Assembly (NCBI GenBank): GCA_964472395.1
Contig: CAYYMM010000001.1
Span: forward strand, 36,069-100,068
Source of the DNA: an uncultured bacterium
GTDB lineage: Bacteria; CSSED10-310; CALFER01
Length of the DNA: 64,000 bases
Reading direction: 5' to 3'
Part shown: positions 1-64,000 of the stretch, piece after piece
How the letters are laid out: each line of letters starts with the position of its first letter
Numbering within the stretch: position 1 is the stretch's first letter
Translations under genes and position numbers: made by a program
The notes under the pieces: generated by a model
Seen by the model: the letters and a program-made list of their open reading frames with translations, nothing else
Told to the model about the DNA's origin: nothing
Database searches by the model: none

Positions 1-965
1 ATGGAGCCGCGTTGTTGCCTGACGGGCAGGCTTACATCTGCGGCGATCTCGGGAAAATCTACCACTTCGACGGCACGGACTGGATCGACATGCCCACCGG
101 AACCTCGACGACACTCAAAGACATCGACATGCTGAGCCCGGCCCGGGGCTGGGCGGTCGGTCTGTACGGCACCGCCCGGGTCTTCAACGGGACAAACTGG
201 CTCTATTACAGCTCGTCCACAACCCGGTTTCTGCGAAAAGTCAGCGGGGTGACCGACTCGTGCGCATGGGCCGTCGGAGATCTCGGCACGATCGTCCGCT
301 GGACCGGATCGGGTTTCCAGACCGAAACGTCGCCGACCACCCAGACACTGTACGGCGTCGTCGCAATCTCGACGGACGAAGCCTGGGCCGTCGGAGATGC
401 CGGAACCGTCATCCATCGCCTCTCGGGTGTCTGGTCTGTCGTCTCAGTCCCGGAAATCCCCGCCACGGTATCACTCAGGGGAGTTGCCGAGGAGGACAAT
501 GGAGACATCATTATTGCAGGCGTCAACGGATTCATCATCCGCTTCGACGGCTCCACCTGGGAGCGTCTCGATGAGGATCTCTCGAACGGCATCGATTTTT
601 ATGACGTCGAAATCGCTCCGGACGGTGACATTCTGCTGGCCGGTACCCGGGGCAAACTGTTCGAGTATTCCGGAGGGGATTTTCTTCCCATCGACATGTC
701 CACCACGAACGATCTGTACAAGGTATACCGTGATCCGTACGATACGATGTGGGTTACCGGCAAAGGTGGAGTGATCCGGAAAAACACCGGATCCGGCTGG
801 ATCACCCAGAATACGTCGAATCCCGACAATGTATACGATATTTATGCTCTCTCTCCGACGAATGTTTGGACCGCGGGCGGATATTCCGACGGATCCTGCG
901 TCGGATGGACGGTGCTTCATTACACAGGCTCGCAATGGGTGGTCTATACTGAAGGAGGCTCCTGA
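1..965 (+). CDS. Beta-propeller repeat protein (Ycf48/BNR-like blades, repeated ..AWAVGDxGTIxRxxGxxW.. motif). 5' end lies outside the window. Ends at an in-frame TGA and is in the same frame as the next ORF.
   Basis: ORF track 12..965, with the reading frame open back to base 3. About seven ~45-aa repeats, each with a conserved G-x-x-G...W blade motif. TGA at 963..965. Confidence 0.6.
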   Translation, partial: GAALLPDGQAYICGDLGKIYHFDGTDWIDMPTGTSTTLKDIDMLSPARGWAVGLYGTARVFNGTNWLYYSSSTTRFLRKVSGVTDSCAWAVGDLGTIVRWTGSGFQTETSPTTQTLYGVVAISTDEAWAVGDAGTVIHRLSGVWSVVSVPEIPATVSLRGVAEEDNGDIIIAGVNGFIIRFDGSTWERLDEDLSNGIDFYDVEIAPDGDILLAGTRGKLFEYSGGDFLPIDMSTTNDLYKVYRDPYDTMWVTGKGGVIRKNTGSGWITQNTSNPDNVYDIYALSPTNVWTAGGYSDGSCVGWTVLHYTGSQWVVYTEGGS

Positions 966-977
966 CCGGGACCAGGG

Positions 978-2198
978 ATGCTGTTCAGCATCCGCCCGTT
1001 CTCGAATACCGATGTCTGGACCTGCGGCGATTACGGCAACATCCGACATTTCAACGGCTCTTCCTGGACACTCGAAACCATGCCGACTCTCACTACCCTC
1101 AACGCCATCGACGGCGTCGCGACGAATGATCTCTGGGTCGCCGGCAGCAGCGGATTCATCGCCCATTACGATGGATCAGTCTGGACGCAAGTCAGCAGCG
1201 GCATCACGGACGATATCCAGGATCTTTTTGTCGTGAGCACCGACGAAATCTACGCGGTCGCATACAGCGGAAAAGTGCTGCGATACACCGGCATCAAATG
1301 GGATATGTACCAGTCTCCATCGATCGGGGATTTCGAAGGGTTTGCGCTCGATCCGGATTCCGATACCGCCCTGACCTGCGGTCTGGCCGGTGTCTTCATG
1401 GAACTGGATCTTACGTTCCCGACTCCGACCGCGACACCGGACATCACCGCGACCCCATCTCCGGGATCGACGTCGACACCGGCACCGACCGCACCACCCA
1501 CCTCGACATATACAGCTGCACCGACGTCGACCCGAACCCCCACACCCACCCGGACGCCGACCGGCACGATATCCCCTCCTCCTCCAACCGTCTCGCCGAC
1601 TCCACCTCCGCCGACCGCGACAGCCAGCGCCACGGCGACACGAACACCGACCGCAACCATTCCTCCAACCGCAACACCGCAACCGCCGACCGCAACGCAA
1701 ACCGCAGAGCCGACCGGCACTCCGACATTCACACCTGAGGCGACCCAAACGCCTGAACCGGCGACACCCACCTTCAGTCCGACGGCCATGCCGACCGGGA
1801 CACCGACCGACGGTCCGGTTCCGACGGAAACGCCGCTGCCGGATCGATCCTTCACGCTGATACTGGACGATCGCGATCTGGCTGCCGGAGACCGTTTCAA
1901 CCTGCATTTTGAACTGGTCAATCGGTCCATGCCGGCCTGTTCTGCGGATGTATATATCCTTCTGGACGTAATGGGCCAGTACTGGTTCTGGCCGTCCTGG
2001 GTGTCAGACCGCGAAGGCTCGGACAGCCGGCGGTATAACGTGCCGGAAAACGGACGTGTGGACGAAGCGGCGCTGTCGTTCGACTGGCCGGCGGGAACGG
2101 GATCAGGAACGGGGCTTCTGTTCTGGGGTGCGATGTTCGATGCGGGAACCTGGAATCTGATCGGGAACATTCAGCGGATCGAGTGGTCGTATTCCTGA
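978..2198 (+). CDS. Continuation of the beta-propeller repeats, then a ~140-aa Pro/Thr-rich linker, then a conserved ~115-aa C-terminal domain shared with two other proteins in the window. No signal peptide of its own.
   Basis: ORF track. Same frame as 12..965. Repeats DVWTCGDYGNIRHFNGSSW and LWVAGSSGFIAHYDGSVW. PT linker at about 1413..1841. C-terminal domain 1842..2198 is homologous to 37278..37634 and 58733..59086. Confidence 0.6.
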   Translation: MLFSIRPFSNTDVWTCGDYGNIRHFNGSSWTLETMPTLTTLNAIDGVATNDLWVAGSSGFIAHYDGSVWTQVSSGITDDIQDLFVVSTDEIYAVAYSGKVLRYTGIKWDMYQSPSIGDFEGFALDPDSDTALTCGLAGVFMELDLTFPTPTATPDITATPSPGSTSTPAPTAPPTSTYTAAPTSTRTPTPTRTPTGTISPPPPTVSPTPPPPTATASATATRTPTATIPPTATPQPPTATQTAEPTGTPTFTPEATQTPEPATPTFSPTAMPTGTPTDGPVPTETPLPDRSFTLILDDRDLAAGDRFNLHFELVNRSMPACSADVYILLDVMGQYWFWPSWVSDREGSDSRRYNVPENGRVDEAALSFDWPAGTGSGTGLLFWGAMFDAGTWNLIGNIQRIEWSYS

Positions 2199-2801
2199 TC
2201 AGACCCTGCGCCAGGCTCTGGTTTTGCGCTCGCGGATCTGACGGACGATATCCGAGGAATCCGATACCGGCTCGGGAAAGAACGTCGCCGCGCGGCCGAT
2301 CGATCCATGGGCCGGTCCATGTTCGTCCGATCCCGCCAGTTCGGCCAATCCGAGTTCCCGAGCGGTCAACACATTCCGAATTTCGTAGGACGCGCGCCGG
2401 GCGTTGTAGACTTCGATACCCTGAGCACCGGATTTCAGGATATCCAGAGATCCGACCCGGTAATGCCTCGAAAATGCATGCGCCACCACCGTGATGCCTC
2501 CGCGGCTCTCGGCGCATCGTGTCAGCGCCGACGGGTCGGTGAACCGGGGCAGATCCCCCTGGAGACCATTGAACACGAGCATGTGGATGGAATCGAATAT
2601 CAGTTCAGCACCCGACAGGATCAGGAACGGCGGGAGAGACTCGCGCAGCGCCGCCAGCTCGGCATCCGTCCACCGGTAGGCATGATCGGTGAAAACGACT
2701 CCGTCCAACCCTGCATCGATCGCAGATCGGACGATGTCCTGCGCACAGAGGCGCGCATCCTTCGAATGTTCTTTCGTGTGAACATGAATATCGATCAGCA
2801 T
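2199..2801 (-). CDS. PHP-domain metal-dependent phosphoesterase
   Basis: N-terminal MLIDIHVHT motif and His/Asp pattern typical of the PHP (polymerase and histidinol phosphatase) family. 200 aa. Confidence 0.7.
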   Translation of the reverse strand: MLIDIHVHTKEHSKDARLCAQDIVRSAIDAGLDGVVFTDHAYRWTDAELAALRESLPPFLILSGAELIFDSIHMLVFNGLQGDLPRFTDPSALTRCAESRGGITVVAHAFSRHYRVGSLDILKSGAQGIEVYNARRASYEIRNVLTARELGLAELAGSDEHGPAHGSIGRAATFFPEPVSDSSDIVRQIRERKTRAWRRV

Positions 2802-2820
2802 CGGGGTTAGAAACTCGCGC

Positions 2821-3222
2821 TCAGATCGTAACCGGATTCGACGAATTCCCGACGACGCGGACGAGAAGCCGTTTCAGATCGGCGATGGCGAAGGGTTTGG
2901 TGATGAAATGGATCGCGCCGGCTTCGATGGTTTTCCGTCGGATCGCCATGTCGTCGACTCCGGAGAGCACGATGACGGGGATATCCCGGAGCTTCGGATC
3001 GGATTTGATGCGTTTGAGAAGATCCATGCCGTTGATATCGGGCAGAAACAGGTCGAGCACGATGCCATGGATATCGAGATTCGTGACGGATTCTTCGAAG
3101 TCGACCGCCGATGGGCAGTTGACGATGCGGAACCCGGGATCGTTTTCGAATCCGGCGGACATAATTTCTCCTACGAATTCGTCATCATCGACGATCACGA
3201 TGTTCAACGCCTGTCCGGTCAT
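2821..3222 (-). CDS. Single-domain response regulator (CheY-like receiver)
   Basis: Acidic pocket in IVIVDDDE, phospho-acceptor Asp in VLDLFLPDINGMD, and KP in ITKPF. 133 aa. Its start overlaps the upstream Hpt ORF stop by 4 nt. Confidence 0.8.
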   Translation of the reverse strand: MTGQALNIVIVDDDEFVGEIMSAGFENDPGFRIVNCPSAVDFEESVTNLDIHGIVLDLFLPDINGMDLLKRIKSDPKLRDIPVIVLSGVDDMAIRRKTIEAGAIHFITKPFAIADLKRLLVRVVGNSSNPVTI

Positions 3223-3767
3223 TTTCCCGGGTCTTTCTGTCTGAGAATCGCTCGAAGATCCTGCATGAAGCCCTCCCAGTCAGAGGGTGCAAAAAGAGGG
3301 CCAGTTTCGGGTGAGCGGGCCGCTTCCTGGCCGATCCGGCGGGTGAGCTCCTCCAGATATGCCCGGGCGGAATCCGGCAGGCCGGTCTCGGCGGCCTCGA
3401 GCAGGATCTGTTCGGCGAGGGCGGCGATATCTGAGAGAGCCTGCATTTGCATCATGGCAGCATTGCTTTTGAGATTATGATATTTGCGGGCCGCGGTGCG
3501 CAGCGGCGGTTCGGAATCCGGCTGGACGGGCGTCGATTCGTTCAGGCACAGGAGGATGACCTGCAGACTGTTCTGGAGTTGCGTCAGGAAAAAGGGCTGG
3601 TAACGATCGATGTTCAGAATCACCTTCCGGTATATCGGGGCGCTGGCGTGCCTGCACCCCATTGCCCGGGCGCAAAGCGCGCGGGCTACGAACGGGTTTG
3701 CAGGGACTATATAGAATTTTGCGAATGAAGCCAACATCAATATGTGGGGGGAACGGGGCGGATGCAT
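3219..3767 (-). CDS. Hpt (histidine phosphotransfer) domain protein. The true start is probably internal.
   Basis: Motif YHNLKSNAAMMQMQALS resembles the Hpt H-x-L-K-G-S-S-x-x-x-G signature. Translationally coupled to the downstream receiver gene. Confidence 0.5.
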   Translation of the reverse strand: MHPPRSPHILMLASFAKFYIVPANPFVARALCARAMGCRHASAPIYRKVILNIDRYQPFFLTQLQNSLQVILLCLNESTPVQPDSEPPLRTAARKYHNLKSNAAMMQMQALSDIAALAEQILLEAAETGLPDSARAYLEELTRRIGQEAARSPETGPLFAPSDWEGFMQDLRAILRQKDPGK

Positions 3768-4362
3768 ACTATTGGATGGAGCTGTCGGCGATCAAGCGTA
3801 CCCGGGAGCGGGCGGCTTGCTGGCGCGCGCGGTAACCGGTTGATTTTTCTTTGAATCCTTCGGGGATCCGGAGTATACTCGGAAACTCCAGGACCATTCC
3901 GCGCGACAACGGGGAGGTTGGATTGAGCGATTTTTTCCGGGCGTGCATGCCAATTTCGGTCATGAAGAACGCGTGCAGCGGTCTGTCCGAACGCCCCGAT
4001 GATTCGACTCGATCCAGCTATTGGGGTAGTCTCGATCGACAGTTCCATCCGTTGTGGAATGCGGCTGTTTTGGAGCCTGCGCACCGTTTTTTGTCACTCC
4101 ACGAACGCAATTTTGTCAATCCGAACGGGTTGAAAAGGGGTGTGGCGATTCTTACAATGGAAGGGTCGGTATCGAGCGCGGGGGGGCATCGCGGCTATAT
4201 GGTTGAAAAATCGGGATTTTCGAAGAATTCGGGGTCGTTGTGTCGAATCGATCGCCCTTATCGATCACTTCGGAATGATTTTTGCATTTTACCGTGTGCT
4301 TTGAGGGGAGCAGAATCCCTTTTTTCGTGTTCACCCAACCTAACCTTATGGGAGGAAAATGT

Positions 4363-7300
4363 ATGAGGAAAGCGTTACTTTTTCTGACGGTTGCCATGAT
4401 GATGGCGACCGCGAGCTACGCGCAGACGGCTCTGCCATGGTCATGCGATTTCGCGACGGATGACTGCGGAGCGATCTACGAAGATGATGGCACTTCGTCA
4501 TCATGGGCTCGCTCCACCAGCAGCGGTTGCGCCGCACCAGGTATGTACCACGGTTACAACGGAGCCCACTATGACATCGATTATGTTGTCTGGGGGCCGT
4601 TCACAACCCCCACAGCGGATGTGGTCAGCCTGAGTTATGATCTGTCGATTTCGACTTGGGGCGACGAAGTTACAGTCATGTACATCACGAACCTGTATCT
4701 GGATCCCAACACCAATCCAGGTTCATGGATCGTGGCTGATGGGCCCTACTCGGCTTCAGCAGCCTGCGTCGCACACAGTGCCGATTTATCTGGTGTCCTC
4801 GGGTCAACTCAATTTTGGATCGCTTTCAGATACCAGGGACAAGACGCCTATTATGCTTATATCGACGATCTAAGCCTGACCTTCTCTTCTGGTCCGACCG
4901 CAACACCGACGAACACACCGGTTCCTGCTCCTGGACAGAATTGCGCCAGCGCAATCGCCATCAACATCCCCGGATCTCTGCCTTATTCACAGGCCGGCAC
5001 GAACTGCGGACTTCTGAACGACTATGCCGCAACCTGCCTCGGCAGCTATGACGGCGGCGAAGACATCATCTATCAGCTGGTTGTTGCAACAGACACGAAT
5101 GTTGAGATTTCATACACAACGACGGATACCTGGACCGGCATCCTTCTTGATGATTCCTGTCCTCCGGACCCGACAACGTGTATTGATATCGCAACAAGCA
5201 GTGCAGCCGGAACGATTACACTCGGTCAAAACCTCCTTGCTGCCGGCACCTACTACCTCATGCTCGACACCTATCCAACTCCGGACTGCATCTCCAGCTT
5301 CACACTCAACATCACGAGCGCTGGTGCTACAGCCACACCGACACCGACTGCGCCTCCGGCCGGCCCCGGCGATAGTTGCGGGAATGCGCTCCCGATCGCC
5401 AGCGGCGACTGTCTGCTCGGCGACTACACCGGCATGACCAACAACTTCGACTGCGGCGGCACCGGTGGCGTTGCTGGCGGCCCCGACATGGTCTACACCT
5501 TCACTCTCGCCGATTCCAGTTATGTTCACATCCTCGCCGAATCCGCCGGGGATATCGACCTTGCAGTGAGCAATGTCTGCGATGCCTCCACGGCGACATA
5601 TCTCTGCGCCGATACATCAGGCAGCTCAACATCAGCCCAGACATCCTGCGGCGACACCATCACCCCAGGTACATACGGATTCCACACATTCTACCGCCTG
5701 CTTCCAGCCGGCACCTACTACATCTGGCTTGATTCCTATTCCGGTGAGCTCGGTGACGAATTCGCCATTGAAATGTTCGCAACACTTGAATCCGTCACAT
5801 GCGCCGGTTGCCCGATAGGTGGTACACCCGAAGGCGAACCGACCTGCGCGGCCGAATATGTGGATACCTTCAACGCGGGTTGTAACGCCGCCACACCGGT
5901 CTTCACAACCATCACGCCCGGAACGACGATCTGCGGCCAGACCGGTACCTACACAGTCGGAACAGCCAACACACGCGATACCGACTGGTATCAGATCACC
6001 GTTGCATCTGCGGCTGACCTGATCGTCGAAGTTGCAGCCTCGTTCCCCAGCACGACCCTGATCGTTCCGGCCGTTTGTCCGGTCGCTTCGATCCTGGCCA
6101 GTGGCTCGGATACTCGTTGTCCGGGTTCTTCGTACGAAGTGATCGCGACGGTTGCCGCCGGTGATTACTATATCATTGTGCTTCCCACTGTTTTCACGGA
6201 CATCCCCTGCGGCAGCGCGAGCCGGTACTGGATGGCGGTTACAACCGATGTTCCGTCGACACCGACACCGACACCGACTTCCTGCGCATCGTGCCCGCCG
6301 GGCGGCACTGCCGAAAACGAACCGCTGTGCGGTCCGGAGTACGACGATACATATAACGGCGGATGTAACTCGACTGTTCCCGTGTTCCAGACCATCACCA
6401 ACGGTCAGACAATCTGCGGCGAAGCAGGAACATTTACATTCGGCACCGACAACTATCGCGACACCGACTGGTTCGAGTTCACCCTGACGGAAACGTCGGA
6501 TGTGACGTTCTCGGCTTACGGTGATTTCCCGATTCTGGCCTGGCTTGCTGCAACAGAAGATTGTGTCAATTACGACTTCACGCAGTATGACGACGCCGAC
6601 ACATGCGAAACCGCGACAACCATCCGGTACACAATGCCTGCGGGCGATTACATTGCGATCGTAATGCCCAGTGTATTCGAAGGCATTCCCTGCGGTGTCA
6701 AGTACGTGGCAACACTGACCTGGGGTCCCGCTGCACCGACACCCACACCGACCGTCACTCCTCCGCCTGCTGGTCCTGGCGACACATGCCTCAATCCGAT
6801 CACCATCAATTGCGGCGACTGCGTGCTCGGCACAACCGTCGGGATGAACAACAACTTCAGTTGCGGTGGTCTCGGAGCCGGCCCCGATGTGGTCTACACC
6901 TTCACCCTGGCAGAACCTCAGACCATTCATATCATCGCCGAGAGCGATGAAGATCTCGATTTCGCGGTCACCGACGTCTGCGATGCCTCCACTGCCACCT
7001 TTGCATGCTCGGATCGCCTGGGCACACCTCCGGTGGCTGCGTCTTGCGGCGAAGCCATCACTCCGGATACCTGGGGATACTTCGACTACTCAGCAACAGT
7101 GGATGCCGGCACCTACTACATCTGGATCGACACCTACAGCGCCACTGGCGGCGGTGCCTTCGCTCTCGAACTGCTCTGCTCGGATCCTCCGTCTTACGTC
7201 CTGGAATGCCCGGCCACCTCTCAGCTCTCTCAGCCGGTCAACCCGCTGGATCTCGGATTCAACGGCTTCTCCTCCGATCTGGGCGGCGATTTCCGGTACT

Positions 7301-7806
7301 TCGATGATTACTCTGTGACCGATCCGGTTTGCTGGGTCAAGTTCTGGGGTCTCTACACAGCCGGAAACGACACAGACTTCACGATCGAATTCTGGACCGA
7401 CAACGCCGGACAGCCCGGCACCCTGACCAACAGCTATCCGATTACCGGCGCGACACCGATCGACACCACCTGGACTGCCTTCGGCTACCCGATCTATGAA
7501 TACTTCGTCGAACTGCCGACTTGCGAAGCACAGCTTGCCGGCTGGATCAGCATTCAGGGCGCGAGCAACGGTTCGACCTTCTACTGGGCCGTGAATTCGT
7601 CAGCCACCGGTGCGGATTGCTACGAGTATCAGGTATCCACCACAACGTGGACTCCGGATGTCTATGATCTCGCATTCTGCCTCGGCAATGCCGAACCCCC
7701 GACCCCGACTCCTCTGCCGGTTCCGACTTCCGGTCCGTTCGGCCTGGGCGTCATGATCTTCGCGATCAGCGCACTGCTCGGCCTGAGTGTTCTCCGGAAG
7801 AAGTAA
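4363..7806 (+). CDS. Large secreted multi-domain protein: signal peptide, N-terminal jelly-roll (MAM-like) region, then at least five PPC (bacterial pre-peptidase C-terminal)-like domains in two sub-families, C-terminal PT linker, single TM helix and RKK tail.
   Basis: ORF track 4282..7806. Start chosen at ATG 4363, 6 nt after GGAGGA (4351..4356). Signal peptide MRKALLFLTVAMMMATASYAQTA. Repeated modules GDSCGNALPIASGDC...AGTYYIWLD and CPIGGTPEGEPTCAAEY...RDTDWYQIT occur twice each. C-terminus ...PTPLPVPTSGPFGLGVMIFAISALLGLSVLRKK. Confidence 0.8.
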   Translation: MRKALLFLTVAMMMATASYAQTALPWSCDFATDDCGAIYEDDGTSSSWARSTSSGCAAPGMYHGYNGAHYDIDYVVWGPFTTPTADVVSLSYDLSISTWGDEVTVMYITNLYLDPNTNPGSWIVADGPYSASAACVAHSADLSGVLGSTQFWIAFRYQGQDAYYAYIDDLSLTFSSGPTATPTNTPVPAPGQNCASAIAINIPGSLPYSQAGTNCGLLNDYAATCLGSYDGGEDIIYQLVVATDTNVEISYTTTDTWTGILLDDSCPPDPTTCIDIATSSAAGTITLGQNLLAAGTYYLMLDTYPTPDCISSFTLNITSAGATATPTPTAPPAGPGDSCGNALPIASGDCLLGDYTGMTNNFDCGGTGGVAGGPDMVYTFTLADSSYVHILAESAGDIDLAVSNVCDASTATYLCADTSGSSTSAQTSCGDTITPGTYGFHTFYRLLPAGTYYIWLDSYSGELGDEFAIEMFATLESVTCAGCPIGGTPEGEPTCAAEYVDTFNAGCNAATPVFTTITPGTTICGQTGTYTVGTANTRDTDWYQITVASAADLIVEVAASFPSTTLIVPAVCPVASILASGSDTRCPGSSYEVIATVAAGDYYIIVLPTVFTDIPCGSASRYWMAVTTDVPSTPTPTPTSCASCPPGGTAENEPLCGPEYDDTYNGGCNSTVPVFQTITNGQTICGEAGTFTFGTDNYRDTDWFEFTLTETSDVTFSAYGDFPILAWLAATEDCVNYDFTQYDDADTCETATTIRYTMPAGDYIAIVMPSVFEGIPCGVKYVATLTWGPAAPTPTPTVTPPPAGPGDTCLNPITINCGDCVLGTTVGMNNNFSCGGLGAGPDVVYTFTLAEPQTIHIIAESDEDLDFAVTDVCDASTATFACSDRLGTPPVAASCGEAITPDTWGYFDYSATVDAGTYYIWIDTYSATGGGAFALELLCSDPPSYVLECPATSQLSQPVNPLDLGFNGFSSDLGGDFRYFDDYSVTDPVCWVKFWGLYTAGNDTDFTIEFWTDNAGQPGTLTNSYPITGATPIDTTWTAFGYPIYEYFVELPTCEAQLAGWISIQGASNGSTFYWAVNSSATGADCYEYQVSTTTWTPDVYDLAFCLGNAEPPTPTPLPVPTSGPFGLGVMIFAISALLGLSVLRKK

Positions 7807-7828
7807 TCGACGCTGATTGATTGATGAA

Positions 7829-7858
7829 AGGCCCCTCCTCGCGAGGGGCCTTTTTTTT
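7829..7858 (+). terminator. Rho-independent terminator (GC stem followed by T8) after the large secreted protein gene
   Basis: aggcccctcctcgcgaggggcc followed by tttttttt, immediately after the stop at 7806. Confidence 0.8.
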
Positions 7859-7995
7859 GTGTTTCATTGCATATCTCAGATGCCGGCGGGGACGCCGGCG
7901 CTACTCACGGTCCAATTTTTTCGATAGGGCCATCAGGCAGGGACGCCTGCTGCTTCAATTCAGTTCAATCTGTGTAATCTGCGTAATCTGTGGAT

Positions 7996-8042
7996 AAAAA
8001 AAACCCCGTTCGATCCCTCGACTTCAGTCAGGATGAACGGGG
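7996..8042 (-). terminator. Rho-independent terminator for gyrA on the minus strand
   Basis: Minus strand reads ccccgttcatcctgactgaagtcgagggatcgaacgggg followed by T8. Sits 9 nt after the gyrA stop (8051..8053). Confidence 0.7.
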
Positions 8043-8050
8043 TTATTCTT

Positions 8051-10564
8051 CTAGCTGAACAATTCCGGTTGAACGGTCTCGGACTCATCACCGCCCATGT
8101 CACCGTTCTCATCACCGCGGTCTTCGCCGCCTTCACGTTCGACGACACGCGCCACCGCAACGATTTTCGCGCCTTCACGTGCGATGTCCTGCAGCATGAC
8201 ACCCTGTGTCGATCGGCCGATCGACCGGAGGCTTTCCATGTCGACCCGGATCCGGATCAGTTTCCCGTGCGATGTCACCATCAGAAACTCGTCGTCTCCG
8301 AACGATTGCAGGATGCCCATGACCGGGCCGTTTCGTTCCGTGATCTTCATGTTGATCAGGCCCTTGCCGCCGCGTGTCTGTGTCCGGTATTCCTCGATGC
8401 TCGTTCGCTTCCCGTAGCCGTTTTCGGAAACGGTCAGCATAAGAGCGCCTTCATAGAGCACTTCCATGCCGATCACATGATCGCCGGATTCCAGCCGGAT
8501 GCCGATCACGCCGCGCGTCGCCCGGCCCATCGGGCGCACATCGGTCTCTTTGAACCGGATGCTCATGCCCTGATGAGTCGCGATGAAGACGTCCTGTTCG
8601 CCCGATGTCAGGCGGACACTGATCAATTCATCGTCTTCATCGATGATGATGGCTTTGAGTCCTCCCGAGCGATTGGTGTCGTATTCGACGAGGGATGTTT
8701 TCTTCACGATGCCGTTGCGCGTGCCCATCATGATGAATTTGCCTTCTTCGAATTTCTTGATCGGCAGAATCGCCCGGACGTTTTCGTCGGATTCGAGCGA
8801 CAGGAGGTTTTTCAATGAACTGCCGCGCGCCGTCCGGCTGCCCTGCGGTAACTGATAGACCTTCAGTCTGTAAACGCGTCCCTTGTCGGTAAAGATCAGC
8901 AGGATATCGTGCGTGCCGGCGAAGATCAGATGTTCGGTGAAATCCCCTTCCTTAGGGATAATGCCGGTCGCGCCCTGCCCGCGCCGTTTCTGTGCTCGAT
9001 AGAGCGACAGCAGCGTCCGTTTCGCATAGTTTTCGTGCGTCACGAACACCACCATGTCCTCTTCCGCAATCATATCCTCATAGTCGATCTCACTGTCCGC
9101 ATCCAGAATCAGCGTCCGGCGCGTATCGCCGAATTTCGCCTTGATTTCGAGCAGTTCCGTCTTGATCAGATTCATCAGCAGTGCTTCGGATTCCAGAATC
9201 GCACGCAACCGGCTGATCTCTTTAAGGAGTTCAAGGTACTCCTCGCGAATCTTGTCGCGTTCGAGACCCGTCAGCCGCTGGAGTCGCATATCGAGAATCG
9301 CCTGTGCCTGAACCTCGGACAAGCCGAACTGCGTCTGCAGTCCGTTCCGGGCTTCCTCGACCGTTTTCGATCCCCGAATCAGCGTGATGACCGCATCGAG
9401 ATGATCCAGAGCGATGATCAGGCCTTCCAATATGTGCGCCCGGTCTTCCGCCTTCCGGAGGTCGTATCGGGTGCGTCTGACCACCACCTCCCGCCGGTGC
9501 AGAATGAAATGATCCAGCATTTTCTTCAGCGACAGCACTTCCGGGCGGCCGTTGACGAGCGCGACCATGTTGACGCCGAAATTGAGCTGCAACTGGGTGT
9601 GTTTGTATAGCTGGTTCAGAATCGCCTTGGCGATCTGATCCTTCTTGAGTTCGATGACGACCCGGATGCCTTCGCGTCCCGATTCGTCGCGAACGTCCGA
9701 GATTCCCTCGATTTTTTTATCCTTGACGAGTTCCGCGATTTTGGTGAGAAGATCGGCTTTGTTGACCTGATATGGCAGCTCGGTGACGATGATGTCTTCC
9801 TTGCCGGCCTTCTCACGATGCTCGATCACCGCCTGTGCGCGGATCGTGATGGAACCCCTCCCGGTCATGTAGGCCTGGCGGATCCCGTCTCGTCCGTAGA
9901 TCATCGCCGCCGTCGGGAAATCCGGTCCGGTGACGATCCGCATGATGTCGAGATCCGTGTTGTCGGGATTGTCGATCATGTGGATCAGGGCATCGATGAC
10001 TTCGTTCAGGTTGTGCGGCGGGATGTTGGTCGCCATACCGACGGCGATGCCGCTGGAGCCGTTGACGATGAGATTCGGGAAGGCGGCTGGCAGGACATCG
10101 GGTTCATGGGTCGTGTTGTCGTAATTGGGGACGAATGTGACGGTTTCCTTTTCGAGATCCCTGAGGATTTCCTCGGAGATCTTCGCCATTCTGACTTCCG
10201 TGTATCGCATGGCGGCCGGCGGATCGTTGTCGACCGATCCGAAGTTGCCCTGGCCGTCGACGAGCGGGTATCGCATGGAGAATTCCTGGGCCATTCGCAC
10301 GATCGAATCGTAGATCGCCTGATCGCCGTGCGGATGGTAATTGCCCATGACTTCGCCGACGACTTTCGCCGATTTGCGGTAGCCTCGGGTGGGGCCGAGA
10401 CCCATTTCGTGCATGCCGAACAGAATCCGGCGATGCACCGGTTTCAGACCGTCGCGGACATCGGGGAGCGCGCGCCCCACGATGACGCTCATCGCATAAT
10501 CGATGAACGCCGACCGCATCTGATCTTCAATATTGACAGGAATCTTGTTTTCCGGAATCAGCAT
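8051..10564 (-). CDS. gyrA: DNA gyrase subunit A
   Basis: 837 aa. Motifs [25 protein letters not shown] and active-site AAMRYTE. C-terminal beta-pinwheel repeats and an acidic tail. ATG preceded by GGAG. Confidence 0.97.
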
Positions 10565-10579
10565 GAGAAGCTCCTGGTG

Positions 10580-14174
<3,595 letters not shown>

Positions 14175-14180
14175 AGAGAA

Positions 14181-15284
14181 TCAGACGATCATCGGCATGA
14201 CGATCGCCAGATACCGTAGCTCAGATTCAATGCCCGGCCGGAATTCCACCGGCCCTGACGGATTGTTCACGCGGATCGCGACATCCTCGGCATCGATCGT
14301 TTTGAGCAGTTCCAGAAGATACGTGACATTGAAACCCACAGTGAACGGCTCTTCGGTATACGCGATGGGAATCTGATCGCGGGCTTCTCCGAATTCAGGG
14401 GTATTGGCGGAAATCACGAGCATGTTGTTCTCAATGTTCATCTTGATTCCACGCGCTTTGATATCGGAAAAGAGCGATACGCGACGGAGCGACAGCATGA
14501 GGCTTTCCTTGTTCACTTTAATGATCAGACGGCATTCCTTCGGAATGACGATTGAATAATTCGGAAACATGCCTTCGACCAGCCTGGATATAACCGTTTC
14601 GCAACCGACTTTGAACACGAGATGATTGTTGTTGATGCCGAAACGAAATTCCTCTCCTCCTGCTCCGACCATCCGTTGGATTTCATGGACCGCCTTCTGA
14701 GGGATGATGACCTCGAGCGGAGTCATATTGAGTGTATTCGGTGTTTCAACATAAGCCAGACGATGGCCGTCCGTCGCGATCATCCGAACCGCTTCGTCAT
14801 CCACTTTGAACAAGACGCCTCCGAGAACCCGCCGGTTCTCGTCGTGACTGACCGCGTAGACCACTTTTTTGGTCAGATTATCCAGCAGATCACCAGGAAC
14901 GATGGTGAGGTTGCTTTCGTCCACATCCGGAAGCTTCGGGTAATCCACATCAGAAGAGCCGAAAAGACGAAACTCCGAAGATCCGCAGGAGAGCTTGATC
15001 CAATTGTTCTCCTCGAGTTTGAACTTCACGAGATTTTCCGGAAGTTCTTTCAGGACTTCGTAGAGTTTTTTTGCCGATACGAGAATACTTCCTGCTTCCG
15101 GAACATCGCATCCGATGAGATCACGGATACCGACCTCGAGGTCTGTAGCGATGACTTCGAGATTGCCTGAGTTGGCTGTCAGTTTGACGTTGTTCAGAAA
15201 TGGGTTGGTACTGCGTCTTTCGATGATCGATTGAACCTTCTGAATACTGGTCTGAAATGCTGATTTTTCGATACTGAATTCCAT
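14181..15284 (-). CDS. dnaN: DNA polymerase III beta sliding clamp
   Basis: 367 aa. Three-domain clamp with an N-terminus typical of DnaN (MEFSIEKSAFQTSIQKVQSII...). Confidence 0.95.
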   Translation of the reverse strand: MEFSIEKSAFQTSIQKVQSIIERRSTNPFLNNVKLTANSGNLEVIATDLEVGIRDLIGCDVPEAGSILVSAKKLYEVLKELPENLVKFKLEENNWIKLSCGSSEFRLFGSSDVDYPKLPDVDESNLTIVPGDLLDNLTKKVVYAVSHDENRRVLGGVLFKVDDEAVRMIATDGHRLAYVETPNTLNMTPLEVIIPQKAVHEIQRMVGAGGEEFRFGINNNHLVFKVGCETVISRLVEGMFPNYSIVIPKECRLIIKVNKESLMLSLRRVSLFSDIKARGIKMNIENNMLVISANTPEFGEARDQIPIAYTEEPFTVGFNVTYLLELLKTIDAEDVAIRVNNPSGPVEFRPGIESELRYLAIVMPMIV

Positions 15285-15770
15285 GATTGATCCTCCGGAA
15301 ACTTATCTGGTCATGTATAGCAGAAATCAGATGCGAAGTAAATGAAATCGTGCGTTTTTTTCTCTTCCCCGTCCACTCTCCGAAGAAGCTTCTAAGATAT
15401 GAAAATGGAGAGTTCATCGAAGTAGTCATAGAGGCTGTCGATAAGTTGAAAAGTGACTGGACTGATTGAAAATCAATCTTTTTTATCGCTCATAATTGTT
15501 CGCAAGTCTTACTGTTTTACTCCGGGTTGTGCACAAATCATCATCATTTTCGAACGTGTGTCGTTATGCACATGTTGTGAACGGGTTATTGACATCACTC
15601 TGTTGAAAATTTGATTAATGCATTCTGAAATAATACTGTTTGTCTCGGTCGCGACAGGAGGTCATTTTTTTCTTGACACGATATTTCAAGTGTTTGCGAG
15701 ACATTGTTTACGCACAGAGTTATAGACAGATGTTTATTGTTAAATTAAATATCTGAATAATAACACTTTA
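15285..15770. promoter_or_regulatory. AT-rich intergenic region upstream of dnaN. Candidate oriC and dnaN promoter region, with DnaA-box-like 9-mers.
   Basis: GC content drops sharply relative to flanking DNA. Near-consensus DnaA boxes TGTCGATAA, TTATGCACA, TTGTGCACA, TTATTGACA and TTATAGACA. AT-rich candidate unwinding tract taaattaaatatctgaataataaca. The position upstream of dnaN is classical for bacterial origins. Confidence 0.45.
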
Positions 15771-17009
15771 TTGAGATATGAAAGTGCGAAAAATCTGATT
15801 TTGTCAGGTATCGGAACGGGGTTGGAAAGTGCGATGGGAAAAAGAACTGATTTCATCGATAGTTGCAAACCAGTACTGGGAATTCTTGCGGAGACTACCG
15901 AAGAACACACCAAAAGACTGGGTTCTCAGACAAACATGCTCGAAGAAATGTGCCGATATGCTGAAAACACAGGGCTCCGCATCATCGTCTCCAGTATCCG
16001 GAACTGCGATGAAATCATTGAAAACAAAGCAGTTCCAGGCCTGTTTCTGCATGAAGAAAAATGGTGTCAAGCGGTTTTCTCACCCCCGTCGCTCTGGTAC
16101 GACCGCGTTTATTCGGATCTCGCACACAGAGAAACTGATCTCATACAATGTCGATCGAAACTCGTCCAATCCAATCGAGTCGCCTTTCTGAATCATCCGG
16201 CCATGACATCGATTCTCGGAGATAAACTCGCATTCTCACAATTCTGTGCGCGTCACGCGCTTCCAACCCCGGTCACAGAACTGCTTGACCCGGGACTTTT
16301 CAGGAATCCATCTCGTCAATCCGGCCGATTCATCGCCAAACCGCGCTTCGGAAGGAAGGGAATCGGGATCATCCGCTGCGCTTTTTCCAGTGACGGCCGC
16401 GGAACCTGCTCGACACACGGCAGGCAAGTTTCGACGCGAACGCATTCCGAATCAGACGGTGTGCTGTCGGAGTTGATCCGGCAGGTTGGATTGAGTCGGG
16501 AAGATTACATTATTCAGGCTGAGATTCCCGCTGCCAAAGTAGATGGAAGATGGTGCGACATCCGGTGTATGGTACAGCGAATGAACCGGCATGACCGGGC
16601 CGTTTCCGGGATTGCGGTCCGTGTATCGTCCCATGACCGCGTCACGCCGAATCTCGACCGCGAAGGAATTGCTGTTCCTTTCGAGATGTATGCTCGCCTG
16701 GCCTTTCCGGATCTGGATGGTTCCGTGCTTCGTGAAAAAGTCGAATCGACAGCGCTTCGAATGTTTGATGCCATCGAATCCGAAACGGGACCAGCAGCGG
16801 AAGCGGGGATCGATCTGCTGATCGACCCTCATGGCTCAGTTCATCTGATCGAAGCGAATGCGAAGCCCGGTCGGATTATCTATCAGCGTCTGAGTTCCGG
16901 CTTTTATTTGACAGAAGCGGAAAAGACTCGCTATTTAGAGATGCGTCGGAACACGATCCGGAACCCGATCCGGTATGCACGCCATCTGCTTGAAGGAAGC
17001 ATTGATTGA
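15771..17009 (+). CDS. ATP-grasp family protein (YheC/YheD- or RimK-like ligase). Start uncertain: the ORF-track start is TTG, with a possible ATG near 15834.
   Basis: 412 aa. C-terminal ATP-grasp signature GRFIAKPRFGRKGIGI and an acidic residue in LIEANAKPG. Confidence 0.6.
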   Translation: MRYESAKNLILSGIGTGLESAMGKRTDFIDSCKPVLGILAETTEEHTKRLGSQTNMLEEMCRYAENTGLRIIVSSIRNCDEIIENKAVPGLFLHEEKWCQAVFSPPSLWYDRVYSDLAHRETDLIQCRSKLVQSNRVAFLNHPAMTSILGDKLAFSQFCARHALPTPVTELLDPGLFRNPSRQSGRFIAKPRFGRKGIGIIRCAFSSDGRGTCSTHGRQVSTRTHSESDGVLSELIRQVGLSREDYIIQAEIPAAKVDGRWCDIRCMVQRMNRHDRAVSGIAVRVSSHDRVTPNLDREGIAVPFEMYARLAFPDLDGSVLREKVESTALRMFDAIESETGPAAEAGIDLLIDPHGSVHLIEANAKPGRIIYQRLSSGFYLTEAEKTRYLEMRRNTIRNPIRYARHLLEGSID

Positions 17010-17021
17010 GGAGTTCAGATC

Positions 17022-18584
17022 ATGAACAAGGTCATGTTGATCATACGAGACGGCTGGGGATACAGTGAACAATCAGAGGGAAATGCGATTCTGCATGCCG
17101 CGAGACCATTCGACCGGTATCTGCTGGCATCGACTTCCGGAATACTGCTGGCATGTCACGGAGAACAGGTGGGTCTTCCGCCTGGGTTTCAGGGATCGTC
17201 TGAAGTCGGGCATCTCAACATGGGGGCCGGTCGGATCGTGGAACAGGAAGTGACGCGGATCTTTTCCGCGATGGCCGATGAATCCCTGTTCGACTCTGCC
17301 GGGTTCCGCCGGATCCGGTCTCAACTGGAACGCCCGGGATGCCGGTTGCATCTGTTCGGACTGCTTCAGGACGAAGGCGTTCATGCCCATCAGGAGCACC
17401 TCTTCCAGATCATGCGGTATGTCGGGATGCGCTTTCCGGATCTCGTGCAGATCATCCATCCCATCGCCGACGGTCGCGACACCCCTCCCCGCAGTTTCAT
17501 TTCGTTCTATCACAAACTGCTCGACACCTGTCGAGAACTGCGGACTGCCCGGATCGGGACGGTACATGGCCGATACTACGGAATGGACCGATCAAAAAAC
17601 TGGAATCTCGTGACACTGGCCGTCCGTGCCATGATCCATGGCGAGGGTCGGCGAGTCGACGATATCGAGGCAGCGGTACGGGAGGCCTATCAGGATGAAA
17701 CGACTCCGGATCACGCGCCGATGTCGGACGAGTATCTGAAGCCCATGATCGTTCAGAATTACGACGGTATGCGGCCGGGTGATGTCGTGATCAACTTCAA
17801 CTATCGTCAGGATCGAGCCATTCAGATATCCAAATCGTTCGTCGATCCTGAGTGTCCCTCGTTCGATCCGGCGGCACATGAGATTCACTATTATGGATTG
17901 ACGCGGTATTACGATGCATTCCGGAATTATCTCGTCGAGCCGATGTCGGACGATGCGTCGATGCGGAATCTTCTCGGAGAGGTCGTTTCAAAAGCCGGTT
18001 ACCGGCAGTTACGGATCGCCGAGACTCAGAAATTCCGCCATGTTACATCGTTTTTCAATGGAAAGCGGACGGCGGCGTATGACCGTGAGGATCAGATCGA
18101 GATTCCGAGCGAGTTTGATCCGGCTGTGTTTGCATCGCATCCGGAAATGAATGCCGGCGATGTCACGCGGGAGCTGTTGTCGCGATTGTCACTGGGATAT
18201 GAATTCATTGTTGTGAACTACGCCAACTGCGACATGGTCGGGCATACGGGGGATTACGATGCCGCAAAGGCAGCTGCGGACATCGTCGATGCCAATGTCC
18301 GGGAGACGACCCGGAAGGCGATCGAGGCAGGGTATACGGTTCTGATCACGGCCGATCACGGTAATTCCGAGGAAATGATCGATGCGCGGGGAGAACCCAA
18401 AACGTCGCATACGATCAATCCGGTCAAACTGCATGTTCTGTCGGAGAATCTGGACGTGCAATTCCGGCGCGATCACGCCATTTTATCGGATATCACCGCG
18501 TTGATACTCCGGATCCTGGACCTGCCTGTTCCGGATGAGATGGTTTCTCGCGGTCTCGAGGAAACGGCGATCAGAAGGAAATGA
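17022..18584 (+). CDS. gpmI: 2,3-bisphosphoglycerate-independent phosphoglycerate mutase
   Basis: 520 aa. iPGM motifs MLIIRDGWGY, GNSEVGHLNMGAGR, ADHGNSEEM. Confidence 0.92.
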   Translation: MNKVMLIIRDGWGYSEQSEGNAILHAARPFDRYLLASTSGILLACHGEQVGLPPGFQGSSEVGHLNMGAGRIVEQEVTRIFSAMADESLFDSAGFRRIRSQLERPGCRLHLFGLLQDEGVHAHQEHLFQIMRYVGMRFPDLVQIIHPIADGRDTPPRSFISFYHKLLDTCRELRTARIGTVHGRYYGMDRSKNWNLVTLAVRAMIHGEGRRVDDIEAAVREAYQDETTPDHAPMSDEYLKPMIVQNYDGMRPGDVVINFNYRQDRAIQISKSFVDPECPSFDPAAHEIHYYGLTRYYDAFRNYLVEPMSDDASMRNLLGEVVSKAGYRQLRIAETQKFRHVTSFFNGKRTAAYDREDQIEIPSEFDPAVFASHPEMNAGDVTRELLSRLSLGYEFIVVNYANCDMVGHTGDYDAAKAAADIVDANVRETTRKAIEAGYTVLITADHGNSEEMIDARGEPKTSHTINPVKLHVLSENLDVQFRRDHAILSDITALILRILDLPVPDEMVSRGLEETAIRRK

Positions 18585-19134
18585 TGCCGAGGTGCGACAG
18601 GAGCATGCGCGTTCCGATCGCGATCAGAACGAGACCTCCGATGAATTCACAGCGTTTTCCGAGAATACACTTGATGCGGTTGGCGGCGATCATCGCGAGA
18701 AAGGTAGCGGCGGCGGCGACGACGCCGATCAGGGTCACCGAGAGCGTCACCGGAGCCTCGGCCGCCGATAAACCGACTCCCGCTGCCAGCGCGTCGATGC
18801 TCACAGCCGTCGACAGCCCGATCATGATGAAACCCCGGGTCAGATCTGTTTCCTGATCGCGACTTTCTTCCTGAAACGATTCGTACATCATTTTCAGACC
18901 GATGGCGGTCAGAATCGAGAAGGCAATCCAGTGATCCCATGCCTTGATGTGGATCAGAATGACGTTACCGGCCATGATGCCTGAGAAACTGAAAATGGAC
19001 TGGAAGAGTCCGAAGTGAAAAGACAGACGGAAGTACTGGCGGGGCGCGCGATGGTTGAGTCCGACGGCAGCGCCGATCGAGAAAGCGTCGGCTGCGAGCG
19101 CGAGTGCAAGGAGCAGGATTTCCAGAAGCGACAT
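18571..19134 (-). CDS. mntP: Manganese efflux pump MntP (start trimmed to MSLLEIL)
   Basis: Strong similarity to MntP/DUF204 (WDHWIAF, IDALAAGVGL, IGGLVLIAIG). The ORF track extends to 19188, but homology begins at the internal Met. Confidence 0.8.
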   Translation of the reverse strand: MSLLEILLLALALAADAFSIGAAVGLNHRAPRQYFRLSFHFGLFQSIFSFSGIMAGNVILIHIKAWDHWIAFSILTAIGLKMMYESFQEESRDQETDLTRGFIMIGLSTAVSIDALAAGVGLSAAEAPVTLSVTLIGVVAAAATFLAMIAANRIKCILGKRCEFIGGLVLIAIGTRMLLSHLGIISF

Positions 19135-19303
19135 GGTGTTGACCTTTTTGCAGGCGCCAGGAAAGAGGTGCAGAAAACCGGCGAGCAAAACGAGGGGATA
19201 CTATGAATTTTTTAATCAACTATCAACATCGAACGAACGCTTTTCCTGGTTGACACCAGACGCCCGCAATGCGAATCTCAGAAGGATCACCAAGGAGTCC
19301 TGC

Positions 19304-20563
19304 ATGCCTCGACACGATGTGCTCGCAATCATTCTCGGCGGTGGACGCGGAACCCGGCTGTTTCCTCTGACCAAAATGCGAGCGAAGCCGGCGGTGCCGC
19401 TGGCCGCGAAGTACCGGCTGATCGATATTCCGATCAGCAATTGCATCAATTCAGAGATCAACCGGATTTTCGTTCTGACTCAGTTTCTCTCGGCATCTCT
19501 CCACCGGCATGTATATGAAACGTATAAGTTCGACGTGTTTTATGACGGATTCGTCGAACTGCTGCCGGCGGAGCAGACGTTGACGAGTGCCGCGTGGTAT
19601 CAGGGGACGGCGGATGCCGTGCGGAGGCAGATGCATCGTGTCCTGCGGATCAATCCGCGTGATTCACTGATTCTGTCCGGTGATCATCTGTATCGAATGG
19701 ATTACACCGAGTTTCTTGATTTTCATCGATCGAACGAAGCGGACATCACGATCGCGGTTTACCCTGTTCCAATGGAGGACACACACCGGTTTGGAATCCT
19801 GAAAACCGATCCGTCACACCGGGTGATCCGATACCTCGAAAAACCACAGAATCCCGATGACCTGACCGATATGGCTGTGAATCCGGATTCCGGCAGACCA
19901 TTTCTGGCGTCCATGGGTGTATTCCTGTTCCGAACCGACAGACTTCGAGCGGTTCTGGAGACGGTATCCGGTGAGGATTTCGGCCGCGACATCATTCCGA
20001 ACGCGATCGGGTCTCACCGGGTGTTCGCCTTTCCGTTCAGGGGATACTGGGAAGACATCGGATCGATGGCGTCTTTCTTCAACGCCAATCTCAGTCTCAC
20101 GGATATCGAACCTCCATTCGATTTCTATGATCCGAATAGTCCGATTTACACGCGTTCCCGATTTCTGCCTCCGTCACGCATGGACGGCTGTCGCCTGAGC
20201 CGGGTGGTCATCGCCGACGGGTGTCGGATTGCGAGTGCTGCGATCGAGCGGTCGATCATCGGTAACCGGAGCATCATCCGGAGCGGGGCCGCATTGAAGG
20301 AAGTCGTGATGCTGGGAGCAGATCATTACGAGGACGTAGCGGAGCGTGACCGGAATGAGCAGAACGGGTTGCCGCATATCGGGATTGGCGAAGATTCGAT
20401 GATCGAACGAGCGATCATCGACAAGAATGTCCGGATCGGACAGAGGGTTCGGATCACGCGCCACGAGCAGGATTCGGATTGTGACCGCGAACGGTATTCG
20501 ATCCGGGATGGGATCACGGTCATCCCGAAAAATGCGGTCATCCCGGACGGAACGGTGATCTGA
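19304..20563 (+). CDS. glgC: Glucose-1-phosphate adenylyltransferase (start trimmed to ATG 19304)
   Basis: 419 aa from MPRHDVLAIILGGGRGTRLFPLT. C-terminal left-handed beta-helix repeats. The upstream extension in the ORF track overlaps mntP and is not credible. Confidence 0.9.
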   Translation: MPRHDVLAIILGGGRGTRLFPLTKMRAKPAVPLAAKYRLIDIPISNCINSEINRIFVLTQFLSASLHRHVYETYKFDVFYDGFVELLPAEQTLTSAAWYQGTADAVRRQMHRVLRINPRDSLILSGDHLYRMDYTEFLDFHRSNEADITIAVYPVPMEDTHRFGILKTDPSHRVIRYLEKPQNPDDLTDMAVNPDSGRPFLASMGVFLFRTDRLRAVLETVSGEDFGRDIIPNAIGSHRVFAFPFRGYWEDIGSMASFFNANLSLTDIEPPFDFYDPNSPIYTRSRFLPPSRMDGCRLSRVVIADGCRIASAAIERSIIGNRSIIRSGAALKEVVMLGADHYEDVAERDRNEQNGLPHIGIGEDSMIERAIIDKNVRIGQRVRITRHEQDSDCDRERYSIRDGITVIPKNAVIPDGTVI

Positions 20564-20609
20564 AATCAATCCGAGTGTTCCACGTGGAACATGCCATGAA
20601 GGAGACGAT

Positions 20610-21146
20610 ATGATTCAGGAGTACACAGCATGGGTCGGAGCGAATCCTCTCGCCTCGGCAGCCATCCAGTTCGCCATCCTCGGAACGCTCGGGGAACTCG
20701 TTTCCGTGTGGATCCGGAGAAAACAGCTCATCATGCCGTTCACGGTCCGGCAGTTCCTGCTGAAAATCGTCGGCTGGGCATTGCTCGGATGGATCATCAA
20801 GTACGGGTTCACCGGTATGAAGGGTTTCACACACGCCTTGGTCGATCACCGGTTGATTCCTGCCCGGTTCGGAGAAGGACTGGGTGGCGCGCTGGCGCTG
20901 TCGGTGTTCACCAACGTTCTGTTCGGACCTCAAATGATGGCGTTCCATCGCTTTTCCGATAATCTGATCATGCGCCAGAAAGGATTCTCGGGGATCGAAA
21001 AAGCATGGTGGACGCTGATCTGGTTCTGGATTCCCGCCCACACCGTCACCTTCAGTCTGCCGAGGGATTATCAGATCGGTCTGGCAGCTTGCTGGTCCGT
21101 CGCACTCGGTGTGATCATGGGACTGTCTGCATCGCGAAACCGATAA
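20610..21146 (+). CDS. Small polytopic membrane protein of unknown function
   Basis: 178 aa, about 4-5 hydrophobic helices, no recognisable family. Stop is 1 nt before the next secreted-protein gene. Confidence 0.45.
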   Translation: MIQEYTAWVGANPLASAAIQFAILGTLGELVSVWIRRKQLIMPFTVRQFLLKIVGWALLGWIIKYGFTGMKGFTHALVDHRLIPARFGEGLGGALALSVFTNVLFGPQMMAFHRFSDNLIMRQKGFSGIEKAWWTLIWFWIPAHTVTFSLPRDYQIGLAACWSVALGVIMGLSASRNR

Positions 21147-21147
21147 C

Positions 21148-22575
21148 ATGACTCGACTCGTTGCCGTCTTCCTTCTCACGATAGTCCCGTTGTCCGCATC
21201 CGCGGATTCCTGGCCCGCCGAGTCGTGGAGTGATGCCGTGAACATGACCGCCCTGGATTCAGAGTTCCAGGAGGATCTCAGCGGAGCGTTCTGGAATCCC
21301 CAAACCCGCGTTCTCTGGGTCTGCCAGAACGGACTCGCCAAAATATGGGCCCTTGTCGAAGACGGAACCGGAGGCTTCGTTGTCCGGACGGATGGATCCG
21401 GGATGCGGTACGAGTGGGATCTCGGCATGCAGGACCTCGAAGATCTGACACAGGTGAATCTGGCGCAGGATGTGATCTATGCGATCGACGAAGGCGCGGG
21501 CACCATCTTTTCGGTCGATCTGAGTGCTCCGGACACCCACCTGATCCTGCACTCGTGGAATGTATCATCCTTCTTGCCTGAATATGTGTCCGGATACGGA
21601 CCTGAAGGGATCGCATTTGTCCCGGACGAATGGCTCGCGTGCCGGCAGTTCATGGATTCGACCGGGCAGCGCCGACTCAGTCAGAAAGGAATGAACGGAC
21701 TGATGTTCCTGGCGCATCAGCAGGAAGGACGGATCTATGTGTTCGATCTGAACCCGGACCTGAACAACGATGTCTGGCTGGTCGGAGAGTATGATACCGC
21801 GCGCAATGAAAGTTGTGCGGCGGGGTTTGATCGCGATCTGGGACTGCTCTGCATCTGGCACAACACCGGCTCGAACTATCTCGAATGGACCGATCTGACC
21901 TCGATCCCGGTATCCGGTTCGATCCGGCAGTTCAGAATGGTTCAGGAGTTCACCGGGCCGATCAGCGGGAATCTGGAGGGATTCGCAGCCGCGCCTCAAG
22001 CCCCGAGCGCTCCGGACTCGTGGTGTTTCATCACACGCGATGACGGAGGTTCAGACTCGCTCAGATGGTTTCGATCTTTTCGGCTGCCGGATGTGACGCC
22101 TCCTGCGTTTCTGAATGCGACGCCGCGGATTCGTGAGGTTTCGGCCGAATCAGTCACAATTGGTGTCGAGTTGAATGAACCGGGCCGTCTGTATCTGGTC
22201 GTATTGGCGGATGGTGCGCCGGCTCCGGATGTCCGGCATGTCAGAGGCGGACGGGATGCGTCGGGTAATCCGCCGATTGCAGAGGGATTCATCGACGTCA
22301 CGGCATCAGGGGTTGAAGCGACAGGCGAATTTCAAGGATTGGCGCCAGCGACGGCGTACGATGTGTTTTGTGTGGCGGAAGATCAGCGCGGTATTCTTCA
22401 GAATGACGTGACGTTCTTGAACGCCGTTACGTCCGACCCGGTCGCGTCTCCGACACCTCCCATCACGCCGACTCCTCAAGCTGTCCCGACCGGGCAGGCC
22501 GGAACTGTGCCACTGATCATGCTTCTGATGTCAGGGATCATCCTCGCCGGGCAGATCAATCGACGATGCGGATGA
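21148..22575 (+). CDS. Secreted protein (possibly a beta-propeller or phytase-like fold) with C-terminal PT linker, TM helix and basic tail
   Basis: 475 aa. Signal peptide MTRLVAVFLLTIVPLSASA. C-terminus ...PTPQAVPTGQAGTVPLIMLLMSGIILAGQINRRCG. Confidence 0.6.
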   Translation: MTRLVAVFLLTIVPLSASADSWPAESWSDAVNMTALDSEFQEDLSGAFWNPQTRVLWVCQNGLAKIWALVEDGTGGFVVRTDGSGMRYEWDLGMQDLEDLTQVNLAQDVIYAIDEGAGTIFSVDLSAPDTHLILHSWNVSSFLPEYVSGYGPEGIAFVPDEWLACRQFMDSTGQRRLSQKGMNGLMFLAHQQEGRIYVFDLNPDLNNDVWLVGEYDTARNESCAAGFDRDLGLLCIWHNTGSNYLEWTDLTSIPVSGSIRQFRMVQEFTGPISGNLEGFAAAPQAPSAPDSWCFITRDDGGSDSLRWFRSFRLPDVTPPAFLNATPRIREVSAESVTIGVELNEPGRLYLVVLADGAPAPDVRHVRGGRDASGNPPIAEGFIDVTASGVEATGEFQGLAPATAYDVFCVAEDQRGILQNDVTFLNAVTSDPVASPTPPITPTPQAVPTGQAGTVPLIMLLMSGIILAGQINRRCG

Positions 22576-22578
22576 TAA

Positions 22579-23226
22579 TCAGGAAGCGACGGAATCTGAC
22601 GCGAGCATACGACGAATCCCAATGGTCAGAATGACGATTCCCGGCATCTGGATGAGGTGAAACAAGCCATTATGATCGAATTGCCCGATCAGATGAAGAC
22701 CGGCGGAAGGGATGCTCTGGACGATGGCGGCGAACAGCGAGATCACGATGGACAGGCTGATTGCACCGGCGCCATCGCGTCTGTCGTGCGTCAACTTCAG
22801 ATAGGCTGCGAGAGAGACGAGCAGGCCGGCCGCTTCATACACGATGAAAATGAGAAACGAGTCCGGGAACACGATCGTACCGAACCAGAACACGATCCCC
22901 AGCAAGAGAAACCATCGGATGGGGAGCGGTTTCCCGATGAAGTCTCGCGCAGCGGCAGCCGTGAACAGAGCGATCGCCAGTCCCAGGCTGGCATATAGAA
23001 GCGACCAGAGAAACGAGTGTAGAGCGGGCGGGACGATTAACCCGTGGGTAATGGCACCCAGGATGCTTGCGGCTGAGAGGGATCCGAACATCGCGATCCA
23101 GATCCGTTTCTGACCGACGCAGGTTGTGTGGATACGACGGATGGGAAGGATGCAGCCCAGCGTGAGCAGTCCCAGGATGGCGTCGGTTGCGGCGGTGGAG
23201 AGTTCGGTGGGCGAAGAAGCGAGCAT
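22579..23226 (-). CDS. Polytopic membrane protein of unknown function (~6 TM helices)
   Basis: 215 aa hydrophobic ORF. Divergent from the LTD-protein gene. Confidence 0.4.
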   Translation of the reverse strand: MLASSPTELSTAATDAILGLLTLGCILPIRRIHTTCVGQKRIWIAMFGSLSAASILGAITHGLIVPPALHSFLWSLLYASLGLAIALFTAAAARDFIGKPLPIRWFLLLGIVFWFGTIVFPDSFLIFIVYEAAGLLVSLAAYLKLTHDRRDGAGAISLSIVISLFAAIVQSIPSAGLHLIGQFDHNGLFHLIQMPGIVILTIGIRRMLASDSVAS

Positions 23227-23370
23227 GATCGGGTTGTATCATAAACTCATGGAAAACAAACTCTTCTTTTTATCTGGAGACTTGCAGCGCATGGTTGTTC
23301 CGAGTATAAAGATAGGTTAGACGCCAAAATGGCCCTTGAAACATGCACAGGATGAGGAGGAAAGAACAGT

Positions 23371-26300
23371 ATGAAAGGCAGATCGATATTATCCCTTGCG
23401 GCATTACTCATGTTTTTTGCCGCCGCTGCCCACGGGCAGACCATCGCCAGATGGGATTTCGAAGACGAAAATCTGATCGTCGATGAAGGCTCCGGAACGC
23501 TCGCTCGCATTGGTGGCGGAGCTGTGAGCTATGTGACGGGAAATCCGGGGCGAGCAGTGACCAGCAACAATTATCCCACAGCCGCCAGTCCGGACGCTAC
23601 CAACTGCTGGCAAATCAATATCAGCACATTGAGCTTCTTCGACATTTTTCTGAGTTTCGATGAAACTCGATCATCCACTGGAATTCGTGCATTCCAGGTG
23701 TTTTACAGCATCGACGGAGGCAGCAACTATACGGCAGCCGCTCCTGCGACAACCGTTCCCGATGATTCGCTTTGGCGGTCTCAGTCGATCGACATGTCTG
23801 CGATCTCTGAAATCGAGAATGCCGCCAGTGTTATTTTGCAGATCAGACCCTATTCTGCCGAAGCGACGACCGGCACGTGGCGGCTGGATGACATCCTGAT
23901 CTCACAAGGCGCGCCCGCGGCCACGAGCACGCCGACATCTCCCTCTGCCACCAACACACCGACACCGACCAACACGACCGGCGGACCGACCAGCACACCG
24001 ACCAATACCCCTCCCAGTTCATCGTCCATCATCATCAACGAAGTCGACTCCGATACCCTCGGAACAGACGTCGCGGAATTCATTGAATTATACGACGGCG
24101 GCACAGGCAATACATCTTTGAATGGACACGTCGTCGTACTATTCGACGGCAGCACCGACACCAGTTATCGTGCTATCGATCTCGATGGATATACCACCAA
24201 CGCCCAGGGTTACTTCGTCATCGGTTCGACCGGCATGGGCACACCGATCGAGATCAGTCCGGGAGGATCCGGATGGTTGCAAAATGGTGCGGATGCCGTT
24301 GCGGTGTATCTCGGACATGACACAGCATTCCCGTCCGGGACAGCCGTTACGACCACAAATCTCGTGGATGCGCTGGTGTATGACACGGACGACGCGGACG
24401 ATGCCGGTCTGCTCGATCTGCTGAACGCCTCGGAACCGCAGATCAACGAAAACATCAACCTGAATAAAGACACTGAATCCATGCAGCGATGCCCGAACGG
24501 CACAGGCGGCGCGCGCAATACGTCGACATACACGCTCCTGGCGACCACCATGGGTGTCGAAAACACCTGCGTGATTCCTCCGACCAACACACCGGCGAAC
24601 ACGCCGACTCCAACCAATACTTCAGGCGGCCCGACAGATACACCGACCGTGACTCCGACGAATCCTCCGATCAGCGCCATAAAAATCAACGAGGTGTTTG
24701 TCAATTCTCCGGAAACAGACATCCACTGTTTTGTGGAATTGTATTATCCTGGTGGCAACCTGAGTCTGAACGGTTATTCACTCGTTGGCGTCAACGGAAA
24801 CGGTGGAGCCGATTATGTAACGATCGACCTGTCAACCTACTCGATTCCGGCGGATGGTTTCTTTGTAATCGCTCAGGATACCGGCGTTGCGAATTACGAT
24901 ATGATCGCCGCTTCGGTTGATATGCAAAACGGTCCGGATAGTATTCAACTGCGCGCGGGTGCGGTTGTGGTTGATGCCATGGGGTATGGCAACTTCAGCT
25001 CTGCTGTGTTTGCCGGTGAAGGCACACCATGCCCGATTATACCACCTGAGTATTCCTACTCGCGTATTCCCGACGGCGAGGATCTCGATGACAATGTCGT
25101 CGATTTCTTCATCGGCGACCTGACAGCCGGTCTTCCCAACGTGGAAGCAGTCGTTCCGACGGCGACACCGACCGGTTCAACACCGGTTCCCACCAACACT
25201 CCGACCTCCTCCGGACCGACCAATACCCCGACCATCACCCCGACCTCAGGCCCGATCCCGCCGATCAAGATCAACGAAATTTTCGTCGATCCGGTGAGTC
25301 TTGACGACGATCTGGAATGGATGGAAATCATCAATACATCTGATTCTCCGGTTGATGTTACCGATGTGATCATCCAGAGCACGACGGCGACCGGTCAGGT
25401 CTACACCGATCGCGTCATTCTGCCCGCGCTGATCATCCCGGCCAACGGATATCTGCTCGTTGCGGAATCACTGGTCGATGTGACATCGGTCCCCGGAACG
25501 ACCGTCATCTATCAGCCGACGTCCCCGGATCTGGATATCGATATGCAGAACGGATCGTCGCACACCGAAGGCGTGCGGATCGTGACCGGCGCGCATGACG
25601 TGATCGATACCGTGATCTATTCAAACCCGAACGAACCCGATCTGATCCCCGGCGATGAACCGGGCGATCCGTACGGTGAGCATTTCGCGCTGCGACCGCT
25701 CAGCGGCAACAGTCTTGCGAGATGCCCGGACGGTCAGGACACGAACCTCTGCGATGAAGATTTCATCCGCCGGACAACGGAATATGTCACCATCGGCGAT
25801 ATAAACAACTGCGAAGTTCCGACCCCGACTCCGACTCCCACCGGCCCGACCCCGACTCCGCCTCCGACATCCGCCATCAAACTGAATGAAGTCTACATCA
25901 ATCCGCCGGGAACGGATGTGGGCTGCTTCGTCGAACTGTATTTCCCGGGCGGCATGGCGCTGACCGGATACAGCATCGTCGGAATCAACGGGTATGACGG
26001 ATCGGAATACATCACGATCGATCTGTCCACCTACTCGATTCCGACCGACGGATATTTCGTCATCGCCCAGGATACCTCGGTGGCCAATTACGACGTGATC
26101 GATACCCGGATCAATCTCCAGAACGGTCCTGACAGCATCCAGATCAAGTACAGCGGTGTGGTGGTGGATGCGATGGGGTACGGCGATTTCACGGGTATGA
26201 TTTTCGGTGGCGAGGGAGATCCGGCTCCGGCATACTTCACGGGACCGTATTCGCACTCGCGGATTCCGGATGGCGACGACACGGAAGACAACCTGACCGA

Positions 26301-26466
26301 CTTTGTCGCCGGCGAATTGACATCCGGTCTGCCGAACATCGAGACGGTTGTGCCGACACCGACTCCGCCGCCTCAGGTGCCTGCATCGAGCCCCGCCGGT
26401 CTGGCCGTCATGATCATCATGATTTCGGTCCTGATCGGTTGGAGTCTTGCCCGCTCGCGCAACTGA
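23371..26466 (+). CDS. Secreted protein with four lamin-tail-domain (LTD) repeats, a conserved N-terminal domain, PT linkers, a C-terminal TM helix and basic tail
   Basis: 1031 aa. RBS GGAGG 8 nt upstream. Signal peptide MKGRSILSLAALLMFFAAAAHG. LTD signatures begin IIINEVDSD...FIELYDGG, IKINEVFVNSPETDIHCFVELYYPGG, IKINEIFVDP...WMEIINTSD and IKLNEVYINPPGTDVGCFVELYFPGG. C-terminus ...VPASSPAGLAVMIIMISVLIGWSLARSRN. Confidence 0.8.
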   Translation: MKGRSILSLAALLMFFAAAAHGQTIARWDFEDENLIVDEGSGTLARIGGGAVSYVTGNPGRAVTSNNYPTAASPDATNCWQINISTLSFFDIFLSFDETRSSTGIRAFQVFYSIDGGSNYTAAAPATTVPDDSLWRSQSIDMSAISEIENAASVILQIRPYSAEATTGTWRLDDILISQGAPAATSTPTSPSATNTPTPTNTTGGPTSTPTNTPPSSSSIIINEVDSDTLGTDVAEFIELYDGGTGNTSLNGHVVVLFDGSTDTSYRAIDLDGYTTNAQGYFVIGSTGMGTPIEISPGGSGWLQNGADAVAVYLGHDTAFPSGTAVTTTNLVDALVYDTDDADDAGLLDLLNASEPQINENINLNKDTESMQRCPNGTGGARNTSTYTLLATTMGVENTCVIPPTNTPANTPTPTNTSGGPTDTPTVTPTNPPISAIKINEVFVNSPETDIHCFVELYYPGGNLSLNGYSLVGVNGNGGADYVTIDLSTYSIPADGFFVIAQDTGVANYDMIAASVDMQNGPDSIQLRAGAVVVDAMGYGNFSSAVFAGEGTPCPIIPPEYSYSRIPDGEDLDDNVVDFFIGDLTAGLPNVEAVVPTATPTGSTPVPTNTPTSSGPTNTPTITPTSGPIPPIKINEIFVDPVSLDDDLEWMEIINTSDSPVDVTDVIIQSTTATGQVYTDRVILPALIIPANGYLLVAESLVDVTSVPGTTVIYQPTSPDLDIDMQNGSSHTEGVRIVTGAHDVIDTVIYSNPNEPDLIPGDEPGDPYGEHFALRPLSGNSLARCPDGQDTNLCDEDFIRRTTEYVTIGDINNCEVPTPTPTPTGPTPTPPPTSAIKLNEVYINPPGTDVGCFVELYFPGGMALTGYSIVGINGYDGSEYITIDLSTYSIPTDGYFVIAQDTSVANYDVIDTRINLQNGPDSIQIKYSGVVVDAMGYGDFTGMIFGGEGDPAPAYFTGPYSHSRIPDGDDTEDNLTDFVAGELTSGLPNIETVVPTPTPPPQVPASSPAGLAVMIIMISVLIGWSLARSRN

Positions 26467-26483
26467 TATCTGAATGATCCTGA

Positions 26484-26513
26484 AGCCCCGGACCTCGTCC
26501 GGGGCTTTTTTTT
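26484..26513 (+). terminator. Rho-independent terminator
   Basis: agccccggacctcgtccggggct followed by T8, 18 nt after the stop at 26466. Confidence 0.8.
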
Positions 26514-26613
26514 GGGGTGCGCCCGGAACGGCGCACCGATCCGGGCCCGGACCGTGCAGCTTGACGATGCCGGGAAAATATCCGACAATCGCTCCCCGGT
26601 CTGGAGGTTGACA

Positions 26614-27372
26614 GTGACGGACGATCGACAGAACAGGTCTCATTACAGCTACACAGTCTATGAAAACGATGATGTGGCGGAGGGATTCGAACCGCTTCGG
26701 TTCGGCGGCCCGATCGGCGTCATGTTTCGAGAGCATCAGGAACGACTGCTCAACGTCACGTTTCCGGATGTCACCAATCTTCGCATTCTGGATCTCGGGG
26801 CGGGAACCGGCCGGACATCCATTCCTCTGAGCAGGCGCAGCGCGCGTGTCGTGTCCGCGGATGCATCGTTTCCGATGCTTCGGGTCGCGATGAACAACGC
26901 GCGTCGAACCGGGACGACGATAGCCGGCGTGCGCGCCGATGCGCATCGATTGCCGTTTCGGGATGGCTCGTTCGATGTGGTGATCTGTTTCCGCATGATC
27001 ATGCATGTGGTGGATTGGCGGGAGGCGATGGCAGAGATTTGCCGGCTGGCCGCCAAATCGGTGATGATTGATTTCCCGCCGAGATGCGGGTTTGCCGGTT
27101 TTGCACCCTGGGTGCATCCCCTCTTTCGACTGATTCGGAAAGACCATCAATCCTACCGGGTATTCGGGGTGAAAGAGATATCCGATGAGCTGGCCAAAAA
27201 TGGGTTCGAAGTGGATTCCGTCGATCGGCATGTGGTGCTTCCCTTCGGACTTCACCGCGCAATCGGGTCGCCTGTGTTTACCCGGCGTATCGAATCGATG
27301 TTTCAGTCAATGGGGCTGACGGGCCGTTTCGGAGCGCCGGTCACCGTGACGGCGGTACGGAGAAAAGCATGA
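26614..27372 (+). CDS. Class I SAM-dependent methyltransferase (start set to GTG 26614 after GGAGG; ORF track starts at 26512)
   Basis: Motif I ILDLGAGTGRTS and motif post-I/II region DGSFDVVICF. The ORF-track N-terminal extension runs through the upstream terminator. Confidence 0.65.
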   Translation: MTDDRQNRSHYSYTVYENDDVAEGFEPLRFGGPIGVMFREHQERLLNVTFPDVTNLRILDLGAGTGRTSIPLSRRSARVVSADASFPMLRVAMNNARRTGTTIAGVRADAHRLPFRDGSFDVVICFRMIMHVVDWREAMAEICRLAAKSVMIDFPPRCGFAGFAPWVHPLFRLIRKDHQSYRVFGVKEISDELAKNGFEVDSVDRHVVLPFGLHRAIGSPVFTRRIESMFQSMGLTGRFGAPVTVTAVRRKA

Positions 27373-28547
27373 AGATACTGATGATTGCGCCGGAGCCAGT
27401 ATTCCGTGTCCGGGGGACCCCTTTTAGTGTCCGTGATCGGTGCCGCGCGCTGTCGGATCTCGGACACACCGTCGATCTGCTCACGTATCCATTCGGCGAT
27501 GATTTCACCTTTCCCGGTATCCGGATACATCGGACCCGGCGCGTACCGGGTATCCGGGACATCCGGATCGGGTTTTCCTGGCAGAAAATCCCTCTCGACG
27601 GATTGCTCTTTGTGAAAGCCATCGCAGCATTGCGACGCGGCGGCTACGATCTGATCCATACGCACGAAGAGGCTGGCATGATGGGAGCCTTGCTCGCGCC
27701 AATGTTCCGGATTCCTCATATTTACGACATGCATTCCAGTCTGCCGCAGCAGTTCGAAAACTATGCGACCAGCACGGCGAAGCCGGTGATGGCTTTCATG
27801 CGCATTGTCGAACGATTCATTCTGTCCCGATCACAGGCCGTCATCGCTATCTGTCCGAATCTTCGTCAGATCGCGCTCGAAGCCCGTCCGGATGCACCCG
27901 TTTTCGTCATCGAGAATGTGGCGCAGATGAGTGACACGCCGCCATCGGACGCCGAGATCGAATCGATTCGCACGACTTACGATTTGAGTGGAAAGTTTGT
28001 CATCGGTTATACAGGGACATTCGAGGTCAACCAGGGCCTTGAGATGTTGGCTCAGGCATTTGTGCGGTTCGCGGCGGAGCATCCTGGTGGGATTTTATTC
28101 CTGGCCGGCGGGGAAGAACAACAGGTCCGGGAGATGCGGCAGCGCGTGGAAGCGCTCGGGATCGCAGACCGATGCCGGATACCCGGCAAGATCGACGTCC
28201 CGCTGATGCCGGCGGTCATGGCGGCCTGTTCCGTTCTCGCCTCCCCGCGACTGATTGGCACCAACACTCCCCTTAAAATCTACAGTTACCTGAAATCCGG
28301 TGTCCCGATTCTCGCCACACGCCTCCTCACCCATACCCAGGTGCTGGATGACGCGATTGCAGTTCTCACTGAGCCTACCGTGGAGGGGCTGTATGCCGGA
28401 CTGAAGACGTTGCACGACCAGCCTGAATTGAGAAACAGATTGGGGCGTGAGGCGGTCCGGCGGGAAAAGGAGTGCTACAGTTACCCGGCTTATCTGAGGA
28501 AGGTCGACGAGACCGTCCGGCATGCGACCAGGACGTCACCCAATTAG
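27369..28547 (+). CDS. Glycosyltransferase family 4 (GT-B, group 1)
   Basis: 392 aa. N-terminal MKILMIAPEP...GTPF and C-terminal EX7E-type region (GFEVNQGLE..., SGVPILAT). 4-nt overlap with the upstream gene. Confidence 0.8.
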   Translation: MKILMIAPEPVFRVRGTPFSVRDRCRALSDLGHTVDLLTYPFGDDFTFPGIRIHRTRRVPGIRDIRIGFSWQKIPLDGLLFVKAIAALRRGGYDLIHTHEEAGMMGALLAPMFRIPHIYDMHSSLPQQFENYATSTAKPVMAFMRIVERFILSRSQAVIAICPNLRQIALEARPDAPVFVIENVAQMSDTPPSDAEIESIRTTYDLSGKFVIGYTGTFEVNQGLEMLAQAFVRFAAEHPGGILFLAGGEEQQVREMRQRVEALGIADRCRIPGKIDVPLMPAVMAACSVLASPRLIGTNTPLKIYSYLKSGVPILATRLLTHTQVLDDAIAVLTEPTVEGLYAGLKTLHDQPELRNRLGREAVRREKECYSYPAYLRKVDETVRHATRTSPN

Positions 28548-28567
28548 ATTTTTAGGAGAGTCCATCG

Positions 28568-29374
28568 ATGAGTTCGACGATACGTGACGAAGCGAAAACG
28601 GAATTGCAGATGCATCTGACCGACCAGAAAAAATCCGCGCTGCGGAAGTATCAGGACATGGTCATCGGGTCGACCCGCCTGATGGATCTCTTCCTGTACG
28701 AGTGCGTCATGTTCATCTGCAATGCATTCCCCGGTGCAATCGGGTACATGCTCCGGAAAAAACTCTATCCGCTCATCCTGGGCCATGTCGGACCGGGAAC
28801 CGTCTTCGGCCGGAACATGACGATCCGGCACGGCCGGAAGATTTCGATCGGAGCGCGCGGCATCTTCGACGATCTGGTCGTTCTGGACGCCAAGGGAGAC
28901 GGAAACCGGGGTATTGTGATCGGCGACGATGTGATTATCGCACGCAATACGGTGGTGTCGTGCAAGGGCGGGGACATCGAGATCGGCAGCAATTCGAATA
29001 TCAGTTTGAATTGCATGATTCATTCCGAAAAATCCGTCCGGATCGGTCCGCGGAACCTGTGGGCGGCTTACTGTTATATCATCGGGGGCGGCAGTCATGA
29101 CTTCGAGCGGACGGATGTGCCGATCATCCAGCAGGGTTCGCATGTCGAAGGGATTGTGATGGACGAAGACATCTGGCTCGGGGCCGACGTCAAGATTCTC
29201 GATGGCTGCCACATCGGTCGAGGAGTCGTGATCGGTGCCGGGTCGCTCGTGACCAAGGACATTCCGGAATACAAGGTCGCCATCGGGTCGCCGGTACGGA
29301 TCGTAAGGGATCGCACACGAAGTAACGGAAATGGACAAGAGCCTGCCGACCGGCCGGCGGCGGGGCAGGCATGA
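28568..29374 (+). CDS. Hexapeptide-repeat (LbetaH) sugar O-acetyltransferase, WcaF-like
   Basis: 268 aa. N-terminal membrane-proximal region similar to WcaF-type acetyltransferases, then hexapeptide repeats (IGDDVIIARNTVV, IGSNSNISLNCMI, IGRGVVIGAGSLV). Confidence 0.75.
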   Translation: MSSTIRDEAKTELQMHLTDQKKSALRKYQDMVIGSTRLMDLFLYECVMFICNAFPGAIGYMLRKKLYPLILGHVGPGTVFGRNMTIRHGRKISIGARGIFDDLVVLDAKGDGNRGIVIGDDVIIARNTVVSCKGGDIEIGSNSNISLNCMIHSEKSVRIGPRNLWAAYCYIIGGGSHDFERTDVPIIQQGSHVEGIVMDEDIWLGADVKILDGCHIGRGVVIGAGSLVTKDIPEYKVAIGSPVRIVRDRTRSNGNGQEPADRPAAGQA

Positions 29375-30366
29375 CGCGATGGAGTAAGACCGCGATCAAG
29401 ATCGGCTTCAGCAGTCTGCTGGCCGTGTATGTGTTTGTCTTCAGCGGAGTCGATATCCGGGCGGTGATCGGACATATCTCGTCCGCCGCCCCCGTCTGGG
29501 TGCTCGCGGCATCGTCTCTCCACATTACCGGTCTCATGCTGTCCGCCATGCGGTGGAAAGTGCTGCTCAAAGCCCAGGGAATCCATCAGAACATCTTCAG
29601 ATTGTTCTCATATTATCTGGTCGGACACTTCTTCAACATGTTTCTGCCTTCTGCCGTCGGAGGCGATATCGTACGCATCTATGACACGAGCCGGGATCAC
29701 GGATCGGCGGCAGAACCGTTCGCGGTGATTCTGGTCGAACGCATTTCCGGGCTCCTGACGCTCCTGCTCATGGCCGGTGTCGTCCTGATCCTGGATCTCG
29801 ACATCGGCCTGGATCTCGAAACCCGCGTGCCGGGGCTCGATGTGGCAATCGGTGTGTTCATCGCTTTCATTTTCATGCTCCCGATCCTGTTCCATCCGCT
29901 CGTGGAAAGGATCGTTCTGTCGGTAATCCGGGGGCTTCCGGTGATCCGTAAAGCCGAATCGATCGCGATCAAGCTGTTTCGTGCGTTTCGAGTGTACAAA
30001 GGGCATCCGGGGCATCTCTTTCTGGCTGTTTCCATCGGTGTGCTGCTGCAGATCAACTATGTCATCCATTATTATCTGGTCGGCCGGTCGCTCGGGATCC
30101 ATTCCGGTCTGGCGTTCTTTTTCGTGCTGATCCCCGTTCGATCCGTGGCGTTGATGATTCCGTTTTTCATCAACGGAATCGGGTTGCGCGAATTTTTCGA
30201 TGCGACCGCATTCAATCTTGTTGGAGTCGATCGCAGCACAGCGGTGGCATTTGCCGAGTTAGCGTGGTTGATCCAGATCGGGTTCGCATTGTTCGGCGGC
30301 ATCATGTATGTTGCGAGGCGCCGGAGAAGCCTCGGAGACAGCGCTCCGGGGAATGTTGAGCGGTGA
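29371..30366 (+). CDS. Flippase-like membrane protein (lysylphosphatidylglycerol-synthase TM region / UPF0104 family)
   Basis: 331 aa polytopic protein. Conserved VGHFFNMFLPSAVGGDIVRIYD motif of the TIGR00374-type family, which is frequent in glycan loci. Confidence 0.65.
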   Translation: MTRWSKTAIKIGFSSLLAVYVFVFSGVDIRAVIGHISSAAPVWVLAASSLHITGLMLSAMRWKVLLKAQGIHQNIFRLFSYYLVGHFFNMFLPSAVGGDIVRIYDTSRDHGSAAEPFAVILVERISGLLTLLLMAGVVLILDLDIGLDLETRVPGLDVAIGVFIAFIFMLPILFHPLVERIVLSVIRGLPVIRKAESIAIKLFRAFRVYKGHPGHLFLAVSIGVLLQINYVIHYYLVGRSLGIHSGLAFFFVLIPVRSVALMIPFFINGIGLREFFDATAFNLVGVDRSTAVAFAELAWLIQIGFALFGGIMYVARRRRSLGDSAPGNVER

Positions 30367-30382
30367 GGAGAAAGAGAACCGG

Positions 30383-31369
30383 ATGGAACGGGTATTGATC
30401 ACGGGTGCGAGCGGATTTGTCGGGGGGCATCTTGCCGAGCAATTGGTTGCAGACGGTGTGTCCGTCAGAGCGCTCGTTCGCGATCCCTCGAAACTCCCGT
30501 CCGGCATCGCGACGCGCTGTGACATCGTTCAAGGGGATGTCCTCGACGAATCCCTCTTCCGGCGCGCTCTCGAAAATATCGATACGGTATTCCATCTCGC
30601 TGCAATCCTTGGCCCGTCACACCTCTCCATCGCACGTTATCGGTCCGTCAACGCTGGGTCGGTCGATATGCTGATGCGTCTGTCCCGTTCGATCCGAACA
30701 ATCCGACGAATTGTGCTGGTCTCGACGGTAGGCGTTCTCGGACCGCTCAACCCCCGTGAAATCGCCTGTGAGGGGACCCCTCCCCGACCGGAAAACCGGT
30801 ATGAAGTCACGAAACTGGAAGGCGAGGAAATCGCGCTGGCGGCGAGCCGGGACGGCCTTCCCGTCGTGATCGCTCGTCCTGCCTGGGTGTATGGCCCGTG
30901 CGATACGCGAACACTGAAACTGTTCCGGATGATTGCGAGGCGTCGATTCGCCATCGTCGGCTCCGCTCAGAACCGGCAGCATCCGATCTGGATCGGGGAT
31001 CTGATCGAGGGGCTCGTGCGATGCGGCACGACTCCCGGAATCGAGGGGCGGGTCTATCATCTGGCTGGTCCTGAGATCATGACGGTCGAATCGCTGTGCG
31101 AACAGGTGGCGGAAGCAGCGGGTGTCCGGATTCCCCGCTTCAGAATCCCGCTGCGCGCGGTCCTGATTCCGGCGTACACCATCGAGTGGTTATTCAAACT
31201 GCTGGGAGGTGAACCGCCAGTCGATCATCGTAAAGTTGATTTCTTCAGGGTCAACAGGGCATATAGCATCGATCGTGCCCGAAAGGATCTCGGGTGGGAA
31301 CCAACCACGCTTTTCCGGGACGGTATCGCCCGCACTCTTGCATGGTACAGGCAAAACGGAAAGCTGTGA
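30383..31369 (+). CDS. NAD-dependent epimerase/dehydratase (SDR family). Start trimmed to ATG 30383.
   Basis: Rossmann motif LITGASGFVGGHL. The ORF-track start at 30308 overlaps the upstream gene, whereas ATG 30383 gives a 17-nt spacer. Confidence 0.8.
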   Translation: MERVLITGASGFVGGHLAEQLVADGVSVRALVRDPSKLPSGIATRCDIVQGDVLDESLFRRALENIDTVFHLAAILGPSHLSIARYRSVNAGSVDMLMRLSRSIRTIRRIVLVSTVGVLGPLNPREIACEGTPPRPENRYEVTKLEGEEIALAASRDGLPVVIARPAWVYGPCDTRTLKLFRMIARRRFAIVGSAQNRQHPIWIGDLIEGLVRCGTTPGIEGRVYHLAGPEIMTVESLCEQVAEAAGVRIPRFRIPLRAVLIPAYTIEWLFKLLGGEPPVDHRKVDFFRVNRAYSIDRARKDLGWEPTTLFRDGIARTLAWYRQNGKL

Positions 31370-31425
31370 TGAATCGTGAGTGACAAGGAATTCTGAATCA
31401 TGCATCGATCGAGGTTTCAATAACA

Positions 31426-32889
31426 ATGAAAATACTGCTGATCATCCCGCCCGGCGGATACTATGCGGAACGATGGAGCGGAGGCGTGTTGATGCCGCCG
31501 CTCGGAATCGGATACGTTGCCGCATCGCTCGAAAACACCGCTCATGACGTTCGCCTGCTCGATGCCCACGTCGGAAGAATGACGGATCGTGACGTCCAAT
31601 TGGTAGTTGAAACCGAAAAACCAGATGTGGTCGGCTTGACATTCACGACAGAAAACCGTTTTGAGGCATTTGCGACGGCTCGCGCCATCCGTGAGGCAGC
31701 GCCCGGGTGTCATCTGACAGCCGGAGGCCCTCATGTTTCACTCGCCGCTCAGGATACGCTCGAGGGGGTGTCCGTCTTCGATTCGGTGGTGGCAGGAGAA
31801 GGTGAGATCACGATGGTGGAGCTGGCGGAAGCGCTGTCGACCGGCCGTGAGCAAGATCTGAGCAAAGTCGGAGGCCTCGTGTACCGCGATTCAGACGGCA
31901 TCATCCGGTCGAACCCAGGCCGCGAACGCATCATGGATCTCGATTCCATCCCCTTCCCAGCCCGCCACCTGTATCCTCCGATGTCGGAATATCATTTTCA
32001 GTTCGACGTACCGGGAAAGGGTATCCGGCAGTTCTCGAATCTGATGACCAGCCGCGGCTGTCCCTGCGCGTGCAATTTTTGCGCGACCCCGAAGGTGTGG
32101 GGTCGTCAGGTTCGGATGCGGTCGCCTGAGAACATCATGTCCGAGATCGATCTGATGGTGGAGCGGCATGGCGCGCAGGCGTTGTGGTTTTTCGACGATA
32201 CGTTCAATTCGTCGCCCAACCGCGTCCGGAAGCTGTGTGCGATGATCCGTGACCGGCAATACGACCTTCCGTGGTTCTGTGAGGTTCGGGTCGATCAGAT
32301 GTCAAAGGAATTACTGGCGGAAATGCGCGAGGCCGGCTGTTACACGATCGGGTTCGGGGTCGAATCCGGCTCGCAACGCATCCTCGATGATGTCGTCGGA
32401 AAGCACCTCAAGCTGGAAAAAGTGCATGAGTTGTATGAATGGTGCCGCGAGTTGGATGTGATTGCCAATCCATTTTTCATTCTGAGTCACCCGACCGAGA
32501 CCTGGGAAGAGGCGCGATTGACGATCGATCTGATTCGTAAATTTAAGGAAGGCGCACAGGTGTCGATGGCGTTCATGCATGTTTATCCCGGCACGGAACT
32601 CGAACGTGAGGCCCGTCGGATCGGCACGCTGCCATCGGATTTCAAATGGCATCAGGATGGCCGGACAGACGTGAAAACCCTCCCGTCGGCTCAAGGGAAT
32701 GTCCCGATTTTCCTGGATAAACTGTCCTGGTCGCAGGTGTCGGATCTCTTGTTCGAGTGGGCCGAGATGCAGCATTATTCGGTTTGGAGGAAAATCCCCA
32801 AAGTGCTCCGATCCATCCGCTCGATCGATGATGTCAAACGGTATGGCATCATGGGTTGGCGTTATCTGCGGAGACGGCTTTCTCTGTGA
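31426..32889 (+). CDS. Cobalamin-binding radical SAM enzyme (class B), paralogue 1
   Basis: 487 aa. N-terminal B12-binding Rossmann-like domain (MKILLIIPPGG...) and radical SAM cluster motif TSRGCPCACNFCATP. Confidence 0.8.
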   Translation: MKILLIIPPGGYYAERWSGGVLMPPLGIGYVAASLENTAHDVRLLDAHVGRMTDRDVQLVVETEKPDVVGLTFTTENRFEAFATARAIREAAPGCHLTAGGPHVSLAAQDTLEGVSVFDSVVAGEGEITMVELAEALSTGREQDLSKVGGLVYRDSDGIIRSNPGRERIMDLDSIPFPARHLYPPMSEYHFQFDVPGKGIRQFSNLMTSRGCPCACNFCATPKVWGRQVRMRSPENIMSEIDLMVERHGAQALWFFDDTFNSSPNRVRKLCAMIRDRQYDLPWFCEVRVDQMSKELLAEMREAGCYTIGFGVESGSQRILDDVVGKHLKLEKVHELYEWCRELDVIANPFFILSHPTETWEEARLTIDLIRKFKEGAQVSMAFMHVYPGTELEREARRIGTLPSDFKWHQDGRTDVKTLPSAQGNVPIFLDKLSWSQVSDLLFEWAEMQHYSVWRKIPKVLRSIRSIDDVKRYGIMGWRYLRRRLSL

Positions 32890-32948
32890 CGCGACAGGGA
32901 ACCGGGGCTTCATTGTAAACAGTTCTCCGTTCCATTATTCTCAAAGAT

Positions 32949-35060
32949 ATGCATCTCGATAATCTCTCCGGAATGCAGATCCGCGAATATCGTGTGATCG
33001 AAAAACTCGGTCAGGGCGGAATGGCGACGGTGTTCAAGGTCGAGCATGTCTTGTTGCGCACGTTTCGCGCGATGAAGGTGATCCGACCGGTCAAGAACCA
33101 AGATGCGCAGTATGTTCTGCGTTTCGAGCGCGAAGCTCGTGTACTTGTCAGCCTCGACCACATCAACCTTGTGCGCGTCTATGATTTTTTTCAAGAAGAG
33201 GGGTGCCTGTTCCTGATCATGGAATATGTGCCCGGTGAGAGCATGGAGGTGCGGCTGCGAAGAACACATGTGTTTTCGGCACGTGATGTGATCGAGATTC
33301 TCTCGCAGGCCTGCGAAGGCTTGCATGTCGCTCATCAAGCCGGCATCGTGCATCGCGATCTGGCGCCGGACAATCTCCTGATCATGCCGCTTTCCGATGG
33401 GTGTGAACGAATCAAGGTCATTGATTTCGGCATTGCAAAGGATGTGACTGAGAGTCAGACGGATGGGCTGACCGTGATGGGCAAATTTGTCGGTAAACTG
33501 GCGTATTGTTCACCGGAACAGGCTGCCGGAAACGCGCTGGATCAACGCAGCGACATCTATTCATTGGGCTTGGTCGCCCATCGAGCCTTGACGGGACGCA
33601 TCCCGTTCCATCCCAAATCCCCGTTCGAAGCACTCGCCCTGAGGCAGGTTCAGGATGCGCCGACGCTGTCGGAAAGCCGACCGGATGGACGATTCCCGGA
33701 CAGGTTGGAGGCAGCCGTGGCGCGAGCGCTCAAGCGAGATCCTCGTGAACGGTTTCAGCGTGTGCTGGAGTTCCGGGATGCACTGCGCGATGTCATGGGT
33801 GAATGTGAGGCGGCGAACGAAGACACTCAGTTTCGTACCACATCGAAAGCGGCGAAACAGATTCCTGGATCAGAGTCGCTGTCCGACCGGATCGAGCCCG
33901 ACGGGACTGACGATCGGACAATCGAGGGGCAACGCGCCGCCGTTCCGATCGAAGTGGATCTGGATCGCCTGGAGACCTCGGTTCGCGATTTCCCCTGGGG
34001 TATCTTCATTGTGATTGCTCTGGCTGTTGCCGCATTCGTAATCGGCTGGTATCAAATCTCACACTACGGGAAGCAGGCGCCGACGATGCCGATACCGCCG
34101 ACGATTTCTGTTTCGTCGCCGACTCATACGATGACGCCTGAAGACACCGAGACACCCTTGCCGACGATGATGGATACTCCGACCATGACCCCGGAGCCCC
34201 TCCCGGAAACCCTTCCCATCCAGACTCAATCTCCCGTCAACACTCGACCAGAACCGACGACCGCCGACTCAGACCGAACTCTTGCGATCGTGAAGGCAAC
34301 CGCTGAGGCTGAAAAAGCCCGCTGGGTCTCTGCTCCCACAGACGTGCCGTTGGCGCGGATCGCGCACGGCGCGGTCGTGATCGGCAGTGATCCCGATGAA
34401 CCCGGGAGGCGCGATGACGAATCGGTTTGGGCGGTTGGAATCAGCAGGGATTATCAGGTATCTGTCACCGAAGTGACTCAGGCCCAGTATCTTGCGGTCA
34501 TGGGCCACAATCCCAGCCGGAATAAAGGGCCGGATTATCCCGTCGAGAGTGTCACGTGGTTCGATGCGCTCCGGTTCTGCAATGCGCTGTCGATCAAGCA
34601 GGGGATCAAGCCGGCCTATGAGATCACGAAGGATGGAGATAGCATCGAGGTGAGCTGGCTGCCGAATTCCAGCGGATACCGTCTGCCGACCGAGGCGGAA
34701 TGGGAAACGGCGGCGCGTGCCGGCAGAAAGACGCCATTTACGGTCGGGGGCAGGCTCACACAGGGGCACGCGAATTTCGACAATCCTTCCGGAATTAAAA
34801 CAGTGCGCTGTTACGAACCGAATGCGGCCGGGATATATGATGTCGAAGGGAACGTGCGGGAATGGTGTTGGGACGGGTATGGCGAATATGGAACCGAGCC
34901 AGTGACCGATCCGTCGGGACAAGCGGCTTCATCGCGGAGAGTGGTGCGGGGCGGGAGTTTCCGAACGAAGATGGAGGGATGCCGGCTGGCGGGGCGGGAT
35001 TCCGAGGAGGCGGGGAAACGTTCCGACGACATCGGATTCCGGGTGGTGCGGAACCCGTGA
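32949..35060 (+). CDS. Ser/Thr protein kinase fused through a TM helix and PT-rich linker to a C-terminal FGE-sulfatase (formylglycine-generating-enzyme family) domain
   Basis: Kinase motifs HRDLAPDNLL and DFGIAK. TM helix GIFIVIALAVAAFVIGW. FGE-family motifs VTWFDALRFCNALS, GYRLPTEAEWE, NVREWCWDGY, RVVRGGSF. Confidence 0.85.
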   Translation: MHLDNLSGMQIREYRVIEKLGQGGMATVFKVEHVLLRTFRAMKVIRPVKNQDAQYVLRFEREARVLVSLDHINLVRVYDFFQEEGCLFLIMEYVPGESMEVRLRRTHVFSARDVIEILSQACEGLHVAHQAGIVHRDLAPDNLLIMPLSDGCERIKVIDFGIAKDVTESQTDGLTVMGKFVGKLAYCSPEQAAGNALDQRSDIYSLGLVAHRALTGRIPFHPKSPFEALALRQVQDAPTLSESRPDGRFPDRLEAAVARALKRDPRERFQRVLEFRDALRDVMGECEAANEDTQFRTTSKAAKQIPGSESLSDRIEPDGTDDRTIEGQRAAVPIEVDLDRLETSVRDFPWGIFIVIALAVAAFVIGWYQISHYGKQAPTMPIPPTISVSSPTHTMTPEDTETPLPTMMDTPTMTPEPLPETLPIQTQSPVNTRPEPTTADSDRTLAIVKATAEAEKARWVSAPTDVPLARIAHGAVVIGSDPDEPGRRDDESVWAVGISRDYQVSVTEVTQAQYLAVMGHNPSRNKGPDYPVESVTWFDALRFCNALSIKQGIKPAYEITKDGDSIEVSWLPNSSGYRLPTEAEWETAARAGRKTPFTVGGRLTQGHANFDNPSGIKTVRCYEPNAAGIYDVEGNVREWCWDGYGEYGTEPVTDPSGQAASSRRVVRGGSFRTKMEGCRLAGRDSEEAGKRSDDIGFRVVRNP

Positions 35061-35255
35061 ACGAATCCGGCAGACAGAGCGCTTGCTGTTAGTATCGGAA
35101 TATAGTAGAATTAACTGTTAACGCTCTGATCGCCCTTTCGATCAAAGCGACGGCGGAATTTCCGCAACGTGTTGATTTTTAAGAATATCGGGTGCCTGCG
35201 AAGCGTTCATCAACAGGGATGAGCGGTCGGAGGTAGGATTTGAAAAGGAGGAGTT

Positions 35256-37634
35256 ATGAACAAATGGACGTTCCTGGCGATGCTGCTCGCGGTCGTCGCA
35301 TCGATCGGATCGGTGCGTGCCGACATCATCGCGGGGTGGGATTTTGAAGATCAGAATCTGAGTGTTGATCAGACCACTCCGAACAACCTGGACAATGTGA
35401 TCACGACGACATCGACCGCCACGGTGGTTTACTCGGCGGGCGCCGGCGGGAGTCTTTACGCCGCTTCGTGGTCCGACATGGCTAATCTGAATTTGAGTTA
35501 CATCGAGGTGCCGGTCGATACGACGGGATACAGCAATATTGCGTTCATCTTCAGCGCGCGTACCTCGAATACCGCATCCAAGTACTGGAAAGTGCAGTAT
35601 TCCTCGACAGGATCAGCCGGTCCTTTCACAGATGCCACACAGATCATCGAACAACAGAGCACTGCCTGGACGCTCAATAACGTCTTTGATCTCTCAACCG
35701 TCACCGATCTCAATGACAACGCCGACGTCGTGTTCCGCATCGTGGCGACCGACAGCACCGGAACGGGCAGCGGGACCTGGGTTCAGGCCGATGGCGAAGG
35801 CGCACCGGCATCCACCGGCACCTTCCGTATCGATGACGTCAAGATCCAGAACGATGTGACTGTTCCTCCGACCAGCACGCCGGCCCTGACCAACACGCCC
35901 GGCCCGCCGACCAATACTCCCGGCCCGCCCACCGCGACACCGACCGGTCCGACTCCGACGCCTCCTCCGGTGACCGCGATCAAGATCAACGAAATCTACA
36001 TCAATCCTCCCGGAACGGACATCGGCTGTTATGTTGAGCTGTATTTCCCCGGCGGATCGAGTCTTGATGGGTATACACTCGTCGGCGTCAACGGCAATGA
36101 CGGCGCGGACTACGGTTCGATCAGCCTGTCCGGACAGTCGATCCCGGCGGACGGGTACTTTGTCATCGCTCAGGACACCAACGTCGCGAACGCCGATCTG
36201 ATAGATGTTCTGGCCAACTATCAGAACGGGCCGGACAGCATTCAGCTTCGACAGGGCGCAACGGTCATCGATGCGATCGGATACGGCGATTTTACCGGCG
36301 GAACGTTCTTCGCGGGAGAAGGCACGGCAGCTCCGGCATACTTCACGGGAGAGCAATCGCATTCGCGTCTGCCGGATGGCTTCGATACAAATGACAACGT
36401 GGTCGACTTCCAGGCCGGTCAGCTCACTCCGGGATCTGCGAATCTTCCCGGCGGCGGCAGCGACACGCCTACTCCGGGAGCTACCGCGACCGTGCCGACT
36501 CCGACTCCAACCGGGCCGACCCCAACGCCTCCCCCGGTCTACAACATTAAAATCAACGAAGTGCATGTCAATCCGGACGGCGCTGATGTGGGATGCTACG
36601 TCGAACTCTACATGCCGACCGGCACGACCGTCAGTCTGGACGGTTACTATCTGGTCGGTGTGAACGGTTTCGACGGCATCGATTATCAGGCCATCCCGCT
36701 CACCGGAACGATCGGCCCCGGACAGTACTTCGTCGTGGCACAGGATACGTCCGTGCCCAATGCCTCGATGATCGATGAAAATGTCAATTTCCAGAATGGT
36801 CCGGATAATATTCAGCTCCGTGCCGGTATGAGCACGGTGGTGGATGCGATCGGATATGGGACATTCCTTCCGACCGATACATTCGTCGGTGAGGGGACGC
36901 CGGTTCCGTATGCGAATCCCACCGGCAATCTCTCGCTGTCGAGACTTCCAAACGGTACCGATACGGAGAACAACTCGGTCGATTTCCAGAACGGCGAACT
37001 GACCGCGGGTGCCTCGAACGTTGCAGCCGGCGCCGCCACACCGACTCCGGGACCGTCGACTCCGACCGCAACTCCGACCCGGACTGCAACCCCCACCTTT
37101 ACTCCGCTTCCACCGACCCCCACACCCACGACGCCTCCAGGCAGCCCGACCTATACGGCAGTTCCGACGAACACTCCGACGAATACCCCGACAACGCCAC
37201 CGACGCACTCACCTACACCGACGAGCACAAGCGGCGGGCCGACGCATACACCTGCTCCCACAGAGACCCCCGATCCCTGCACGACACTCGGCGTCACACT
37301 CGAAATGCCGTCTCACATGTTCCATCCCGGCGATCCGTGCTATCTGAAGGCATTCGTCTGCAATCCGAACGCGGATACTTACAACCAGGTTCCGGTCTTC
37401 GTGATTCTCGAGGTCGGCGGGCAGTATTTCTTCGCGCCGAGCTTCACGAGCTTCGACCATTACACATTAAATGTGACACCGGGGATGCACCAACTCGATC
37501 CGCTCCCCCTATTCACATGGCCCTCGGGTGTCGGTTCCGCCGATGGCTTGACCTTCTATGGTGCGATGACGGATCAGGCGATCACGACTCTCTTCGGAGA
37601 ATTGGATACCTGGACATTCGGATGGGCCGAGTAG
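35256..37634 (+). CDS. Secreted protein with two LTD repeats, an N-terminal domain homologous to that of 23371..26466, PT linkers and the shared ~115-aa C-terminal domain
   Basis: 792 aa. Signal peptide MNKWTFLAMLLAVVASIGSVRA. LTD signatures begin IKINEIYINPPGTDIGCYVELYFPGG and IKINEVHVNPDGADVGCYVELYMPTG. C-terminal domain 37278..37634. Confidence 0.8.
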   Translation: MNKWTFLAMLLAVVASIGSVRADIIAGWDFEDQNLSVDQTTPNNLDNVITTTSTATVVYSAGAGGSLYAASWSDMANLNLSYIEVPVDTTGYSNIAFIFSARTSNTASKYWKVQYSSTGSAGPFTDATQIIEQQSTAWTLNNVFDLSTVTDLNDNADVVFRIVATDSTGTGSGTWVQADGEGAPASTGTFRIDDVKIQNDVTVPPTSTPALTNTPGPPTNTPGPPTATPTGPTPTPPPVTAIKINEIYINPPGTDIGCYVELYFPGGSSLDGYTLVGVNGNDGADYGSISLSGQSIPADGYFVIAQDTNVANADLIDVLANYQNGPDSIQLRQGATVIDAIGYGDFTGGTFFAGEGTAAPAYFTGEQSHSRLPDGFDTNDNVVDFQAGQLTPGSANLPGGGSDTPTPGATATVPTPTPTGPTPTPPPVYNIKINEVHVNPDGADVGCYVELYMPTGTTVSLDGYYLVGVNGFDGIDYQAIPLTGTIGPGQYFVVAQDTSVPNASMIDENVNFQNGPDNIQLRAGMSTVVDAIGYGTFLPTDTFVGEGTPVPYANPTGNLSLSRLPNGTDTENNSVDFQNGELTAGASNVAAGAATPTPGPSTPTATPTRTATPTFTPLPPTPTPTTPPGSPTYTAVPTNTPTNTPTTPPTHSPTPTSTSGGPTHTPAPTETPDPCTTLGVTLEMPSHMFHPGDPCYLKAFVCNPNADTYNQVPVFVILEVGGQYFFAPSFTSFDHYTLNVTPGMHQLDPLPLFTWPSGVGSADGLTFYGAMTDQAITTLFGELDTWTFGWAE

Positions 37635-37715
37635 GACACGATCGGGCCAGATAAGACTCTATGATTTCACTGCGGGCATCGATTTGATCGATGCCCGTTG
37701 TGTTTACATGTGTGA

Positions 37716-39254
37716 CTAAGAATCTGCGGGATGCTTGCCAGTGAGATCGAACAGAATGACCGAAACACCGATGAAGCTACGTTCTTCGATTTTTTCGTAT
37801 CGGGTCTCCAGCCATTCCAGGACTTTCTTGTTGTGTTGCGTGTAAAAATCGACACATCCGTCCAGTTCGAAACACCAGTCAGTTTTGTAGACCCAAAGTC
37901 GTTGATGCGAATCGAGCCATTCAGGGGCCAGGTTTGTGGAGCGCACTTCGGGGTACTGCTGCACGATATCGTCGAGATTGAATTTGTGGATCAAATCCTT
38001 CCGATACTCGTCGTCGATGTCGAGGAAGTATGCGGGAGGAAACTGATTGAGATACACGAGATAGTACCAGACGGGAAACGTGCCACTTTCACAGGTTGTT
38101 CCGATGATATCTCCGGGCAGGAATTGTGTATCGATCCATCGGGATGCTTCACGAAATTCCTTCCGGGGCTGTATCTGCGAACGCATGCCGCTTTTGTAAT
38201 CGTTCCGATAATGGTAACTCAGCGTGAAGGCGTGAATCATGGTCAGAGCGGACAAAACGAAGATGGTGAGTTTTCGTGACCCAAACCTGTTGATTCCGTG
38301 TGCAATCGCAATCAGAAATGGCGCGAGAGCGAAGATGGTGTATCGAGGGACGAAGATGCAGGTCGGAAGAAGCAGCGATGTGAGCAAGGCGAGGCTGACA
38401 GGAATGATTCCTGCTGCGATCAGATAGTGTTGAAGAACAGGCTTCTGCCGGTCCAGGATTCCGAACAGCGCCGCCGAAGCACAGGCGAGACCTACTGTGA
38501 TGTAGACGATACGGGAGGCTTCATACCCTGAGCTGTACACCGACACAAGCTCCCAAACCGTTCGGATTGACACCGGCGGACACCAGAATGTCGCGGTGAT
38601 GATCCCTTTTGAAAGTGTGAAGAAACGGGCCAGGTAAGGAGCAAAAAAGAGAGACAGAAGGGTGCCAGCCAGCAGACTTCGCTTCACTGCGATTTTGAAG
38701 GGCAAAAACAGAAACAGGCCTAGGATCTGTCCGGCGAGAAAGAACAGAGAATAGTAATGGGTGTAAAGAAAGGCGGTGTCAACGAGGATCCAGCCGGCGA
38801 GATCAATAGAAGAACCAGATTCAGTCCAGCGTACGAAAAACAGCCAGGAAAGCACGGCAAGCAGCAGCGCGAGAGAATACATCCGGAGTTCCCTGGAGTA
38901 ATAAACAGCAAACGGCGATACCGATAGCAGTAAAGAAGCAGTCAATGCGGTTCGATGCGTCGAGATGTGTAAGGTGAGAAAGTACAGAGCGGGGATTGCT
39001 GCAACTCCGAATATTACCGGTAATGTCCGGAGCCCGAATTCGGAAGTAAAAAACAGGAGCCATAGGTTTAGAAAGACATGAAAGAAAGGCGGATGAAACG
39101 ACCGACCAACCACACTGCTGTAAATGGATTCGGTTTCATCCATCCAGAACGAATAATCGCCGAGGCGATACAGTCTGAGTCCGATTGCCACTGTTGTGAT
39201 AACCGCAAGGAGTACAAGGGAACGTCGATATAAAGGAATCGATCTGTGGTTCAT
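37716..39254 (-). CDS. GT39/GT83-type membrane glycosyltransferase (ArnT / protein O-mannosyltransferase-like)
   Basis: 512 aa polytopic protein. N-terminal loop motif YRLGDYSFWMDETESIY is typical of lipid-linked sugar-dependent GT-C enzymes. Confidence 0.7.
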   Translation of the reverse strand: MNHRSIPLYRRSLVLLAVITTVAIGLRLYRLGDYSFWMDETESIYSSVVGRSFHPPFFHVFLNLWLLFFTSEFGLRTLPVIFGVAAIPALYFLTLHISTHRTALTASLLLSVSPFAVYYSRELRMYSLALLLAVLSWLFFVRWTESGSSIDLAGWILVDTAFLYTHYYSLFFLAGQILGLFLFLPFKIAVKRSLLAGTLLSLFFAPYLARFFTLSKGIITATFWCPPVSIRTVWELVSVYSSGYEASRIVYITVGLACASAALFGILDRQKPVLQHYLIAAGIIPVSLALLTSLLLPTCIFVPRYTIFALAPFLIAIAHGINRFGSRKLTIFVLSALTMIHAFTLSYHYRNDYKSGMRSQIQPRKEFREASRWIDTQFLPGDIIGTTCESGTFPVWYYLVYLNQFPPAYFLDIDDEYRKDLIHKFNLDDIVQQYPEVRSTNLAPEWLDSHQRLWVYKTDWCFELDGCVDFYTQHNKKVLEWLETRYEKIEERSFIGVSVILFDLTGKHPADS

Positions 39255-40720
39255 TTCTGGTTATTGGAGGAAAAACTTCCCTGGACGAGATACTTCCAGA
39301 ATTTCCGGAGTGATTTCAGTGTTCGTACGGCCTCGTCCGGCCTGGTCAGGATCTGCCGGAGCTTAAAGAGGATGTATCGCGGTCTGAGATAGAACTCGCG
39401 CCTCGCCCGGTCACAAAAGGCAACCAGTTGTGTATGACTGAGTTCCGGGCGATTGACGACGCAGTTGTGAAGACCTTCCGGTGTCAGCCAGCATGAGAAA
39501 TCGTTTGTTGCCAGATAACCACTCGACCGCGCCCATTCAAATGCTTCCGTTCCCGGATAGACCATCAGCGGGAAAAACTGGGCGGTATCGGTATTCAATT
39601 CCTTGGCAAACGCCAGTGTGGCCTCGAGAGTTTCTTCGGTTTCCTCGGGGAGTCCGACGAGATAACACCCGTGTACCATGATTCCCGCACGCTTCGCGTC
39701 CCGGACAAACCGTCGGCTCTGTTCGAGGGTCAGTTTCTTGTTCATCCGATCCAGGATCGTCTGACTGCCGCTTTCGAATCCGACACACAACAGGCGGCAT
39801 CCTCCCTTTTTCAACCATTTCAGCGTTTCAAAATCGACATCAGCCCGCGAATTCGCAGTGAACCCGATACGAATCCCGCGTTCGATTTTTCGTCGCATCA
39901 ATGCCTGGCAACGGACCGCGTCCAGCGTCATCGCATCATCCTCGATGAAAAGCTCGCGAACCCCCTCAAAATGAGTCTCGACGAATTCCCATTCATCCAG
40001 AACCTTCTCGATGTCCCGGAACCGCACCCGTCTGCCGGTCAGGTTCTGCGGATAGACGCAGTAAATGCAGTGATGCAGGCATCCCCGGCTGGTGATGAGC
40101 GTGACTTCGGGGTATCGGGCGATCGAGTAGAAATAATCCTTGAAATTCAGAAATTTTCGATAGACTTCCGCCACCATCGGCAGGTCATCGAGCTGTTCGT
40201 TGAGGGGGCGAGGAGCCGTGCGGATGATGTCGGAACCGAGGCGGAAAGCGAGTCCCGGAATGGTGCGCCAGCGGTCCCGAGGGTCGTGCAGGTGTCCGGC
40301 CAGTTCGCAGAGTGTCAGCTCATATTCGCCGATGACGACCGCATCCGCGGACGCATTCCCGCGGAGAGTCTCCTCTGGAACAGCCGAAACATGCACGCCA
40401 ACGAACACCGTGATCGTGTCCGGGCATGCTGTCTTGCACGCAGCTCCGACGGCCAGATCGTTCGCGATGCTCGGGGTCGATGTCGCGATCACGATCAGAT
40501 CGGGTTTGCTCCGCTCGACATGTTCCGCGACATGCCCGTGCGTCCAGTTCCGGGGCACGGCATCGATCAGTTCGACGTCGTGGCCATCTTGGATCAGAGC
40601 GCCGGCGGCGTAAGCGAGCCACATCGGGTAGTAGATTGTTCCGCTCTTGGTGACGGCCGGTGAGCGTTGTTCGCGTGAGAACTGCTGGAGGAACGGTGGG
40701 TTGAGACACAGAACTTTCAC
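39251..40720 (-). CDS. Cobalamin-binding radical SAM enzyme (class B), paralogue 2
   Basis: 489 aa. B12-binding N-terminal domain (MKVLCLNPP...GHDVELIDA) and TSRGCLHHCIYCVYP. Overlaps the GT39 gene by 4 nt. Confidence 0.8.
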   Translation of the reverse strand: MKVLCLNPPFLQQFSREQRSPAVTKSGTIYYPMWLAYAAGALIQDGHDVELIDAVPRNWTHGHVAEHVERSKPDLIVIATSTPSIANDLAVGAACKTACPDTITVFVGVHVSAVPEETLRGNASADAVVIGEYELTLCELAGHLHDPRDRWRTIPGLAFRLGSDIIRTAPRPLNEQLDDLPMVAEVYRKFLNFKDYFYSIARYPEVTLITSRGCLHHCIYCVYPQNLTGRRVRFRDIEKVLDEWEFVETHFEGVRELFIEDDAMTLDAVRCQALMRRKIERGIRIGFTANSRADVDFETLKWLKKGGCRLLCVGFESGSQTILDRMNKKLTLEQSRRFVRDAKRAGIMVHGCYLVGLPEETEETLEATLAFAKELNTDTAQFFPLMVYPGTEAFEWARSSGYLATNDFSCWLTPEGLHNCVVNRPELSHTQLVAFCDRARREFYLRPRYILFKLRQILTRPDEAVRTLKSLRKFWKYLVQGSFSSNNQK

Positions 40721-41064
40721 TTGGCACCTCGCAAATCCAGCGTCAACCTATCGTGAACGCGGCCGTCTGTCAAAAAAAAGTGGAACCTTCTCCAGTTGTC
40801 CGGCGTTTCTTAGATAGCAACCTCATGGAAGCCCCCCAGCTTCCAGAAATCCTCCTCAAAGTTTCCCTCTCATTGTCCTGCCAGACATCAGGCTCCCCGA
40901 ACCGGGGAGCCTGACCCTCCTTGTAGGCTGTCCGCTTGTGCGCCTGAATTGACAGGGTCGCGCGAATTTCGTTTACTGTTCCCGGCGCCACCCATCGTTG
41001 CCCGCATGACACCAGAAAAAGGAGTCCGCGAATCGCAAAACCGGACCTCTGAGGAGACAAACCC

Positions 41065-42243
41065 ATGCTGACATTGCTCAGACACGCGAATGTTTTTACG
41101 CCGGAATCGATCGGAATCAAAGATGTTCTGCTCGGGGGCGGCCGCATCCTGTCGATAGCCGATGAGGTGCCGGACACCTTTCCCGGTATGGAGATCGTGG
41201 ACTGCACCGGAAAGACGCTCGTTCCGGGCCTGATCGATGCCCATGTACATATTGCGGGCGCTGGCGGAGAGGGCGGTCCGGCCACACGCACCCCCGAAAT
41301 GACACTCGGAAGTTTTATCGACGCCGGAGTGACAACCGTCATCGGCATGATGGGCACAGACGGCATCACACGCCATGCAGACGCGGTACTTCAGAAAGCC
41401 CGGGCGCTCACGGATGAGGGGATCTCTGTCTATATGCTCACCGGCTCCTACCAGATTCCGACACCGTCTCTGACGGGAGATGTGATGAAGGATATTGTGT
41501 ATGTACCCGAAGTGCTCGGTGTCGGGGAGGTGGCAATTTCAGATCACCGCAGTTCCGCGCCTCTGCCGCATGAACTCGTACGGCTCGCCAAACAGGTTCG
41601 AGTCGCCGGAATGATCGCCGGAAAACCTGGTGTCCTGTGTCTGCATCTCGGAGATGCTCCCGGTGCATTCGAACCGATCTTCTCCGCCGTGAAACTCGAT
41701 CCCGTTCCGCTTAAACACTTCCTTCCGACACATTGCAACCGAAGCAGGGACGTGTTTGAGCACGCCATCGAGTATGCCCGGTCAGGAGGCTGGGTTGATT
41801 TTACGACCAGCGCATATCCGTTTTACCCCGACGAAGAGGTCAAGCCATCCCGGGCCTTCAGCGAGATGCTTCGGGAGGGCATTCCCGTTACGCGTATGAC
41901 GTTCAGCTCGGATGCTGGCGGCAGTTTACCCGATTTCGATTCCGAAGGAAGACTCAGGGGACTTCAGGTCGGCGTGTCCAGATCGATCTTGACCGAACTT
42001 CAGGATCTGGTCGTCCAGGAATCTCATTCACTTTCAATCGCATTGATGCCCGTGACGCGGGTCCCCGCAGACTTGTTCGGATTGAAAACAAAAGGTCGCA
42101 TCGAAACGGGAGCAGATGCCGATCTGCTGGTTCTGGATACGTCACTGGAGATCGTTCATCTGTTTTCCCGGGGGCAGATGATGGTGCGGGACGGTAAACG
42201 GATGGTTTTCGGACGATTCGAGCGTCACCCGGATGTCACTTGA
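41065..42243 (+). CDS. iadA: Isoaspartyl dipeptidase
   Basis: 392 aa. Near-collinear similarity to IadA: LIDAHVHIAGAGGEGGPATRTPE, ISDHRSSAP, LPTHCNRS. Confidence 0.85.
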   Translation: MLTLLRHANVFTPESIGIKDVLLGGGRILSIADEVPDTFPGMEIVDCTGKTLVPGLIDAHVHIAGAGGEGGPATRTPEMTLGSFIDAGVTTVIGMMGTDGITRHADAVLQKARALTDEGISVYMLTGSYQIPTPSLTGDVMKDIVYVPEVLGVGEVAISDHRSSAPLPHELVRLAKQVRVAGMIAGKPGVLCLHLGDAPGAFEPIFSAVKLDPVPLKHFLPTHCNRSRDVFEHAIEYARSGGWVDFTTSAYPFYPDEEVKPSRAFSEMLREGIPVTRMTFSSDAGGSLPDFDSEGRLRGLQVGVSRSILTELQDLVVQESHSLSIALMPVTRVPADLFGLKTKGRIETGADADLLVLDTSLEIVHLFSRGQMMVRDGKRMVFGRFERHPDVT

Positions 42244-42291
42244 ATTTCATTCGGATTCTTGAGTATAGTAGAACGAGTGAAAGGGAAGGAT

Positions 42292-42879
42292 ATGGTCAGA
42301 TTCACATGCGGACATTGCGGAAAACCGTATGAGTTCAAATTGCTACCCATTCCTGACGAGGGCGCTCAGTTTCAGTGTGCGGAGTGCGGAAAAACCTCCA
42401 GACTCATCAATCTGAATGGAAAAGTGGTTTGCGAGCCGGAGGATGACCAGGATGCCGGACACCAGTCCGCGACGCTCGAAATGGCCGACAGTTTCCGATC
42501 CGCGCTGGATGACGAGTTGTCAACGGATGAACTGGAATCCCGCCTTCAGGGCATGTATCCGGATATGCCGTTTGAAATGGAGATCGTGATCGGGGTGATC
42601 GAAGGCCCCGACAAAGGAACGACTTATCCGCTCAGGGTGCCAATCGCGTCGATCGGGCGTATGGGATGCGACATCACTCTGAATGATGGTGAGATATCGT
42701 CCGAGCATTGCCAGATTGAAATTTACGGTAATCACATGACGATTCTGCGCGATCTTCAGAGTACCGGCGGGACATACCGCAACGGCATCCCGACCACACT
42801 GACCTGTTTGCGCCCCGGAGATCGCATTCTGATCGGCAAAACGACGCTGGTCTATATTCAAAATCCGAAACGGAGCTGA
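42292..42879 (+). CDS. Zinc-ribbon plus FHA domain protein
   Basis: N-terminal CxxC-x17-CxxC (FTCGHCGK...CAECGK). C-terminal FHA motifs (GRMGCDITLNDGEISSEHCQI, TGGTYRNG). Start trimmed to ATG 42292 after an AAGGGAAGGA RBS. Confidence 0.75.
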   Translation: MVRFTCGHCGKPYEFKLLPIPDEGAQFQCAECGKTSRLINLNGKVVCEPEDDQDAGHQSATLEMADSFRSALDDELSTDELESRLQGMYPDMPFEMEIVIGVIEGPDKGTTYPLRVPIASIGRMGCDITLNDGEISSEHCQIEIYGNHMTILRDLQSTGGTYRNGIPTTLTCLRPGDRILIGKTTLVYIQNPKRS

Positions 42880-42896
42880 TAGAAAGCGGTTTGCCG

Positions 42897-43286
42897 TCAG
42901 GGCATGACCTTGCACGCATCGACCGGGCAAACCTTTGCGCATTTTCCGCATGCAATGCACAATCCGGGATCGATCTCGTATATGGATCCTTCCGAAATCG
43001 CATGAGTCGGGCATTCCGGCTGACATGTCCCACAGGCGATGCATTCCTTGGTAATGATATAGGGCACCCGGTCCGCGGGGATCTTGCCTTCCGCTTTCAA
43101 TGCTTCAGCGTGAACCCGGGCGATTTTCTGATTCCATTCAGCCCGAAGTGATTTGATGGTCATTCGGAGTTCGTACAGTGAATTGCGAATCTCATCGATA
43201 TCATCATTATGATAACGGGTGGTGGAGCGGCTTTTCAGTGCGATCACCAGTGCGATGACCGCGATAGCGAGACTGAGATAGATCAT
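42897..43286 (-). CDS. Membrane-anchored 2x[4Fe-4S] ferredoxin-domain protein
   Basis: 130 aa from MIYLSLAIAVIALVIAL (AGGAGG 8 nt upstream). Coiled segment, then two CxxCxxCxxxCP motifs. The longer ORF-track version overlaps the next gene. Confidence 0.65.
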   Translation of the reverse strand: MIYLSLAIAVIALVIALKSRSTTRYHNDDIDEIRNSLYELRMTIKSLRAEWNQKIARVHAEALKAEGKIPADRVPYIITKECIACGTCQPECPTHAISEGSIYEIDPGLCIACGKCAKVCPVDACKVMP

Positions 43287-43365
43287 GGGAATGACCTCCT
43301 TCCGTGGCCGCAGATTAGAGCGAATATATATTTGAGTCAAGAGCCGCTCTGGGACATAATGACAC

Positions 43366-45144
43366 GTGCGACGGAGGTTCTCTCGAATGGCCGATGCCGG
43401 TTCCATGCGATTTTCTTCCATCCACGGTGTGATCGCCGGCGGATTGGCGATCGGCTGCGCCCGAGGCATCATCGAGGGGATCTCGCTATACGTTTCACAC
43501 CCGGTCCGACTCCCGGTCGACTCCCTGATCCGACTATGCTTCCAGACAACGGTTCTCTACGCTGTCGTCATCGCATGCATCGGAACGCTTCTTGTCACAA
43601 TATTCCGCCGCACAGGACTGCTTCCTGAACGCGGCCGGTGGCTCTGGCCGCTCCTGTTTCTCGTTCCAATCGTCCTGATCGATCTCAATGGCTGGACTCA
43701 CCGCCAACAGACCGCGTTTCGGGAATCGGTCTTACCGATGAGTCCTTCCCGGACGGACTATCCGGATATCCTCCTCTTCACGCTCGATACCTGTCGCGCT
43801 GATCGGTTGGGCTGTTACGGATATCCGACGGGATCCACGCCGATGATCGATGCGCTTTCGCGTCGGGCGACGGTTTTCGTCGATGCCATCACGACGATAC
43901 CGGTGACGACCAGTGCGCATGCGACGATCATGACCGGATTAGAGCCTATGACGCATGGAAGCCGCTTCAATGCGGTTCCCATCCATCGACGCTTTAAGAC
44001 GCTCGCCGAGCGGTTGCAAGATGAGGGGTATCGGACCGGCGCATTCATCGGCGCGTTCCCTGTGGCTGCGGAGGTGTCCGGGTTGGATCAGGGGTTCCAT
44101 GTTTACGAGCAGACTCTGACGCCGCAGTATCTGCATCCCCTGTTGTATCAATCGACGCTGCTCGCCCCGTTACGCTCAATCGGGCGCTTTCGTCCCGCCG
44201 AACGTCGTGCGGCGCAGATCGAGCCATGGGTCGATGCCTGGTGGCGCACGCTTCCTCCGGATGCACCTCGGTTCACATGGCTGCATTACTACGATCCGCA
44301 CGCACCGTACGATCCTCCCAAGAATTGGCGACGCTACTTCACGGGGGATTCGAGCGTTCGCACCACTTCGATCTGGCGGATCCATTCAATGAACCATGAA
44401 GCACCTCCGACAGAAGATGAAATCCGGACGAATCTTGCGTTGTATGACGGAGAGATCGCTCAGACAGATCGCGCCATCAGCAGGATTCTCAATGTACTCG
44501 CATCCGCAGGCCGTCTGGACCGGACCTGGATCGTCATTCTGGCCGATCACGGTGAGAGTCTGGACGAACACGAGTATTACTTTTCACATGGCGACAACAC
44601 GTTCGAGCCGTCTTTGCGGATCCCGTTTCTGATCGTGCAACCGCTCTTTGCATCCAGGATAACGCAGGATGCGAGAGGTTTGACCGGAGGATTGATGGCG
44701 GAGCTTGCAGGGAATGCCGATCTGGTCCCGACCCTTCTGGGAGTGCTCGGAATATCGACCCCGGAGATGACGGACGGCCGGAACCTGATCAAAGACGACG
44801 GGAAAGATCTCTCGGACAGACTGTTGATCTGTGAATCTGGTTCAGGGGTTTACACTGAAGCGCATCGAGTCTCAGCGGAAAAAATCAGTCGGAAGGAGCG
44901 GACAGTGCGAACCGAACGGATGAAGCTGATCCGATCTGCCGATGGGCGCTCATCTGCTTTTGATCTCGACGATGACCCTCGTGAGCTTCGGCCGATCGAC
45001 GGCACGCAGGATCCGCACGTGATCCGGCTTGGAGAGATATTGGATACGGCCATTGCGCGGGATCTGGAAGATCCGCGATACCAGACGATGTCGCGGGATC
45101 AGGAAACAGTTGATCAATTACGCGAACTGGGATATGTGGAGTGA
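43366..45144 (+). CDS. Membrane sulfatase-like hydrolase/transferase (alkaline-phosphatase superfamily, Thr nucleophile variant; LtaS/EptA-like rather than a true sulfatase)
   Basis: N-terminal TM helices, then catalytic domain LLFTLDTCRADRLGCYGYP...PVTTSAHATIMTG. Thr replaces the Cys/Ser of the sulfatase CxPxR motif. Confidence 0.7.
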   Translation: MRRRFSRMADAGSMRFSSIHGVIAGGLAIGCARGIIEGISLYVSHPVRLPVDSLIRLCFQTTVLYAVVIACIGTLLVTIFRRTGLLPERGRWLWPLLFLVPIVLIDLNGWTHRQQTAFRESVLPMSPSRTDYPDILLFTLDTCRADRLGCYGYPTGSTPMIDALSRRATVFVDAITTIPVTTSAHATIMTGLEPMTHGSRFNAVPIHRRFKTLAERLQDEGYRTGAFIGAFPVAAEVSGLDQGFHVYEQTLTPQYLHPLLYQSTLLAPLRSIGRFRPAERRAAQIEPWVDAWWRTLPPDAPRFTWLHYYDPHAPYDPPKNWRRYFTGDSSVRTTSIWRIHSMNHEAPPTEDEIRTNLALYDGEIAQTDRAISRILNVLASAGRLDRTWIVILADHGESLDEHEYYFSHGDNTFEPSLRIPFLIVQPLFASRITQDARGLTGGLMAELAGNADLVPTLLGVLGISTPEMTDGRNLIKDDGKDLSDRLLICESGSGVYTEAHRVSAEKISRKERTVRTERMKLIRSADGRSSAFDLDDDPRELRPIDGTQDPHVIRLGEILDTAIARDLEDPRYQTMSRDQETVDQLRELGYVE

Positions 45145-46508
45145 CCATGAAAGTCCTCTTCGTCAAGCCCTGCTGGAATTATCCGATCGACAAGGGCGAT
45201 TCAACTTACAATCGCAACTGGCCACCGTTGTCGCTGTTGAATTGTGCCGCTCTGGTCCGGCGTGAAGGGATCGATGTTGAGGTCGTGGATGCCGCGGCTG
45301 AGCGTTTATCGCCCGAGGCTGTCGCACTGAGGGCCGCGGAATGTGACAAGGTATTTATCACTTCCGCAAGTCTCGATCGGTGGCAATGCCCGAACATCGT
45401 GATCGATCCGTTTCTAAAAACCGTGTTCGCTCTGAAGAAGGTCTGTCGCGAGGTGTATGTCATGGGAACGCACGGCACGGTGCGCCCCCGCGAGATACTC
45501 GATGCAACCGGCGTCACGGCGGTCATTGTCGGCGAACCGGAAGAGGCGGTTCTGTCGATTTGTCGGGGAATAACGCTCGGTTTGTTGCAGGGGGTGGCTT
45601 ATGAGCAGGATGGTCGGTTTTGTTTGATACCCCAGCAGCACGATCTCGACCTGACGGCCCTCCCGATCCCCGCATACGATCTGATTGACCTGAAGCAGTA
45701 TCGATATGAGGTTCTGGGTGAGCGTTTTGCGTTGATCGAGGCATCGAGAGGATGTCCATTCAACTGTATTTTCTGTGTCAAATCGATGTATGGCAGCGCA
45801 TATCGGTGCAAAACCATCGAGCAGGTCATAAGGGAAATCGATTATGTCATCGATGTCGCTCGTGCGCAGACCATCTATTTCATCGATCTCGAGTTCACCG
45901 TCAATCGCGACATGGTGAAAGCGGTTTGTGACCACTTCATCCGGAAGAAGTCGGGGGTTGAGTGGTGCTGCCAGACACGGACGGATTCAGTCGATGAGAC
46001 GATGCTGGCGATGATGAAAGAGGCCGGCTGCCGAATCGTGCATTTCGGTGTTGAAACAGGTTCCGAGCGGATTCGGGCGAATCTGAAGAAGGGGATCACG
46101 AGGGAGCAGATCGAAAATGGTTTGAGAATGACACGGGTGGCGGGATTGCAGACGGTTTGCTTCTTCATGTTCGGGTTACCCGGGGAAACGATAGCGGACA
46201 TGGAGGAAACGATTCGATTTGCCAAGAAACTGAACCCGACCTATGCGTCGTTTCATATCGCGTTACCTTACCCGGGGACCGAGTTTCATGAGATGGCGCG
46301 GGAAAACATCGGGACGGAGTTGTTTCCAAAGGCGTATACGGGCGAGGTATGTTATGATGATTTGATTCGCGTCGCGAGACGTGCGTTTCGGTCTTATTAT
46401 CTGAGGCCGAGATACATTGCGGGTCGGATGAAGGATCGTGATTTCAGAACATTTTACAGGCAGGCCCGTTTTTTTATTTCGTATCTGATTCATCGATTAT
46501 GGAGTTAA
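45141..46508 (+). CDS. Cobalamin-binding radical SAM enzyme (class B), paralogue 3
   Basis: 455 aa. B12-binding N-terminal domain (MKVLFVKP...GIDVEVVDA) and ASRGCPFNCIFCVKS. Confidence 0.8.
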   Translation: MTMKVLFVKPCWNYPIDKGDSTYNRNWPPLSLLNCAALVRREGIDVEVVDAAAERLSPEAVALRAAECDKVFITSASLDRWQCPNIVIDPFLKTVFALKKVCREVYVMGTHGTVRPREILDATGVTAVIVGEPEEAVLSICRGITLGLLQGVAYEQDGRFCLIPQQHDLDLTALPIPAYDLIDLKQYRYEVLGERFALIEASRGCPFNCIFCVKSMYGSAYRCKTIEQVIREIDYVIDVARAQTIYFIDLEFTVNRDMVKAVCDHFIRKKSGVEWCCQTRTDSVDETMLAMMKEAGCRIVHFGVETGSERIRANLKKGITREQIENGLRMTRVAGLQTVCFFMFGLPGETIADMEETIRFAKKLNPTYASFHIALPYPGTEFHEMARENIGTELFPKAYTGEVCYDDLIRVARRAFRSYYLRPRYIAGRMKDRDFRTFYRQARFFISYLIHRLWS

Positions 46509-46512
46509 TGTA

Positions 46513-47622
46513 ATGGCCGAATCGGAAGGATATTTTAAAACAAGGATGAGTTTTGAACCGAGGCGGGATGCGATCTGGAAACCCGTCGTCCGGTATCTCG
46601 AACGCTATATCCCCGGCGAGTCCCGAATTCTCGAACTGGGCGCCGGATACTGTTCATTCATCAATGAAGTTCATGCGGGGGAAAAGCATGCGCTGGACTC
46701 GTCGGATATCATTCGCCAGTATGCGGCGGAGTCGGTACGAATCCATGTGTGCGACTGCGCACAACTCCGTCCTGTTGAAACAGCGTATTTCGATGTGGTT
46801 TTTTCAAGTTTTCTGTTTGAACACCTCACCCGCGACCATCTGGACCGCTTGATGCGCGAGCTGCGTCGAATCATTAAACCGGGAGGACTCATCATCACTC
46901 TCCTCCCAAATTACAAGTATATCTATCGTCATTACTTCGACGACTACACGCATGTTCAGGTATTCAGTCATCTGAGCTTCTCAGATTATCTGACGGCGCA
47001 GGGTTTCGACGTGACGCGGGTTGAGGGACGCTTTCTGCCGTTTTCGTTCAAGTCGCGACTTCCCAAATCGGCGTTCCTGACCGCTCTGTATCTCCGATCA
47101 CCATGGAAACCCTTTGCCGGCAATATGCTCGTGATCGCCAGGAATCCGGACACACCAGCGGAACGCGCACCGGTTGTGCGCGAGCAATCACGGCGGCGTG
47201 AGCCTCCGCCGCGTTCGCCACGCCCGTTTCTGGACGAACCAGTCGCTCCTGTGTCGATTCTCAAGGATCAGAAAACAATGACCGATCGAAACGAGCATGG
47301 ATACCGGCAGACGTCGAGATCCGGTCGGTATCCCGTCCGACGAGATCCGCCGAGGCATGTTCCGGCATCGGACACCGCGCGCGAACATCGGCCCGGAGGC
47401 ACTCCAAATCCACCCCGAAGGGATCTTCCTCAACGTCGCCCGGACATCCCATCCAAACACGGCCCAGACGGATCCGGGCTCCGAAGGCCGCGCCGCGAAG
47501 CGCCGCGTCCGCCCGAAATCAAAGAGCCCCAGCAAGGCACTTCTTTCCCGAAACCGGAATACATCCCCCGCCCGGATGTGAAACCCCGACCCGAAAACAC
47601 CGACGAAAAATCGCTCGTTTGA
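46513..47622 (+). CDS. Class I SAM-dependent methyltransferase with a ~150-aa Arg/Pro-rich low-complexity C-terminal tail
   Basis: Motif I ILELGAGYCSF and LIITLLPN. The tail from about 47140 is rich in R, P and E (…RREPPPRSPRPFLDEP…PRRDLPQRRPDIP…). Confidence 0.7.
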   Translation: MAESEGYFKTRMSFEPRRDAIWKPVVRYLERYIPGESRILELGAGYCSFINEVHAGEKHALDSSDIIRQYAAESVRIHVCDCAQLRPVETAYFDVVFSSFLFEHLTRDHLDRLMRELRRIIKPGGLIITLLPNYKYIYRHYFDDYTHVQVFSHLSFSDYLTAQGFDVTRVEGRFLPFSFKSRLPKSAFLTALYLRSPWKPFAGNMLVIARNPDTPAERAPVVREQSRRREPPPRSPRPFLDEPVAPVSILKDQKTMTDRNEHGYRQTSRSGRYPVRRDPPRHVPASDTAREHRPGGTPNPPRRDLPQRRPDIPSKHGPDGSGLRRPRREAPRPPEIKEPQQGTSFPKPEYIPRPDVKPRPENTDEKSLV

Positions 47623-47628
47623 GGGGAT

Positions 47629-49740
47629 TCAAAGCGTATAGCCCAGAACTCTGAGCTGCTCTTTCATGTCCGATGGAATCTCATCCGCGATCCGCGGGGC
47701 GATCCGGTCGTCATCGCCGATGGTGCGGACAATCGTCGATCGCAGCATGGCGCCTCGAATCGGATGATCGGCAAGACAATTCGTGCGTTCCAATGGATCC
47801 GACTCGCGATCATACAGAGTCTCGGCAGGATAATACCCCGCTCGGATGTATTGGAACCGCCCATCCGTAGAAGCGATGTCGCAGATCGGATATCCCGTGC
47901 TTCTCTGGATGATGCATGGGATCCGTTCTTGCTCAGGATGACGACTCCGGACATAGCGCTTCATCAACAAACCCGATGCGAGATGAGAAACAAATCCGAT
48001 CTGATTGAGATCCGTATCGTGTATAATCAGAGGAATCCCCGTCATATCATGAAACACTGTCGTATTGTGACCGTAACGACCATGCCGGCCGAACGATTCA
48101 CCATGGTCGGACAGAAAGATGATTCGTAGTGGAAGTTCCGGGTGGAGCAGATTTCGGGTGGAGCGGGCCATCCGTTCGAGGCACCGATCGGCCTGAGCGA
48201 TCTGTGCTTTGTATAGTCGGCGGATGGCCATGTTCTGTTCCGGACTGATTTGAGCGGGATTCCGATCGGCAAAGTCCAGATAGTCCGCTGTCCCATACTC
48301 AAGAGGAGGACGGTCGAAACAGGCATGGAAGCGGGGATCGGGATGATAGGGTGCGTGTGGTTCCCGTATGTGAACATAGATAAAAAAGGGTTTCTTGTTT
48401 GCGATCCTCGGCAATTCTCCCAATACGGCATCGACCACCTCTGCGGAATTGATATGCTGCGTGTCCCTGTTCTGGAAAAGTTCATGAAATTCGTTGAACC
48501 CACGATCGAATCCATACTTGCGCGACACGGTCGGCATAGAAGAAAATGCAACGGTATAATAGCCCCTCCGTTGCAGGTCTTCCCCGATCAATCCGACATC
48601 ATCCGAAATCCGGTCGGTCAAAATCCGGACCCCATGCCGATTGAATTGTTCGCCTGACAGGAGAGCGGCCGTCGATGATATGGTATACGGTGCGGGGGCC
48701 ACACCATTCATGAACTGGCGGCTTCTCTGAGCGATCCGATCGATCCATGGGGTGAGGGAATCGGGGCATCCGTAAGCTCCGAGTTCTTCCGGTGTGCATG
48801 CATCGAGGATCATCAGAAGAATCGAGCCGGCAAAAGTGGGTGGGCAGGTGTCTTGCGTGTTCCCGACGGGAGGGTTAGAGCTGCGGCCCGCGAGATCCAG
48901 ATCGACGGTTCCTGTATTGACGACAGCCACGCGTGTCAGTTCGTTCGAAGCGATCGTGATGGATCGGGAAACACCCGCCATGCCGGGATGCACAACCATG
49001 GGATGTGAATCTTCGGATCGGTCGGTTTCCATTCTGATTTCGGCAAGGCCGTTATGCTTCAGGCAGGATAGGAGGTCGATGGTCACACGCGTCCCGGCTG
49101 AATCCTCGAAGAAAAATTCAGCGGCTGCGCCGGGAGCGATGCGTCGATAGCCCGGTCGAGCCTCTTGTGCAGTGGACTGCGAGTTGTTTCCCGGCAGGTC
49201 GAGTCGCACTTTGTGCAGGCAGAGCCCGAGCGTTCTGGTATCCGGACTCAGCCCGAGATCGGTAGGCCGGTCGAGCCGCGAACTGCTGAATGTCAGCACG
49301 TTCCAGCCGCGAAAGAGCGCATCGCGGGGCAGATCCACCGAATACTCGGTGAAGTCTTTCGACAATCCGACCGATCCGAGAACATGTGTTCCGGCTGACA
49401 CGGAGATTTCCAGCGGCGGTACGAGGCCCGGCAGCGATTTAGCAGAGAAGACAAGCCGAATGTCTCGCGGTTCGATCACCTCGAACAAGACCCGTGCGTC
49501 TCGATCGGTGCTCCAGGCTCCGCTTCGGTCCGGTCGATCCCAGCCACGCCGGAAAAAATGATCGAACTCCTCGGAGATGATCGGTGAAATACTCCGAGTC
49601 GGATTCCGGATCGAGCCGCTGAATCGATCGTCAAATAGATCCGCGAATTGACGTGCGTTGAAACCGGTGCATGACACGATCATCGTGGCGAGGAAGAGGA
49701 GGGTCACGATAGGGACCGGGAGGAAAGAGCGGCGCATCAC
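47629..49740 (-). CDS. Secreted or membrane sulfatase-like hydrolase/transferase (alkaline-phosphatase superfamily, Thr variant), second copy
   Basis: 703 aa. Signal/TM MMRRSFLPVPIVTLLFLATMIVS. Catalytic region ILLMILDACTPEELGAYGCP...PYTISSTAALLSG and LSDHGESFG. Confidence 0.7.
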   Translation of the reverse strand: MMRRSFLPVPIVTLLFLATMIVSCTGFNARQFADLFDDRFSGSIRNPTRSISPIISEEFDHFFRRGWDRPDRSGAWSTDRDARVLFEVIEPRDIRLVFSAKSLPGLVPPLEISVSAGTHVLGSVGLSKDFTEYSVDLPRDALFRGWNVLTFSSSRLDRPTDLGLSPDTRTLGLCLHKVRLDLPGNNSQSTAQEARPGYRRIAPGAAAEFFFEDSAGTRVTIDLLSCLKHNGLAEIRMETDRSEDSHPMVVHPGMAGVSRSITIASNELTRVAVVNTGTVDLDLAGRSSNPPVGNTQDTCPPTFAGSILLMILDACTPEELGAYGCPDSLTPWIDRIAQRSRQFMNGVAPAPYTISSTAALLSGEQFNRHGVRILTDRISDDVGLIGEDLQRRGYYTVAFSSMPTVSRKYGFDRGFNEFHELFQNRDTQHINSAEVVDAVLGELPRIANKKPFFIYVHIREPHAPYHPDPRFHACFDRPPLEYGTADYLDFADRNPAQISPEQNMAIRRLYKAQIAQADRCLERMARSTRNLLHPELPLRIIFLSDHGESFGRHGRYGHNTTVFHDMTGIPLIIHDTDLNQIGFVSHLASGLLMKRYVRSRHPEQERIPCIIQRSTGYPICDIASTDGRFQYIRAGYYPAETLYDRESDPLERTNCLADHPIRGAMLRSTIVRTIGDDDRIAPRIADEIPSDMKEQLRVLGYTL

Positions 49741-49746
49741 GCGGGA

Positions 49747-52020
49747 TTATCCGGCGCCGGGGAACAGTTTCAGGACCTCCGATGCGGATTGGATTCGCAG
49801 CTCCGGCGATTTCTGAATAAGTTTGACGATCAGCGAGTCGAGCCAGCTCGGGAGATCCTTGCGCAAGGTGTTCGGAGGAGGGGGCATCAGATCGAGTTGT
49901 TTGTCGAGTATTTCGTCGAGGGTGTCGCCGGCGAAAGGCAGGATGCCCGTCGCCATCTCATAGAACGTCACTCCGAGCGAATACAAGTCAGAACGAATGC
50001 TTGCCCGGTGTCCCGTGATCTGCTCCGGTGCGATGTATTCCGGAGTGCCGAGAACAGAATCGGTATCATGCTTCTGCCTGACACCCATGGCTTGCGAGAT
50101 GCCGAAATCGACCAGTGTGGCATGCCCTCTGTGGTTCAGAAAGATATTGTGTGGCTTGATATCGGCATGAATGATCCCCTGATCGTGGCTGTGAACCAGC
50201 GCGGACAAGATTTGCCGCGCAATTGACAGGATCAGGGGGAGGGGCATGGGGCCTTCTCGCTGGATCCTGCTCTTGAGTTCCTCGCCTTCCAGGTATTCCA
50301 TCGAGATGAACCAGAGATTTCCGGCACGATTGAGATCATAAATTTTGATGATGCTAGGATGGCTGAGCCGCCTCGCGAGCGTGACCTCACGCTTGATGAT
50401 CTCGATGAAATCAGGGTCGTAGGAGTATTTGGGTTTGAGGATTTTCAGGGCGACGGCGATGTCGAGTTCGCGATCGGCGGCTCGGTACACAATGCCCATG
50501 CCGCCCTTGCCGATGATCTCGAGCAACTCGTAGCGATCGACGATCGTCATCCCGATCGGTAACTCTCCGACAACCGTTTCCTGAAGTTCCGCGGTGATTT
50601 CTTCTTTCATCGCGGCGCACCAGTTCAGATACTGCCGGGATTCCTTGTAATCCTTGTCGAATTTGACGATTTTCTGGAATTCGATCAGCGCCGGGTTGAT
50701 CTGTCCGTCTTCATACAGGCTGATCGCATACTCATAATGCACTTCGACGGTATCTTTGGAGATCGGGAGCGCGAAAAGAGTACGGACAGCGGCGACTCCG
50801 TTATCGATCTTCCCGAGTCTGAAGTAGCAGATGGCGCGGAGCATTCGAGCGGTTGAAATCGACGGGTGATTGTCTTCGATACGAAGCAGAAGCCGCAGCG
50901 CTTCTTCGTTCTCTTTTTGTTCGAGGTGGATTTTGGCGGCATGGAGATAATTCTTCAGATGAACATGCAGGCGGATTGCCTGGTCTTTGTTGCCGATCTG
51001 CTCGTATAAATCCGCCGCCGTTTCGAAGTGGCCGGTCTGTTCATACATTCTTGCGGCTTTTTCGTAGTTGCCGGCTCGAAAGTGCATTTCCGCCGCCAGC
51101 ATATGATCGTTGATCGCCTCGTAGCGCTCGGCGGCACGCCCAAAATCACCCGCTTTTTCGAAATATTCCGCGGCGGTGGCGATATCTCCGAGTGAATCGG
51201 CGAGTTCAGCGGCCCTTAGGGGATCACCGGAGTCACCCGACACGCGCGCAGTCAGTTTGATGGCCTTGTCGAGCTGGTTAGTTCGCTTGAGCAACGCGAT
51301 CTGAAGATCGATCATGTTGCCACGTTCGTAGCAGGCCAGAGCGGCCGAAACTTCTCCAGCTTTGTCATAACAAGCGCCGGCCTCTTTCCAGTTCTGAATC
51401 CGTTCATACAACTGTGCGCATTTCTGGAGATTCGGAACGCGACGCCAGGCTTCGGCTGCCGCAACGATGAGAGCGCGATAATTCGCATCTTCGATCCTGT
51501 TTTTTGCGATCGAGACACCGGTGGGGTTTTCGAGAGAAGCGGCTTTTTCGAAACATACCGCCGCGCTGCGCACCATGTTCGCCTTGTTGTACTTTTCGCC
51601 AGCCGATTTGAAGTCCGAAAGAGACTCGTAGATCCGGGCGGCTTCTGCGAGAATGCCGATGGATTCATACAGTTCGGCTGCTTCCCGGAAGCGTTTGGCT
51701 TTCTTGAATGCGATCGCAGCCTGCAACGCATTTCCGGCACGTCTGTAGAGTTCTCCCGCGTGGTTGAAATCGCCCAGGGTGATGTACATCTCCGCCGCCT
51801 GGTCCAGCCTTCCGATGCGTTCGCAGACTTTGGCAGCCTTGAGCAGAAGATTCTCCTGGGTGAAGAGGGCAATGGCCTGATCGTGCTCTCCGGCCTGAAG
51901 ATACAACTCGGCTGCGCGGGCATAGTCGCCAAGCTTTTCCAGTTTCCGGGCTTTCTTCAGTTGCTCCGACACAACAGTCTCCTGTGTGCGTGAATGACAA
52001 AAGTATTTTAGCGTTTTCAA
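49747..52020 (-). CDS. TPR-repeat protein with a C-terminal Ser/Thr protein kinase domain
   Basis: 757 aa. About ten TPR-like repeats, then kinase motifs GKGGMGIVYRA, HADIKPHNIFL, DFGIS, APE. Confidence 0.85.
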   Translation of the reverse strand: MKTLKYFCHSRTQETVVSEQLKKARKLEKLGDYARAAELYLQAGEHDQAIALFTQENLLLKAAKVCERIGRLDQAAEMYITLGDFNHAGELYRRAGNALQAAIAFKKAKRFREAAELYESIGILAEAARIYESLSDFKSAGEKYNKANMVRSAAVCFEKAASLENPTGVSIAKNRIEDANYRALIVAAAEAWRRVPNLQKCAQLYERIQNWKEAGACYDKAGEVSAALACYERGNMIDLQIALLKRTNQLDKAIKLTARVSGDSGDPLRAAELADSLGDIATAAEYFEKAGDFGRAAERYEAINDHMLAAEMHFRAGNYEKAARMYEQTGHFETAADLYEQIGNKDQAIRLHVHLKNYLHAAKIHLEQKENEEALRLLLRIEDNHPSISTARMLRAICYFRLGKIDNGVAAVRTLFALPISKDTVEVHYEYAISLYEDGQINPALIEFQKIVKFDKDYKESRQYLNWCAAMKEEITAELQETVVGELPIGMTIVDRYELLEIIGKGGMGIVYRAADRELDIAVALKILKPKYSYDPDFIEIIKREVTLARRLSHPSIIKIYDLNRAGNLWFISMEYLEGEELKSRIQREGPMPLPLILSIARQILSALVHSHDQGIIHADIKPHNIFLNHRGHATLVDFGISQAMGVRQKHDTDSVLGTPEYIAPEQITGHRASIRSDLYSLGVTFYEMATGILPFAGDTLDEILDKQLDLMPPPPNTLRKDLPSWLDSLIVKLIQKSPELRIQSASEVLKLFPGAG

Positions 52021-52119
52021 CTCTCTTTGACAACCCGCAGGGTTCCCGGCGAGAATTAATGAACGATCCTGAAGTGCGAAATGTAATTCCGGTAGGAGCG
52101 GAACACTGGAGACGAGAGG

Positions 52120-52620
52120 ATGAAAAACGACCGGCGGCGCGATCGAAAAGTATCAACACTCATTCGTCCGCGGCATCTGATCCCGATCGCCGTCACAATC
52201 GGGCTGATCAGCCTGTTGTTCTATCTCCGGAGCGATCGCCGGGCCATCCGGATCATGGTCGATCATGGTGTCGATGCAATCGAATCCGAAGATCGGAGCC
52301 TGTTGTTCGCTCTGGTTTCCCAATCCTATCATGATGATCTCGGATATGATCGCTCCGATGTTCTCGGGATCGCGCAGGATTTTTTGGATGCATTCGATGA
52401 GATCAACGTCACGGTGGAATCGATGACCATCGCGCTCGAAGGTCGGCAGGCGACTGTCGAGGTTCAATTCAAGGTTGTCGTTTCATATGAGGGGCAACGT
52501 GGATATCTTGCAGGCGCACCTCAAACTGCCGAAACGATTCGATTGGGTCTTGCCAGAGAAAAGCAGGGGTGGCGTGTGGTTCGCGCCGACTACCCTCGTA
52601 TTCCGCGGGGTCGCACGTGA
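52120..52620 (+). CDS. Hypothetical membrane-anchored protein (N-terminal TM helix plus small NTF2-like-sized domain)
   Basis: 166 aa ORF with TM segment LIPIAVTIGLISLLFYL. No family recognised. Confidence 0.4.
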   Translation: MKNDRRRDRKVSTLIRPRHLIPIAVTIGLISLLFYLRSDRRAIRIMVDHGVDAIESEDRSLLFALVSQSYHDDLGYDRSDVLGIAQDFLDAFDEINVTVESMTIALEGRQATVEVQFKVVVSYEGQRGYLAGAPQTAETIRLGLAREKQGWRVVRADYPRIPRGRT

Positions 52621-52645
52621 TAATCGAACCGCATTCGCTGGAGAC

Positions 52646-53920
52646 TCAGCGGATTTCCGTCATTCCGGCCATGTAAGGCAGGAGTGCATCCGGAATGCGA
52701 ATCGAACCGTCGCGTTGCTGATAGTTTTCAAGAATCGCGATCATGGTTCGGGGCATTCCGAGTCCGGATCCGTTGAGTGTATGAACGAATTCCGGTTTTC
52801 CTTTTTCTTCGCGGCGGAACCGGATATCGGCACGCCGGGCCTGGAAAGATTCGAAATTCGAGCAGGAACTGACTTCGAGCCATTCCCGGCATCCCGGTGC
52901 CCAAAGCTCGATATCGTATTTTTTCGCCGCAGTGAATGAAAGATCGCCGGCACAGATATCGATGATGCGATGAGGGATTCCAAGTTCCATGCAGACGTGT
53001 TCAGCGTCGGACAGAAGCGATTCGAGTTCATCGTAGCTGGTTTCCGGTGAGACAAATTTAACGAGTTCGACCTTGTCGAACTGGTGCCCCCTTTTGATGC
53101 CTCGGACATCCCGCCCGGCAGACATTTTTTCCCTCCGGAAACACGCTGTATAGGAAACATATCGTCTGGGAAGCGTTCCTGGCTCGAATATCTCGCTCCG
53201 GTGCATATTGGTCACGGGAACCTCTGCGGTCGGAACAAAGAAAAAATCATCTTCATCGTCGCGGTAGAGATTGTCGCCGAATTTGGGAAGTTGTCCCGTC
53301 CCGAACATACATTCGCGTCGGACCATGTAAGGGGGATAGATTTCGGTATAGCCGTGCTTGAGCGTGTGGAGGTCGAGCATGAAGGCGATGACGGCACGTT
53401 GCAATCTAGCGCCGGCACCCTTGAGGATATAGAAGCGCGAGCCGGATATCTTCTGCCCGCGTTCGAAGTCGATAATGCCTAAGTTTTCGGCGAGTTCCCA
53501 ATGTGGTTTGGGTTCGAAGTCAAACTCAGGGAGTTTCCCGACGATCCGGATCACGCGATTCTCATCTTCCGATGCGCCGTCCGGGACGCTGCTGTGCGGC
53601 AGATTCGGCATCTGAAGCATCCATGATTCCTGACGGGCATCCATATCCGCAAGTTCCTTGTCCATACCATCGATCCGATCCCCGACTTCACGCATTTCGA
53701 CGATTTTCCGTTGCCGGATGTCGGGGTTCTTTTCGATGGAGATTTCTTTCGAGACCCGATTGCGGATGGCTTTGAGTTCTTCGAGTTTGACGATCAGGGT
53801 GCGACGATCGACATCGATCTGGAGGATTTCATCGATGGGAGCTTCGACATGAAGGCGTCGAAGCGCGGTACGGATCAGATCGGGATCTTTTCGTATCAAT
53901 TTGATATCCAGCATAGCCAA
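52646..53920 (-). CDS. serS: Seryl-tRNA synthetase
   Basis: 424 aa. N-terminal coiled-coil arm ([15 protein letters not shown]...) and class II aaRS core motifs. Confidence 0.93.
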
Positions 53921-54277
53921 TTACCTCATTTCAACCGGTTTGTTCGCATCATCGACGAAAACGAAAACCGGTTTGTGATTCCGGGCCTCTTCAGGAGTCA
54001 TCATAGCCGAACTCAGGATAATGACCAGGTCTCCTTTACAGAACCAGCGCGCGGCAGCGCCGTTGAGGCAGACAGCGCCGGAATCGCGGCAGCCTTCGAT
54101 GGCATAGGTCTGTATGCGTGCACCGTTGGAGAGGTTCAGAACCTGGACCATCTCGAAAGGCAGTATCCCTGCGGCATCCATCAACCGCGTGTCGATCGTG
54201 ATACTGCCCTGATAGTTCAGATCTGAATCCGTCACCCTTGCGCGGTGAATCTTACTTTTTACCAGGCTGATCAGCAT
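53921..54277 (-). CDS. panD: Aspartate 1-decarboxylase (start trimmed to [13 protein letters not shown])
   Basis: Aligns with PanD from MLxxxLxGKIHRAxVT through the pyruvoyl-forming G-S site (YQGSITID). Confidence 0.88.
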
Positions 54278-54309
54278 ATGGGTCGCACATCCTCCGATTC
54301 GTTCGTAAC

Positions 54310-55503
54310 TCAATAATCACTGGTCATGATGAGCAGTGGCTTAGATTCGAACGATGTATAGATCGGACGCAACCGATCCTCATTATAGTATTTGGACACA
54401 TCGACCACTTTTTTATAACTCGTGACGATATCGATCGGAACATTGTCGTATGTGCCTTTTCGAATGCTAAGGAGGCGGCCGGTCGTTCCCCGGAGAATGA
54501 GGTCGAGTGCCAGATTGCCGAACGCCATCGGGACGATTGAATCGAGCGCATCGGGATCGCCGCAGCGGATGAGGTAGCCGAGGCGTTGATTGACGACGTG
54601 GATGGGGCGGCTGTTGTTGTATTTCGGAGAGGTTTCGACCAGGAGATTGGCGACCTGGTCGCCGATACCGCCGAGTTTTTTATGGCCGTACTGATCGGTT
54701 TTCTGGCTTTCGAACACCATGTCTCCGCCCTTGAGCCGCGCGCCTTCCGAAACCAGGACGACTGAGTAGCGGCTGGGGTTGGTGAATCGGTCCTGGACGA
54801 GCAGTTCCGTAAGTCTTTCGATACCGAACGGGCTTTCGGGAATGAGGCACCGGTTGGCGGCTCCGGCCATTGTCGGCAGGAGTGCCGTGAACCCCGCATA
54901 TCGCCCGAAGGCTTCGATGATGAGGAATCGTTCGTGCGAACCGGCGGTGGTTCGGAGACTGTGTGTCAGTTGGATAATGCGGGTGACAGCCGTGCTGAAC
55001 CCAATGCAGTAATCCGTTCCCGGCACATCGTTGTCCATGGTCTTGGGGATCGCGACGGTTTTGACGCCTTGTTTGGCCAGGTGCACACCGTAGCTCAAGG
55101 TGTCGTCGCCACCGATCGGGATCAGATACTCGACGCCCAGGAAATCGAGATTTTTAAGGACTTCAGGCGTGAGATCATTGATGTCGTTGGAGTACTGATC
55201 TTTGAGAAAATCAGGTACGGCTCCCTTCGGAATATGGCTCGGACGCGTCCTCGAACTGTGCAGGAATGTGCCGCCCGAACGATGGGCCCGGTTAACGATT
55301 TCCTCGGAAAGAACCTGATAATAGTCGTTATTGTCCGCATGCTTGTCCCGGCTCATACCGACCAGTCCTTCCCAGCCGCGTCGGATCCCGATGACCTTGA
55401 ACCCTTCCCGGATCGCGCGAATCGTCACGGCCCGGATGGCCGGATTCAGACCCGGAACATCGCCTCCACCAGTCAAAATCGCAATGGTCCCTCTCTTTTT
55501 CAT
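54310..55503 (-). CDS. pfp: 6-phosphofructokinase with the pyrophosphate-dependent signature (GGDD and PKTMDND)
   Basis: 397 aa PFK-A fold. GGDDT (Asp where ATP-PFKs have Gly) and PKTMDND (Lys where ATP-PFKs have Gly) are the two residues that discriminate PPi- from ATP-dependent enzymes. Confidence 0.8.
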
Positions 55504-55625
55504 TCATGCCTCCAATTCAATGACCCGATCTCTGGGCGGTCAAAAAAAAACATACGCCGTTTCCGGATACCAGTATCCGGAAATGAATATTCATACATCA
55601 GTTCGAGCAAAAATTCCAAGAGATG

Positions 55626-55988
55626 TTATTCTTCGACGGCGATTTTCCCGGGGTCGAACGCCAGCCCGATCACGACGACCCCGAACCGCGTTTCGACCCG
55701 TTTGACCTGTCCCGGGATCCGAAAGGTATGGGCATCGAGTGTCATGGTGAGATTGATTTCGCTGTCGGTTGAGAGACTCGGGCATTCGAGCGGTTTGAAT
55801 CGAACGGAGATGCCATCGTCAGATACATCCATCACTTCACCTTTGCAGATCAGAGGAAAATAAACCTCCGCGCCGGGTTCGACAATCTTGCGCTCATACA
55901 TGCGGCGGTCGTTACCGGCATCATCCACTGAAAGGAGGTGCTCGATGCGCTCTTTCGGTCTGTTCTGCGGTTCCTTGATGTTCGACAT
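55626..55988 (-). CDS. PilZ-domain protein (putative c-di-GMP receptor)
   Basis: 120 aa. RRMYER (RxxxR) and DVSDDGISV (DxSxxG) motifs. Confidence 0.65.
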   Translation of the reverse strand: MSNIKEPQNRPKERIEHLLSVDDAGNDRRMYERKIVEPGAEVYFPLICKGEVMDVSDDGISVRFKPLECPSLSTDSEINLTMTLDAHTFRIPGQVKRVETRFGVVVIGLAFDPGKIAVEE

Positions 55989-56116
55989 GGCGGAATCCCC
56001 CTCGTGACGCGATCCGTCGCGCTCTCATATACAGACAATCGTAGCACAGAATTCTATTTTGGCAAAGGTTTTGCTACTAATGGGCGGATTCCTATTTCTT
56101 TTAACAGGAGGTCAAT

Positions 56117-59086
56117 ATGAGGAATGCAATGGTTGGGATGGCGCTGCTCGGAGCGCTGCTGTTGTGTGGCTTTGCAGCACACGCGGCCGAAGTCGGTGAT
56201 CAGCAGGCAGCCTACGATCTGACGGTCTCCAGTGTTCTGGGGGGAAAGTCAGAGGGGTTGGGTATATTCGTGACGGAATCACCGTTGAAGCCGGGTACTG
56301 ACGTCACGACATTGAAACACACCGTGAAGACGATCGAAACGTCCCAGTGGATGGTGTTTATCGATTACCATCCTGGAGCAAACTGGTCGCATGCCTGTAT
56401 GTACGTGTTTATCGATGCGTCGGATGGTTCGATCGAGACGATCCGGGATGTGTGGGCTCCTACAATGCTCAAATCCATGATCCGGAAAACCGGACCGGAT
56501 CCGTTCGGCGGGCAGAACCGGATCGCGCCGAAACCGAAGCGGGTGTCCGAACGCGAAAGTCGTTCCGCTGACAATCTATGGGCCGTCATCCTTTCCGGTG
56601 GATATGACTCGGGCAATAATCATGTCCGTTACTGGAACGACTGTTCCTCGATCTATACGACATTGACGGAAGTGTACGGGTATCTGGATGATCATATCAT
56701 CGTAGCCATTTCAGATGGTACGAATCCTGCCGCGGATCAGTCCAACGGGCAGAATTCGGATCCGGATCTCGATAATGACGGCGACGACGACACAATGTAT
56801 TCCTGCACTCGTGCCAATCTCAGCACCATCTTCGGCAATCTCGCCACAACCCTCGATTCCAGTGATTCGCTGTTCATTTTCACAACCGATCATGGCTCGG
56901 GCCAGTACGGCGTTCCGGGGCAGCCGACCAGCCAGAATCTCTGGAATGGCGAAGAAATCTGGGATTACGAATTTGCCGATCTGCTCGAACCGATCAACTG
57001 CCGGGAGATGTTCCTGACGCTCGAACCCTGTTTTTCGGGTGGATTTGTGAATGACGTCATTGAAATGAATTCAACCGTTGCCCGTGTGATTTCGACGGCG
57101 GCGAATGACCATGAGTATTCCTGGGCGATGGGTCCGGATTACGTGTATGACACGTATGTCTTTCATTGGACTGCGGCCGTGCGCGGGGAAGATGCGTACG
57201 GGAATCCTGTGGATGCCGATTCGAACAATGACGGCGAAGTATCTATGCAGGAAGCTTATAATTACGCGTTGGCAATGGATCAGGATGACGAACATCCGCA
57301 GTATGGCGAATATCCGGCGGGGTACGGCGCTAATGCATCGCTCTTCGGTTCAGGTCCTGTATCGGAAGGCGAGGTCAAGCTGTCGAGAAGTATCTATAAC
57401 TGCGCGGACACGATTCTGGTCGTCGTCGAAGATCTGGATCTCGTCGGGACCGGGACGGTGGATGTACACATCGCGAGCACCACAGAAACGACCCCGGAAC
57501 TTCTCACATTGACAGAGACCGAGGATGGACATTTCGAGGCGACGATGGCAACGGGCACCGGATCCCCTTCGCAGGATAATGTATTGCAGGTGACGGATCA
57601 GGATACGATCACGGTCGAGTACGATGATGAAAACTACGGAGGAACAGGGCCGCAGACGGTGAATGACACGGCAGATGTCGATTGTGTCGGCCCGGCCATC
57701 AGCAACATCGGAAGCGGGCAGGAAACCTTCGAGTCGGCGGTGATCAGTTGGACGACCGATGAGCCTGCGACGAGCCGGATCGAATATGGCACGACGATGG
57801 GTCTTGGTTTGGTGTTCGAAGACACGGAACTCGCGACCAACCATCAGGTCACGCTCGAAGGGCTTGACGATTGCACATATTACTATTTTCAGGTCATTTC
57901 AGTTGATGCTGCGAACAATGCAACCGTGGATGATGCCGGCGGCTCGTTGCATATCTTCCAGACCTGGCAGCTCATGCTGTTTTTGGATGAACCGCTCGAC
58001 AGCAATCCGCTATGGACGGCGCAGGGGCAGTGGGCATTTGGTGTGCCGACCGGTTCGGAGGGCGATCCGACGTCCGGGTACACGGGATCGAATGTCTACG
58101 GTTACAATCTGAACGGTTCGTACCCCAACAATCTCGCGGAAACATATCTCACGACACCGCCCATCGATTGCACCGGCGCTCAGGGAACGATTCTCCGGTT
58201 CTGGAAGTGGCTCGGGGTCGAAAGCGCGACCTGGGATCATGCCTCGGTGCAGATATCAAACAATGGATCCACATGGACGACGATCTGGGATCACACTGGG
58301 TCATCCTTCCAGGATAGTGCGTGGTCTCAGATGGAATTCGATGTATCGGCTGTTGCGGACAACCAGGCTTCGTTCTACATTCGATGGGTCATGGGCGCGA
58401 CCGACGGTTCGGTCGTGTATTCCGGCTGGAACATTGACGACATTCAGTTGTACGCGTCGCAACCTTGTTCCGGTGAAACGCCCACTCCGGGACCTCCGAC
58501 GCCCACACGAACCGCCTCTCCGACGCCTCCCCCCTCCACACCGACTCCGACGCGCACCCCGACTCGAACACCGACGGTAACTCCGAGCGCAGCGCCTCCG
58601 ACGTTTACTCCGACTCCTGCGCCGACCCATACACCCCAGGCGACCCAAACACCAGCGCCGACAGACACACCGGAACCGACGGAGACCCCTGAATTCACGG
58701 CGACACCGACCAGTCCGCCGATTCCGGAAAAAGGCATGGAGTTGATTCTGGACGATCAGGAACTGGCGGCCGGAGATTCCTTCAATCTGCACATGTACCT
58801 CCACAATCCGGATGTCGATTCGTATGTTGCGGACGCCTACATCCTGCTGGATGTCTACGGTAATTACTGGTGCTGGCCGTCCTGGAAATCCCTGAACGAA
58901 GGGTTGGACAAAAAGGTCGAGACGATTCCGGGAATGACATCGATGCATGAAGCGGTGCTCGAATTCGAATGGCCGGCCGGTGTCGGTTCGGCGAACGGTC
59001 TGCAGTTCATTGGCTGCCTGTTCGCGCCGGACACCTGGGACATGATCGGAACGCCTCAGATCATCAGTTGGAGCTACATGGATTGA
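56117..59086 (+). CDS. Secreted multi-domain peptidase: C13 legumain-like (clan CD) catalytic domain, FN3-like domain, MAM/jelly-roll-like domain, PT linker and the shared C-terminal domain
   Basis: 989 aa. Signal peptide MRNAMVGMALLGALLLCGFAAHA. Catalytic dyad context LFIFTTDHGSG and LTLEPCFSGGF matches legumain (FTDHGS, EACESG). C-terminal domain 58733..59086. Confidence 0.8.
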   Translation: MRNAMVGMALLGALLLCGFAAHAAEVGDQQAAYDLTVSSVLGGKSEGLGIFVTESPLKPGTDVTTLKHTVKTIETSQWMVFIDYHPGANWSHACMYVFIDASDGSIETIRDVWAPTMLKSMIRKTGPDPFGGQNRIAPKPKRVSERESRSADNLWAVILSGGYDSGNNHVRYWNDCSSIYTTLTEVYGYLDDHIIVAISDGTNPAADQSNGQNSDPDLDNDGDDDTMYSCTRANLSTIFGNLATTLDSSDSLFIFTTDHGSGQYGVPGQPTSQNLWNGEEIWDYEFADLLEPINCREMFLTLEPCFSGGFVNDVIEMNSTVARVISTAANDHEYSWAMGPDYVYDTYVFHWTAAVRGEDAYGNPVDADSNNDGEVSMQEAYNYALAMDQDDEHPQYGEYPAGYGANASLFGSGPVSEGEVKLSRSIYNCADTILVVVEDLDLVGTGTVDVHIASTTETTPELLTLTETEDGHFEATMATGTGSPSQDNVLQVTDQDTITVEYDDENYGGTGPQTVNDTADVDCVGPAISNIGSGQETFESAVISWTTDEPATSRIEYGTTMGLGLVFEDTELATNHQVTLEGLDDCTYYYFQVISVDAANNATVDDAGGSLHIFQTWQLMLFLDEPLDSNPLWTAQGQWAFGVPTGSEGDPTSGYTGSNVYGYNLNGSYPNNLAETYLTTPPIDCTGAQGTILRFWKWLGVESATWDHASVQISNNGSTWTTIWDHTGSSFQDSAWSQMEFDVSAVADNQASFYIRWVMGATDGSVVYSGWNIDDIQLYASQPCSGETPTPGPPTPTRTASPTPPPSTPTPTRTPTRTPTVTPSAAPPTFTPTPAPTHTPQATQTPAPTDTPEPTETPEFTATPTSPPIPEKGMELILDDQELAAGDSFNLHMYLHNPDVDSYVADAYILLDVYGNYWCWPSWKSLNEGLDKKVETIPGMTSMHEAVLEFEWPAGVGSANGLQFIGCLFAPDTWDMIGTPQIISWSYMD

Positions 59087-59103
59087 TGGTTGACTGACAG
59101 AAG

Positions 59104-59137
59104 GCCCGGATTGCCGATGCATTCCGGGCTTTTTTTT
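59104..59137 (+). terminator. Rho-independent terminator
   Basis: gcccggattgccgatgcattccgggc followed by T8. Confidence 0.8.
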
Positions 59138-59222
59138 CCCATGATATGTCAGGTTCCCCGGCGATCTCCAGTTGATTCGGCAAGACGACCGGATTCTGAT
59201 AGTATGAATAGAAGGATCTCGA

Positions 59223-59945
59223 ATGATCGGTGAAAGAGGGGGGATCAGCATCGCCAGAAACAATTCCGAATTCGATCAGATCATGTATGTTCTGACGCAT
59301 GATTTCAAGGCGGCATGTCGTTCGGTCTATTCATTGAGCGAGTGGATTCGATCGGATCTCGAGCCGCATCTGACGACTCAAACCCGATCATATTTCGAGC
59401 TATTGCAGTCACGTGTTCGCAGTATCCATACCGCTCTCGATGAACTACATGCGTTTTTACGCGCCGACAAAGAGCCCCTCCACATGGAAAGAATCGATAT
59501 CCGGACGATGCTAGATGAGATCATCATGGCGACTGGGTTGCCGGATACGTGTCACATCGAGATTCGTGTCGTGACACAGGAAATGTTCGGTGATCGGGGG
59601 CGGATGGTGCGAGTATTCAAGGGATTGATCGATCGGGCTTTTCAGAACCTTCCTTCAGGAAAGGGGCGCATAGAGATCGAACAGAGTGTATGCGATAATG
59701 GGATCCGGTATGAGATCCGGAACTCGGGACCGCCGATCGATGCGGATGGGGAAAAGACACTGTTCTGGGTTGTCGATCCGGGTGTTCGGACGCATGCTGG
59801 AGGAGGGATCATCACAGGACTGGCACATCCGAAAAAACTCGTGGAATCAATCGGCGGAAGCATCTGTGTTGTGCGCGACGAGCGGGGATCGACGGGAATT
59901 CGGGTTGAATTGCCGAGAGTGACCGGTGGAGGAGACGAGGCATGA
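59223..59945 (+). CDS. Soluble sensor histidine kinase-like protein (dimerisation/H-box plus HATPase_c)
   Basis: H-box-like YVLTHDFKAA. ATPase N- and G-box-like segments (IRNSGPPID, GGGIITGL). No TM segment. Confidence 0.55.
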   Translation: MIGERGGISIARNNSEFDQIMYVLTHDFKAACRSVYSLSEWIRSDLEPHLTTQTRSYFELLQSRVRSIHTALDELHAFLRADKEPLHMERIDIRTMLDEIIMATGLPDTCHIEIRVVTQEMFGDRGRMVRVFKGLIDRAFQNLPSGKGRIEIEQSVCDNGIRYEIRNSGPPIDADGEKTLFWVVDPGVRTHAGGGIITGLAHPKKLVESIGGSICVVRDERGSTGIRVELPRVTGGGDEA

Positions 59946-60409
59946 AAACGCTGACGGTGCTTCTGATCGAGGATGATCCGGTCGATGTGTTGATGGTGCG
60001 TCGCGTTATTGATGATATGAAGGTGGAGGTTGATCTGCATACGACGGACAGCTGTCTTCTGGCGCTTGATCTCCTTTCCGGAGACCTTGCCGGACGAGAC
60101 CTCATTATCCTGCTCGATATCAACCTGCCCCGGATGGATGGTCTCGAGTTTCTCACAGAAATTCGTAAACGCCCAGAAAACAGAGGGGTTCCGGTGATCG
60201 TCATGTCGACATCCGAGGATGTGTTCGACGTGGAGTCCTGTTTTGATGCGGGAATCAGCGGGTACATGGTCAAGCCGTTCGAGTTTGAATATCTGAAGGA
60301 ATTGATCGGGACGATTATCCGATATTGGAGCTTCAGCCTGCTTCCGCATCGGGAGCGTTTTGATCCGACTTTATCGTACAAGCGGAAGAAGAGGAGTTCT
60401 GCTTCATGA
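59942..60409 (+). CDS. Single-domain response regulator (receiver)
   Basis: LLIEDDPVD, LLDINLPRMDG, MVKPF. 4-nt overlap with the upstream gene. Confidence 0.8.
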   Translation: MKTLTVLLIEDDPVDVLMVRRVIDDMKVEVDLHTTDSCLLALDLLSGDLAGRDLIILLDINLPRMDGLEFLTEIRKRPENRGVPVIVMSTSEDVFDVESCFDAGISGYMVKPFEFEYLKELIGTIIRYWSFSLLPHRERFDPTLSYKRKKRSSAS

Positions 60410-61335
60410 AGGTACTGTATGTCGAGGATGATCCTGTCGATATTCTGGCTTTTGATCGATTCGTCGATTGTGAGAAACCGGATTGTGAGTGCTTGAAAGC
60501 CGAATCCGTTGCACAGGCGCTGAGCCTGATGGAGGAACACGAGTTCAATGCAGTGATAACGGATTATCGTCTGGGAGACGGTAACGCATTCGATATCCTG
60601 AAAGCGACGCGTCGGTGTCCGGTCATCATCATCACAGGGGCCGGCAACGAGGAAATCGCGATCAATGCCATGAAACTCGGCGCAGTTGATTACGTGGTCA
60701 AAGACATTGACAGAAACTATCTGAAAGCGATCCCCATCATCGTGCAGAATGCGATCAAACGATGGGAGACAGAAAAGCAGAACCGATTGTTGTCACATGC
60801 GATCATGAGTATTACGGATGGCATCTGCATTTCCGATATCAGTGATTCGATCCTGTTTGTGAACCAGGCATTCTGTACAATGCACGAATATCTGACCGAA
60901 GAGTTGATCGGAAAGACGTGTTCCTGTATCTGCAAAGATCGCCAGGAATATGAGAACATTCTCCATATTTTAACCGGTCATTCGGATGTCAACTGGTCCG
61001 GAGAGAGCGTCCATGTGGCGAAATCGGGCCGTTCATTTCCAGTGTTGATTTCCCGCTCCGTTGTGCTCGATCAGAATAAACTGCCGATGGCCCTTGTGAT
61101 GATCTGCAGGGACATGACAGAGATCAAGGCGATTGAAAACGAATCGAACCTGATCGAAAAAACCGAGACACAATCGATAGATGAACCGCAGGCGGCCATG
61201 TCGGTGTGCATCGGATGTGGATCGGTTCATGAAGCTGACGGGGCGTGGATTCCGATCGTTGAAATGTTGAAGAGACTTAGTGGATTGACGCACCGATATG
61301 ATATCTGCCCGGATTGTCGATCCAGGATGGCGTGA
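60406..61335 (+). CDS. Response regulator receiver, PAS domain, and C-terminal CxxC-x28-CxxC zinc-ribbon-like motif
   Basis: Receiver (LYVEDDPVD, VITDYRLGDG, VVKD). PAS-like core (ITDGICISD...VNQAFCTMHEY). C-terminus CIGCGSVHEADGAW...ICPDCRSRMA. Confidence 0.7.
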   Translation: MKVLYVEDDPVDILAFDRFVDCEKPDCECLKAESVAQALSLMEEHEFNAVITDYRLGDGNAFDILKATRRCPVIIITGAGNEEIAINAMKLGAVDYVVKDIDRNYLKAIPIIVQNAIKRWETEKQNRLLSHAIMSITDGICISDISDSILFVNQAFCTMHEYLTEELIGKTCSCICKDRQEYENILHILTGHSDVNWSGESVHVAKSGRSFPVLISRSVVLDQNKLPMALVMICRDMTEIKAIENESNLIEKTETQSIDEPQAAMSVCIGCGSVHEADGAWIPIVEMLKRLSGLTHRYDICPDCRSRMA

Positions 61336-62347
61336 CTTGAATCTGGATTCATTCATCGAAGCTTTGGCTGATGTCAATATCGGCTTGCTGGCATTCGAGA
61401 CGAATCCTGGCACAATTCGGCTGTGCAATCAGCGATTTCGAGATTACTTCAATATTGAGGATGACCGTCAGTTGCCGGGATTGCTCACGTGCATTCTGAA
61501 TGATCTTACGGTGAACTCGAGAGGGAACGACGATGCTCCAAGGCGTCTCGTTTGGGAGAAAACCGTTCTGTATATCAAATTGTTCGACGCCGGTGATTTG
61601 ATGTGGATCATCGTGCAGAATGCCACGGAGCGGGAGCAACTGGAGGCGATTGCTGGGGCGATCAATATAATGGATAACATCGGACACATCTTTTCGGGGT
61701 TGCGTCACGAAATCGCCAATCCGCTGAATACGATCAAAATGACCATGAGCGTTTTAAAGCGTAACTTCGATGCGACTCCCAAACCGAAGATCTTGAACTA
61801 CATCGATCGAACACTCGAAGAAATCCTTCGCCTGGAGGATCTGCTTCAATCGCTTAAAAGCTATGGAATGTATGATAATCCTACTCCTCTTGTTCTTGAT
61901 GTTTCGAGTTTTATCGGGAAATTTCTAGCTCTGATCGAAAGCGATCTGATCGCGAAAGGAGTGAAGATCAAGATCATCACGAGAGGACGATTGTTTGCGT
62001 GGATGGATCCGAGAGCACTTCAGCAGGCCATGCTGAATGTCGTCACAAATGCGCTCGATGCATTGGAAAAAACCAGGTTTCCGCAGATCGTCATCAGTGC
62101 GCTCCATATTTCTGACCGGATCGTACTGAAAGTCAGGGACAATGGTTGTGGTATGACCGAAGCTCAAATACGAAATCTCTTCAAACCATTTGTAACCTCC
62201 AAGTCGCGAGGCACCGGTCTGGGGTTGGTCATTACCCGAAAGAATCTCATGAAACTGGGCAGTACAATCGGTATTCAAAGTGAAGAAGGGCAAGGAACCA
62301 CCGTTATTCTGACGATGCCGGAGGCCAGAATTGATGAAAAAAACTGA
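61298..62347 (+). CDS. Sensor histidine kinase (PAS-like N-terminus, HisKA, HATPase_c), cytoplasmic
   Basis: H-box FSGLRHEIANPLNTI. N-box VTNALDA. G-boxes VRDNGCGMT and GTGLGL. Confidence 0.8.
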   Translation: MISARIVDPGWRDLNLDSFIEALADVNIGLLAFETNPGTIRLCNQRFRDYFNIEDDRQLPGLLTCILNDLTVNSRGNDDAPRRLVWEKTVLYIKLFDAGDLMWIIVQNATEREQLEAIAGAINIMDNIGHIFSGLRHEIANPLNTIKMTMSVLKRNFDATPKPKILNYIDRTLEEILRLEDLLQSLKSYGMYDNPTPLVLDVSSFIGKFLALIESDLIAKGVKIKIITRGRLFAWMDPRALQQAMLNVVTNALDALEKTRFPQIVISALHISDRIVLKVRDNGCGMTEAQIRNLFKPFVTSKSRGTGLGLVITRKNLMKLGSTIGIQSEEGQGTTVILTMPEARIDEKN

Positions 62348-63692
62348 AAAGAGAACACTGCTGATTGTTGATGATGATTCGAATCTGTGCGCCGTCATCA
62401 AGGATTTCTATCAATCCACACATATCCTTGTGGAGAGTGTCGCGACCGGGCGAGAGTGCCTCGCCATCGCCCGTGAAAAGCCTGTCGATGTCGTGCTTCT
62501 GGATCAGCGTTTGCCGGATATTGAAGGATACCAACTCTGTCCGGAAATCCTTCGATGGAACGAACAGGCCAAGATCATCTTTATCACAGCCTATTCAAGT
62601 TTCGACAACGCGGTCAAAGCGATACAGGCCGGCGCGTCGGATTATCTTCCGAAACCGATCGATATCGATCAACTCGACCTGGCGGTCCAGCGCGCGATCC
62701 GCACGCAGAAACTCGAAAAAATTGAAGCATATCAATCATATCGGACACGCAAGGAATCCGAAAGTTCATTGTTGATCGGATCACATGGAGGATTCGACGA
62801 GATTCATCGCCTTATCGATCTCGCTTCCCGCTCCGATGCTCCGGTTCTGATAACCGGTGAAACCGGTACGGGAAAAAATGCCGTTGCCCGTGCAATTCAC
62901 TACCAGGGTCCGAGCGCTGAATCACCCTATCTCAATATCAACTGCAGTTCACTCCCAGAAAACCTTTTCGAGGCCGAACTTTTCGGATACGAACGCGGTG
63001 CCTTCACGGATGCTCAGAAAGCCCATAAAGGAATCTTCATTATGGCGGAAGGAGGCACGCTGCTTCTCGACGAAATCGGCAGCGTTCCGATGCATCTCCA
63101 GGCGAAACTCCTCAGTGTTCTGGATGATCGGCGGATCAAGCGAATCGGAGGAGAAACGTTCATCCCTGTCGATGTGCGAATCATCGCAGCAACGAACTCG
63201 AATCTGGAAGATGCTATCTCGCGTCGCGAGTTCAGAGAAGATTTGTATTATCGTTTGAATGTGATCCGCATTCATATTCCGCCTTTGCGAGAGCGGAAAC
63301 AGGATATTCCGGCATTATGCAGGCATTTCCTGGACATGTTCGACATCGGAGATGAATTGACGATCGGGAACGATGAATATGAACGACTGGTGCAGTATCA
63401 CTGGCCGGGTAACATCCGGGAGTTGAAGAACATCGTCGAACGAGCGGTCATCCTCAGGCAGGACAATCGTCTGAATCTGTCTCGGTTCCTTCAGATCAAC
63501 TCCAGACAGGATCCGATAGCGACCACTCCGGCTACGACCGTATCGCTGACGATCGCTCAGATGGAACGACGCATGATCCTCAGTGCGCTCGAACAGTGCC
63601 GCAATAACTACACACAGACGGCAAAGGTCCTGGATATTTCTCTCTCGACGTTGAAGCGCAAGGTTCGTGAGTATCGCGAAAATGGAGTCTGA
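62331..63692 (+). CDS. Sigma-54-dependent transcriptional activator (NtrC family: receiver, AAA+ sigma-54 interaction domain, Fis-type HTH)
   Basis: Receiver LLIVDDD and LLDQRLPD. Walker A GETGTGKN. GAFTDA motif. ELFGYERGAFT. C-terminal HTH QTAKVLDISLSTLKRK. Confidence 0.88.
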   Translation: MMKKTEKRTLLIVDDDSNLCAVIKDFYQSTHILVESVATGRECLAIAREKPVDVVLLDQRLPDIEGYQLCPEILRWNEQAKIIFITAYSSFDNAVKAIQAGASDYLPKPIDIDQLDLAVQRAIRTQKLEKIEAYQSYRTRKESESSLLIGSHGGFDEIHRLIDLASRSDAPVLITGETGTGKNAVARAIHYQGPSAESPYLNINCSSLPENLFEAELFGYERGAFTDAQKAHKGIFIMAEGGTLLLDEIGSVPMHLQAKLLSVLDDRRIKRIGGETFIPVDVRIIAATNSNLEDAISRREFREDLYYRLNVIRIHIPPLRERKQDIPALCRHFLDMFDIGDELTIGNDEYERLVQYHWPGNIRELKNIVERAVILRQDNRLNLSRFLQINSRQDPIATTPATTVSLTIAQMERRMILSALEQCRNNYTQTAKVLDISLSTLKRKVREYRENGV

Positions 63693-63875
63693 TCCCGATT
63701 CAAATTGACGCTTCATTTTGAATCCATTCGAGATCGGACACTTCAGATAAAGCGAAATTACGTCAATTTATTGGCATTCCGACCGACTTTGGGTTGGCAT
63801 ACCTATTGCTCTGATGTAGTCGGGTGCTGTGTCGGTCTTGTGTAACATAAACGGTGCGGAGACAGGAGGAGATGT

Positions 63876-64000
63876 TATGCGCACACGGATTAATAAAACG
63901 GTGATCAGTCTGGTTGCGGGAATAATATACTTTGTTCTTTCTCCGAGCCTTGCCGCACCCCCTCTCGGTGAGCAGGCCGTGATCACGCAGCAAGACGGAG
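63876..64000 (+). CDS. 5' end of a gene for a secreted protein (signal peptide). Truncated by the window edge.
   Basis: AGGAGG at 63858..63863, then ATG 63876. MRTRINKTVISLVAGIIYFVLSPSLAAPPLGEQAV... The frame is open to the window end. Confidence 0.4.

Follow-up and report, generated by a model that had tools for sequence, protein, structure and literature searches.

An in-frame UGA codon and a conserved SECIS-like hairpin in the gene of a secreted double beta-propeller protein point to a candidate selenoprotein family

In the 64-kb stretch of DNA analysed here (the window), two open reading frames (ORFs) lie in the same frame, and a perfect hairpin begins shortly after the TGA between them. 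The locus raises the question whether the two ORFs are one gene and, if so, how the ribosome reads the UGA. Translation bore out the original prediction that the TGA at 963-965 is an in-frame link between the ORFs: the left one extends past the window start, and a downstream ATG ORF (978..2198) continues in the same frame. The features of the locus are listed in Table 1.

Table 1. Features of the propeller gene and of the hairpin within it (positions in the window)
Feature	Position	Strand	Basis or remark
5' part of the gene	1..962	+	In frame 3 (first codon at base 3); corresponds to residues about 116-435 of P0001 (upstream ORF of 435 aa, N-terminus outside the window); translation, 100% match to P0001
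TGC codon, invariant Cys (C414 of P0001)	897..899	+	22 codons upstream of the UGA; proposed Sec partner
In-frame UGA, proposed Sec codon (U436)	963..965	+	TGA at the identical codon in 12/12 loci
Pro-Gly-Pro-Gly codons CCG GGA CCA GGG	966..977	+	Formerly taken as intergenic spacer; translated
Blades 11-14, completing the second 7-bladed propeller	966..1400	+	Translation, alignment
SECIS-like hairpin GGATGCT-GTTC-AGCATCC	976..993	+	Perfect 7-bp stem
Hairpin, 5' arm (GGAUGCU)	976-982
Hairpin, loop (GUUC)	983-986
Hairpin, 3' arm (AGCAUCC)	987-993
Pro/Thr-rich linker	1401..1841	+	Translation
C-terminal domain, ~115 aa (FTLILDD...IEWSYS), and true stop	1842..2198	+	Stop codon TGA 2196-2198

The ORFs ending at 965 and spanning 978..2198 are one gene, the secreted product of which has about 846 amino acids. 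Its full architecture consists of a signal peptide, two seven-bladed Ycf48/BNR-like beta-propellers, a Pro/Thr linker and a C-terminal domain. The signal peptide, carried by P0001, and blades 1-2 are located left of the window, and the window part of the upstream ORF corresponds to blades 3-10 of the tandem propeller. AlphaFold2 models the full upstream ORF (pLDDT 85.9) with 10 four-stranded blades, and the Foldseek matches were tandem seven-bladed propellers and Ycf48, with E-values around 1e-11. The profile scores were 28.7 bits for Pfam Rax2 (cut-off 28.8) and 25.5 bits for NCBIfam Ycf48 (cut-off 326), and precomputed PSII_BNR matches were faint. By its predicted structure the protein belongs to the beta-propeller fold class that includes Ycf48/PSII_BNR (PF14870), but it is not a Ycf48 equivalog. 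The blade repeats do run on uninterrupted across the stop, as had been claimed, with 10 blades before it and four after, and in the alignment blades 11-14 are as conserved as the upstream part. A stop at the UGA would leave three of the seven blades of the second propeller, so that the terminated product would be unlikely to fold. The C-terminal domain is replaced by dockerin repeats in other clades. The type found in the window also ends a signal-peptide-bearing protein at a gyrB locus of the same lineage (L147, on a 2.97-Mb contig), where the propeller gene is absent.

Conservation of the junction was followed in 12 orthologous loci from independent assemblies (NCBI, ENA, JGI and Logan), among which protein identity between clades is 45-50%; both halves of the gene are under purifying selection at about this identity. 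Pro-Gly-Pro-Gly follows the TGA in frame in every locus, and its codons are invariant at positions 1 and 2 and vary at the third (GGA/GGT/GGG/GGC and CCA/CCG/CCC). There are no indels at the junction in any of the loci, the frame and the 12-nt spacing are constant, every locus has C directly after the UGA, and nowhere is the protein better conserved than in the residues flanking the UGA. With a profile search across 5.8 billion protein clusters the family grew to at least 15 members, all split at ...ESG(S/T)-stop/(PGPG)MLVSIR and none fused. Genome and metagenome scans yielded three orthologous loci only, namely L010, L011 (which shares its genome with L001) and L064 (which shares its contig with L007); the remaining matches were distant propellers with 22-39% identity, many of them from Poribacteria. 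Neither these scans nor the profile search found a Cys-containing or fused orthologue. When 143 loci were searched with a regular expression for PGPG preceded by Cys or a stop, the motif occurred in the orthologues only, and S-PGPG was present in one blade of L135/L139. At the equivalent linker position of distant blades Ser is commonest, and Cys occurs in 21 of 683 HSPs, in blades that are devoid of the insertions characteristic of the family. A possible Cys counterpart, the motif CWEC(Y/W)GPGLPDPC at the N-terminus of the distant homologues P0013-15, was rejected, being at another position and having no supporting alignment. Matches obtained with the downstream 150 amino acids as query were dominated by giant multi-blade proteins.

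The hairpin is present and perfect, as predicted, but it occupies 976-993 rather than 975-992. The claim that the stem lies about 10 nt after the UGA proved right: it begins at the 11th nucleotide, and the UGA-to-loop distance is 17 nt. The window hairpin folds with -9.1 kcal/mol, and in nine of the 12 loci the energy is between -8.7 and -9.1 kcal/mol. The stem is weaker in L002 (-7.2) and in two loci with a mismatch, L007 (A.C, -4.7) and L008 (U.U, -4.8). Taken by itself the hairpin is weak evidence, since a comparable structure (at least 7 bp, SECIS-like) follows 0.9% of the 2415 TGA triplets of the window by chance, and since the fold z-score of the 955-1020 segment, calculated for the single sequence, is 0, i.e. 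thermodynamics alone does not pick out the hairpin. It rises above chance by being conserved in all 12 orthologous loci examined. Among 77 degenerate columns with an invariant amino acid, there are only three in which the codon, too, is identical in all 12 sequences, and these three (+4 GGG, +6 CTG and +8 AGC) all lie in the hairpin stem; the chance of such a placement is about 1/C(77,3) = 1.4e-5. For comparison, one of 30 invariant Gly columns has the same codon throughout. The hairpin is thus under RNA-level selection. The helix is supported by conservation only, as no base pair is altered on both sides in the 12-sequence alignment.

The SECIS-like geometry suggested for the element not only holds but became stronger with the orthologues, because the loop is GGUC in eight of the 12 loci (GUUC in the clade of the window) and the family element is near-identical to the minimal SECIS of E. 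coli fdhF. The bacterial SECIS model specifies a loop of 3-9 nt starting with G(G/U), a stem of 4-16 bp, a UGA-to-loop distance of 16-37 nt and a minimum free energy of -7.5 kcal/mol or lower (PMC13188914). Nine of the 12 loci are within all of these limits, and L002, L007 and L008 are outside the energy cut-off only. The minimal 17-nt SECIS derived from E. coli fdhF, ggttgcaggtctgcacc, is functional (PMC3834832), and the family element is identical to it in 14 of the 17 nt, including the GGUC loop. Rfam searches (the window at the gathering threshold, three orthologous loci at E<=10) returned nothing relevant; an element this short is apparently not covered by any Rfam model. Scanning the window and the clade loci for a further in-frame TGA with a SECIS-like hairpin gave no second candidate selenoprotein.

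The explanations of the UGA, among which the original prediction had named a pseudogene or error, a genuine split and programmed recoding, can be weighed against these data. A lone in-frame stop in an otherwise continuous repeat protein could mean that the gene is a pseudogene or that 963-965 was sequenced or assembled wrongly, but the same TGA in 12 independent assemblies and the purifying selection on both halves refute this, and we regard it as practically excluded. Even less probable is genome-wide reassignment of UGA to sense (code 4 or 25), for which the in-frame UGA itself is the only argument: TGA is the stop of 23 of the 32 well-supported window genes, in agreement with the original prediction that UGA is a normal stop here, and the standard code gives full-length GyrA, GyrB, DnaN and other proteins. 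Apart from codon 436 UGA is the predominant stop, so there is no reassignment of the code. Two real genes could be translationally coupled, termination at the UGA being followed by melting of the hairpin that masks AUG 978, reinitiation, and assembly of the two chains as a split propeller. All gene callers split the locus, an AUG inside the 5' arm of a hairpin is the classic layout for coupling, and ATG occupies this position in 10 of the 12 loci; nevertheless, we consider coupling very unlikely. The codon is TTG in L008 and AAG in L007, where the called start is 60 codons downstream, within a conserved blade. The supposed PGPG spacer varies as codons do while being invariant as protein, and the frame and the 12-nt spacing do not change. 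No Shine-Dalgarno-like motif was found at -6..-15 of AUG 978, i.e. at a usable distance, and 13 of 20 window genes have one. The downstream ORF, which begins MLFSIRPFSNTD, has no signal peptide despite its secreted-type C-terminal domain, as had been noted earlier, and the same is true for the downstream ORFs of the other loci, whether they end in dockerin or secreted-type domains. Co-export of a folded complex is also unlikely, since the upstream signal peptides contain no consistent twin-arginine (Tat) motif. An independent gene would require a start codon, a ribosome-binding site and its own signal peptide, and the downstream ORFs do not provide all of these. Every upstream ORF does end at the same position, in ESG(S/T), but no independent downstream gene with a signal peptide of its own accompanies it. 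Taking into account the missing signal peptide, the startless ORF of L007, the constant frame and the codon-like spacer, error or a pseudogene is excluded, a genuine split is very unlikely, and the reading of the two ORFs as one gene is supported, as is programmed recoding, for which the conserved UGA and the codon-like evolution of the 12 nt after it speak.

The recoding itself could be SelB-independent: the hairpin and the weak UGA-C context would slow termination, a near-cognate tRNA (Trp, Cys or Arg) would read the UGA, and short and full-length forms would both be made. The conserved UGA, the translated downstream part and the selected hairpin are the same evidence as for selenocysteine, C invariably follows the UGA, and neither a Cys homologue nor, in the loci searched, Sec machinery was found. 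In contrast, the G(G/U) loop and the spacing of the hairpin are those of the SelB-binding consensus, 14 of its 17 nt agree with the E. coli SECIS, and the short product, with its incomplete propeller, is unlikely to fold. If a standard amino acid were acceptable at this position, some of the at least 15 lineages should have UGG, UGC or CGA, and none has fixed any of these codons. Such readthrough therefore seems unlikely to us, and we think that the UGA (codon 436) is probably read as selenocysteine through SelB and a SECIS. The gene is most likely a previously uncatalogued selenoprotein gene whose product is a secreted double beta-propeller, because the UGA is kept at one codon in every known relative and is accompanied by a SECIS-resembling hairpin.

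Selenocysteine reading, with SelB and Sec as the inferred agents, would proceed as follows. The ribosome would pause on the UGA, the hairpin within the reading frame would act as a bacterial SECIS, the SelB-GTP-Sec-tRNASec complex would bind the G(G/U)UC loop and deliver Sec, and translation would continue through Pro-Gly-Pro-Gly into blades 11-14. The earlier statement that the window has no sel genes is correct, and there is no tRNA in it either: selA, selB, selD and tRNA-Sec were absent from the 64-kb window, from 10 kb upstream (L148) and from the fetched loci, as searched with Pfam on 30 window ORFs and with ARAGORN on 11 sequences. Besides this negative result, the points that count against Sec are the lack of a Cys orthologue among the sequences found, of covariation and of an Rfam match, the three weakened stems, and a fold and motif content unlike those usual for selenoproteins. 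A Cys homologue is a customary criterion for selenoproteins and not a mechanistic requirement, and GrdA is the usual example of a selenoprotein without a Cys-containing orthologue. For almost all accepted selenoprotein families Cys-containing homologues exist (PMC12013277).

The original prediction had objected that the Gly/Pro-rich context of the UGA does not resemble a selenoprotein active site. It remains true that there is no CxxU or UxxC motif and that the fold is not thioredoxin-like, but the objection is weakened by the conservation of the UGA-flanking residues, the highest in the protein, and by an invariant Cys 22 residues upstream. This residue, Cys414, is present in all orthologues. 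It belongs to a family-specific insertion of seven residues, SDGSCVG, which caps the long B-C hairpin in blade 10 and which generic homologous blades lack. The strands predicted in the AlphaFold2 model (402-410, 415-422 and 427-434) set residue 414 opposite 435/436. From the strand register of this truncated-protein model we infer that Cys414 would adjoin Sec436 on the extended blade-10 hairpin. On one face of the second propeller, the two residues could then form a selenenylsulfide or jointly bind a metal or substrate.

It seems rather more plausible than otherwise that the gene represents a founding selenoprotein family with a non-redox fold and with no Cys counterpart in current sequence space, in which a secreted, dockerin- or anchor-bearing double propeller of a deep-branching lineage presents Sec436 together with Cys414 on a protruding hairpin. 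If so, selenium would do outside the cell what sulfur cannot, for example as a selenenylsulfide switch or in chalcogen or metal capture, and a secreted scaffold with an obligate Sec at its surface would be well suited to the selenium-versus-sulfur question beyond the classical redox enzymes. Confirmation would give the prokaryotic selenoproteome a family of a new structural type and would show Sec use in an uncultured lineage. The family also carries a warning for annotation: in every public gene call it appears as two products, a 'hypothetical protein' and a 'dockerin type I repeat-containing protein'.

Comparison with known systems begins with the fold. Ycf48/HCF136 and the tandem seven-bladed bacterial propellers (PF14870; PDB 5ojr and 2xbg; the BT4663 periplasmic domain, 4a2l) are alike in fold, and the blade repeat W-A-V-G-D-x-G-T-I-x-H-x-x-G-x-x-W is common to the window protein and to propellers of the Ycf48/HCF136 type. 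Unlike Ycf48/HCF136, the window protein has 14 blades in two propellers, is secreted, ends in a dockerin or another C-terminal domain, has no link to photosynthesis, and contains in blade 10 two family-specific insertions that bear Cys414 and the UGA codon. The E. coli fdhF SECIS (17 nt, GGUUGCAGGUCUGCACC), like the window element, is inside the ORF directly 3' of the UGA, and it has a short upper stem and a 4-nt GGUC loop, as in the family, where the window clade has GUUC. Counted from the UGA, the stem begins after 10 nt in the window and reportedly after 11 nt in E. coli. The U.U mismatch of L008 is presumably at the position of the bulged U of the E. coli SECIS, which in most family loci is a paired A-U and in L007 an A.C. 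The loop-closing pair is flipped, U-A in the family instead of A-U, and the family element, whose function is that of a candidate, has no conserved lower stem including the UGA.

The 2026 catalogue of prokaryotic selenoproteins holds 119 families and subfamilies (PMC13188914, Table 1), nearly all of them thioredoxin-like or metal-centre enzymes, and includes no beta-propeller, BNR or Ycf48-like family. Its extracytoplasmic members include the substrate-binding SaoX/SaoB, a TonB-dependent receptor and an MtrB/PioB-like barrel, and U-P contexts occur in it as UPGQ, UxP and DxxUP (PMC13188914). In common with the catalogued selenoproteins, the window gene has a single in-frame UGA and an in-ORF SECIS-like element, the residues flanking the Sec position are strongly conserved, and a conserved Cys partner is available. 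It differs from them in its fold, in the absence of CxxU/UxxC and in having no known Cys-containing orthologue, which is rare among them. The A1 protein of phage Qbeta, an example of programmed UGA readthrough, resembles the window gene in that essential coding sequence lies beyond an in-frame UGA. The readthrough signal of Qbeta, unlike the window element, does not take the form of a SECIS-like hairpin with a G(G/U) loop at fixed spacing, and both Qbeta products are functional, whereas the short product of the window gene would be a broken propeller.

Frame 3 of the window is open from base 3 to the TGA at 963-965, reopens at once and ends at a second TGA (2196-2198), giving the two same-frame ORFs of the original prediction. 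The perfect stem-loop described there was also found, shifted rightwards by one base from the predicted 975..992, with the stem starting at the 11th nucleotide after the UGA and the loop 17 nt after it. By itself this hairpin is unremarkable: the local folding z-score is 0, and of the window's 2415 TGA triplets 22 (0.9%) have a comparable hairpin behind them, with a stem of 7 bp or more, a loop that starts with G and SECIS-like spacing. TGA is the commonest stop among the window genes, ending 23 of 32, thus UGA is not reassigned in the host code and is a normal stop elsewhere, as had been claimed.

A search with the joined propeller protein retrieved the full upstream ORF of the window gene (P0001, 435 aa, signal peptide beyond the window) and nine orthologues of 423-447 aa with 45-49% identity; the upstream orthologues all stop at the identical residue, ...Y(T/G/S)(E/D)SG(S/T)-stop. 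The DNA of eleven additional loci was taken from NCBI, ENA and Logan assemblies. In all eleven the codon is TGA, followed in the same frame and with no indel by CCG GGN CCN GGG (A/T)(T/A)G CTG KTC AGC NTC. A profile search of 5.8 billion protein clusters yielded extra members, including the more divergent pair P0397/P0395, all split at the same site, and no fused or Cys-containing orthologue. Since the stop is kept at the same codon in every orthologous locus, across separate assemblies, the pseudogene and sequencing or assembly error initially considered are excluded; the sense codon proposed as a check occurs in none.

At the RNA level, the hairpin is under selection. When the codons of the 12 genes are aligned, 77 columns combine an invariant amino acid with degenerate codons, and only three of these use a single codon in all 12 sequences: +4 GGG, +6 CTG and +8 AGC, the three such columns within the hairpin stem. 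The remaining 29 invariant Gly columns use a mean of 3.7 codons each. No compensatory covariation was detected in the stem in the 12-sequence alignment, because four of the seven stem pairs never vary; the variants are a U.G wobble (orthologous locus L003), an A.C mismatch (L007) and a U.U mismatch (L008).

Translation continues 3' of the UGA. Read as codons, the 12-nt 'spacer' gives Pro-Gly-Pro-Gly in every locus and varies at third positions (GGA/GGT/GGG/GGC; CCA/CCG/CCC). The supposed start codon is TTG in L008 and AAG in L007, where the gene call begins 60 codons further downstream, within a conserved blade. A GGAG-like motif stands at -6 to -15 in 13 of 20 well-supported window genes and, for ATG 978, only at -23 to -25. 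The downstream ORFs open with MLVSIRAF... and close with either dockerin repeats or a C-terminal domain found on signal-peptide-bearing proteins of the lineage; as predicted for the window, and in the orthologues too, they have no signal peptide. A genuine split had been expected to show orthologues ending at the same residue, which was found, and downstream ORFs with their own signal peptides, which were not; with the AAG start and the invariant spacer also speaking against it, a coupled two-gene arrangement is very unlikely. In the AlphaFold2 model (pLDDT 85.9) the upstream ORF folds into exactly 10 four-stranded blades, and translation and alignment give 4 further blades 3' of the UGA. The repeats thus run across the stop, as originally noted, and termination there would leave three of the seven blades of the second propeller. 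Foldseek matches were tandem 7-bladed propellers (BT4663 periplasmic domain, Aip1) and Ycf48. SelB-independent readthrough, which would likewise carry translation into these blades, is considered unlikely. The search for sel genes and tRNA-Sec found none in the window, where the first reading had also seen no sel genes, in the 10 kb upstream or in any locus retrieved. The most likely mechanism is SECIS-directed insertion, and we regard it as probable that the UGA would be decoded as selenocysteine under direction of the SECIS-like hairpin.

Conservation in the protein is highest around the UGA (W.AGG..D..C..W......W..Y....-U-PGPG.L.S). Two family-specific insertions set blade 10 apart from generic homologous blades: one of seven residues, which lies at the B-C hairpin tip and includes the invariant Cys414, and one of four residues in the D-to-next-blade linker that carries the UGA, a position usually occupied by Ser, in an S-P-T linker, in generic blades. 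Strands 415-422 and 427-434 are predicted to form an antiparallel hairpin in the upstream-ORF model. The strand register, rather than coordinates, would place residue 414 opposite 435/436, hence a Cys-Sec pair in blade 10 is plausible. In distant 14-blade propellers (P0013-P0015) a conserved Cys-rich motif, CWEC(Y/W)GPGLPDPCRN, directly follows the signal peptide; its resemblance to U-PGPG-ML is superficial and its position in the protein different.

The C-terminal module is swapped between orthologues. The window gene, L003 and L008 carry a Pro/Thr linker and a domain of ~115 aa (FTLxLDD...YILL.V.G.YWFWPSW...; 1842-2195 in the window), and Pfam and NCBIfam scans of the downstream ORF with this domain gave no significant family match; dockerin type I repeats stand instead in other clades (downstream ORFs of L001, L002, L006, L007 and L146). 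As the domain also terminates an unrelated signal-peptide protein (20523-21749 of the gyrB-containing locus L147), it resembles a sorting or anchoring domain particular to this lineage. A secreted 1174-aa protein (4282-7806) with no Pfam match has repeated Cys-containing modules with PTPTP linkers between them; its C-terminus, a hydrophobic segment and RKK, looks like a membrane anchor or sorting signal.

The dnaN-recF-gyrB-gyrA cluster is the usual replication-origin neighbourhood; in the window dnaA is absent beside dnaN, where a 486-nt gap (15285-15770) precedes an ATP-grasp gene. gyrA/gyrB also neighbour the propeller gene in L001 and share its contig in L002, L007 and L008. The host lineage is a deep one: GyrB (gene 10580-13021) has ~27 relatives at 64-98% identity, and among named phyla the closest (Nitrospirota, Acidobacteriota, Desulfobacterota/Geobacter) stay at or below 57%. 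Upstream of the propeller gene, three clades have a class-I pyridine-nucleotide disulfide oxidoreductase (Pyr_redox_2 + Pyr_redox_dim, ~465 aa), and just downstream, five loci have a response regulator and an Hpt gene; these neighbours are possibly tied functionally to a putative Cys/Sec redox site. Behind the TGA of a 1031-aa LTD-domain protein lies a hairpin with a stem of at least 7 bp and a 9-nt loop (26464-26512). This TGA shares its frame with the following ORF, a methyltransferase from TTG 26512; the site probably marks an ordinary gene boundary, and its hairpin is probably a chance or terminator-like one. Radical SAM genes interleaved with sulfatases, methyltransferases and a kinase-FGE fusion form an unusual cluster that may serve in the maturation of sulfatases or in modifying lipids or glycans.

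Coordinates of the hairpin and of neighbouring genes (window positions unless a locus is named; L148 is the 10-kb stretch upstream)
Feature	Position	Strand
Perfect hairpin GGAUGCU-GUUC-AGCAUCC	976-993	
dnaN, recF, gyrB, gyrA cluster	8051-15284	-
Pyridine-nucleotide disulfide oxidoreductase	L148 5398-6783; L002 137-1549; L006 1322-2728	opposite to propeller gene
Three B12-binding radical SAM genes	31426-32889, 39251-40720, 45141-46508	
Two sulfatases	43366-45144, 47629-49740	
Ser/Thr kinase fused to FGE-sulfatase (formylglycine-generating enzyme-like) domain	32949-35060	

The bSECIS consensus has a loop of 3-9 nt starting with G followed by G or U, a stem of 4-16 bp, a UGA-to-loop distance of 16-37 nt and an MFE of at most -7.5 kcal/mol (2026 review, PMC13188914). 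In the family element the loop is 4 nt long (GGUC in eight loci, GUUC in four), the stem has 7 bp and the loop lies 17 nt from the UGA; nine of 12 loci fold at -8.7 to -9.1 kcal/mol, and L002 (-7.2), L007 (-4.7) and L008 (-4.8) fold more weakly. The majority family sequence GGATGCTGGTCAGCATCC matches the functional 17-nt SECIS derived from E. coli fdhF, ggttgcaggtctgcacc (PMC3834832), at 14 of 17 bases, the entire loop included. The loop-closing pair is flipped in the family. The position of the bulged U of the E. coli element is paired in the family and is a U.U mismatch in L008. None of the 119 prokaryotic selenoprotein families and subfamilies in Table 1 of the 2026 review is a beta-propeller (PMC13188914); propeller, BNR and WD40 are unmentioned in that review, the BSepDB paper and a 2022 review, as are propeller, BNR and photosystem in the deep-Sep paper. 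Secreted or outer-membrane members and U-P contexts have precedents among catalogued selenoproteins, and the propeller protein is a new candidate selenoprotein whose mechanism would be of a known type.

Follow-up and report, generated by a model that had tools for sequence, protein, structure and literature searches.

An apparent new orphan protein-sorting signal at the C-terminus of surface proteins of the candidate phylum CSSED10-310

Two of the secreted proteins encoded in a 64-kb window of bacterial DNA (the whole stretch that was analysed) end in the same type of short tail. Because this tail recurs on dozens of unrelated surface proteins and fits no existing sorting-signal model, its sequence suggests a new orphan signal for protein sorting. 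We put at roughly 0.55 the probability that these two tails represent a lineage-specific sorting domain of the candidate phylum CSSED10-310, to which the window is assigned (GyrA 75% identical), and that this domain is processed by a membrane transpeptidase, likely of the XrtH/IPTL-CTERM type.

The initial annotation of the window had flagged three proteins as carriers of one recurrent tail. All three open reading frames and their tails are present at the coordinates given in Table 1, and the layout ascribed to them is indeed common to all three: a PT linker, a short motif, a single hydrophobic helix and a basic end. Among the 220 window ORFs of at least 80 aa, they are the only non-polytopic ones with a terminal hydrophobic helix and a basic cluster. 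Protein 1, to which the database protein P0001 is identical, ends in VPTSGPFGLGVMIFAISALLGLSVLRKK and protein 3 in VPASSPAGLAVMIIMISVLIGWSLARSRN, each directly after its PT linker, and the C-terminus of protein 2 reads SPTPPITPTPQA followed by VPTGQAGTVPLIMLLMSGIILAGQINRRCG. Tails 1 and 3 are 50% identical over 30 residues, in an ungapped alignment. The inclusion of tail 2 did not hold up: it scores −1.5 bits against a hidden Markov model (HMM) of the tail and matches no NCBIfam or Pfam model, so its grouping with the other two is unsupported, and only tails 1 and 3 are, by sequence, demonstrably one family. An orthologue of protein 2 (P0198, 87% identical) retains the VPTGQAGT variant, and homologues of the protein 2 passenger elsewhere have a PEP-CTERM-like tail (P0312) or a GlyGly-like tail (P0322); one passenger homologue ends in VPEPSVILL...

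Table 1. Coordinates of the three tailed proteins and their parts in the window.
Feature	Position	Strand	Remarks
Substrate protein 1, 1147 aa	4363..7806	+	passenger with Cys-rich PPC/GEVED-like repeats, then PT linker and family tail
Sec signal peptide, protein 1	4363..4425	+	
PT linker EPPTPTPLP, protein 1	7693..7719	+	
Family tail 1	7720..7803	+	scored 41.5 bits with the independent tail HMM; the DNA pattern matches here as well
Tail 1, motif VPTSGPFGLG	7720..7749	+	
Tail 1, helix	to 7794	+	
Tail 1, basic RKK	7795..7803	+	
Tail 1, stop codon	7804..7806	+	
Protein 2, 475 aa	21148..22575	+	beta-propeller-like passenger
Signal peptide, protein 2	21148..21204	+	
PT linker, protein 2	22447..22482	+	
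Tail 2, VPTGQAGTVPLIMLLMSGIILAGQINRRCG	22483..22572	+	tripartite layout; no detectable family membership
Substrate protein 3, 1031 aa	23371..26466	+	four Lamin-tail (LTD) domains with PT linkers between them; LTD 2.2e-29
Signal peptide, protein 3	23371..23436	+	
PT linker VVPTPTPPPQ, protein 3	26347..26376	+	
Family tail 3, VPASSPAGLA + helix + RSRN	26377..26463	+	scored 19.2 bits with the independent tail HMM

The HMM was built only from 18 tails on unrelated metagenome contigs, and its match to tails 1 and 3 is far beyond chance: among 8418 control ORFs, taken from 80 loci of other phyla, no score exceeds 8.2 bits, versus 19–45 bits for family members. The match to tail 1 covers the full length and reaches the C-terminus; that to tail 3 spans model positions 2–30 and stops one residue short of it. 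With one exception, the HMM matches in the window and across the lineage end 0–1 residues from the C-terminus, the exception being a partial match in a protein of another locus (L109, 6901..9621) that stops nine residues before it. The motif of the family reads [IV]-P-[AT]-[TS]-G-P-x-G-[LI]-G; behind it comes a helix that has S-[GA]-L-L-G at its centre, and R/K closes the tail. The form proposed at first, VP[TA][SG]xxxG, is shorter than the actual signature, [IV]P[AT][TS][G/S/T]PxG[LI][G/A]. Positions 1–5 read IPATG, VPATG, IPTTG or VPTSG, with G5 replaced by S, T or A in six of the 29 tails. In an ungapped alignment of eight tails that were found without any motif search, P4, P8 and G10 are invariant and G12 nearly so. 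A hand-made, degenerate DNA pattern spanning the motif and the start of the helix matched 23 times in metagenomes and not once in viral contigs; the invariance of motif columns 1–10 in these metagenome matches is partly circular, because it was imposed by the search pattern. The pattern specified neither a basic cluster nor a stop codon, and both lie downstream in 20 of the 23 matches. Other conserved columns were likewise imposed by no search (S17 in 20/29 tails, [GA]18 in 23/29, L19/L20 and G21). Motif tails were not found in other phyla within 1.25 Mb.

The tail is present on at least 28 proteins, and across 28 family members Pro and Thr together make up, on average, 47.5% of the 20-residue stretch in front of the motif. 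The passengers of 23 of these proteins fall into eight similarity groups, with 184 of 253 passenger pairs showing no BLASTP similarity at 1e-5, and they include LTD, PPC, GEVED and MAM types. A Sec-type signal peptide was called, by a heuristic, on every member whose N-terminus lies inside the contig. Several contigs carry more than one copy: two in the window, three in consecutive genes in L109, three in SWBY01009380.1, and two each in L006 and L095. The same tail is found on homologues of the protein 1 passenger (P0002, P0003, P0006, P0008 and P0012), and also in relatives reached solely via gyrA, namely L008, a named CSSED10-310 MAG, and L006, in which the tail gene is a syntenic neighbour of gyrA; GyrA identity between tail-bearing genomes is 74–75%.

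Haft (bioRxiv 10.1101/2023.06.07.544157) has set out eight criteria for a tripartite C-terminal sorting signal, and the family shows all eight of the properties concerned. The tail is C-terminal, occurs in multiple copies and has a conserved motif; it has a helix with 2–5 basic residues, and its members bear a Sec-type signal peptide wherever the N-terminus lies within the contig; there are pairs of members that share only the tail, and homologues that have no tail or another signal. Exchange of the tail for known signals is seen among homologues. P0041, a homologue of the protein 1 passenger, has a true IPTL-CTERM domain (28.9 bits versus a cutoff of 20.5), other homologous passengers end in a dockerin or in the T9SS domain PF18962, and P0004 has a different, aromatic-ended C-terminal domain in place of the tail.

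These observations bear on a first alternative, in which the tail is a plain, conserved type-I membrane anchor. It would never be cleaved, would hold its PT-linked passengers on the inner membrane, and would have spread between genes of the lineage through domain shuffling or gene conversion. A conserved, uncleaved module would yield identical sequence statistics, and near-identical tails on different passengers within a contig (L092, L109) are what recombination would be expected to produce. This organism also uses, in tail 2, a non-family helix of equal layout, and no processing enzyme was found near any of about 30 substrate genes. However, genomes with only 74–75% GyrA identity share a motif of 10 extramembrane residues, with P, P and G invariant and at a fixed distance from the stop codon, which is not how ordinary anchors behave; and the passengers are of cell-surface types, with homologues that bear bona fide sorting or secretion tails. 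In a diderm, moreover, a tether to the inner membrane would trap the passengers in the periplasm, and the eight properties of sorting signals listed above also argue against this reading, which we consider unlikely without dismissing it. The motif start lies 28–29 residues from the C-terminus in 24 of the 29 tails. That the tail is not just a generic anchor is supported by the conserved motif and its fixed distance to the helix and stop codon, and the enrichment beyond the flagged proteins is strong and extends to unrelated passengers; had there been no enrichment and no fixed motif position, a generic anchor would have been the better account, and the opposite outcome favours a sorting signal.

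The tail had been described as lacking a known motif, and this is correct insofar as, in the individually listed scores, no family tail reaches the curated cutoff of an NCBIfam or Pfam sorting-domain model, and tails 1 and 3 match none of these models even below the cutoff. It is nevertheless an overstatement, since IPTL-CTERM gives a full-length, in-register alignment just below its cutoff and since [IV]P[AT][TS]G is LPXTG-like. The closest model is IPTL-CTERM (TIGR04174/PF18203), which is both the most frequent and the best NCBIfam near-match (9 of 26 tails), with scores of 18.3, 17.4, 16.2 and 15.7 bits for the best tails versus a cutoff of 20.5. The alignment runs from the first motif residue (model positions 1–27), and the likeness extends to the tripartite layout, with equal spacing of [IV]-P-[TA]-x-[SG]-x-x-G-[LI], a helix and a basic end. 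From the NCBIfam naming and the name of the "midcut-by-XrtH" model, we take IPTL-CTERM to be the IPTLxxWG signal of exosortase H (XrtH). The recognition region of the latter model matches family tails with up to 19.9 bits; a literature search on IPTL-CTERM and XrtH yielded nothing useful about the enzyme. There are also differences: the window tails have no IPTL-CTERM match at E ≤ 10, L4 of the IPTLxxWG signature is replaced by T/S and W7 is variable, and novel features are the invariant Pro at position 6 and, within the helix, S-[GA]-L-L-G. IPTL-CTERM hosts are beta/gamma-proteobacteria, whereas the host of the family tail is CSSED10-310, for which no XrtH was found in the loci searched.

Other known signals are more distant. 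PEP-CTERM, the exosortase signal (TIGR02595, XrtA/XrtB), resembles the family in its V-P start, helix, Arg-rich end and low-complexity upstream linkers, and in having many substrates per genome in environmental diderms, but the family motif has no Glu and no P-E-P. Near-matches to the PEP_CTERM model are at the level of the helix only (best E 0.022; one tail at 15.3 bits versus a cutoff of 16), and a synthetic PEP-CTERM control scored about 39 bits (39.2). The VPxxxP reading of tails 1 and 3 brought VPXXXP-CTERM (archaeosortase B) into question as well, but this model was rejected, with one of 26 tails matched at E 6.4. WGxxGxxG-CTERM (NF038039) and, before myxosortase, MYXO-CTERM are comparable as short, sequence-defined C-terminal domains with no assigned enzyme, but they have other motifs and occur in other taxa, and the family tail has no invariant Cys.

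The likeness to LPXTG raises the question of a sortase signal (TIGR01167, PF00746), in which [IV]P[AT][TS]G would stand as a variant of LPXTG, comparable to the IPxTG/VPxTG of pilins; the protein would be cut between Thr/Ser and Gly and linked to peptidoglycan or to another subunit. The residues at motif positions 1–5 fit this loosely, and the helix and the basic tail are shared. A Pro/Thr-rich spacer ahead of the motif is characteristic of the wall-spanning regions of Gram-positive surface proteins, and the family motif has one too. The LPXTG_anchor model (TIGR01167) gave a near-match in 9 of 26 tails in a batch scan, in which the best E-value, 0.0031, may touch the cutoff, and individual tails scored 11.3–14.7 bits versus a cutoff of 15.9; one alignment is in register (model positions 3–33, 14.6 bits), but most miss the motif and cover the helix and basic end only (model positions 12–34). 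P6 and G8, invariant here, are missing from LPXTG signals, and G5 is variable. The envelope, too, argues against a sortase. In L003, BamA and TamB adjoin a substrate gene, which indicates a diderm envelope, and the lineage has been predicted to be Gram-negative (PMC8248873). Neither a TLxTC sortase signature nor a Pfam Sortase domain was seen in about 300 kb of substrate loci. We regard a sortase signal as improbable.

A third alternative is that the tail is cut in its Gly-rich GPxG[LI]G or S-G region by an intramembrane protease of another class, one that resembles rhombosortase or CPBP/myxosortase, or else by a wholly new enzyme. Small, helix-breaking residues are abundant in the motif and helix (G5, P6, G8, G10, S17, G18, G21), there are weak near-matches to GlyGly_CTERM (15.2 bits versus a cutoff of 15.5 in one tail) and to MYXO-CTERM (18 bits versus a cutoff of 20), and no known enzyme was seen near the substrate genes. 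These GlyGly and MYXO alignments are, however, restricted to the helix and basic part, the family motif lacks the invariant Cys that defines myxosortase signals (bioRxiv 10.1101/2023.06.07.544157), and no polytopic ORF in the substrate loci encodes a rhomboid or CPBP protein; the chance that this reading is right seems slim.

As the initial annotation had noted, the window has no recognisable gene for a sorting enzyme, and a search for sortase, exosortase, rhomboid and CPBP genes found none there, nor any across about 300 kb of tail-bearing loci. Two membrane proteins encoded beside substrate genes had been put forward as enzyme candidates, and both proved to be poor ones. The protein encoded at 20610..21146 was rejected because it is widespread and highly conserved and has homologues without adjacent tail genes: its family numbers more than 1400 proteins, 61–69% identical even in Chloroflexi, and occurs in no other tail-bearing locus examined. 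The product of 22579..23226 is a DUF6962 protein, and was rejected as it is absent from every other tail-bearing locus examined. Membrane enzymes of the sulfatase family and PMT-like (PMT_2) membrane enzymes recur beside substrate genes.

Under the sorting-domain reading that we prefer, cleavage, enzyme class and acceptor are what we infer, as follows. The N-terminal signal peptide would route the protein through Sec, and the C-terminal helix would act as a stop-transfer anchor with its basic cluster in the cytoplasm, so that the motif would be kept on the outer side of the inner membrane. There, a polytopic membrane transpeptidase would recognise the motif, cleave away the helix together with the basic end, and transfer the passenger, PT linker included, to a lipid or envelope acceptor for display at the surface. 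The enzyme would most likely be an exosortase-family protein of the XrtH/IPTL-CTERM type encoded elsewhere in the genome. A bolder version, to which we give little credence, is that the tail is processed by an undescribed enzyme class that is neither sortase, exosortase/archaeosortase, rhombosortase nor CPBP/myxosortase. The sulfatase-family and PMT-like neighbours might then supply or modify the anchor and, if this were true, CSSED10-310 would be the home of a fifth C-terminal protein-sorting machinery.

C-terminal sorting signals reveal which proteins are displayed at the surface and point to the enzyme that displays them, and until now the definition of a new signal has always led on to a family of enzymes (sortase, exosortase, archaeosortase, rhombosortase, myxosortase). 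CSSED10-310 is a rare, uncultured and barely described phylum, whose large surface proteins, adhesin-like and enzyme-like, are marked by this tail, which current annotation pipelines miss. A model of the tail would improve the annotation of CSSED10-310 MAGs and would provide a query for phylogenetic profiling of the cognate enzyme.

The three ORFs and C-terminal sequences singled out in the initial annotation were recovered exactly as described. In proteins 1, 2 and 3 alike, a Sec-type signal peptide precedes a large passenger, after which come a Pro/Thr linker and a short motif and, lastly, a single hydrophobic helix with a basic end. When all 220 window ORFs of 80 aa or more were scanned, no further non-polytopic ORF with a terminal helix and basic cluster came up. 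The alignment of tails 1 and 3 is ungapped, with 50% identity, and homologues of the protein 1 passenger (P-numbers) on other metagenome contigs share this tail: P0002 and P0003 (PVPASGP[VF]GLGVM...), P0006 (QVPASTPMGIGLMIAVLSALIV...), P0008 (PIPATGPAGIGLLLL...) and P0012 (PVPATGPVGLGLLIL...). An HMM whose training set was limited to 18 tails of unrelated metagenome contigs scored tail 1 at 41.5 bits, tail 3 at 19.2 bits and eight tails of related loci at 23.7–45.4 bits, versus at most 8.2 bits for 8418 control ORFs in 80 loci belonging to other phyla; the matches on tails 1 and 3 covered the full model and ended within one residue of the C-terminus. Tails 1 and 3 are one family, with a resemblance far beyond chance. 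All three tails had been grouped at the outset, but this is supported for these two only: tail 2 scored -1.5 bits, matched no NCBIfam or Pfam model and keeps its variant motif (VPTGQAGT) in P0198, an 87%-identical orthologue of protein 2, so it shares the layout, but its membership cannot be shown.

Features of the window and of tail-bearing or related loci elsewhere (L-numbers)
Feature	Position	Strand	Remarks
Signal peptide, protein 1	4363..4425	+	MRKALLFLTVAMMMATASYAQ
Signal peptide, protein 2	21148..21204	+	MTRLVAVFLLTIVPLSASA
Signal peptide, protein 3	23371..23436	+	MKGRSILSLAALLMFFAAAAHG
Tail 1	7720..7803	+
Tail 2	22483..22572	+
Tail 3	26377..26463	+
Near-identical tails, L092	709 and 3825
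Near-identical tails, L109	4222..12856
Aromatic-ended domain, window	978..2198, 35256..37634, 56117..59086
Aromatic-ended domain, L110	1..1845, 2342..4957
gyrA, gyrB, recF, dnaN	8051..15284	-	in a row
Intergenic stretch	15285..15770		GC 0.46
Probable origin region	8051..15770
ATP-grasp-like gene	15771..17009
MntP	18571..19188	-	205 aa, 5 TM
178-aa protein	20610..21146	+	polytopic; no Pfam or NCBIfam family
DUF6962	22579..23226		polytopic
LPG_synthase_TM	29371..30366		polytopic, flippase-like
PMT_2 glycosyltransferase	37716..39254		polytopic
Sulfatase family (PF00884), window	43366..45144, 47629..49740
Sulfatase family (PF00884), elsewhere	L092 3991..5361, L093 1204..2625, L098 4860..6851
B12-binding radical SAM, window	31426, 39251, 45141
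Large polytopic protein, L096	5704..7476	-	590 aa, 7 TM
Large polytopic protein, L098	6806..8983	+	725 aa, 13 TM

A degenerate DNA pattern encoding the motif and five hydrophobic helix positions, and nothing else, gave 23 matches in JGI metagenome contigs and none among 2.9 million viral contigs; the basic cluster and stop codon, neither specified by the pattern, lie at the same distance in 20 of the 23. With further look-ups, at least 28 distinct family tails are known. Tail genes occur as three consecutive genes in L109 and as an adjacent pair in L095. The consensus is P-[IV]-P-[AT]-[TS]-G-P-x-G-[LI]-G-(hydrophobic)5-6-S-[GA]-L-L-G-x3-5-R-[RK]-K, with 28–29 residues from motif start to stop codon. 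Columns 1–10 of the metagenome matches were imposed by the pattern; P4, P8 and G10 are invariant in the eight tails found via passenger homology or gyrA synteny, in which these columns were not imposed, and S17, [GA]18, L19/L20, G21 and tail length are conserved and were imposed by no search. Near-identical tails are borne by different passengers of one contig in L092 and L109 (APIPTTGPMGIGIII[LF]ALSGLLSLSALRRRK, for example, is present twice, and TGPAG is common to all three L109 tails), which suggests that the tail undergoes concerted evolution within a genome.

The window GyrA is 98% identical to that of an uncultured-bacterium MAG (CALFER010000059.1), 75% to that of 'candidate division CSSED10-310 bacterium Zod_Metabat.419', 74% to that of GCA_053939005.1 and at most 59% to all other sequences compared. 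[quoted passage not shown] BamA and TamB genes adjoin a tail-bearing gene in L003. Two loci retrieved through gyrA alone carry the family tail: L008 ends in ...DIPTTGPVGLGILLLGLGALLGISSFRRK, and L006, which is syntenic with the window, has two copies. The remaining 78 gyrA loci, all of which belong to other phyla and which together comprise 1.25 Mb and 3522 ORFs, have none. The gyrA to dnaN row of the window and the low-GC intergenic stretch after it probably mark the origin region. The window has no visible dnaA, and the gene that comes next groups with an L006 gene of the ATP-grasp (YheCD-like) type and not with dnaA.

Eight attributes of a sorting signal have been listed (Haft, bioRxiv 10.1101/2023.06.07.544157), and the family tail displays all eight. 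It sits at the C-terminus, occurs in several copies per genome fragment, has three or more invariant residues in its motif, and combines a hydrophobic helix with a basic cluster. Every complete family member has a signal peptide, and the passengers are unrelated (23 proteins in eight similarity groups; 184 of 253 pairs without similarity). Among passenger homologues, P0041 bears a bona fide IPTL-CTERM (28.9 bits, cutoff 20.5), P0312 has a PEP-CTERM-like C-terminus, and others end in a dockerin, a T9SS domain or a different, aromatic-ended domain. By sequence criteria, the reading of the tail as a sorting signal is well supported. The aromatic-ended domain (...GL.F[WY][GA]A[ML]...) has no TM helix and recurs on other large secreted proteins, with endings such as ..IQRIEWSYS, ..DTWTFGWAE and ..QIISWSYMD. 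It also ends P0004, which is 58% identical to the protein 1 passenger; given like passengers with different ends, there seem to be two alternative C-terminal modules in use in this lineage.

Positive controls were detected (IPTL_CTERM on P0041; PEP_CTERM on a synthetic consensus, 39 bits), and the window's tails matched no sorting-domain model. Among 26 family tails, IPTL_CTERM matched nine (best E 0.0014), midcut-by-XrtH five (motif region up to 19.9 bits) and LPXTG_anchor nine (best E 0.0031; most alignments cover just the helix and the basic part, and one is in register, at 14.6 bits versus a cutoff of 15.9); PEP_CTERM, MYXO, GlyGly, VPLPA and VPxxxP matches were weaker or partial, and the best Pfam E-value was 0.079. 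In 10 tails scanned singly, the four IPTL_CTERM matches all began at the first motif residue and covered model positions 1–27 (three) or 1–26 (one), at 15.7–18.3 bits versus a cutoff of 20.5. With no match in the window and near-matches elsewhere, the family tail is thus a domain without an existing model. Its nearest relative is IPTL-CTERM: both have the spacing [IV]-P-[TA]-x-[SG]-x-x-G-[LI], but the family tail lacks L4 and W7 and has an added invariant P6. Positions 1–5 read IPATG or VPATG and resemble LPXTG, which keeps alive the alternative of a sortase/LPXTG-like signal, improbable as it is.

With the export signal, stop-transfer helix and cytoplasmic basic cluster, the motif comes to lie on the outer side of the inner membrane. 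It is conserved, in a diderm host, across surface-type passengers that are unrelated to one another, and the tail is interchanged with known sorting signals among homologues. The same architecture could belong to an uncleaved conserved anchor module, which we regard as unlikely, and handling by another or new intramembrane protease has a slim chance. Under the sorting-signal reading, a membrane transpeptidase would recognise and cleave the tail, and the passenger would then be transferred to an envelope acceptor. The diderm host and the near-match to IPTL-CTERM make an exosortase of the XrtH type the most likely candidate for this transpeptidase.

The initial annotation recognised no sorting enzyme in the window, and this was borne out: none of its polytopic ORFs encodes an exosortase, a rhomboid or a member of the CPBP family. 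One of them (18571..19188), masked by longer overlapping ORF calls, has as its counterpart in L007 (from a closely related MAG) a manganese efflux pump (Pfam Mntp). Nor was an enzyme of these kinds or a sortase found in some 300 kb of loci with tail genes by Pfam annotation, a scan of all polytopic ORFs and a TLxTC search. The two neighbouring membrane proteins suggested as enzymes are not supported as such. The DUF6962 protein is missing from every other tail locus examined, and so is the 178-aa protein from other tail loci; the latter, whose stop codon lies one base ahead of the protein 2 start, is a strongly conserved uncharacterised family with more than 1400 homologues of 173–195 aa, 61–69% identical across phyla (Chloroflexi/Bellilinea), with invariant GE, IKYGF, FGPQMM..HR..DN and WFW.PAHT.TF.LP and no tail genes in their genomic contexts. 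In two independent metagenome loci, a sulfatase-family gene immediately follows a tail-bearing gene; such genes recur in the window, as do B12-binding radical SAM genes (also in L088 and L098) and PMT_2-type glycosyltransferases (also in L088, adjoining a tail gene); these might modify the PT linkers or anchor, or may merely be abundant lineage paralogues. The large polytopic proteins near tail genes in L096 and L098 have no Pfam/NCBIfam match and do not recur among the loci examined.

The tail looks like an orphan sorting domain at the C-terminus that is specific to the rare candidate phylum CSSED10-310, useful chiefly for tracking down its enzyme and for the annotation of CSSED10-310 genomes.

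Follow-up and report, generated by a model that had tools for sequence, protein, structure and literature searches.

The locus lies in a 64-kb stretch of DNA, hereafter the window, from a bacterium of the candidate division CSSED10-310. On the minus strand of the window, dnaN, encoding the beta clamp (14181-15284), is the first gene of a block that continues with recF (13023-14174), gyrB (10580-13021) and gyrA (8051-10564). Pfam searches found the N-terminal, central and C-terminal DNA_pol3_beta domains in dnaN and bore out the gene order dnaN-recF-gyrB-gyrA claimed in a preliminary description of this DNA. As that description also stated, the gene upstream of dnaN is not dnaA and encodes an ATP-grasp protein; it is of the YheC/D type (Pfam ATPgrasp_YheCD, E=2e-39) and is divergent from dnaN on the plus strand (15835-17009). 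None of the 47 ORFs of the window has a Bac_DnaA domain according to Pfam. Downstream of the ATP-grasp gene, also on the plus strand, Pfam identified an iPGM gene followed by a glgC-like gene. The ATP-grasp gene most likely starts at ATG 15835, judging from N-terminal homology to relatives: its N-terminus MGKRTDFIDSCKPVLGILAETT aligns with the homologue in the related locus L034 from this codon. The length of 486 bp previously given for the intergenic region needs correction, because its end at 15770 corresponds to an upstream TTG of the ATP-grasp ORF; with the start at ATG 15835 the gap covers 15285-15834 and measures 550 bp. This whole divergent intergenic region, which has a GC content of 0.37, the top DnaA-box cluster and many invariant alignment columns, is a candidate oriC.

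The gap differs in composition from the DNA around it. The GC content of positions 15285-15770 is 0.368; that of the 2-kb flanks is 0.516 and 0.539, and that of the whole window 0.552. The gap is thus AT-rich as described earlier, although the figure of ~60% GC for its surroundings was slightly overstated. The 500 bp with the lowest GC content of the 64 kb are in the gap (0.36; next lowest 0.45). The five 9-mers that had been quoted as near-matches to the DnaA box, TGTCGATAA (15436), TTGTGCACA (15527), TTATGCACA (15564), TTATTGACA (15586) and TTATAGACA (15720), are all found in place, but only two boxes are within 1 mismatch of TTATCCACA and the rest have 2 mismatches. Formal DnaA-box scoring, suggested at the same time, ranked the gap as the densest cluster of the 64 kb, with 9 boxes of up to 2 mismatches from TTATCCACA against 2.09 expected and no more than 4 in any other 500 bp; none of 500 dinucleotide shuffles reached 9. 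At up to 1 mismatch there are 2 boxes against 0.17 expected (p=0.02), and a default 1-mismatch scan would show a weak cluster. Box counts summed over nine clade gaps came to 50, compared with 22.9 expected and a shuffle maximum of 36, in tests that count related sequences as independent; canonical-box matches alone gave no significant excess in four relatives. Rfam detected no RNA family in the gap (a permissive threshold gave one chance miRNA match, E=0.42), and scans of the gap for sigma-70 promoters and terminators gave nothing over shuffle background.

We compared the window with nine further clade genomes (L001, L034, L047, L033, L038, L040, L041, L042 and L043) whose DnaN identity ranges from 98% to 44%. 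The nearest species-level genome is represented by the MAG contig CALFER010000059 (L001, 98% DnaN identity), and homologues at 43-56% identity carry the name candidate division CSSED10-310. An exact look-up of the DnaN sequence of the window gave no match, so that homologues were the way to the relatives; the protein at the right edge of the window had no database entry either. A further contig, L127 (ENA assembly ERZ27257500), matches the window at 100% identity over 6.2 kb and continues for 9 kb to its left. A metagenome scan with the clade DnaN alignment, the patterns of which were too generic for the clade, yielded only L047 as a new member; the other 79 loci were outgroups and were used as controls. 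The arrangement iPGM<-ATP-grasp<-[479-721 bp gap]->dnaN-recF-gyrB-gyrA is present in all nine further genomes, and the gap is the most AT-rich DNA in every locus examined. The gap alignment contains 64-66 invariant columns, whereas 30 shuffled controls had a mean of 4.9 and a maximum of 10. Found at DnaN identities of 44-59%, these columns indicate strong selection on non-coding blocks. On the other side of the block, most relatives have a gene of about 1770-1785 aa after gyrA (L033, L038, L040, L043; about 17.3 kb on) whose product joins Ser/Thr kinase, AAA_16, TPR, GAF and sigma-54 activator domains. A convergent PPC-domain gene takes its place in the species of the window; the 1174-aa protein encoded at 4282-7806 has a weak, below-threshold PPC-domain match in Pfam.

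Searches for DnaA in the window and the clade loci by signature regex, tblastn and Pfam gave no match. There was likewise no dnaA in the 9-kb extension provided by L127 or within 10 kb of dnaN in the nine further clade genomes. In a tblastn search of 15 clade loci (window, L001, L033-L044, L047), 0 of 15 contained DnaA within the available flanks, and L045 and L046, which have 39% DnaN identity and contigs ending about 700 bp upstream of dnaN, gave no match either. Among 110 outgroup loci, the same queries found dnaA in 87, in most cases immediately upstream of dnaN. Because dnaA is absent from both the window and L127, its distance must be at least 24 kb in the direction of gyrA and at least 48 kb in the opposite direction. 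The relocation of dnaA, which had been put forward as a lineage feature, is borne out to this extent: the gene is missing from the window, the 9-kb extension and the region of +/-10 kb in relatives. A phylum without dnaA altogether is very unlikely given that DnaA-box-like sites are present. A box cluster immediately upstream of dnaN, with no adjacent dnaA, is conserved in the lineage.

The consensus TTATCCACA used earlier is not the box of this lineage. Enumeration of all 4+NN+3 patterns in eight independent gaps returned TTATNNACA instead, which occurred 16 times against 2.2 expected and in all eight gaps. Its seven outer positions match the DnaA box, positions 5-6 are free and position 6 differs from the usual C. 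The best-conserved box pair, pair A (15708-15728, plus strand), consists of TTACGCACA (15708-15716) and, after 3 bp, TTATAGACA (15720-15728); it points toward the ATP-grasp gene and has the form TGTnnAYAA-nTC-TGTnnAnAA in 10 of 10 sequences. Array B (15564-15594, plus strand) comprises TTATGCACA, TTGTGAACG and TTATTGACA in the same orientation, 2 bp apart and with an 11-bp period. It corresponds to repeat family D2, and its arrangement is the same in L034 and partial in other relatives. A tandem box pair on the minus strand (15436-15452) points toward dnaN and consists of TTTTCAACT (15444-15452) and TTATCGACA (15436-15444), the latter 1 mismatch from consensus; the pair is found in 10 of 10 sequences and reads GTATCCACA+ATATTGACG in L047. 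A further site, TTGTGCACAA (15527-15536), is a box readable on both strands that is present in L001 and weakly conserved elsewhere. Next to it, the run A-ATC-ATC-ATC-ATT-TTC after TTGTGCACA conforms in one frame to the minimal NAN-triplet rule. We rejected the ATC ATC ATC run (15537-15551) as a trio array, as it is absent even from the 98% relative L001.

Several other elements of the gap are conserved. Block C (15601-15619, minus strand ATTAATCAAATTTTCAACA) has 13 invariant columns (A216-A234) and includes a TTTnAACA element. The sequence CTTGACA (15672-15678, plus strand) is invariant in all alignments, and enumeration of 7-mers found it 10 times against 0.58 expected, in 8 of 8 independent gaps. 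It reads as a perfect -35 hexamer and is followed, on the dnaN-sense strand, by a T/A run and CCTCGC. No -10 partner was found for it by the sigma-70 scan, by reading of the sequence or in the clade loci. CTTGACA may be part of a promoter for transcription across the origin, or a site of an origin-binding protein. Closest to dnaN, the minus strand contains an RBS, GGAGG (15292-15296), a -10 element, TATACA, with an upstream TG (15314-15319), and a -35 element, TTTACT (15337-15342). The promoter spacer is 17 bp, and TTTAC..N17..TGnTA is conserved in the 10-sequence alignment. We infer that TTTACT-17-TGnTATACA and GGAGG are putative expression signals of dnaN.

AT-rich stretches stand 3' of the outward-pointing boxes at both ends of the gap. 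At the dnaN end, the tandem pair is followed on the minus strand by a GC-cluster spacer, GCCT (15432-15435), and by the DnaA-trio-like triplets 5'-CTA TGA CTA CTT CGA TGA-3' (15414-15431; the complement on the plus strand reads 3'-GAT ACT GAT GAA GCT ACT-5'). Past the triplets there is an AT-rich stretch (about 15385-15413), our preferred candidate for the unwinding element. In published descriptions of the unwinding module, a DnaA box, single or in tandem, precedes a GC cluster of ~4 bp, which is followed by repeated DnaA-trios and then by an AT-rich region; the trio consensus is 3'-GAT-5' (5'-CTA-3' on the other strand), of which the middle A is essential. The orientation of the box relative to the trios was deduced from E. 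coli R1/DUE, the C. difficile trio sequence and the outgroup loci. Judged by its sequence, the dnaN-proximal module resembles the published one, and its order of box pair, GC cluster, triplets, AT-rich stretch and dnaN is kept in 10 of 10 clade sequences. A G/C-rich spacer of 1-4 nt follows the box in all ten. Over the 30 nt that follow the triplets, the AT content is 67% in the window and 70-90% in relatives, and the stretch beside the triplets is the least stable 30-mer of the gap in L033, L040 and L041. The in-phase [CT]T[AT]/middle-T score of nine clade sequences was 57 against 39.4+/-3.4 and was reached in 0 of 5000 shuffles, a figure that is not a true probability because the sequences are related.

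The rules of Pelliciari 2021 specify a box with up to 2 mismatches and an optional second box with up to 4, a spacer of 0-16 bp and at least three consecutive NAN triplets. The box TTATCGACA (1 mismatch) with its partner TTTTCAACT and the spacer GCCT agree with these rules. As for the triplets, the window has at most two NAN triplets in a row (CTA TGA CTA CTT CGA) and L001 is also short, while three in a row occur in five of the ten clade sequences (L033, L038, L040, L042 and L047). The module of L033 reads TCATCCACC-C-CTA CTA CTA CGC CTA TTT-AAATAAAAAAATTTATAAT. Some 70 bp upstream of dnaN, the dnaA-dnaN gaps of outgroups contain a like module that is oriented the same way. That of L053 reads TTTTCCACA GCAA CTACTACTACTACTA G TTTTTTTATT, where CTACTACTACTACTA is (CTA)x5, and the sequence ...CCCCCTGCTGTGACTAC... 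in the outgroup L023 is strikingly similar to ...GCCCCTGTGACTAC... in L001.

We also analyzed nucleotide skew, which could be followed over 73 kb and has a resolution of about +/-5 kb. The G-C skew of the plus strand is -0.073 (plus-strand genes) and -0.013 (minus-strand genes) left of the gap, and +0.035 and +0.056, respectively, right of it. Being negative on the left and positive on the right for genes of both strands, the skew has a sign that tracks the side of the gap and not the gene strand; 75% of the coding bases of the right arm are on the plus strand. Two-segment fits placed the breakpoints at 9.5-14.9 kb (permutation p<0.002). The purine-pyrimidine minimum falls within the gap, at 15687. 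Cumulative G-C is flat from 10 to 15.3 kb (-296, -314, -297). The preliminary description had proposed a skew minimum as a check on the origin. Within the 73 kb, the sign changes at 9.5-15.7 kb as predicted, but the formal cumulative minimum, at 11341, is outside the gap. The left arm is a short one, and L127 has slightly positive skew 3-9 kb beyond the left end of the window. Of eight relatives, five have their cumulative G-C minimum no more than about 750 bp from the gap; the skew switch in the relatives is partly a coding-strand effect. Altogether, the skew agrees with an origin at this locus, give or take about 5 kb, but does not prove it.

Elsewhere in the window, a small site at 7961-7997 contains three head-to-tail 9-mers on the minus strand, TTATCCACA GATTACGCA GATTACACA, the first of which is the only perfect DnaA box in the 64 kb. 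The site is situated between the terminators of convergent genes (4282-7806 on the plus strand, and gyrA), 7.3 kb from the origin candidate, and L001, of the same species, is the only other contig in which its sequence was found. It may serve for secondary binding or titration of DnaA. Further left, the plus-strand ORFs 2908-3480 and 3447-3728 have no Pfam matches and are probably spurious; the L127 gene calls at 2821-3737 are a response-regulator receiver gene and an Hpt gene on the minus strand. On the right, three paralogous B12-binding radical-SAM genes (31426-32889, 39251-40720 and 45141-46508) are interleaved with sulfatases (43366-45144, 47629-49740), methyltransferases and glycosyltransferases, and among them is a gene for a kinase fused to an FGE-sulfatase (formylglycine-generating enzyme-like) domain (32949-35060). 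This region looks like a large island for cell-envelope or sulfated-glycan modification on the right replichore. Two large proteins, encoded at 23371-26466 and 35256-37634, have multiple Lamin Tail Domains.

A box cluster, a flanking AT-rich element and a skew switch, by which an oriC is recognized, all occur in the window. We propose, with a probability of about 0.78, that the chromosome of this CSSED10-310 bacterium has its DnaA-dependent oriC in the 550-bp gap that separates dnaN from the ATP-grasp gene. The earlier suggestion of an origin upstream of dnaN is thereby upheld, by a conserved box array, an unwinding-like module and a skew sign change within about 5 kb. DnaA, made from a distant gene, would bind the same-orientation arrays of relaxed boxes (TTATNNACA) in pair A and array B, the latter having the 2-bp spacing typical of cooperative low-affinity arrays. 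It would also bind the oppositely oriented tandem pair beside dnaN (15436-15452). From there, a DnaA oligomer may extend over the GC cluster onto the CTA-type triplets at 15414-15431 and open the AT-rich stretch that follows them (about 15385-15413), some 40 bp upstream of the promoter of dnaN. In evolutionary terms, the origin would have stayed with dnaN in this phylum while dnaA became unlinked.

The same origin might instead open at its other end, where pair A would direct DnaA onto the AT-rich tract at 15729-15770. This tract contains the element at 15741-15765 that was originally suggested for unwinding, and it could serve as an alternative unwinding site, as the promoter region of the ATP-grasp gene, or as both. 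The layout there is TTACGCACA-GAG-TTATAGACA, then G-ATG TTT ATT GTT, then the AT-rich tract; the upstream box of this tandem pair is 13 bp from the first triplet, a spacing more common than any other in Pelliciari 2021. This end is the one to which most boxes (A and B) point. Four consecutive middle-T triplets occur in the window, L001 and L034, and the gap has its least stable 30-mer in this tract in the window (dG -28.0) and likewise in L001, L034, L038 and L042. The original element is present in the least stable DNA, but the trio-like phasing expected of it does not hold up across the clade: most relatives lose the phase after two triplets (..TG TTT AAA), and the clade-wide triplet score of 49 is no excess over the 46.1 of shuffles (p=0.24). 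A GC cluster is absent from this end, the conserved TTTAAACA may be a box of the other strand, and the promoter of the ATP-grasp gene must also fit in the tract. The conserved module is at the dnaN end, where the outgroups have theirs as well. Opening at the ATP-grasp end thus appears unlikely, though it deserves consideration, and on the sequence features the dnaN-proximal site would be favoured over it by roughly 2:1.

Could the gap be something other than an origin? It could be a conserved divergent regulatory region in which DnaA, or relic boxes, control the dnaN operon, with oriC elsewhere. DnaA acts as a transcription factor at box clusters outside origins, according to two reports (PMC4447404, PMC11317965), and the window itself has the triple-box site outside the gap at 7961-7997. 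The skew, with its resolution of about +/-5 kb and weak left arm, leaves room for this view, and the true oriC could adjoin the unlinked dnaA; an origin retained beside dnaA is the main residual risk of our proposal. We nevertheless consider a purely regulatory region improbable. The skew flips here in the direction of an origin regardless of gene strand in the window, and the gap, at 500-700 bp the most AT-rich DNA of each locus, is well over the need of two promoters. In addition, array, triplet module and AT-rich stretch are all conserved, and dnaN-linked origins without dnaA are experimentally established in cyanobacteria (PMC4009838). It is more improbable still that TTATNNACA, TTTnAACA and CTTGACA are sites not of DnaA but of another DNA-binding protein specific to the lineage. 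The box has no fixed bases at positions 5-6, in contrast to canonical TTATNCACA, and the invariant CTTGACA lacks an explanation, yet 7 of 7 specified positions fit the DnaA box and near-perfect boxes are found at homologous positions in relatives (GTATCCACA in L047, AGTGGATAA in L040, TCATCCACC in L033); the place beside dnaN and the trio-like module also suit DnaA. Finally, AT-rich DNA gives more near-matches to an AT-rich 9-mer, and four relatives show no significant canonical-box excess taken alone, as would be the case if the gap were AT-rich by chance and its near-matches spurious. This idea was ruled out, with hardly any probability left to it, by the box shuffles, the pattern enumeration and the shuffled-alignment controls: dinucleotide-preserving shuffles of the gap never attain the observed box count, the 64-66 invariant columns compare with about 5 in shuffled alignments, and box positions are kept between genomes whose DnaN proteins are only 44-59% identical.

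The proposed oriC has counterparts in known systems. In cyanobacteria, an origin beside dnaN with dnaA elsewhere is the rule, and the dnaN-adjacent origin has been confirmed experimentally in Synechococcus elongatus PCC 7942 and Anabaena PCC 7120 (PMC4009838). The gap resembles these origins in its position directly upstream of dnaN, in the lack of an adjacent dnaA, and in having a lineage-specific variant of the DnaA box and a layout conserved across the phylum (PMC4009838). It differs in the box, which is TTTTCCACA in cyanobacteria and TTATNNACA plus TTTnAACA in CSSED10-310, in the ATP-grasp gene as upstream neighbour and the intact dnaN-recF-gyrB-gyrA block, and in being an origin predicted from sequence. 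As its box motif is not TTTTCCACA, the gap does not belong to the cyanobacterial set of origins but is an analogue of them.

The oriC of Escherichia coli (gidA-mioC) is also unlinked from dnaA but, unlike the candidate in the window, from dnaN too. Similar to the gap, it has oppositely oriented arrays, same-orientation sites 2 bp apart (as in array B) and end boxes that point outward. Another common feature is that the box nearest the unwinding element reads TTATCCACA toward the element; E. coli R1 reads TTATCCACA toward the 13-mers (a sequence that E. coli genomes match at 100% identity). The window gap showed neither GATC/SeqA nor 13-mer features. The 'basal unwinding system' of Bacillus subtilis (incC) consists of DnaA-boxes 6/7, a GC cluster, DnaA-trios and an AT-rich region just upstream of dnaN, and it reads in the same direction on the dnaN-sense strand. 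The window has the same succession of tandem pair, GC cluster, CTA/CTT/TTA-type triplets, AT-rich stretch and dnaN, and the outgroup L053 shows the textbook form. In contrast to B. subtilis, the window has a gene other than dnaA upstream, CGA/TGA/AGA break up the series of triplets, and the module is about 160 bp from the dnaN start with the dnaN promoter between.

CSSED10-310 might have a distinct origin grammar, in which the TTATNNACA box is combined with a second element, TTTnAACA, fixed in its strand, with the invariant CTTGACA and with a box/AT-rich module at either end. If so, CTTGACA would be a promoter across the origin or the site of an origin-binding regulator, and the modules at both ends could mean two unwinding sites. 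We regard such a grammar as doubtful; the relaxed box, the strand-fixed TTTnAACA, CTTGACA and the two-end modules are lineage details from which we claim no novel biology. As the dnaN-linked, dnaA-unlinked layout is already known from cyanobacteria, the gap would be a new example and not a new kind of origin, and the general understanding of origins is unchanged. The work provides a first origin prediction, backed by comparative evidence, for a rare and uncultured phylum that only MAGs represent. The prediction would anchor genome coordinates and peak-to-trough estimates of growth rate for MAGs of the clade. It would also be one more independent instance of a split of the ancestral dnaA-oriC-dnaN unit that left the origin with dnaN, and it would extend the unwinding module of box, GC cluster and trios to one more deep lineage.

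Follow-up and report, generated by a model that had tools for sequence, protein, structure and literature searches.

Three separate families of B12-domain radical SAM proteins within 15 kb of an uncultured bacterium's chromosome and their probable link to lipid-linked envelope sugars

The DNA analysed here, a 64-kb stretch referred to as the window, is chromosomal, and its closest named relatives are MAGs labelled 'candidate division CSSED10-310'. It carries three genes for radical SAM proteins with a B12-binding domain (rSAM1, rSAM2 and rSAM3), which lie in three operon-like transcription units on both strands. These genes and their neighbours are:

26512..27372, + strand: class I SAM methyltransferase (Methyltransf_11/25), first gene of unit A
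27369..28547, + strand: GT4 glycosyltransferase (Glyco_transf_4, Glycos_transf_1), unit A
28568..29374, + strand: hexapeptide-repeat WcaF/WbbJ-like acetyltransferase (PF00132), unit A
29371..30366, + strand: LPG_synthase_TM/flippase-like membrane protein (PF03706, 146 bits; TIGR00374, 56 bits, cutoff 43.2), unit A
30308..31369, + strand: extended SDR, unit A
31426..32889, + strand: rSAM1, B12-domain radical SAM protein, 487 aa (PF02310, 69.2 bits; PF04055, 69.3 bits)
32949..35060, + strand: Ser/Thr kinase with one TM helix (344-372) and an FGE-sulfatase-like domain, co-directional with unit A
37716..39254, - strand: PMT_2 (ArnT/PMT-like GT-C) membrane glycosyltransferase (PF13231, 28.9 bits, cutoff 26.1)
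39251..40720, - strand: rSAM2, HpnJ-like B12-domain radical SAM protein, 489 aa (PF04055, 75.1 bits; PF02310, 63.1 bits)
42897..43286, - strand: 2x[4Fe-4S] ferredoxin (Fer4 families), divergent from unit C, candidate electron donor
43366..45144, + strand: membrane-anchored enzyme of the alkaline-phosphatase/sulfatase superfamily with a Thr nucleophile (PF00884, 130 bits), unit C
45147..46508, + strand: rSAM3, B12-domain radical SAM protein, 453 aa (PF04055, 94.4 bits; PF02310, 33.1 bits)
46513..47622, + strand: class I SAM methyltransferase with a C-terminal extension of ~200 aa, unit C
47629..49740, - strand: second Thr-type sulfatase-superfamily protein with an N-terminal signal/anchor (PF00884, 83 bits)
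49747-52020: TPR and Ser/Thr kinase protein

The host is an uncultured sediment bacterium. An earlier note on this DNA had reported three B12-binding radical SAM ORFs within 15 kb, and this observation is confirmed: PF02310 (B12-binding) and PF04055 (Radical_SAM) both exceed their Pfam gathering scores in each protein, the latter with 69-94 bits, and the cysteines of the CxxxCxxC motif of the [4Fe-4S] cluster (C212, C216 and C219 in rSAM1 numbering) are invariant in the three-way alignment. The B12-binding call is borderline for rSAM3, because its 33.1 bits compare with a PF02310 gathering score of 32.1. Going by this domain content, rSAM1-3 are class-B-type radical SAM enzymes with a putative use of cobalamin; an Rfam scan of the 64-kb window returned zero matches and hence no cobalamin riboswitch. 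All three proteins begin with MK[IV]L and contain SRGCxxxCx[FY]C as described, but the Ser or Thr said to precede SRGC is Ala in rSAM3. Similarly, the coordinates given for rSAM1 and rSAM2 are exact, whereas rSAM3 probably starts at the ATG at 45147 and not at the GTG at 45141, since its homologues are uniformly 453 aa long. The neighbours that had been named (GT4, WcaF-like acetyltransferase, flippase-like protein, two methyltransferases, two sulfatase-like proteins and two Ser/Thr kinases) are real by their domain matches.

NCBIfam profiles with curated cutoffs were used to place the three proteins against characterised families, and all of them score below the cutoffs for HpnJ, BchE, HpnR, AprD4, ladderane, PhpK, BzaD and RiPP families. 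The HpnJ profile (TIGR03471, cutoff 577.6 bits) gives 354.1 bits for rSAM2, in an alignment that spans the full length and with 167 bits for the next-best family, 171.5 bits for rSAM1 and 167.5 bits for rSAM3. BchE (TIGR02026, cutoff 481) gives 153-167 bits, and no photosynthesis genes were found by Pfam and NCBIfam among the large ORFs of the window. The ladderane-lipid profile (TIGR04072, cutoff 360) is matched with 113-140 bits, and HpnR (TIGR04367) and the RiPP methylases NF050148 and TIGR03975 stay far under their cutoffs. As every score lies below its cutoff, none of the proteins would belong inside a characterised clade, and the description of them as class-B-type and uncharacterised stands; the refuting outcome that the earlier note had named does therefore not arise. 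These scores also bear on the notion of radical SAM methyltransferases that modify proteins or RiPP peptides, which seems highly improbable: the RiPP family ApyD is the best NCBIfam match of rSAM1 (181 bits, 87-181 bits across the three) and TIGR03975 is weakly matched by all, but the respective cutoffs are 750 and 282 bits, a search of the 344-nt gap beside rSAM2 for a small ORF resembling a precursor yielded nothing convincing, Pfam detected neither RiPP proteases nor RiPP transporters near the three genes, and glycosyltransferases predominate in the synteny described below.

The best-ranking structural neighbours of the AF2 models of rSAM2 (pLDDT 90.2) and rSAM3 (pLDDT 87.8) are AprD4, TsrM, MgmA, CysS, TokK and OxsB, the last five aligning over the full length. 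AprD4 is the top fold match of both models at comparable length (TM 0.71-0.77, 0.77 for rSAM3) and the top solved structure by sequence for all three proteins. AprD4 (PDB 6FD2) is a radical SAM enzyme that dehydrates a 1,2-diol in the apramycin pathway; it resembles the present proteins in its length, its carbohydrate substrate and its B12-like N-terminal domain, which is not known to bind cobalamin. At least rSAM1 and rSAM3 might then be cobalamin-independent AprD4-like sugar 1,2-diol dehydratases, with an adjacent SDR reducing the keto product for a net deoxygenation; an SDR adjoins rSAM1 in the window and in the related loci L009 and L171, and would parallel AprD3, the partner of AprD4. We regard this as unlikely. 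The AprD4 model (NF033070, cutoff 500) yields 111, 78 and 132 bits, for each protein less than HpnJ and less than BchE, and a best PDB hit is weak evidence where few class-B structures exist. The likeness to AprD4 is one of fold level only, and an aminoglycoside pathway differs from the envelope context found here.

Pairwise identity among rSAM1-3 is ~29%, and each has orthologues with 42-55% identity in other, distant phyla. Judged from their sequences, they are separate widespread families, each older than its host phyla, and the proteins that the earlier note called paralogues are not close ones. The note's glycan or glycolipid context, on the other hand, gains from comparative genomics, which links each family to such genes in distant phyla.

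For rSAM1 this context is already present in unit A. The unit opens with the methyltransferase, just 5' of which lies a terminator-like hairpin (26482-26508); the promoter and terminator scan gave counts no higher than the shuffled expectation, so that this and a second long hairpin at 37672 serve as hints only. NCBIfam matches of the acetyltransferase to WbbJ and WcaF are under cutoff. The flippase-like protein has 6 predicted TM helices and is conserved in L009, as is the kinase-FGE protein after rSAM1, whose functional membership in unit A is uncertain. The gene labelled an epimerase in the earlier note does encode an SDR, but one nearer to HpnA/OleD/SdmB-type reductases than to sugar-nucleotide epimerases, and its true start probably lies downstream of 30366. 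Seven loci make up the synteny sample of this family, with orthologues of 47-51% identity in Aminicenantes and Acidobacteriota. In L171 the rSAM1 orthologue lies within a Wza/Wzc/Wzx polysaccharide locus and is surrounded by homologues of the GT4, of the methyltransferase (28% identical, adjoining), of the SDR (37%, directly following) and of the acetyltransferase (48%); in L170 the order is GT4, rSAM1, methyltransferase, and the GT4 homologues of these two loci share 32-34% identity with that of the window. In one Aminicenantes orthologue the glycan context is entirely absent. A scan of viral contigs yielded only generic relatives, with identities no higher than 32%, that are unusable for synteny.

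The rSAM2 family, with more than 575 species-level matches, was compared at 78 loci from many phyla, 75 of which entered the count of downstream neighbours; genes in the fetched loci were called by a crude longest-ORF method. In 45 of the 75, the next gene downstream is on the same strand and encodes a GT2 of ~330 aa that ends in 2-3 C-terminal TM helices; 63 of the 78 have this GT2 within 6 kb. The loci also include a GT9 heptosyltransferase-family gene (32 loci), LpxL-like acyltransferases (14) and WaaL-like ligases (5). Redox genes on the same strand and at most two genes away encode DUF362-Fer4 proteins (22 loci), thioredoxins (10) and flavin reductases (7), the first two types directly upstream of rSAM2.

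This arrangement recalls HpnJ, a hopanoid-associated B12-type radical SAM enzyme that is encoded with the GT2 gene hpnI and is proposed to convert bacteriohopanetetrol-glucosamine by ring contraction into the cyclitol ether (PMC13459092). Calditol synthase (Cds), an archaeal radical SAM enzyme, turns lipid-linked glucose into a cyclopentyl head group, and for both enzymes the proposed reaction is the contraction of a hexose ring that is linked to a lipid (PMC13459092). With HpnJ, rSAM2 shares the two-domain architecture, an end-to-end alignment whose score is twice that of any other family, and orthologues that adjoin a GT2. It differs in its sub-cutoff score, in a window that contains neither this GT2 nor, as far as seen, an HpnK-type deacetylase, and in the nature of the GT2 itself: an identity as HpnI or HpnB was ruled out, the best NCBIfam matches being EpsD, MftF and PgaC-like, all under cutoff. 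Hopanoid genes (shc, hpnH, hpnI, hpnK) were found neither among the large ORFs of the window nor among the frequent neighbours at the 78 loci. Cds, compared by description, is alike in that its proposed radical chemistry takes place on a hexose already joined to a membrane lipid (PMC13459092), but it is archaeal where our host is bacterial and has other neighbours. MoeK5, a methylase of a lipid-linked sugar, co-clusters with HpnJ in sequence networks (PMC9204698); also compared by description, MoeK5, GenK and GenD1 are class-B, cobalamin-dependent sugar C-methyltransferases, although they serve antibiotic pathways.

In the window, rSAM2 is coupled to PMT_2, for which eight hydrophobic segments (at least eight TM helices) are predicted, in keeping with a multi-pass protein matched by PF13231; the NCBIfam match to Agl23 (43.6 bits) is under the cutoff of 126. 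The 4-nt overlap of PMT_2 with the rSAM2 stop codon, on which the earlier note had based a pair with a GT39/ArnT-like enzyme, is real. The pair is nevertheless absent in the nearest relative, L009, where PMT_2 is missing next to rSAM2, and is shared with the identical contig L001; the GC content of PMT_2 is 0.50 against ~0.57 in its neighbours. In three-component glycosylation systems (ArnC/ArnT, GtrB/GtrA/Gtr-type, CsbB/YfhO) a GT2 charges polyprenyl phosphate with a sugar, which is then passed on by a GT-C outside the membrane. The likeness is that rSAM2 and rSAM3 orthologues are flanked by GT2s of fitting size and topology and by GT-C-like proteins, and that a GT-C is joined by overlap to rSAM2 here; the difference is that the window has no GT2 half, and that our literature searches turned up no such system with a radical SAM partner. 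A tblastn search of the 64-kb window found no homologues of the membrane GT2, GT9, DUF362, LpxL-like, Phosphodiest, small GT2 or YfhO-like partners, the sole trace being a weak 76-aa match inside PMT_2. With the usual partners of rSAM2 and rSAM3 missing from the window, conclusions for the host depend on orthology and not on local context.

The third family has similar company. At 51 of 65 distant loci, rSAM3 orthologues are accompanied by a small GT2, by a GT-C-like membrane protein or by both; the small GT2 occurs in 46 (adjacent in 41), a DUF6541/YfhO-like protein in 26 and PMT_2 in 10. Close relatives keep unit C itself. The methyltransferase directly follows rSAM3 in L009 and in four of four close relatives from a metagenome scan; the sulfatase-like gene is present in all five and adjoins rSAM3 in L009 and three of the four. 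The ferredoxin, with 129 aa in the gene calls of L001 and L009, keeps its position in L091, and the second sulfatase-like gene is conserved in L009 and L092. True sulfatases have Cys or Ser at the nucleophile position, which is converted to formylglycine. The sulfatase-family protein of unit C has a hydrophobic N-terminus and PVTTSAHATIMTG in place of C/S-x-P-x-R, and the Thr-type assignment made earlier for it is correct; the second protein is of Thr type as well (PVTTSAH and PYTISST). By these motifs the unit C enzyme is of the LtaS/EptA type and not a true sulfatase. A sulfatase with its anaerobic maturase was rejected as an explanation of the pair: rSAM3 lacks SPASM and has a B12-type N-terminus, and both sulfatase-like proteins carry Thr and no formylglycine motif.

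The earlier note had gone on to propose one series of modifications of a single glycoconjugate. Were the 26-50 kb region one biosynthetic locus, rSAM1-3 would act successively on the same envelope glycoconjugate, and two observations speak for this: the whole arrangement except PMT_2 recurs in L009 at ~80% amino-acid identity, and is for that reason not an assembly accident, and arrays of two to four divergent B12-type radical SAM genes recur beside rSAM3 orthologues (for example L159, L169 and L101). Three radical SAM genes within 15 kb would be expected 0.01-0.09 times by chance, given an assumed 10-20 such genes at random in a 3-Mb genome, a count of our own choosing. However, the genes lie in separate transcription units on both strands, interspersed with or surrounded by unrelated ones (the kinase, a protein with a lamin-tail domain, an FHA protein and an isoaspartyl dipeptidase whose NCBIfam match exceeds the cutoff), each family has a different partner set elsewhere, and in a relative of 2.97 Mb the rSAM1 and rSAM2 orthologues are ~480 kb apart. 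Synteny in relatives, which the note had suggested as a check, holds in L009 and not for rSAM1 and rSAM2 in the 2.97-Mb relative; the clustering is lineage-specific, and a single series appears distinctly unlikely. The note's observation is accordingly confirmed and its interpretation partly supported.

Many characterised class-B radical SAM enzymes have lipid substrates (PMC13459092), and the three proteins could instead methylate, cyclise or cross-link the acyl or isoprenoid chains of membrane lipids, like HpnP/HpnR, Gmm, GrsA/B or the ladderane enzymes, and leave the sugars alone. The ladderane matches of all three, the LpxL-like acyltransferases at 14 rSAM2-family loci, and the MprF-like lipid-flippase domain and OleD/HpnA-like SDR of unit A fit such a role. 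A PlsC-type acyltransferase also stands beside rSAM1 orthologues of two other CSSED10-310-like genomes; in L172 and L173 it comes after the orthologue together with a DUF2179 protein. Against it, rSAM2 and rSAM3 orthologues have a glycosyltransferase as their tightest and commonest partner, no lipid-synthesis genes flank rSAM2 or rSAM3 in the window, and the lipid-family models all score far under their cutoffs; we judge a hydrocarbon substrate improbable.

Since their relatives in many microbes adjoin genes for lipid-linked surface sugars, rSAM1-3 probably perform radical chemistry on envelope sugars. From this we infer a substrate class, a cellular topology and a chemistry, and lean slightly towards three independent modules, in each of which the radical SAM protein would be a cytoplasmic enzyme that tailors the sugar moiety of a lipid-linked precursor of the envelope. 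The substrate may be a polyprenyl-phosphate sugar or a glycolipid. A ferredoxin-type donor would reduce the [4Fe-4S] cluster, SAM would be cleaved to the 5'-deoxyadenosyl radical, and this radical would take a hydrogen atom from the sugar. The substrate radical could then rearrange or contract its ring, the route proposed for HpnJ and Cds and the one that we favour for rSAM2; the alternatives are a cobalamin-mediated C-methylation and an AprD4-like dehydration. Finally, the tailored sugar would be flipped and transferred or decorated further outside the membrane. For rSAM2 the candidate agent is the PMT_2 GT-C and for rSAM3 the phosphotransferase-like enzymes of Thr type, whereas rSAM1 could rely on the GT4, the acetyltransferase and the flippase-like protein.

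A bolder version of the three-module scheme is possible, albeit on balance doubtful: the families of rSAM2 and rSAM3, perhaps joined by that of rSAM1, could stand for a step of envelope biogenesis that is very widespread in anaerobic bacteria and some archaea but as yet undescribed. In this step a B12-type radical SAM enzyme would rewrite a monosaccharide bound to polyprenyl phosphate, making for instance a C-methyl sugar or a carbasugar with a contracted ring, and a GT-C would move the product onto the LPS core or another surface polymer. The window would then belong to a lineage that has stacked three such modules. We found no paper on a B12-type radical SAM protein tied to GT2/GT-C or LPS-core genes. 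Class-B radical SAM enzymes are among the largest pools of unassigned enzyme chemistry, with functions that are hard to predict from sequence, and three orphan families here gain a concrete and testable substrate class in lipid-linked envelope sugars. Should the rSAM2-GT2 pair be confirmed, many anaerobic phyla would bear surface sugars with radical-made structures that are absent from current LPS and glycan models. The pair occurs in MAGs labelled Desulfonema limicola, Fibrobacter sp. and Nitrospira sp., all genera with cultured members, and these offer a better experimental entry than the uncultured host.

Open reading frame listing and Pfam scans confirmed that the window encodes three proteins combining a B12-binding with a radical SAM domain, here rSAM1, rSAM2 and rSAM3, each beginning with MK[IV]L and containing a CxxxCxxC motif. 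Pfam and NCBIfam matches showed that the neighbouring genes named in the earlier note are likewise real. The genes and the units in which they lie are as follows:

31426-32889, + strand: rSAM1, 487 aa, B12-binding and radical SAM domains
39251-40720, - strand: rSAM2, 489 aa, the same two domains
45141-46508, + strand: rSAM3, the same two domains; the start is likely the ATG at 45147, because the homologues are all 453 aa long
Unit A, + strand: methyltransferase, GT4, acetyltransferase, flippase-like protein, SDR, rSAM1
Unit B, - strand: rSAM2, then PMT_2 (a GT-C membrane glycosyltransferase gene, 37716-39254), with a 4-nt overlap
Unit C, + strand: Thr-type sulfatase-like enzyme, rSAM3, methyltransferase, with gaps of 2 and 4 nt

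The three proteins had been taken for paralogues; their mutual identity is only ~29%, compared with ~45-55% to their own orthologues in distant phyla. Each belongs to a separate large orthologue family, and we therefore regard them as ancient superfamily relatives and not as recent paralogues. The rSAM1 family extends to Aminicenantes, Acidobacteriota, Armatimonadota and Schekmanbacteria; that of rSAM2, with more than 575 species-level matches, to Nitrospirota, Desulfobacterota, Planctomycetota, Fibrobacterota, Chloroflexota and a few archaea; and that of rSAM3 to Methylomirabilis, Planctomycetes, Verrucomicrobia and Aenigmarchaeota. The nearest named relatives are MAGs of candidate division CSSED10-310 (64-72% identity). 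B12-type radical SAM proteins are also encoded by 80 viral-classified contigs (L174-L253, IMG/VR); these are 22-32% identical to rSAM1 and are not orthologues.

None of the three reaches a curated NCBIfam cutoff. rSAM2 scores 354 bits over the full length of the HpnJ model (cutoff 577.6), with BchE as runner-up at 167 bits; with the HpnJ model rSAM1 obtains 171 and rSAM3 ~167 bits, and rSAM1 reaches ~181 bits with ApyD. By sequence, AprD4 is in each case the nearest of the solved structures; it is also the best fold match (TM 0.71-0.77) of the AF2 models of rSAM2 (pLDDT 90.2) and rSAM3 (pLDDT 87.8), followed by TsrM, MgmA, CysS, TokK and OxsB; these matches confirm a class-B fold for the two predicted models.

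Neighbourhoods were surveyed by calling ORFs in fetched loci, clustering them by BLASTP and annotating cluster representatives. In the rSAM2 family, 45 of 75 loci have a same-strand GT2 gene as the next gene downstream, and 63 of 78 have one no further than 6 kb away; the GT2 product (~330 aa, 2-3 C-terminal TM helices) has an ArnC/GtrB-like layout. Further neighbours across the 78 loci include GT9 (32), GT4 (15), an LpxL-like acyltransferase (14), a Phosphodiest-family enzyme (12) and a WaaL-like ligase (5). Redox genes occur no more than two genes away on the same strand, encoding DUF362-Fer4 proteins in 22 of the 78, thioredoxin in 10 and flavin reductase in 7, the first two directly upstream of the orthologue. 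The DUF362 protein with its C-terminal 4Fe-4S ferredoxin domain is found immediately 5' in, for example, L017, L020, L023, L040 and L042, and in Fibrobacterota the same slot is held by a thioredoxin and a ~109-aa unknown protein; either arrangement may provide a dedicated reductant.

Distant rSAM3-family loci (n=65) carry a small, mostly soluble GT2 (~240 aa) in 46, adjacent in 41 of these, together with DUF6541/YfhO-like proteins in 26, many with 8-14 TM helices, and PMT_2 in 10. In the nearest relative (L009, ~80% identity) and four close relatives from a metagenome scan, a methyltransferase gene lies directly 3' of rSAM3 and the sulfatase-like gene is present in all five. On three unrelated metagenome contigs (L159, 6001-10234; L169, 10091-12973; L101, 10870-13343) rSAM3 orthologues have beside them runs of B12-type radical SAM genes, two to four in number and divergent from one another, and these contigs also encode GT2 and GT-C-like proteins; to judge from these runs, glycan loci repeatedly contain stacks of several enzymes of this kind.

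Synteny of the rSAM1 family rests on seven loci only. In L171 the orthologue sits within a Wza/Wzc/Wzx polysaccharide locus, surrounded by homologues of the window's GT4 (32%), methyltransferase (28%), SDR (37%) and acetyltransferase (48%), and L170 has the order GT4, rSAM1, methyltransferase. A PlsC-type acyltransferase replaces the glycan genes in L172 and L173, and L006 has no relevant neighbours around its orthologue.

Comparative genomics thus strengthens the link to glycans and the envelope drawn in the earlier note, whereas its proposal of one locus performing one series of modifications, with specific gene pairings, is weakened. The units are separated and surrounded by unrelated genes. 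Unit A is followed on its own strand by a kinase with a fused FGE-like domain and then by a lamin-tail-domain protein, and these two separate rSAM1 from unit B; an isoaspartyl dipeptidase (449 bits, above the NCBIfam cutoff) and an FHA protein stand between units B and C. Unit A is bounded by long hairpins at 26482 and 37672. A relative at 70-74% identity has its rSAM1 and rSAM2 orthologues near 359 kb and 842 kb, respectively, of a 2.97-Mb contig, and there, as in other CSSED10-310 MAGs, the rSAM2 orthologue stands back to back with a B12-type radical SAM gene of a fourth type, with PMT_2 homologues nearby; the three-in-15-kb arrangement is therefore lineage-specific. This fourth type (260-272 bits on HpnJ, ~30% identical to rSAM1-3) is missing from the rSAM2 site of the window; it was seen at L005 8415-9869 and L008 8425-9858 and in L010-L012, divergent from the rSAM2 orthologue and often with PMT_2 nearby.

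L009 keeps the entire layout except PMT_2, which is absent at that site, and this weakens the rSAM2/PMT_2 pairing. PMT_2 is present in the window strain and the identical contig L001; its absence from L009 and its GC of 0.50 (neighbours ~0.57) and GC3 of 0.57, also clearly below the neighbours, suggest a recent gain in the window strain or a loss in the L009 relative. Within the 64-kb window there is no homologue of the families that usually accompany rSAM2 and rSAM3, and there are no hopanoid or photosynthesis genes.

Judged from sequence and gene context, the most consistent reading is that rSAM1-3 are radical tailoring enzymes for lipid-carried sugars. Such a role has precedents: ring contraction on a lipid-linked hexose is the proposed reaction of both HpnJ and Cds (PMC13459092), and the methylase MoeK5 groups with HpnJ in sequence networks (PMC9204698). 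The chemistry may be rearrangement, C-methylation or AprD4-like dehydration. It is plausible, by inference, that the small Fe-S/redox proteins beside the orthologues, and the window ferredoxin encoded divergently from unit C, act as reductants. The cooperation of a GT2 with a GT-C enzyme is established in ArnC/ArnT-type and GtrB/YfhO-type systems, and by analogy the surroundings of the orthologues would fit this logic. Our literature search found no paper describing these radical SAM/glycosyltransferase gene associations; the novelty is that this well-known enzyme class contains three uncharacterised families whose partner logic is new.

In both 'sulfatases' (43366-45144, +; 47629-49740, -) the nucleophile position is occupied by Thr (PVTTSAH; PYTISST), and the N-terminus of the first is hydrophobic; by these features the two proteins resemble LtaS/EptA-type phosphotransferases more closely than true sulfatases.

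The remaining genes are those of an ordinary chromosome (dnaN, recF, gyrB, gyrA, serS, pfk, glgC-like, two-component regulators), and an Rfam scan of the window gave no match. For three large ORFs (4282-7806, 1174 aa; 978-2198, 406 aa; 21148-22575, 475 aa) Pfam gave no match at E <= 1e-5. dnaN, recF, gyrB and gyrA are consecutive on the minus strand (8051-15770), and GC falls to 0.46 around and beyond dnaN (14-16 kb), including a 486-nt gap before the next gene. This stretch could be an origin region; no dnaA gene adjoins it, and DnaA boxes show no enrichment (11 matches for the whole window, where 8.7 would be expected, with only two near-matches in the gap).

Lamin-tail domains occur in two large, probably surface-located proteins, one with a C-terminal hydrophobic segment (23371-26466, 1031 aa) and one, between units A and B, with an N-terminal segment (35256-37634, 792 aa). 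Two Ser/Thr kinases, both kept in L009, flank the region: that at 32949-35060 is joined through a TM helix to its FGE-sulfatase-like domain, an unfused counterpart of which is found close to the L170 rSAM1 orthologue, and that at 49747-52020 is preceded by a long TPR region.
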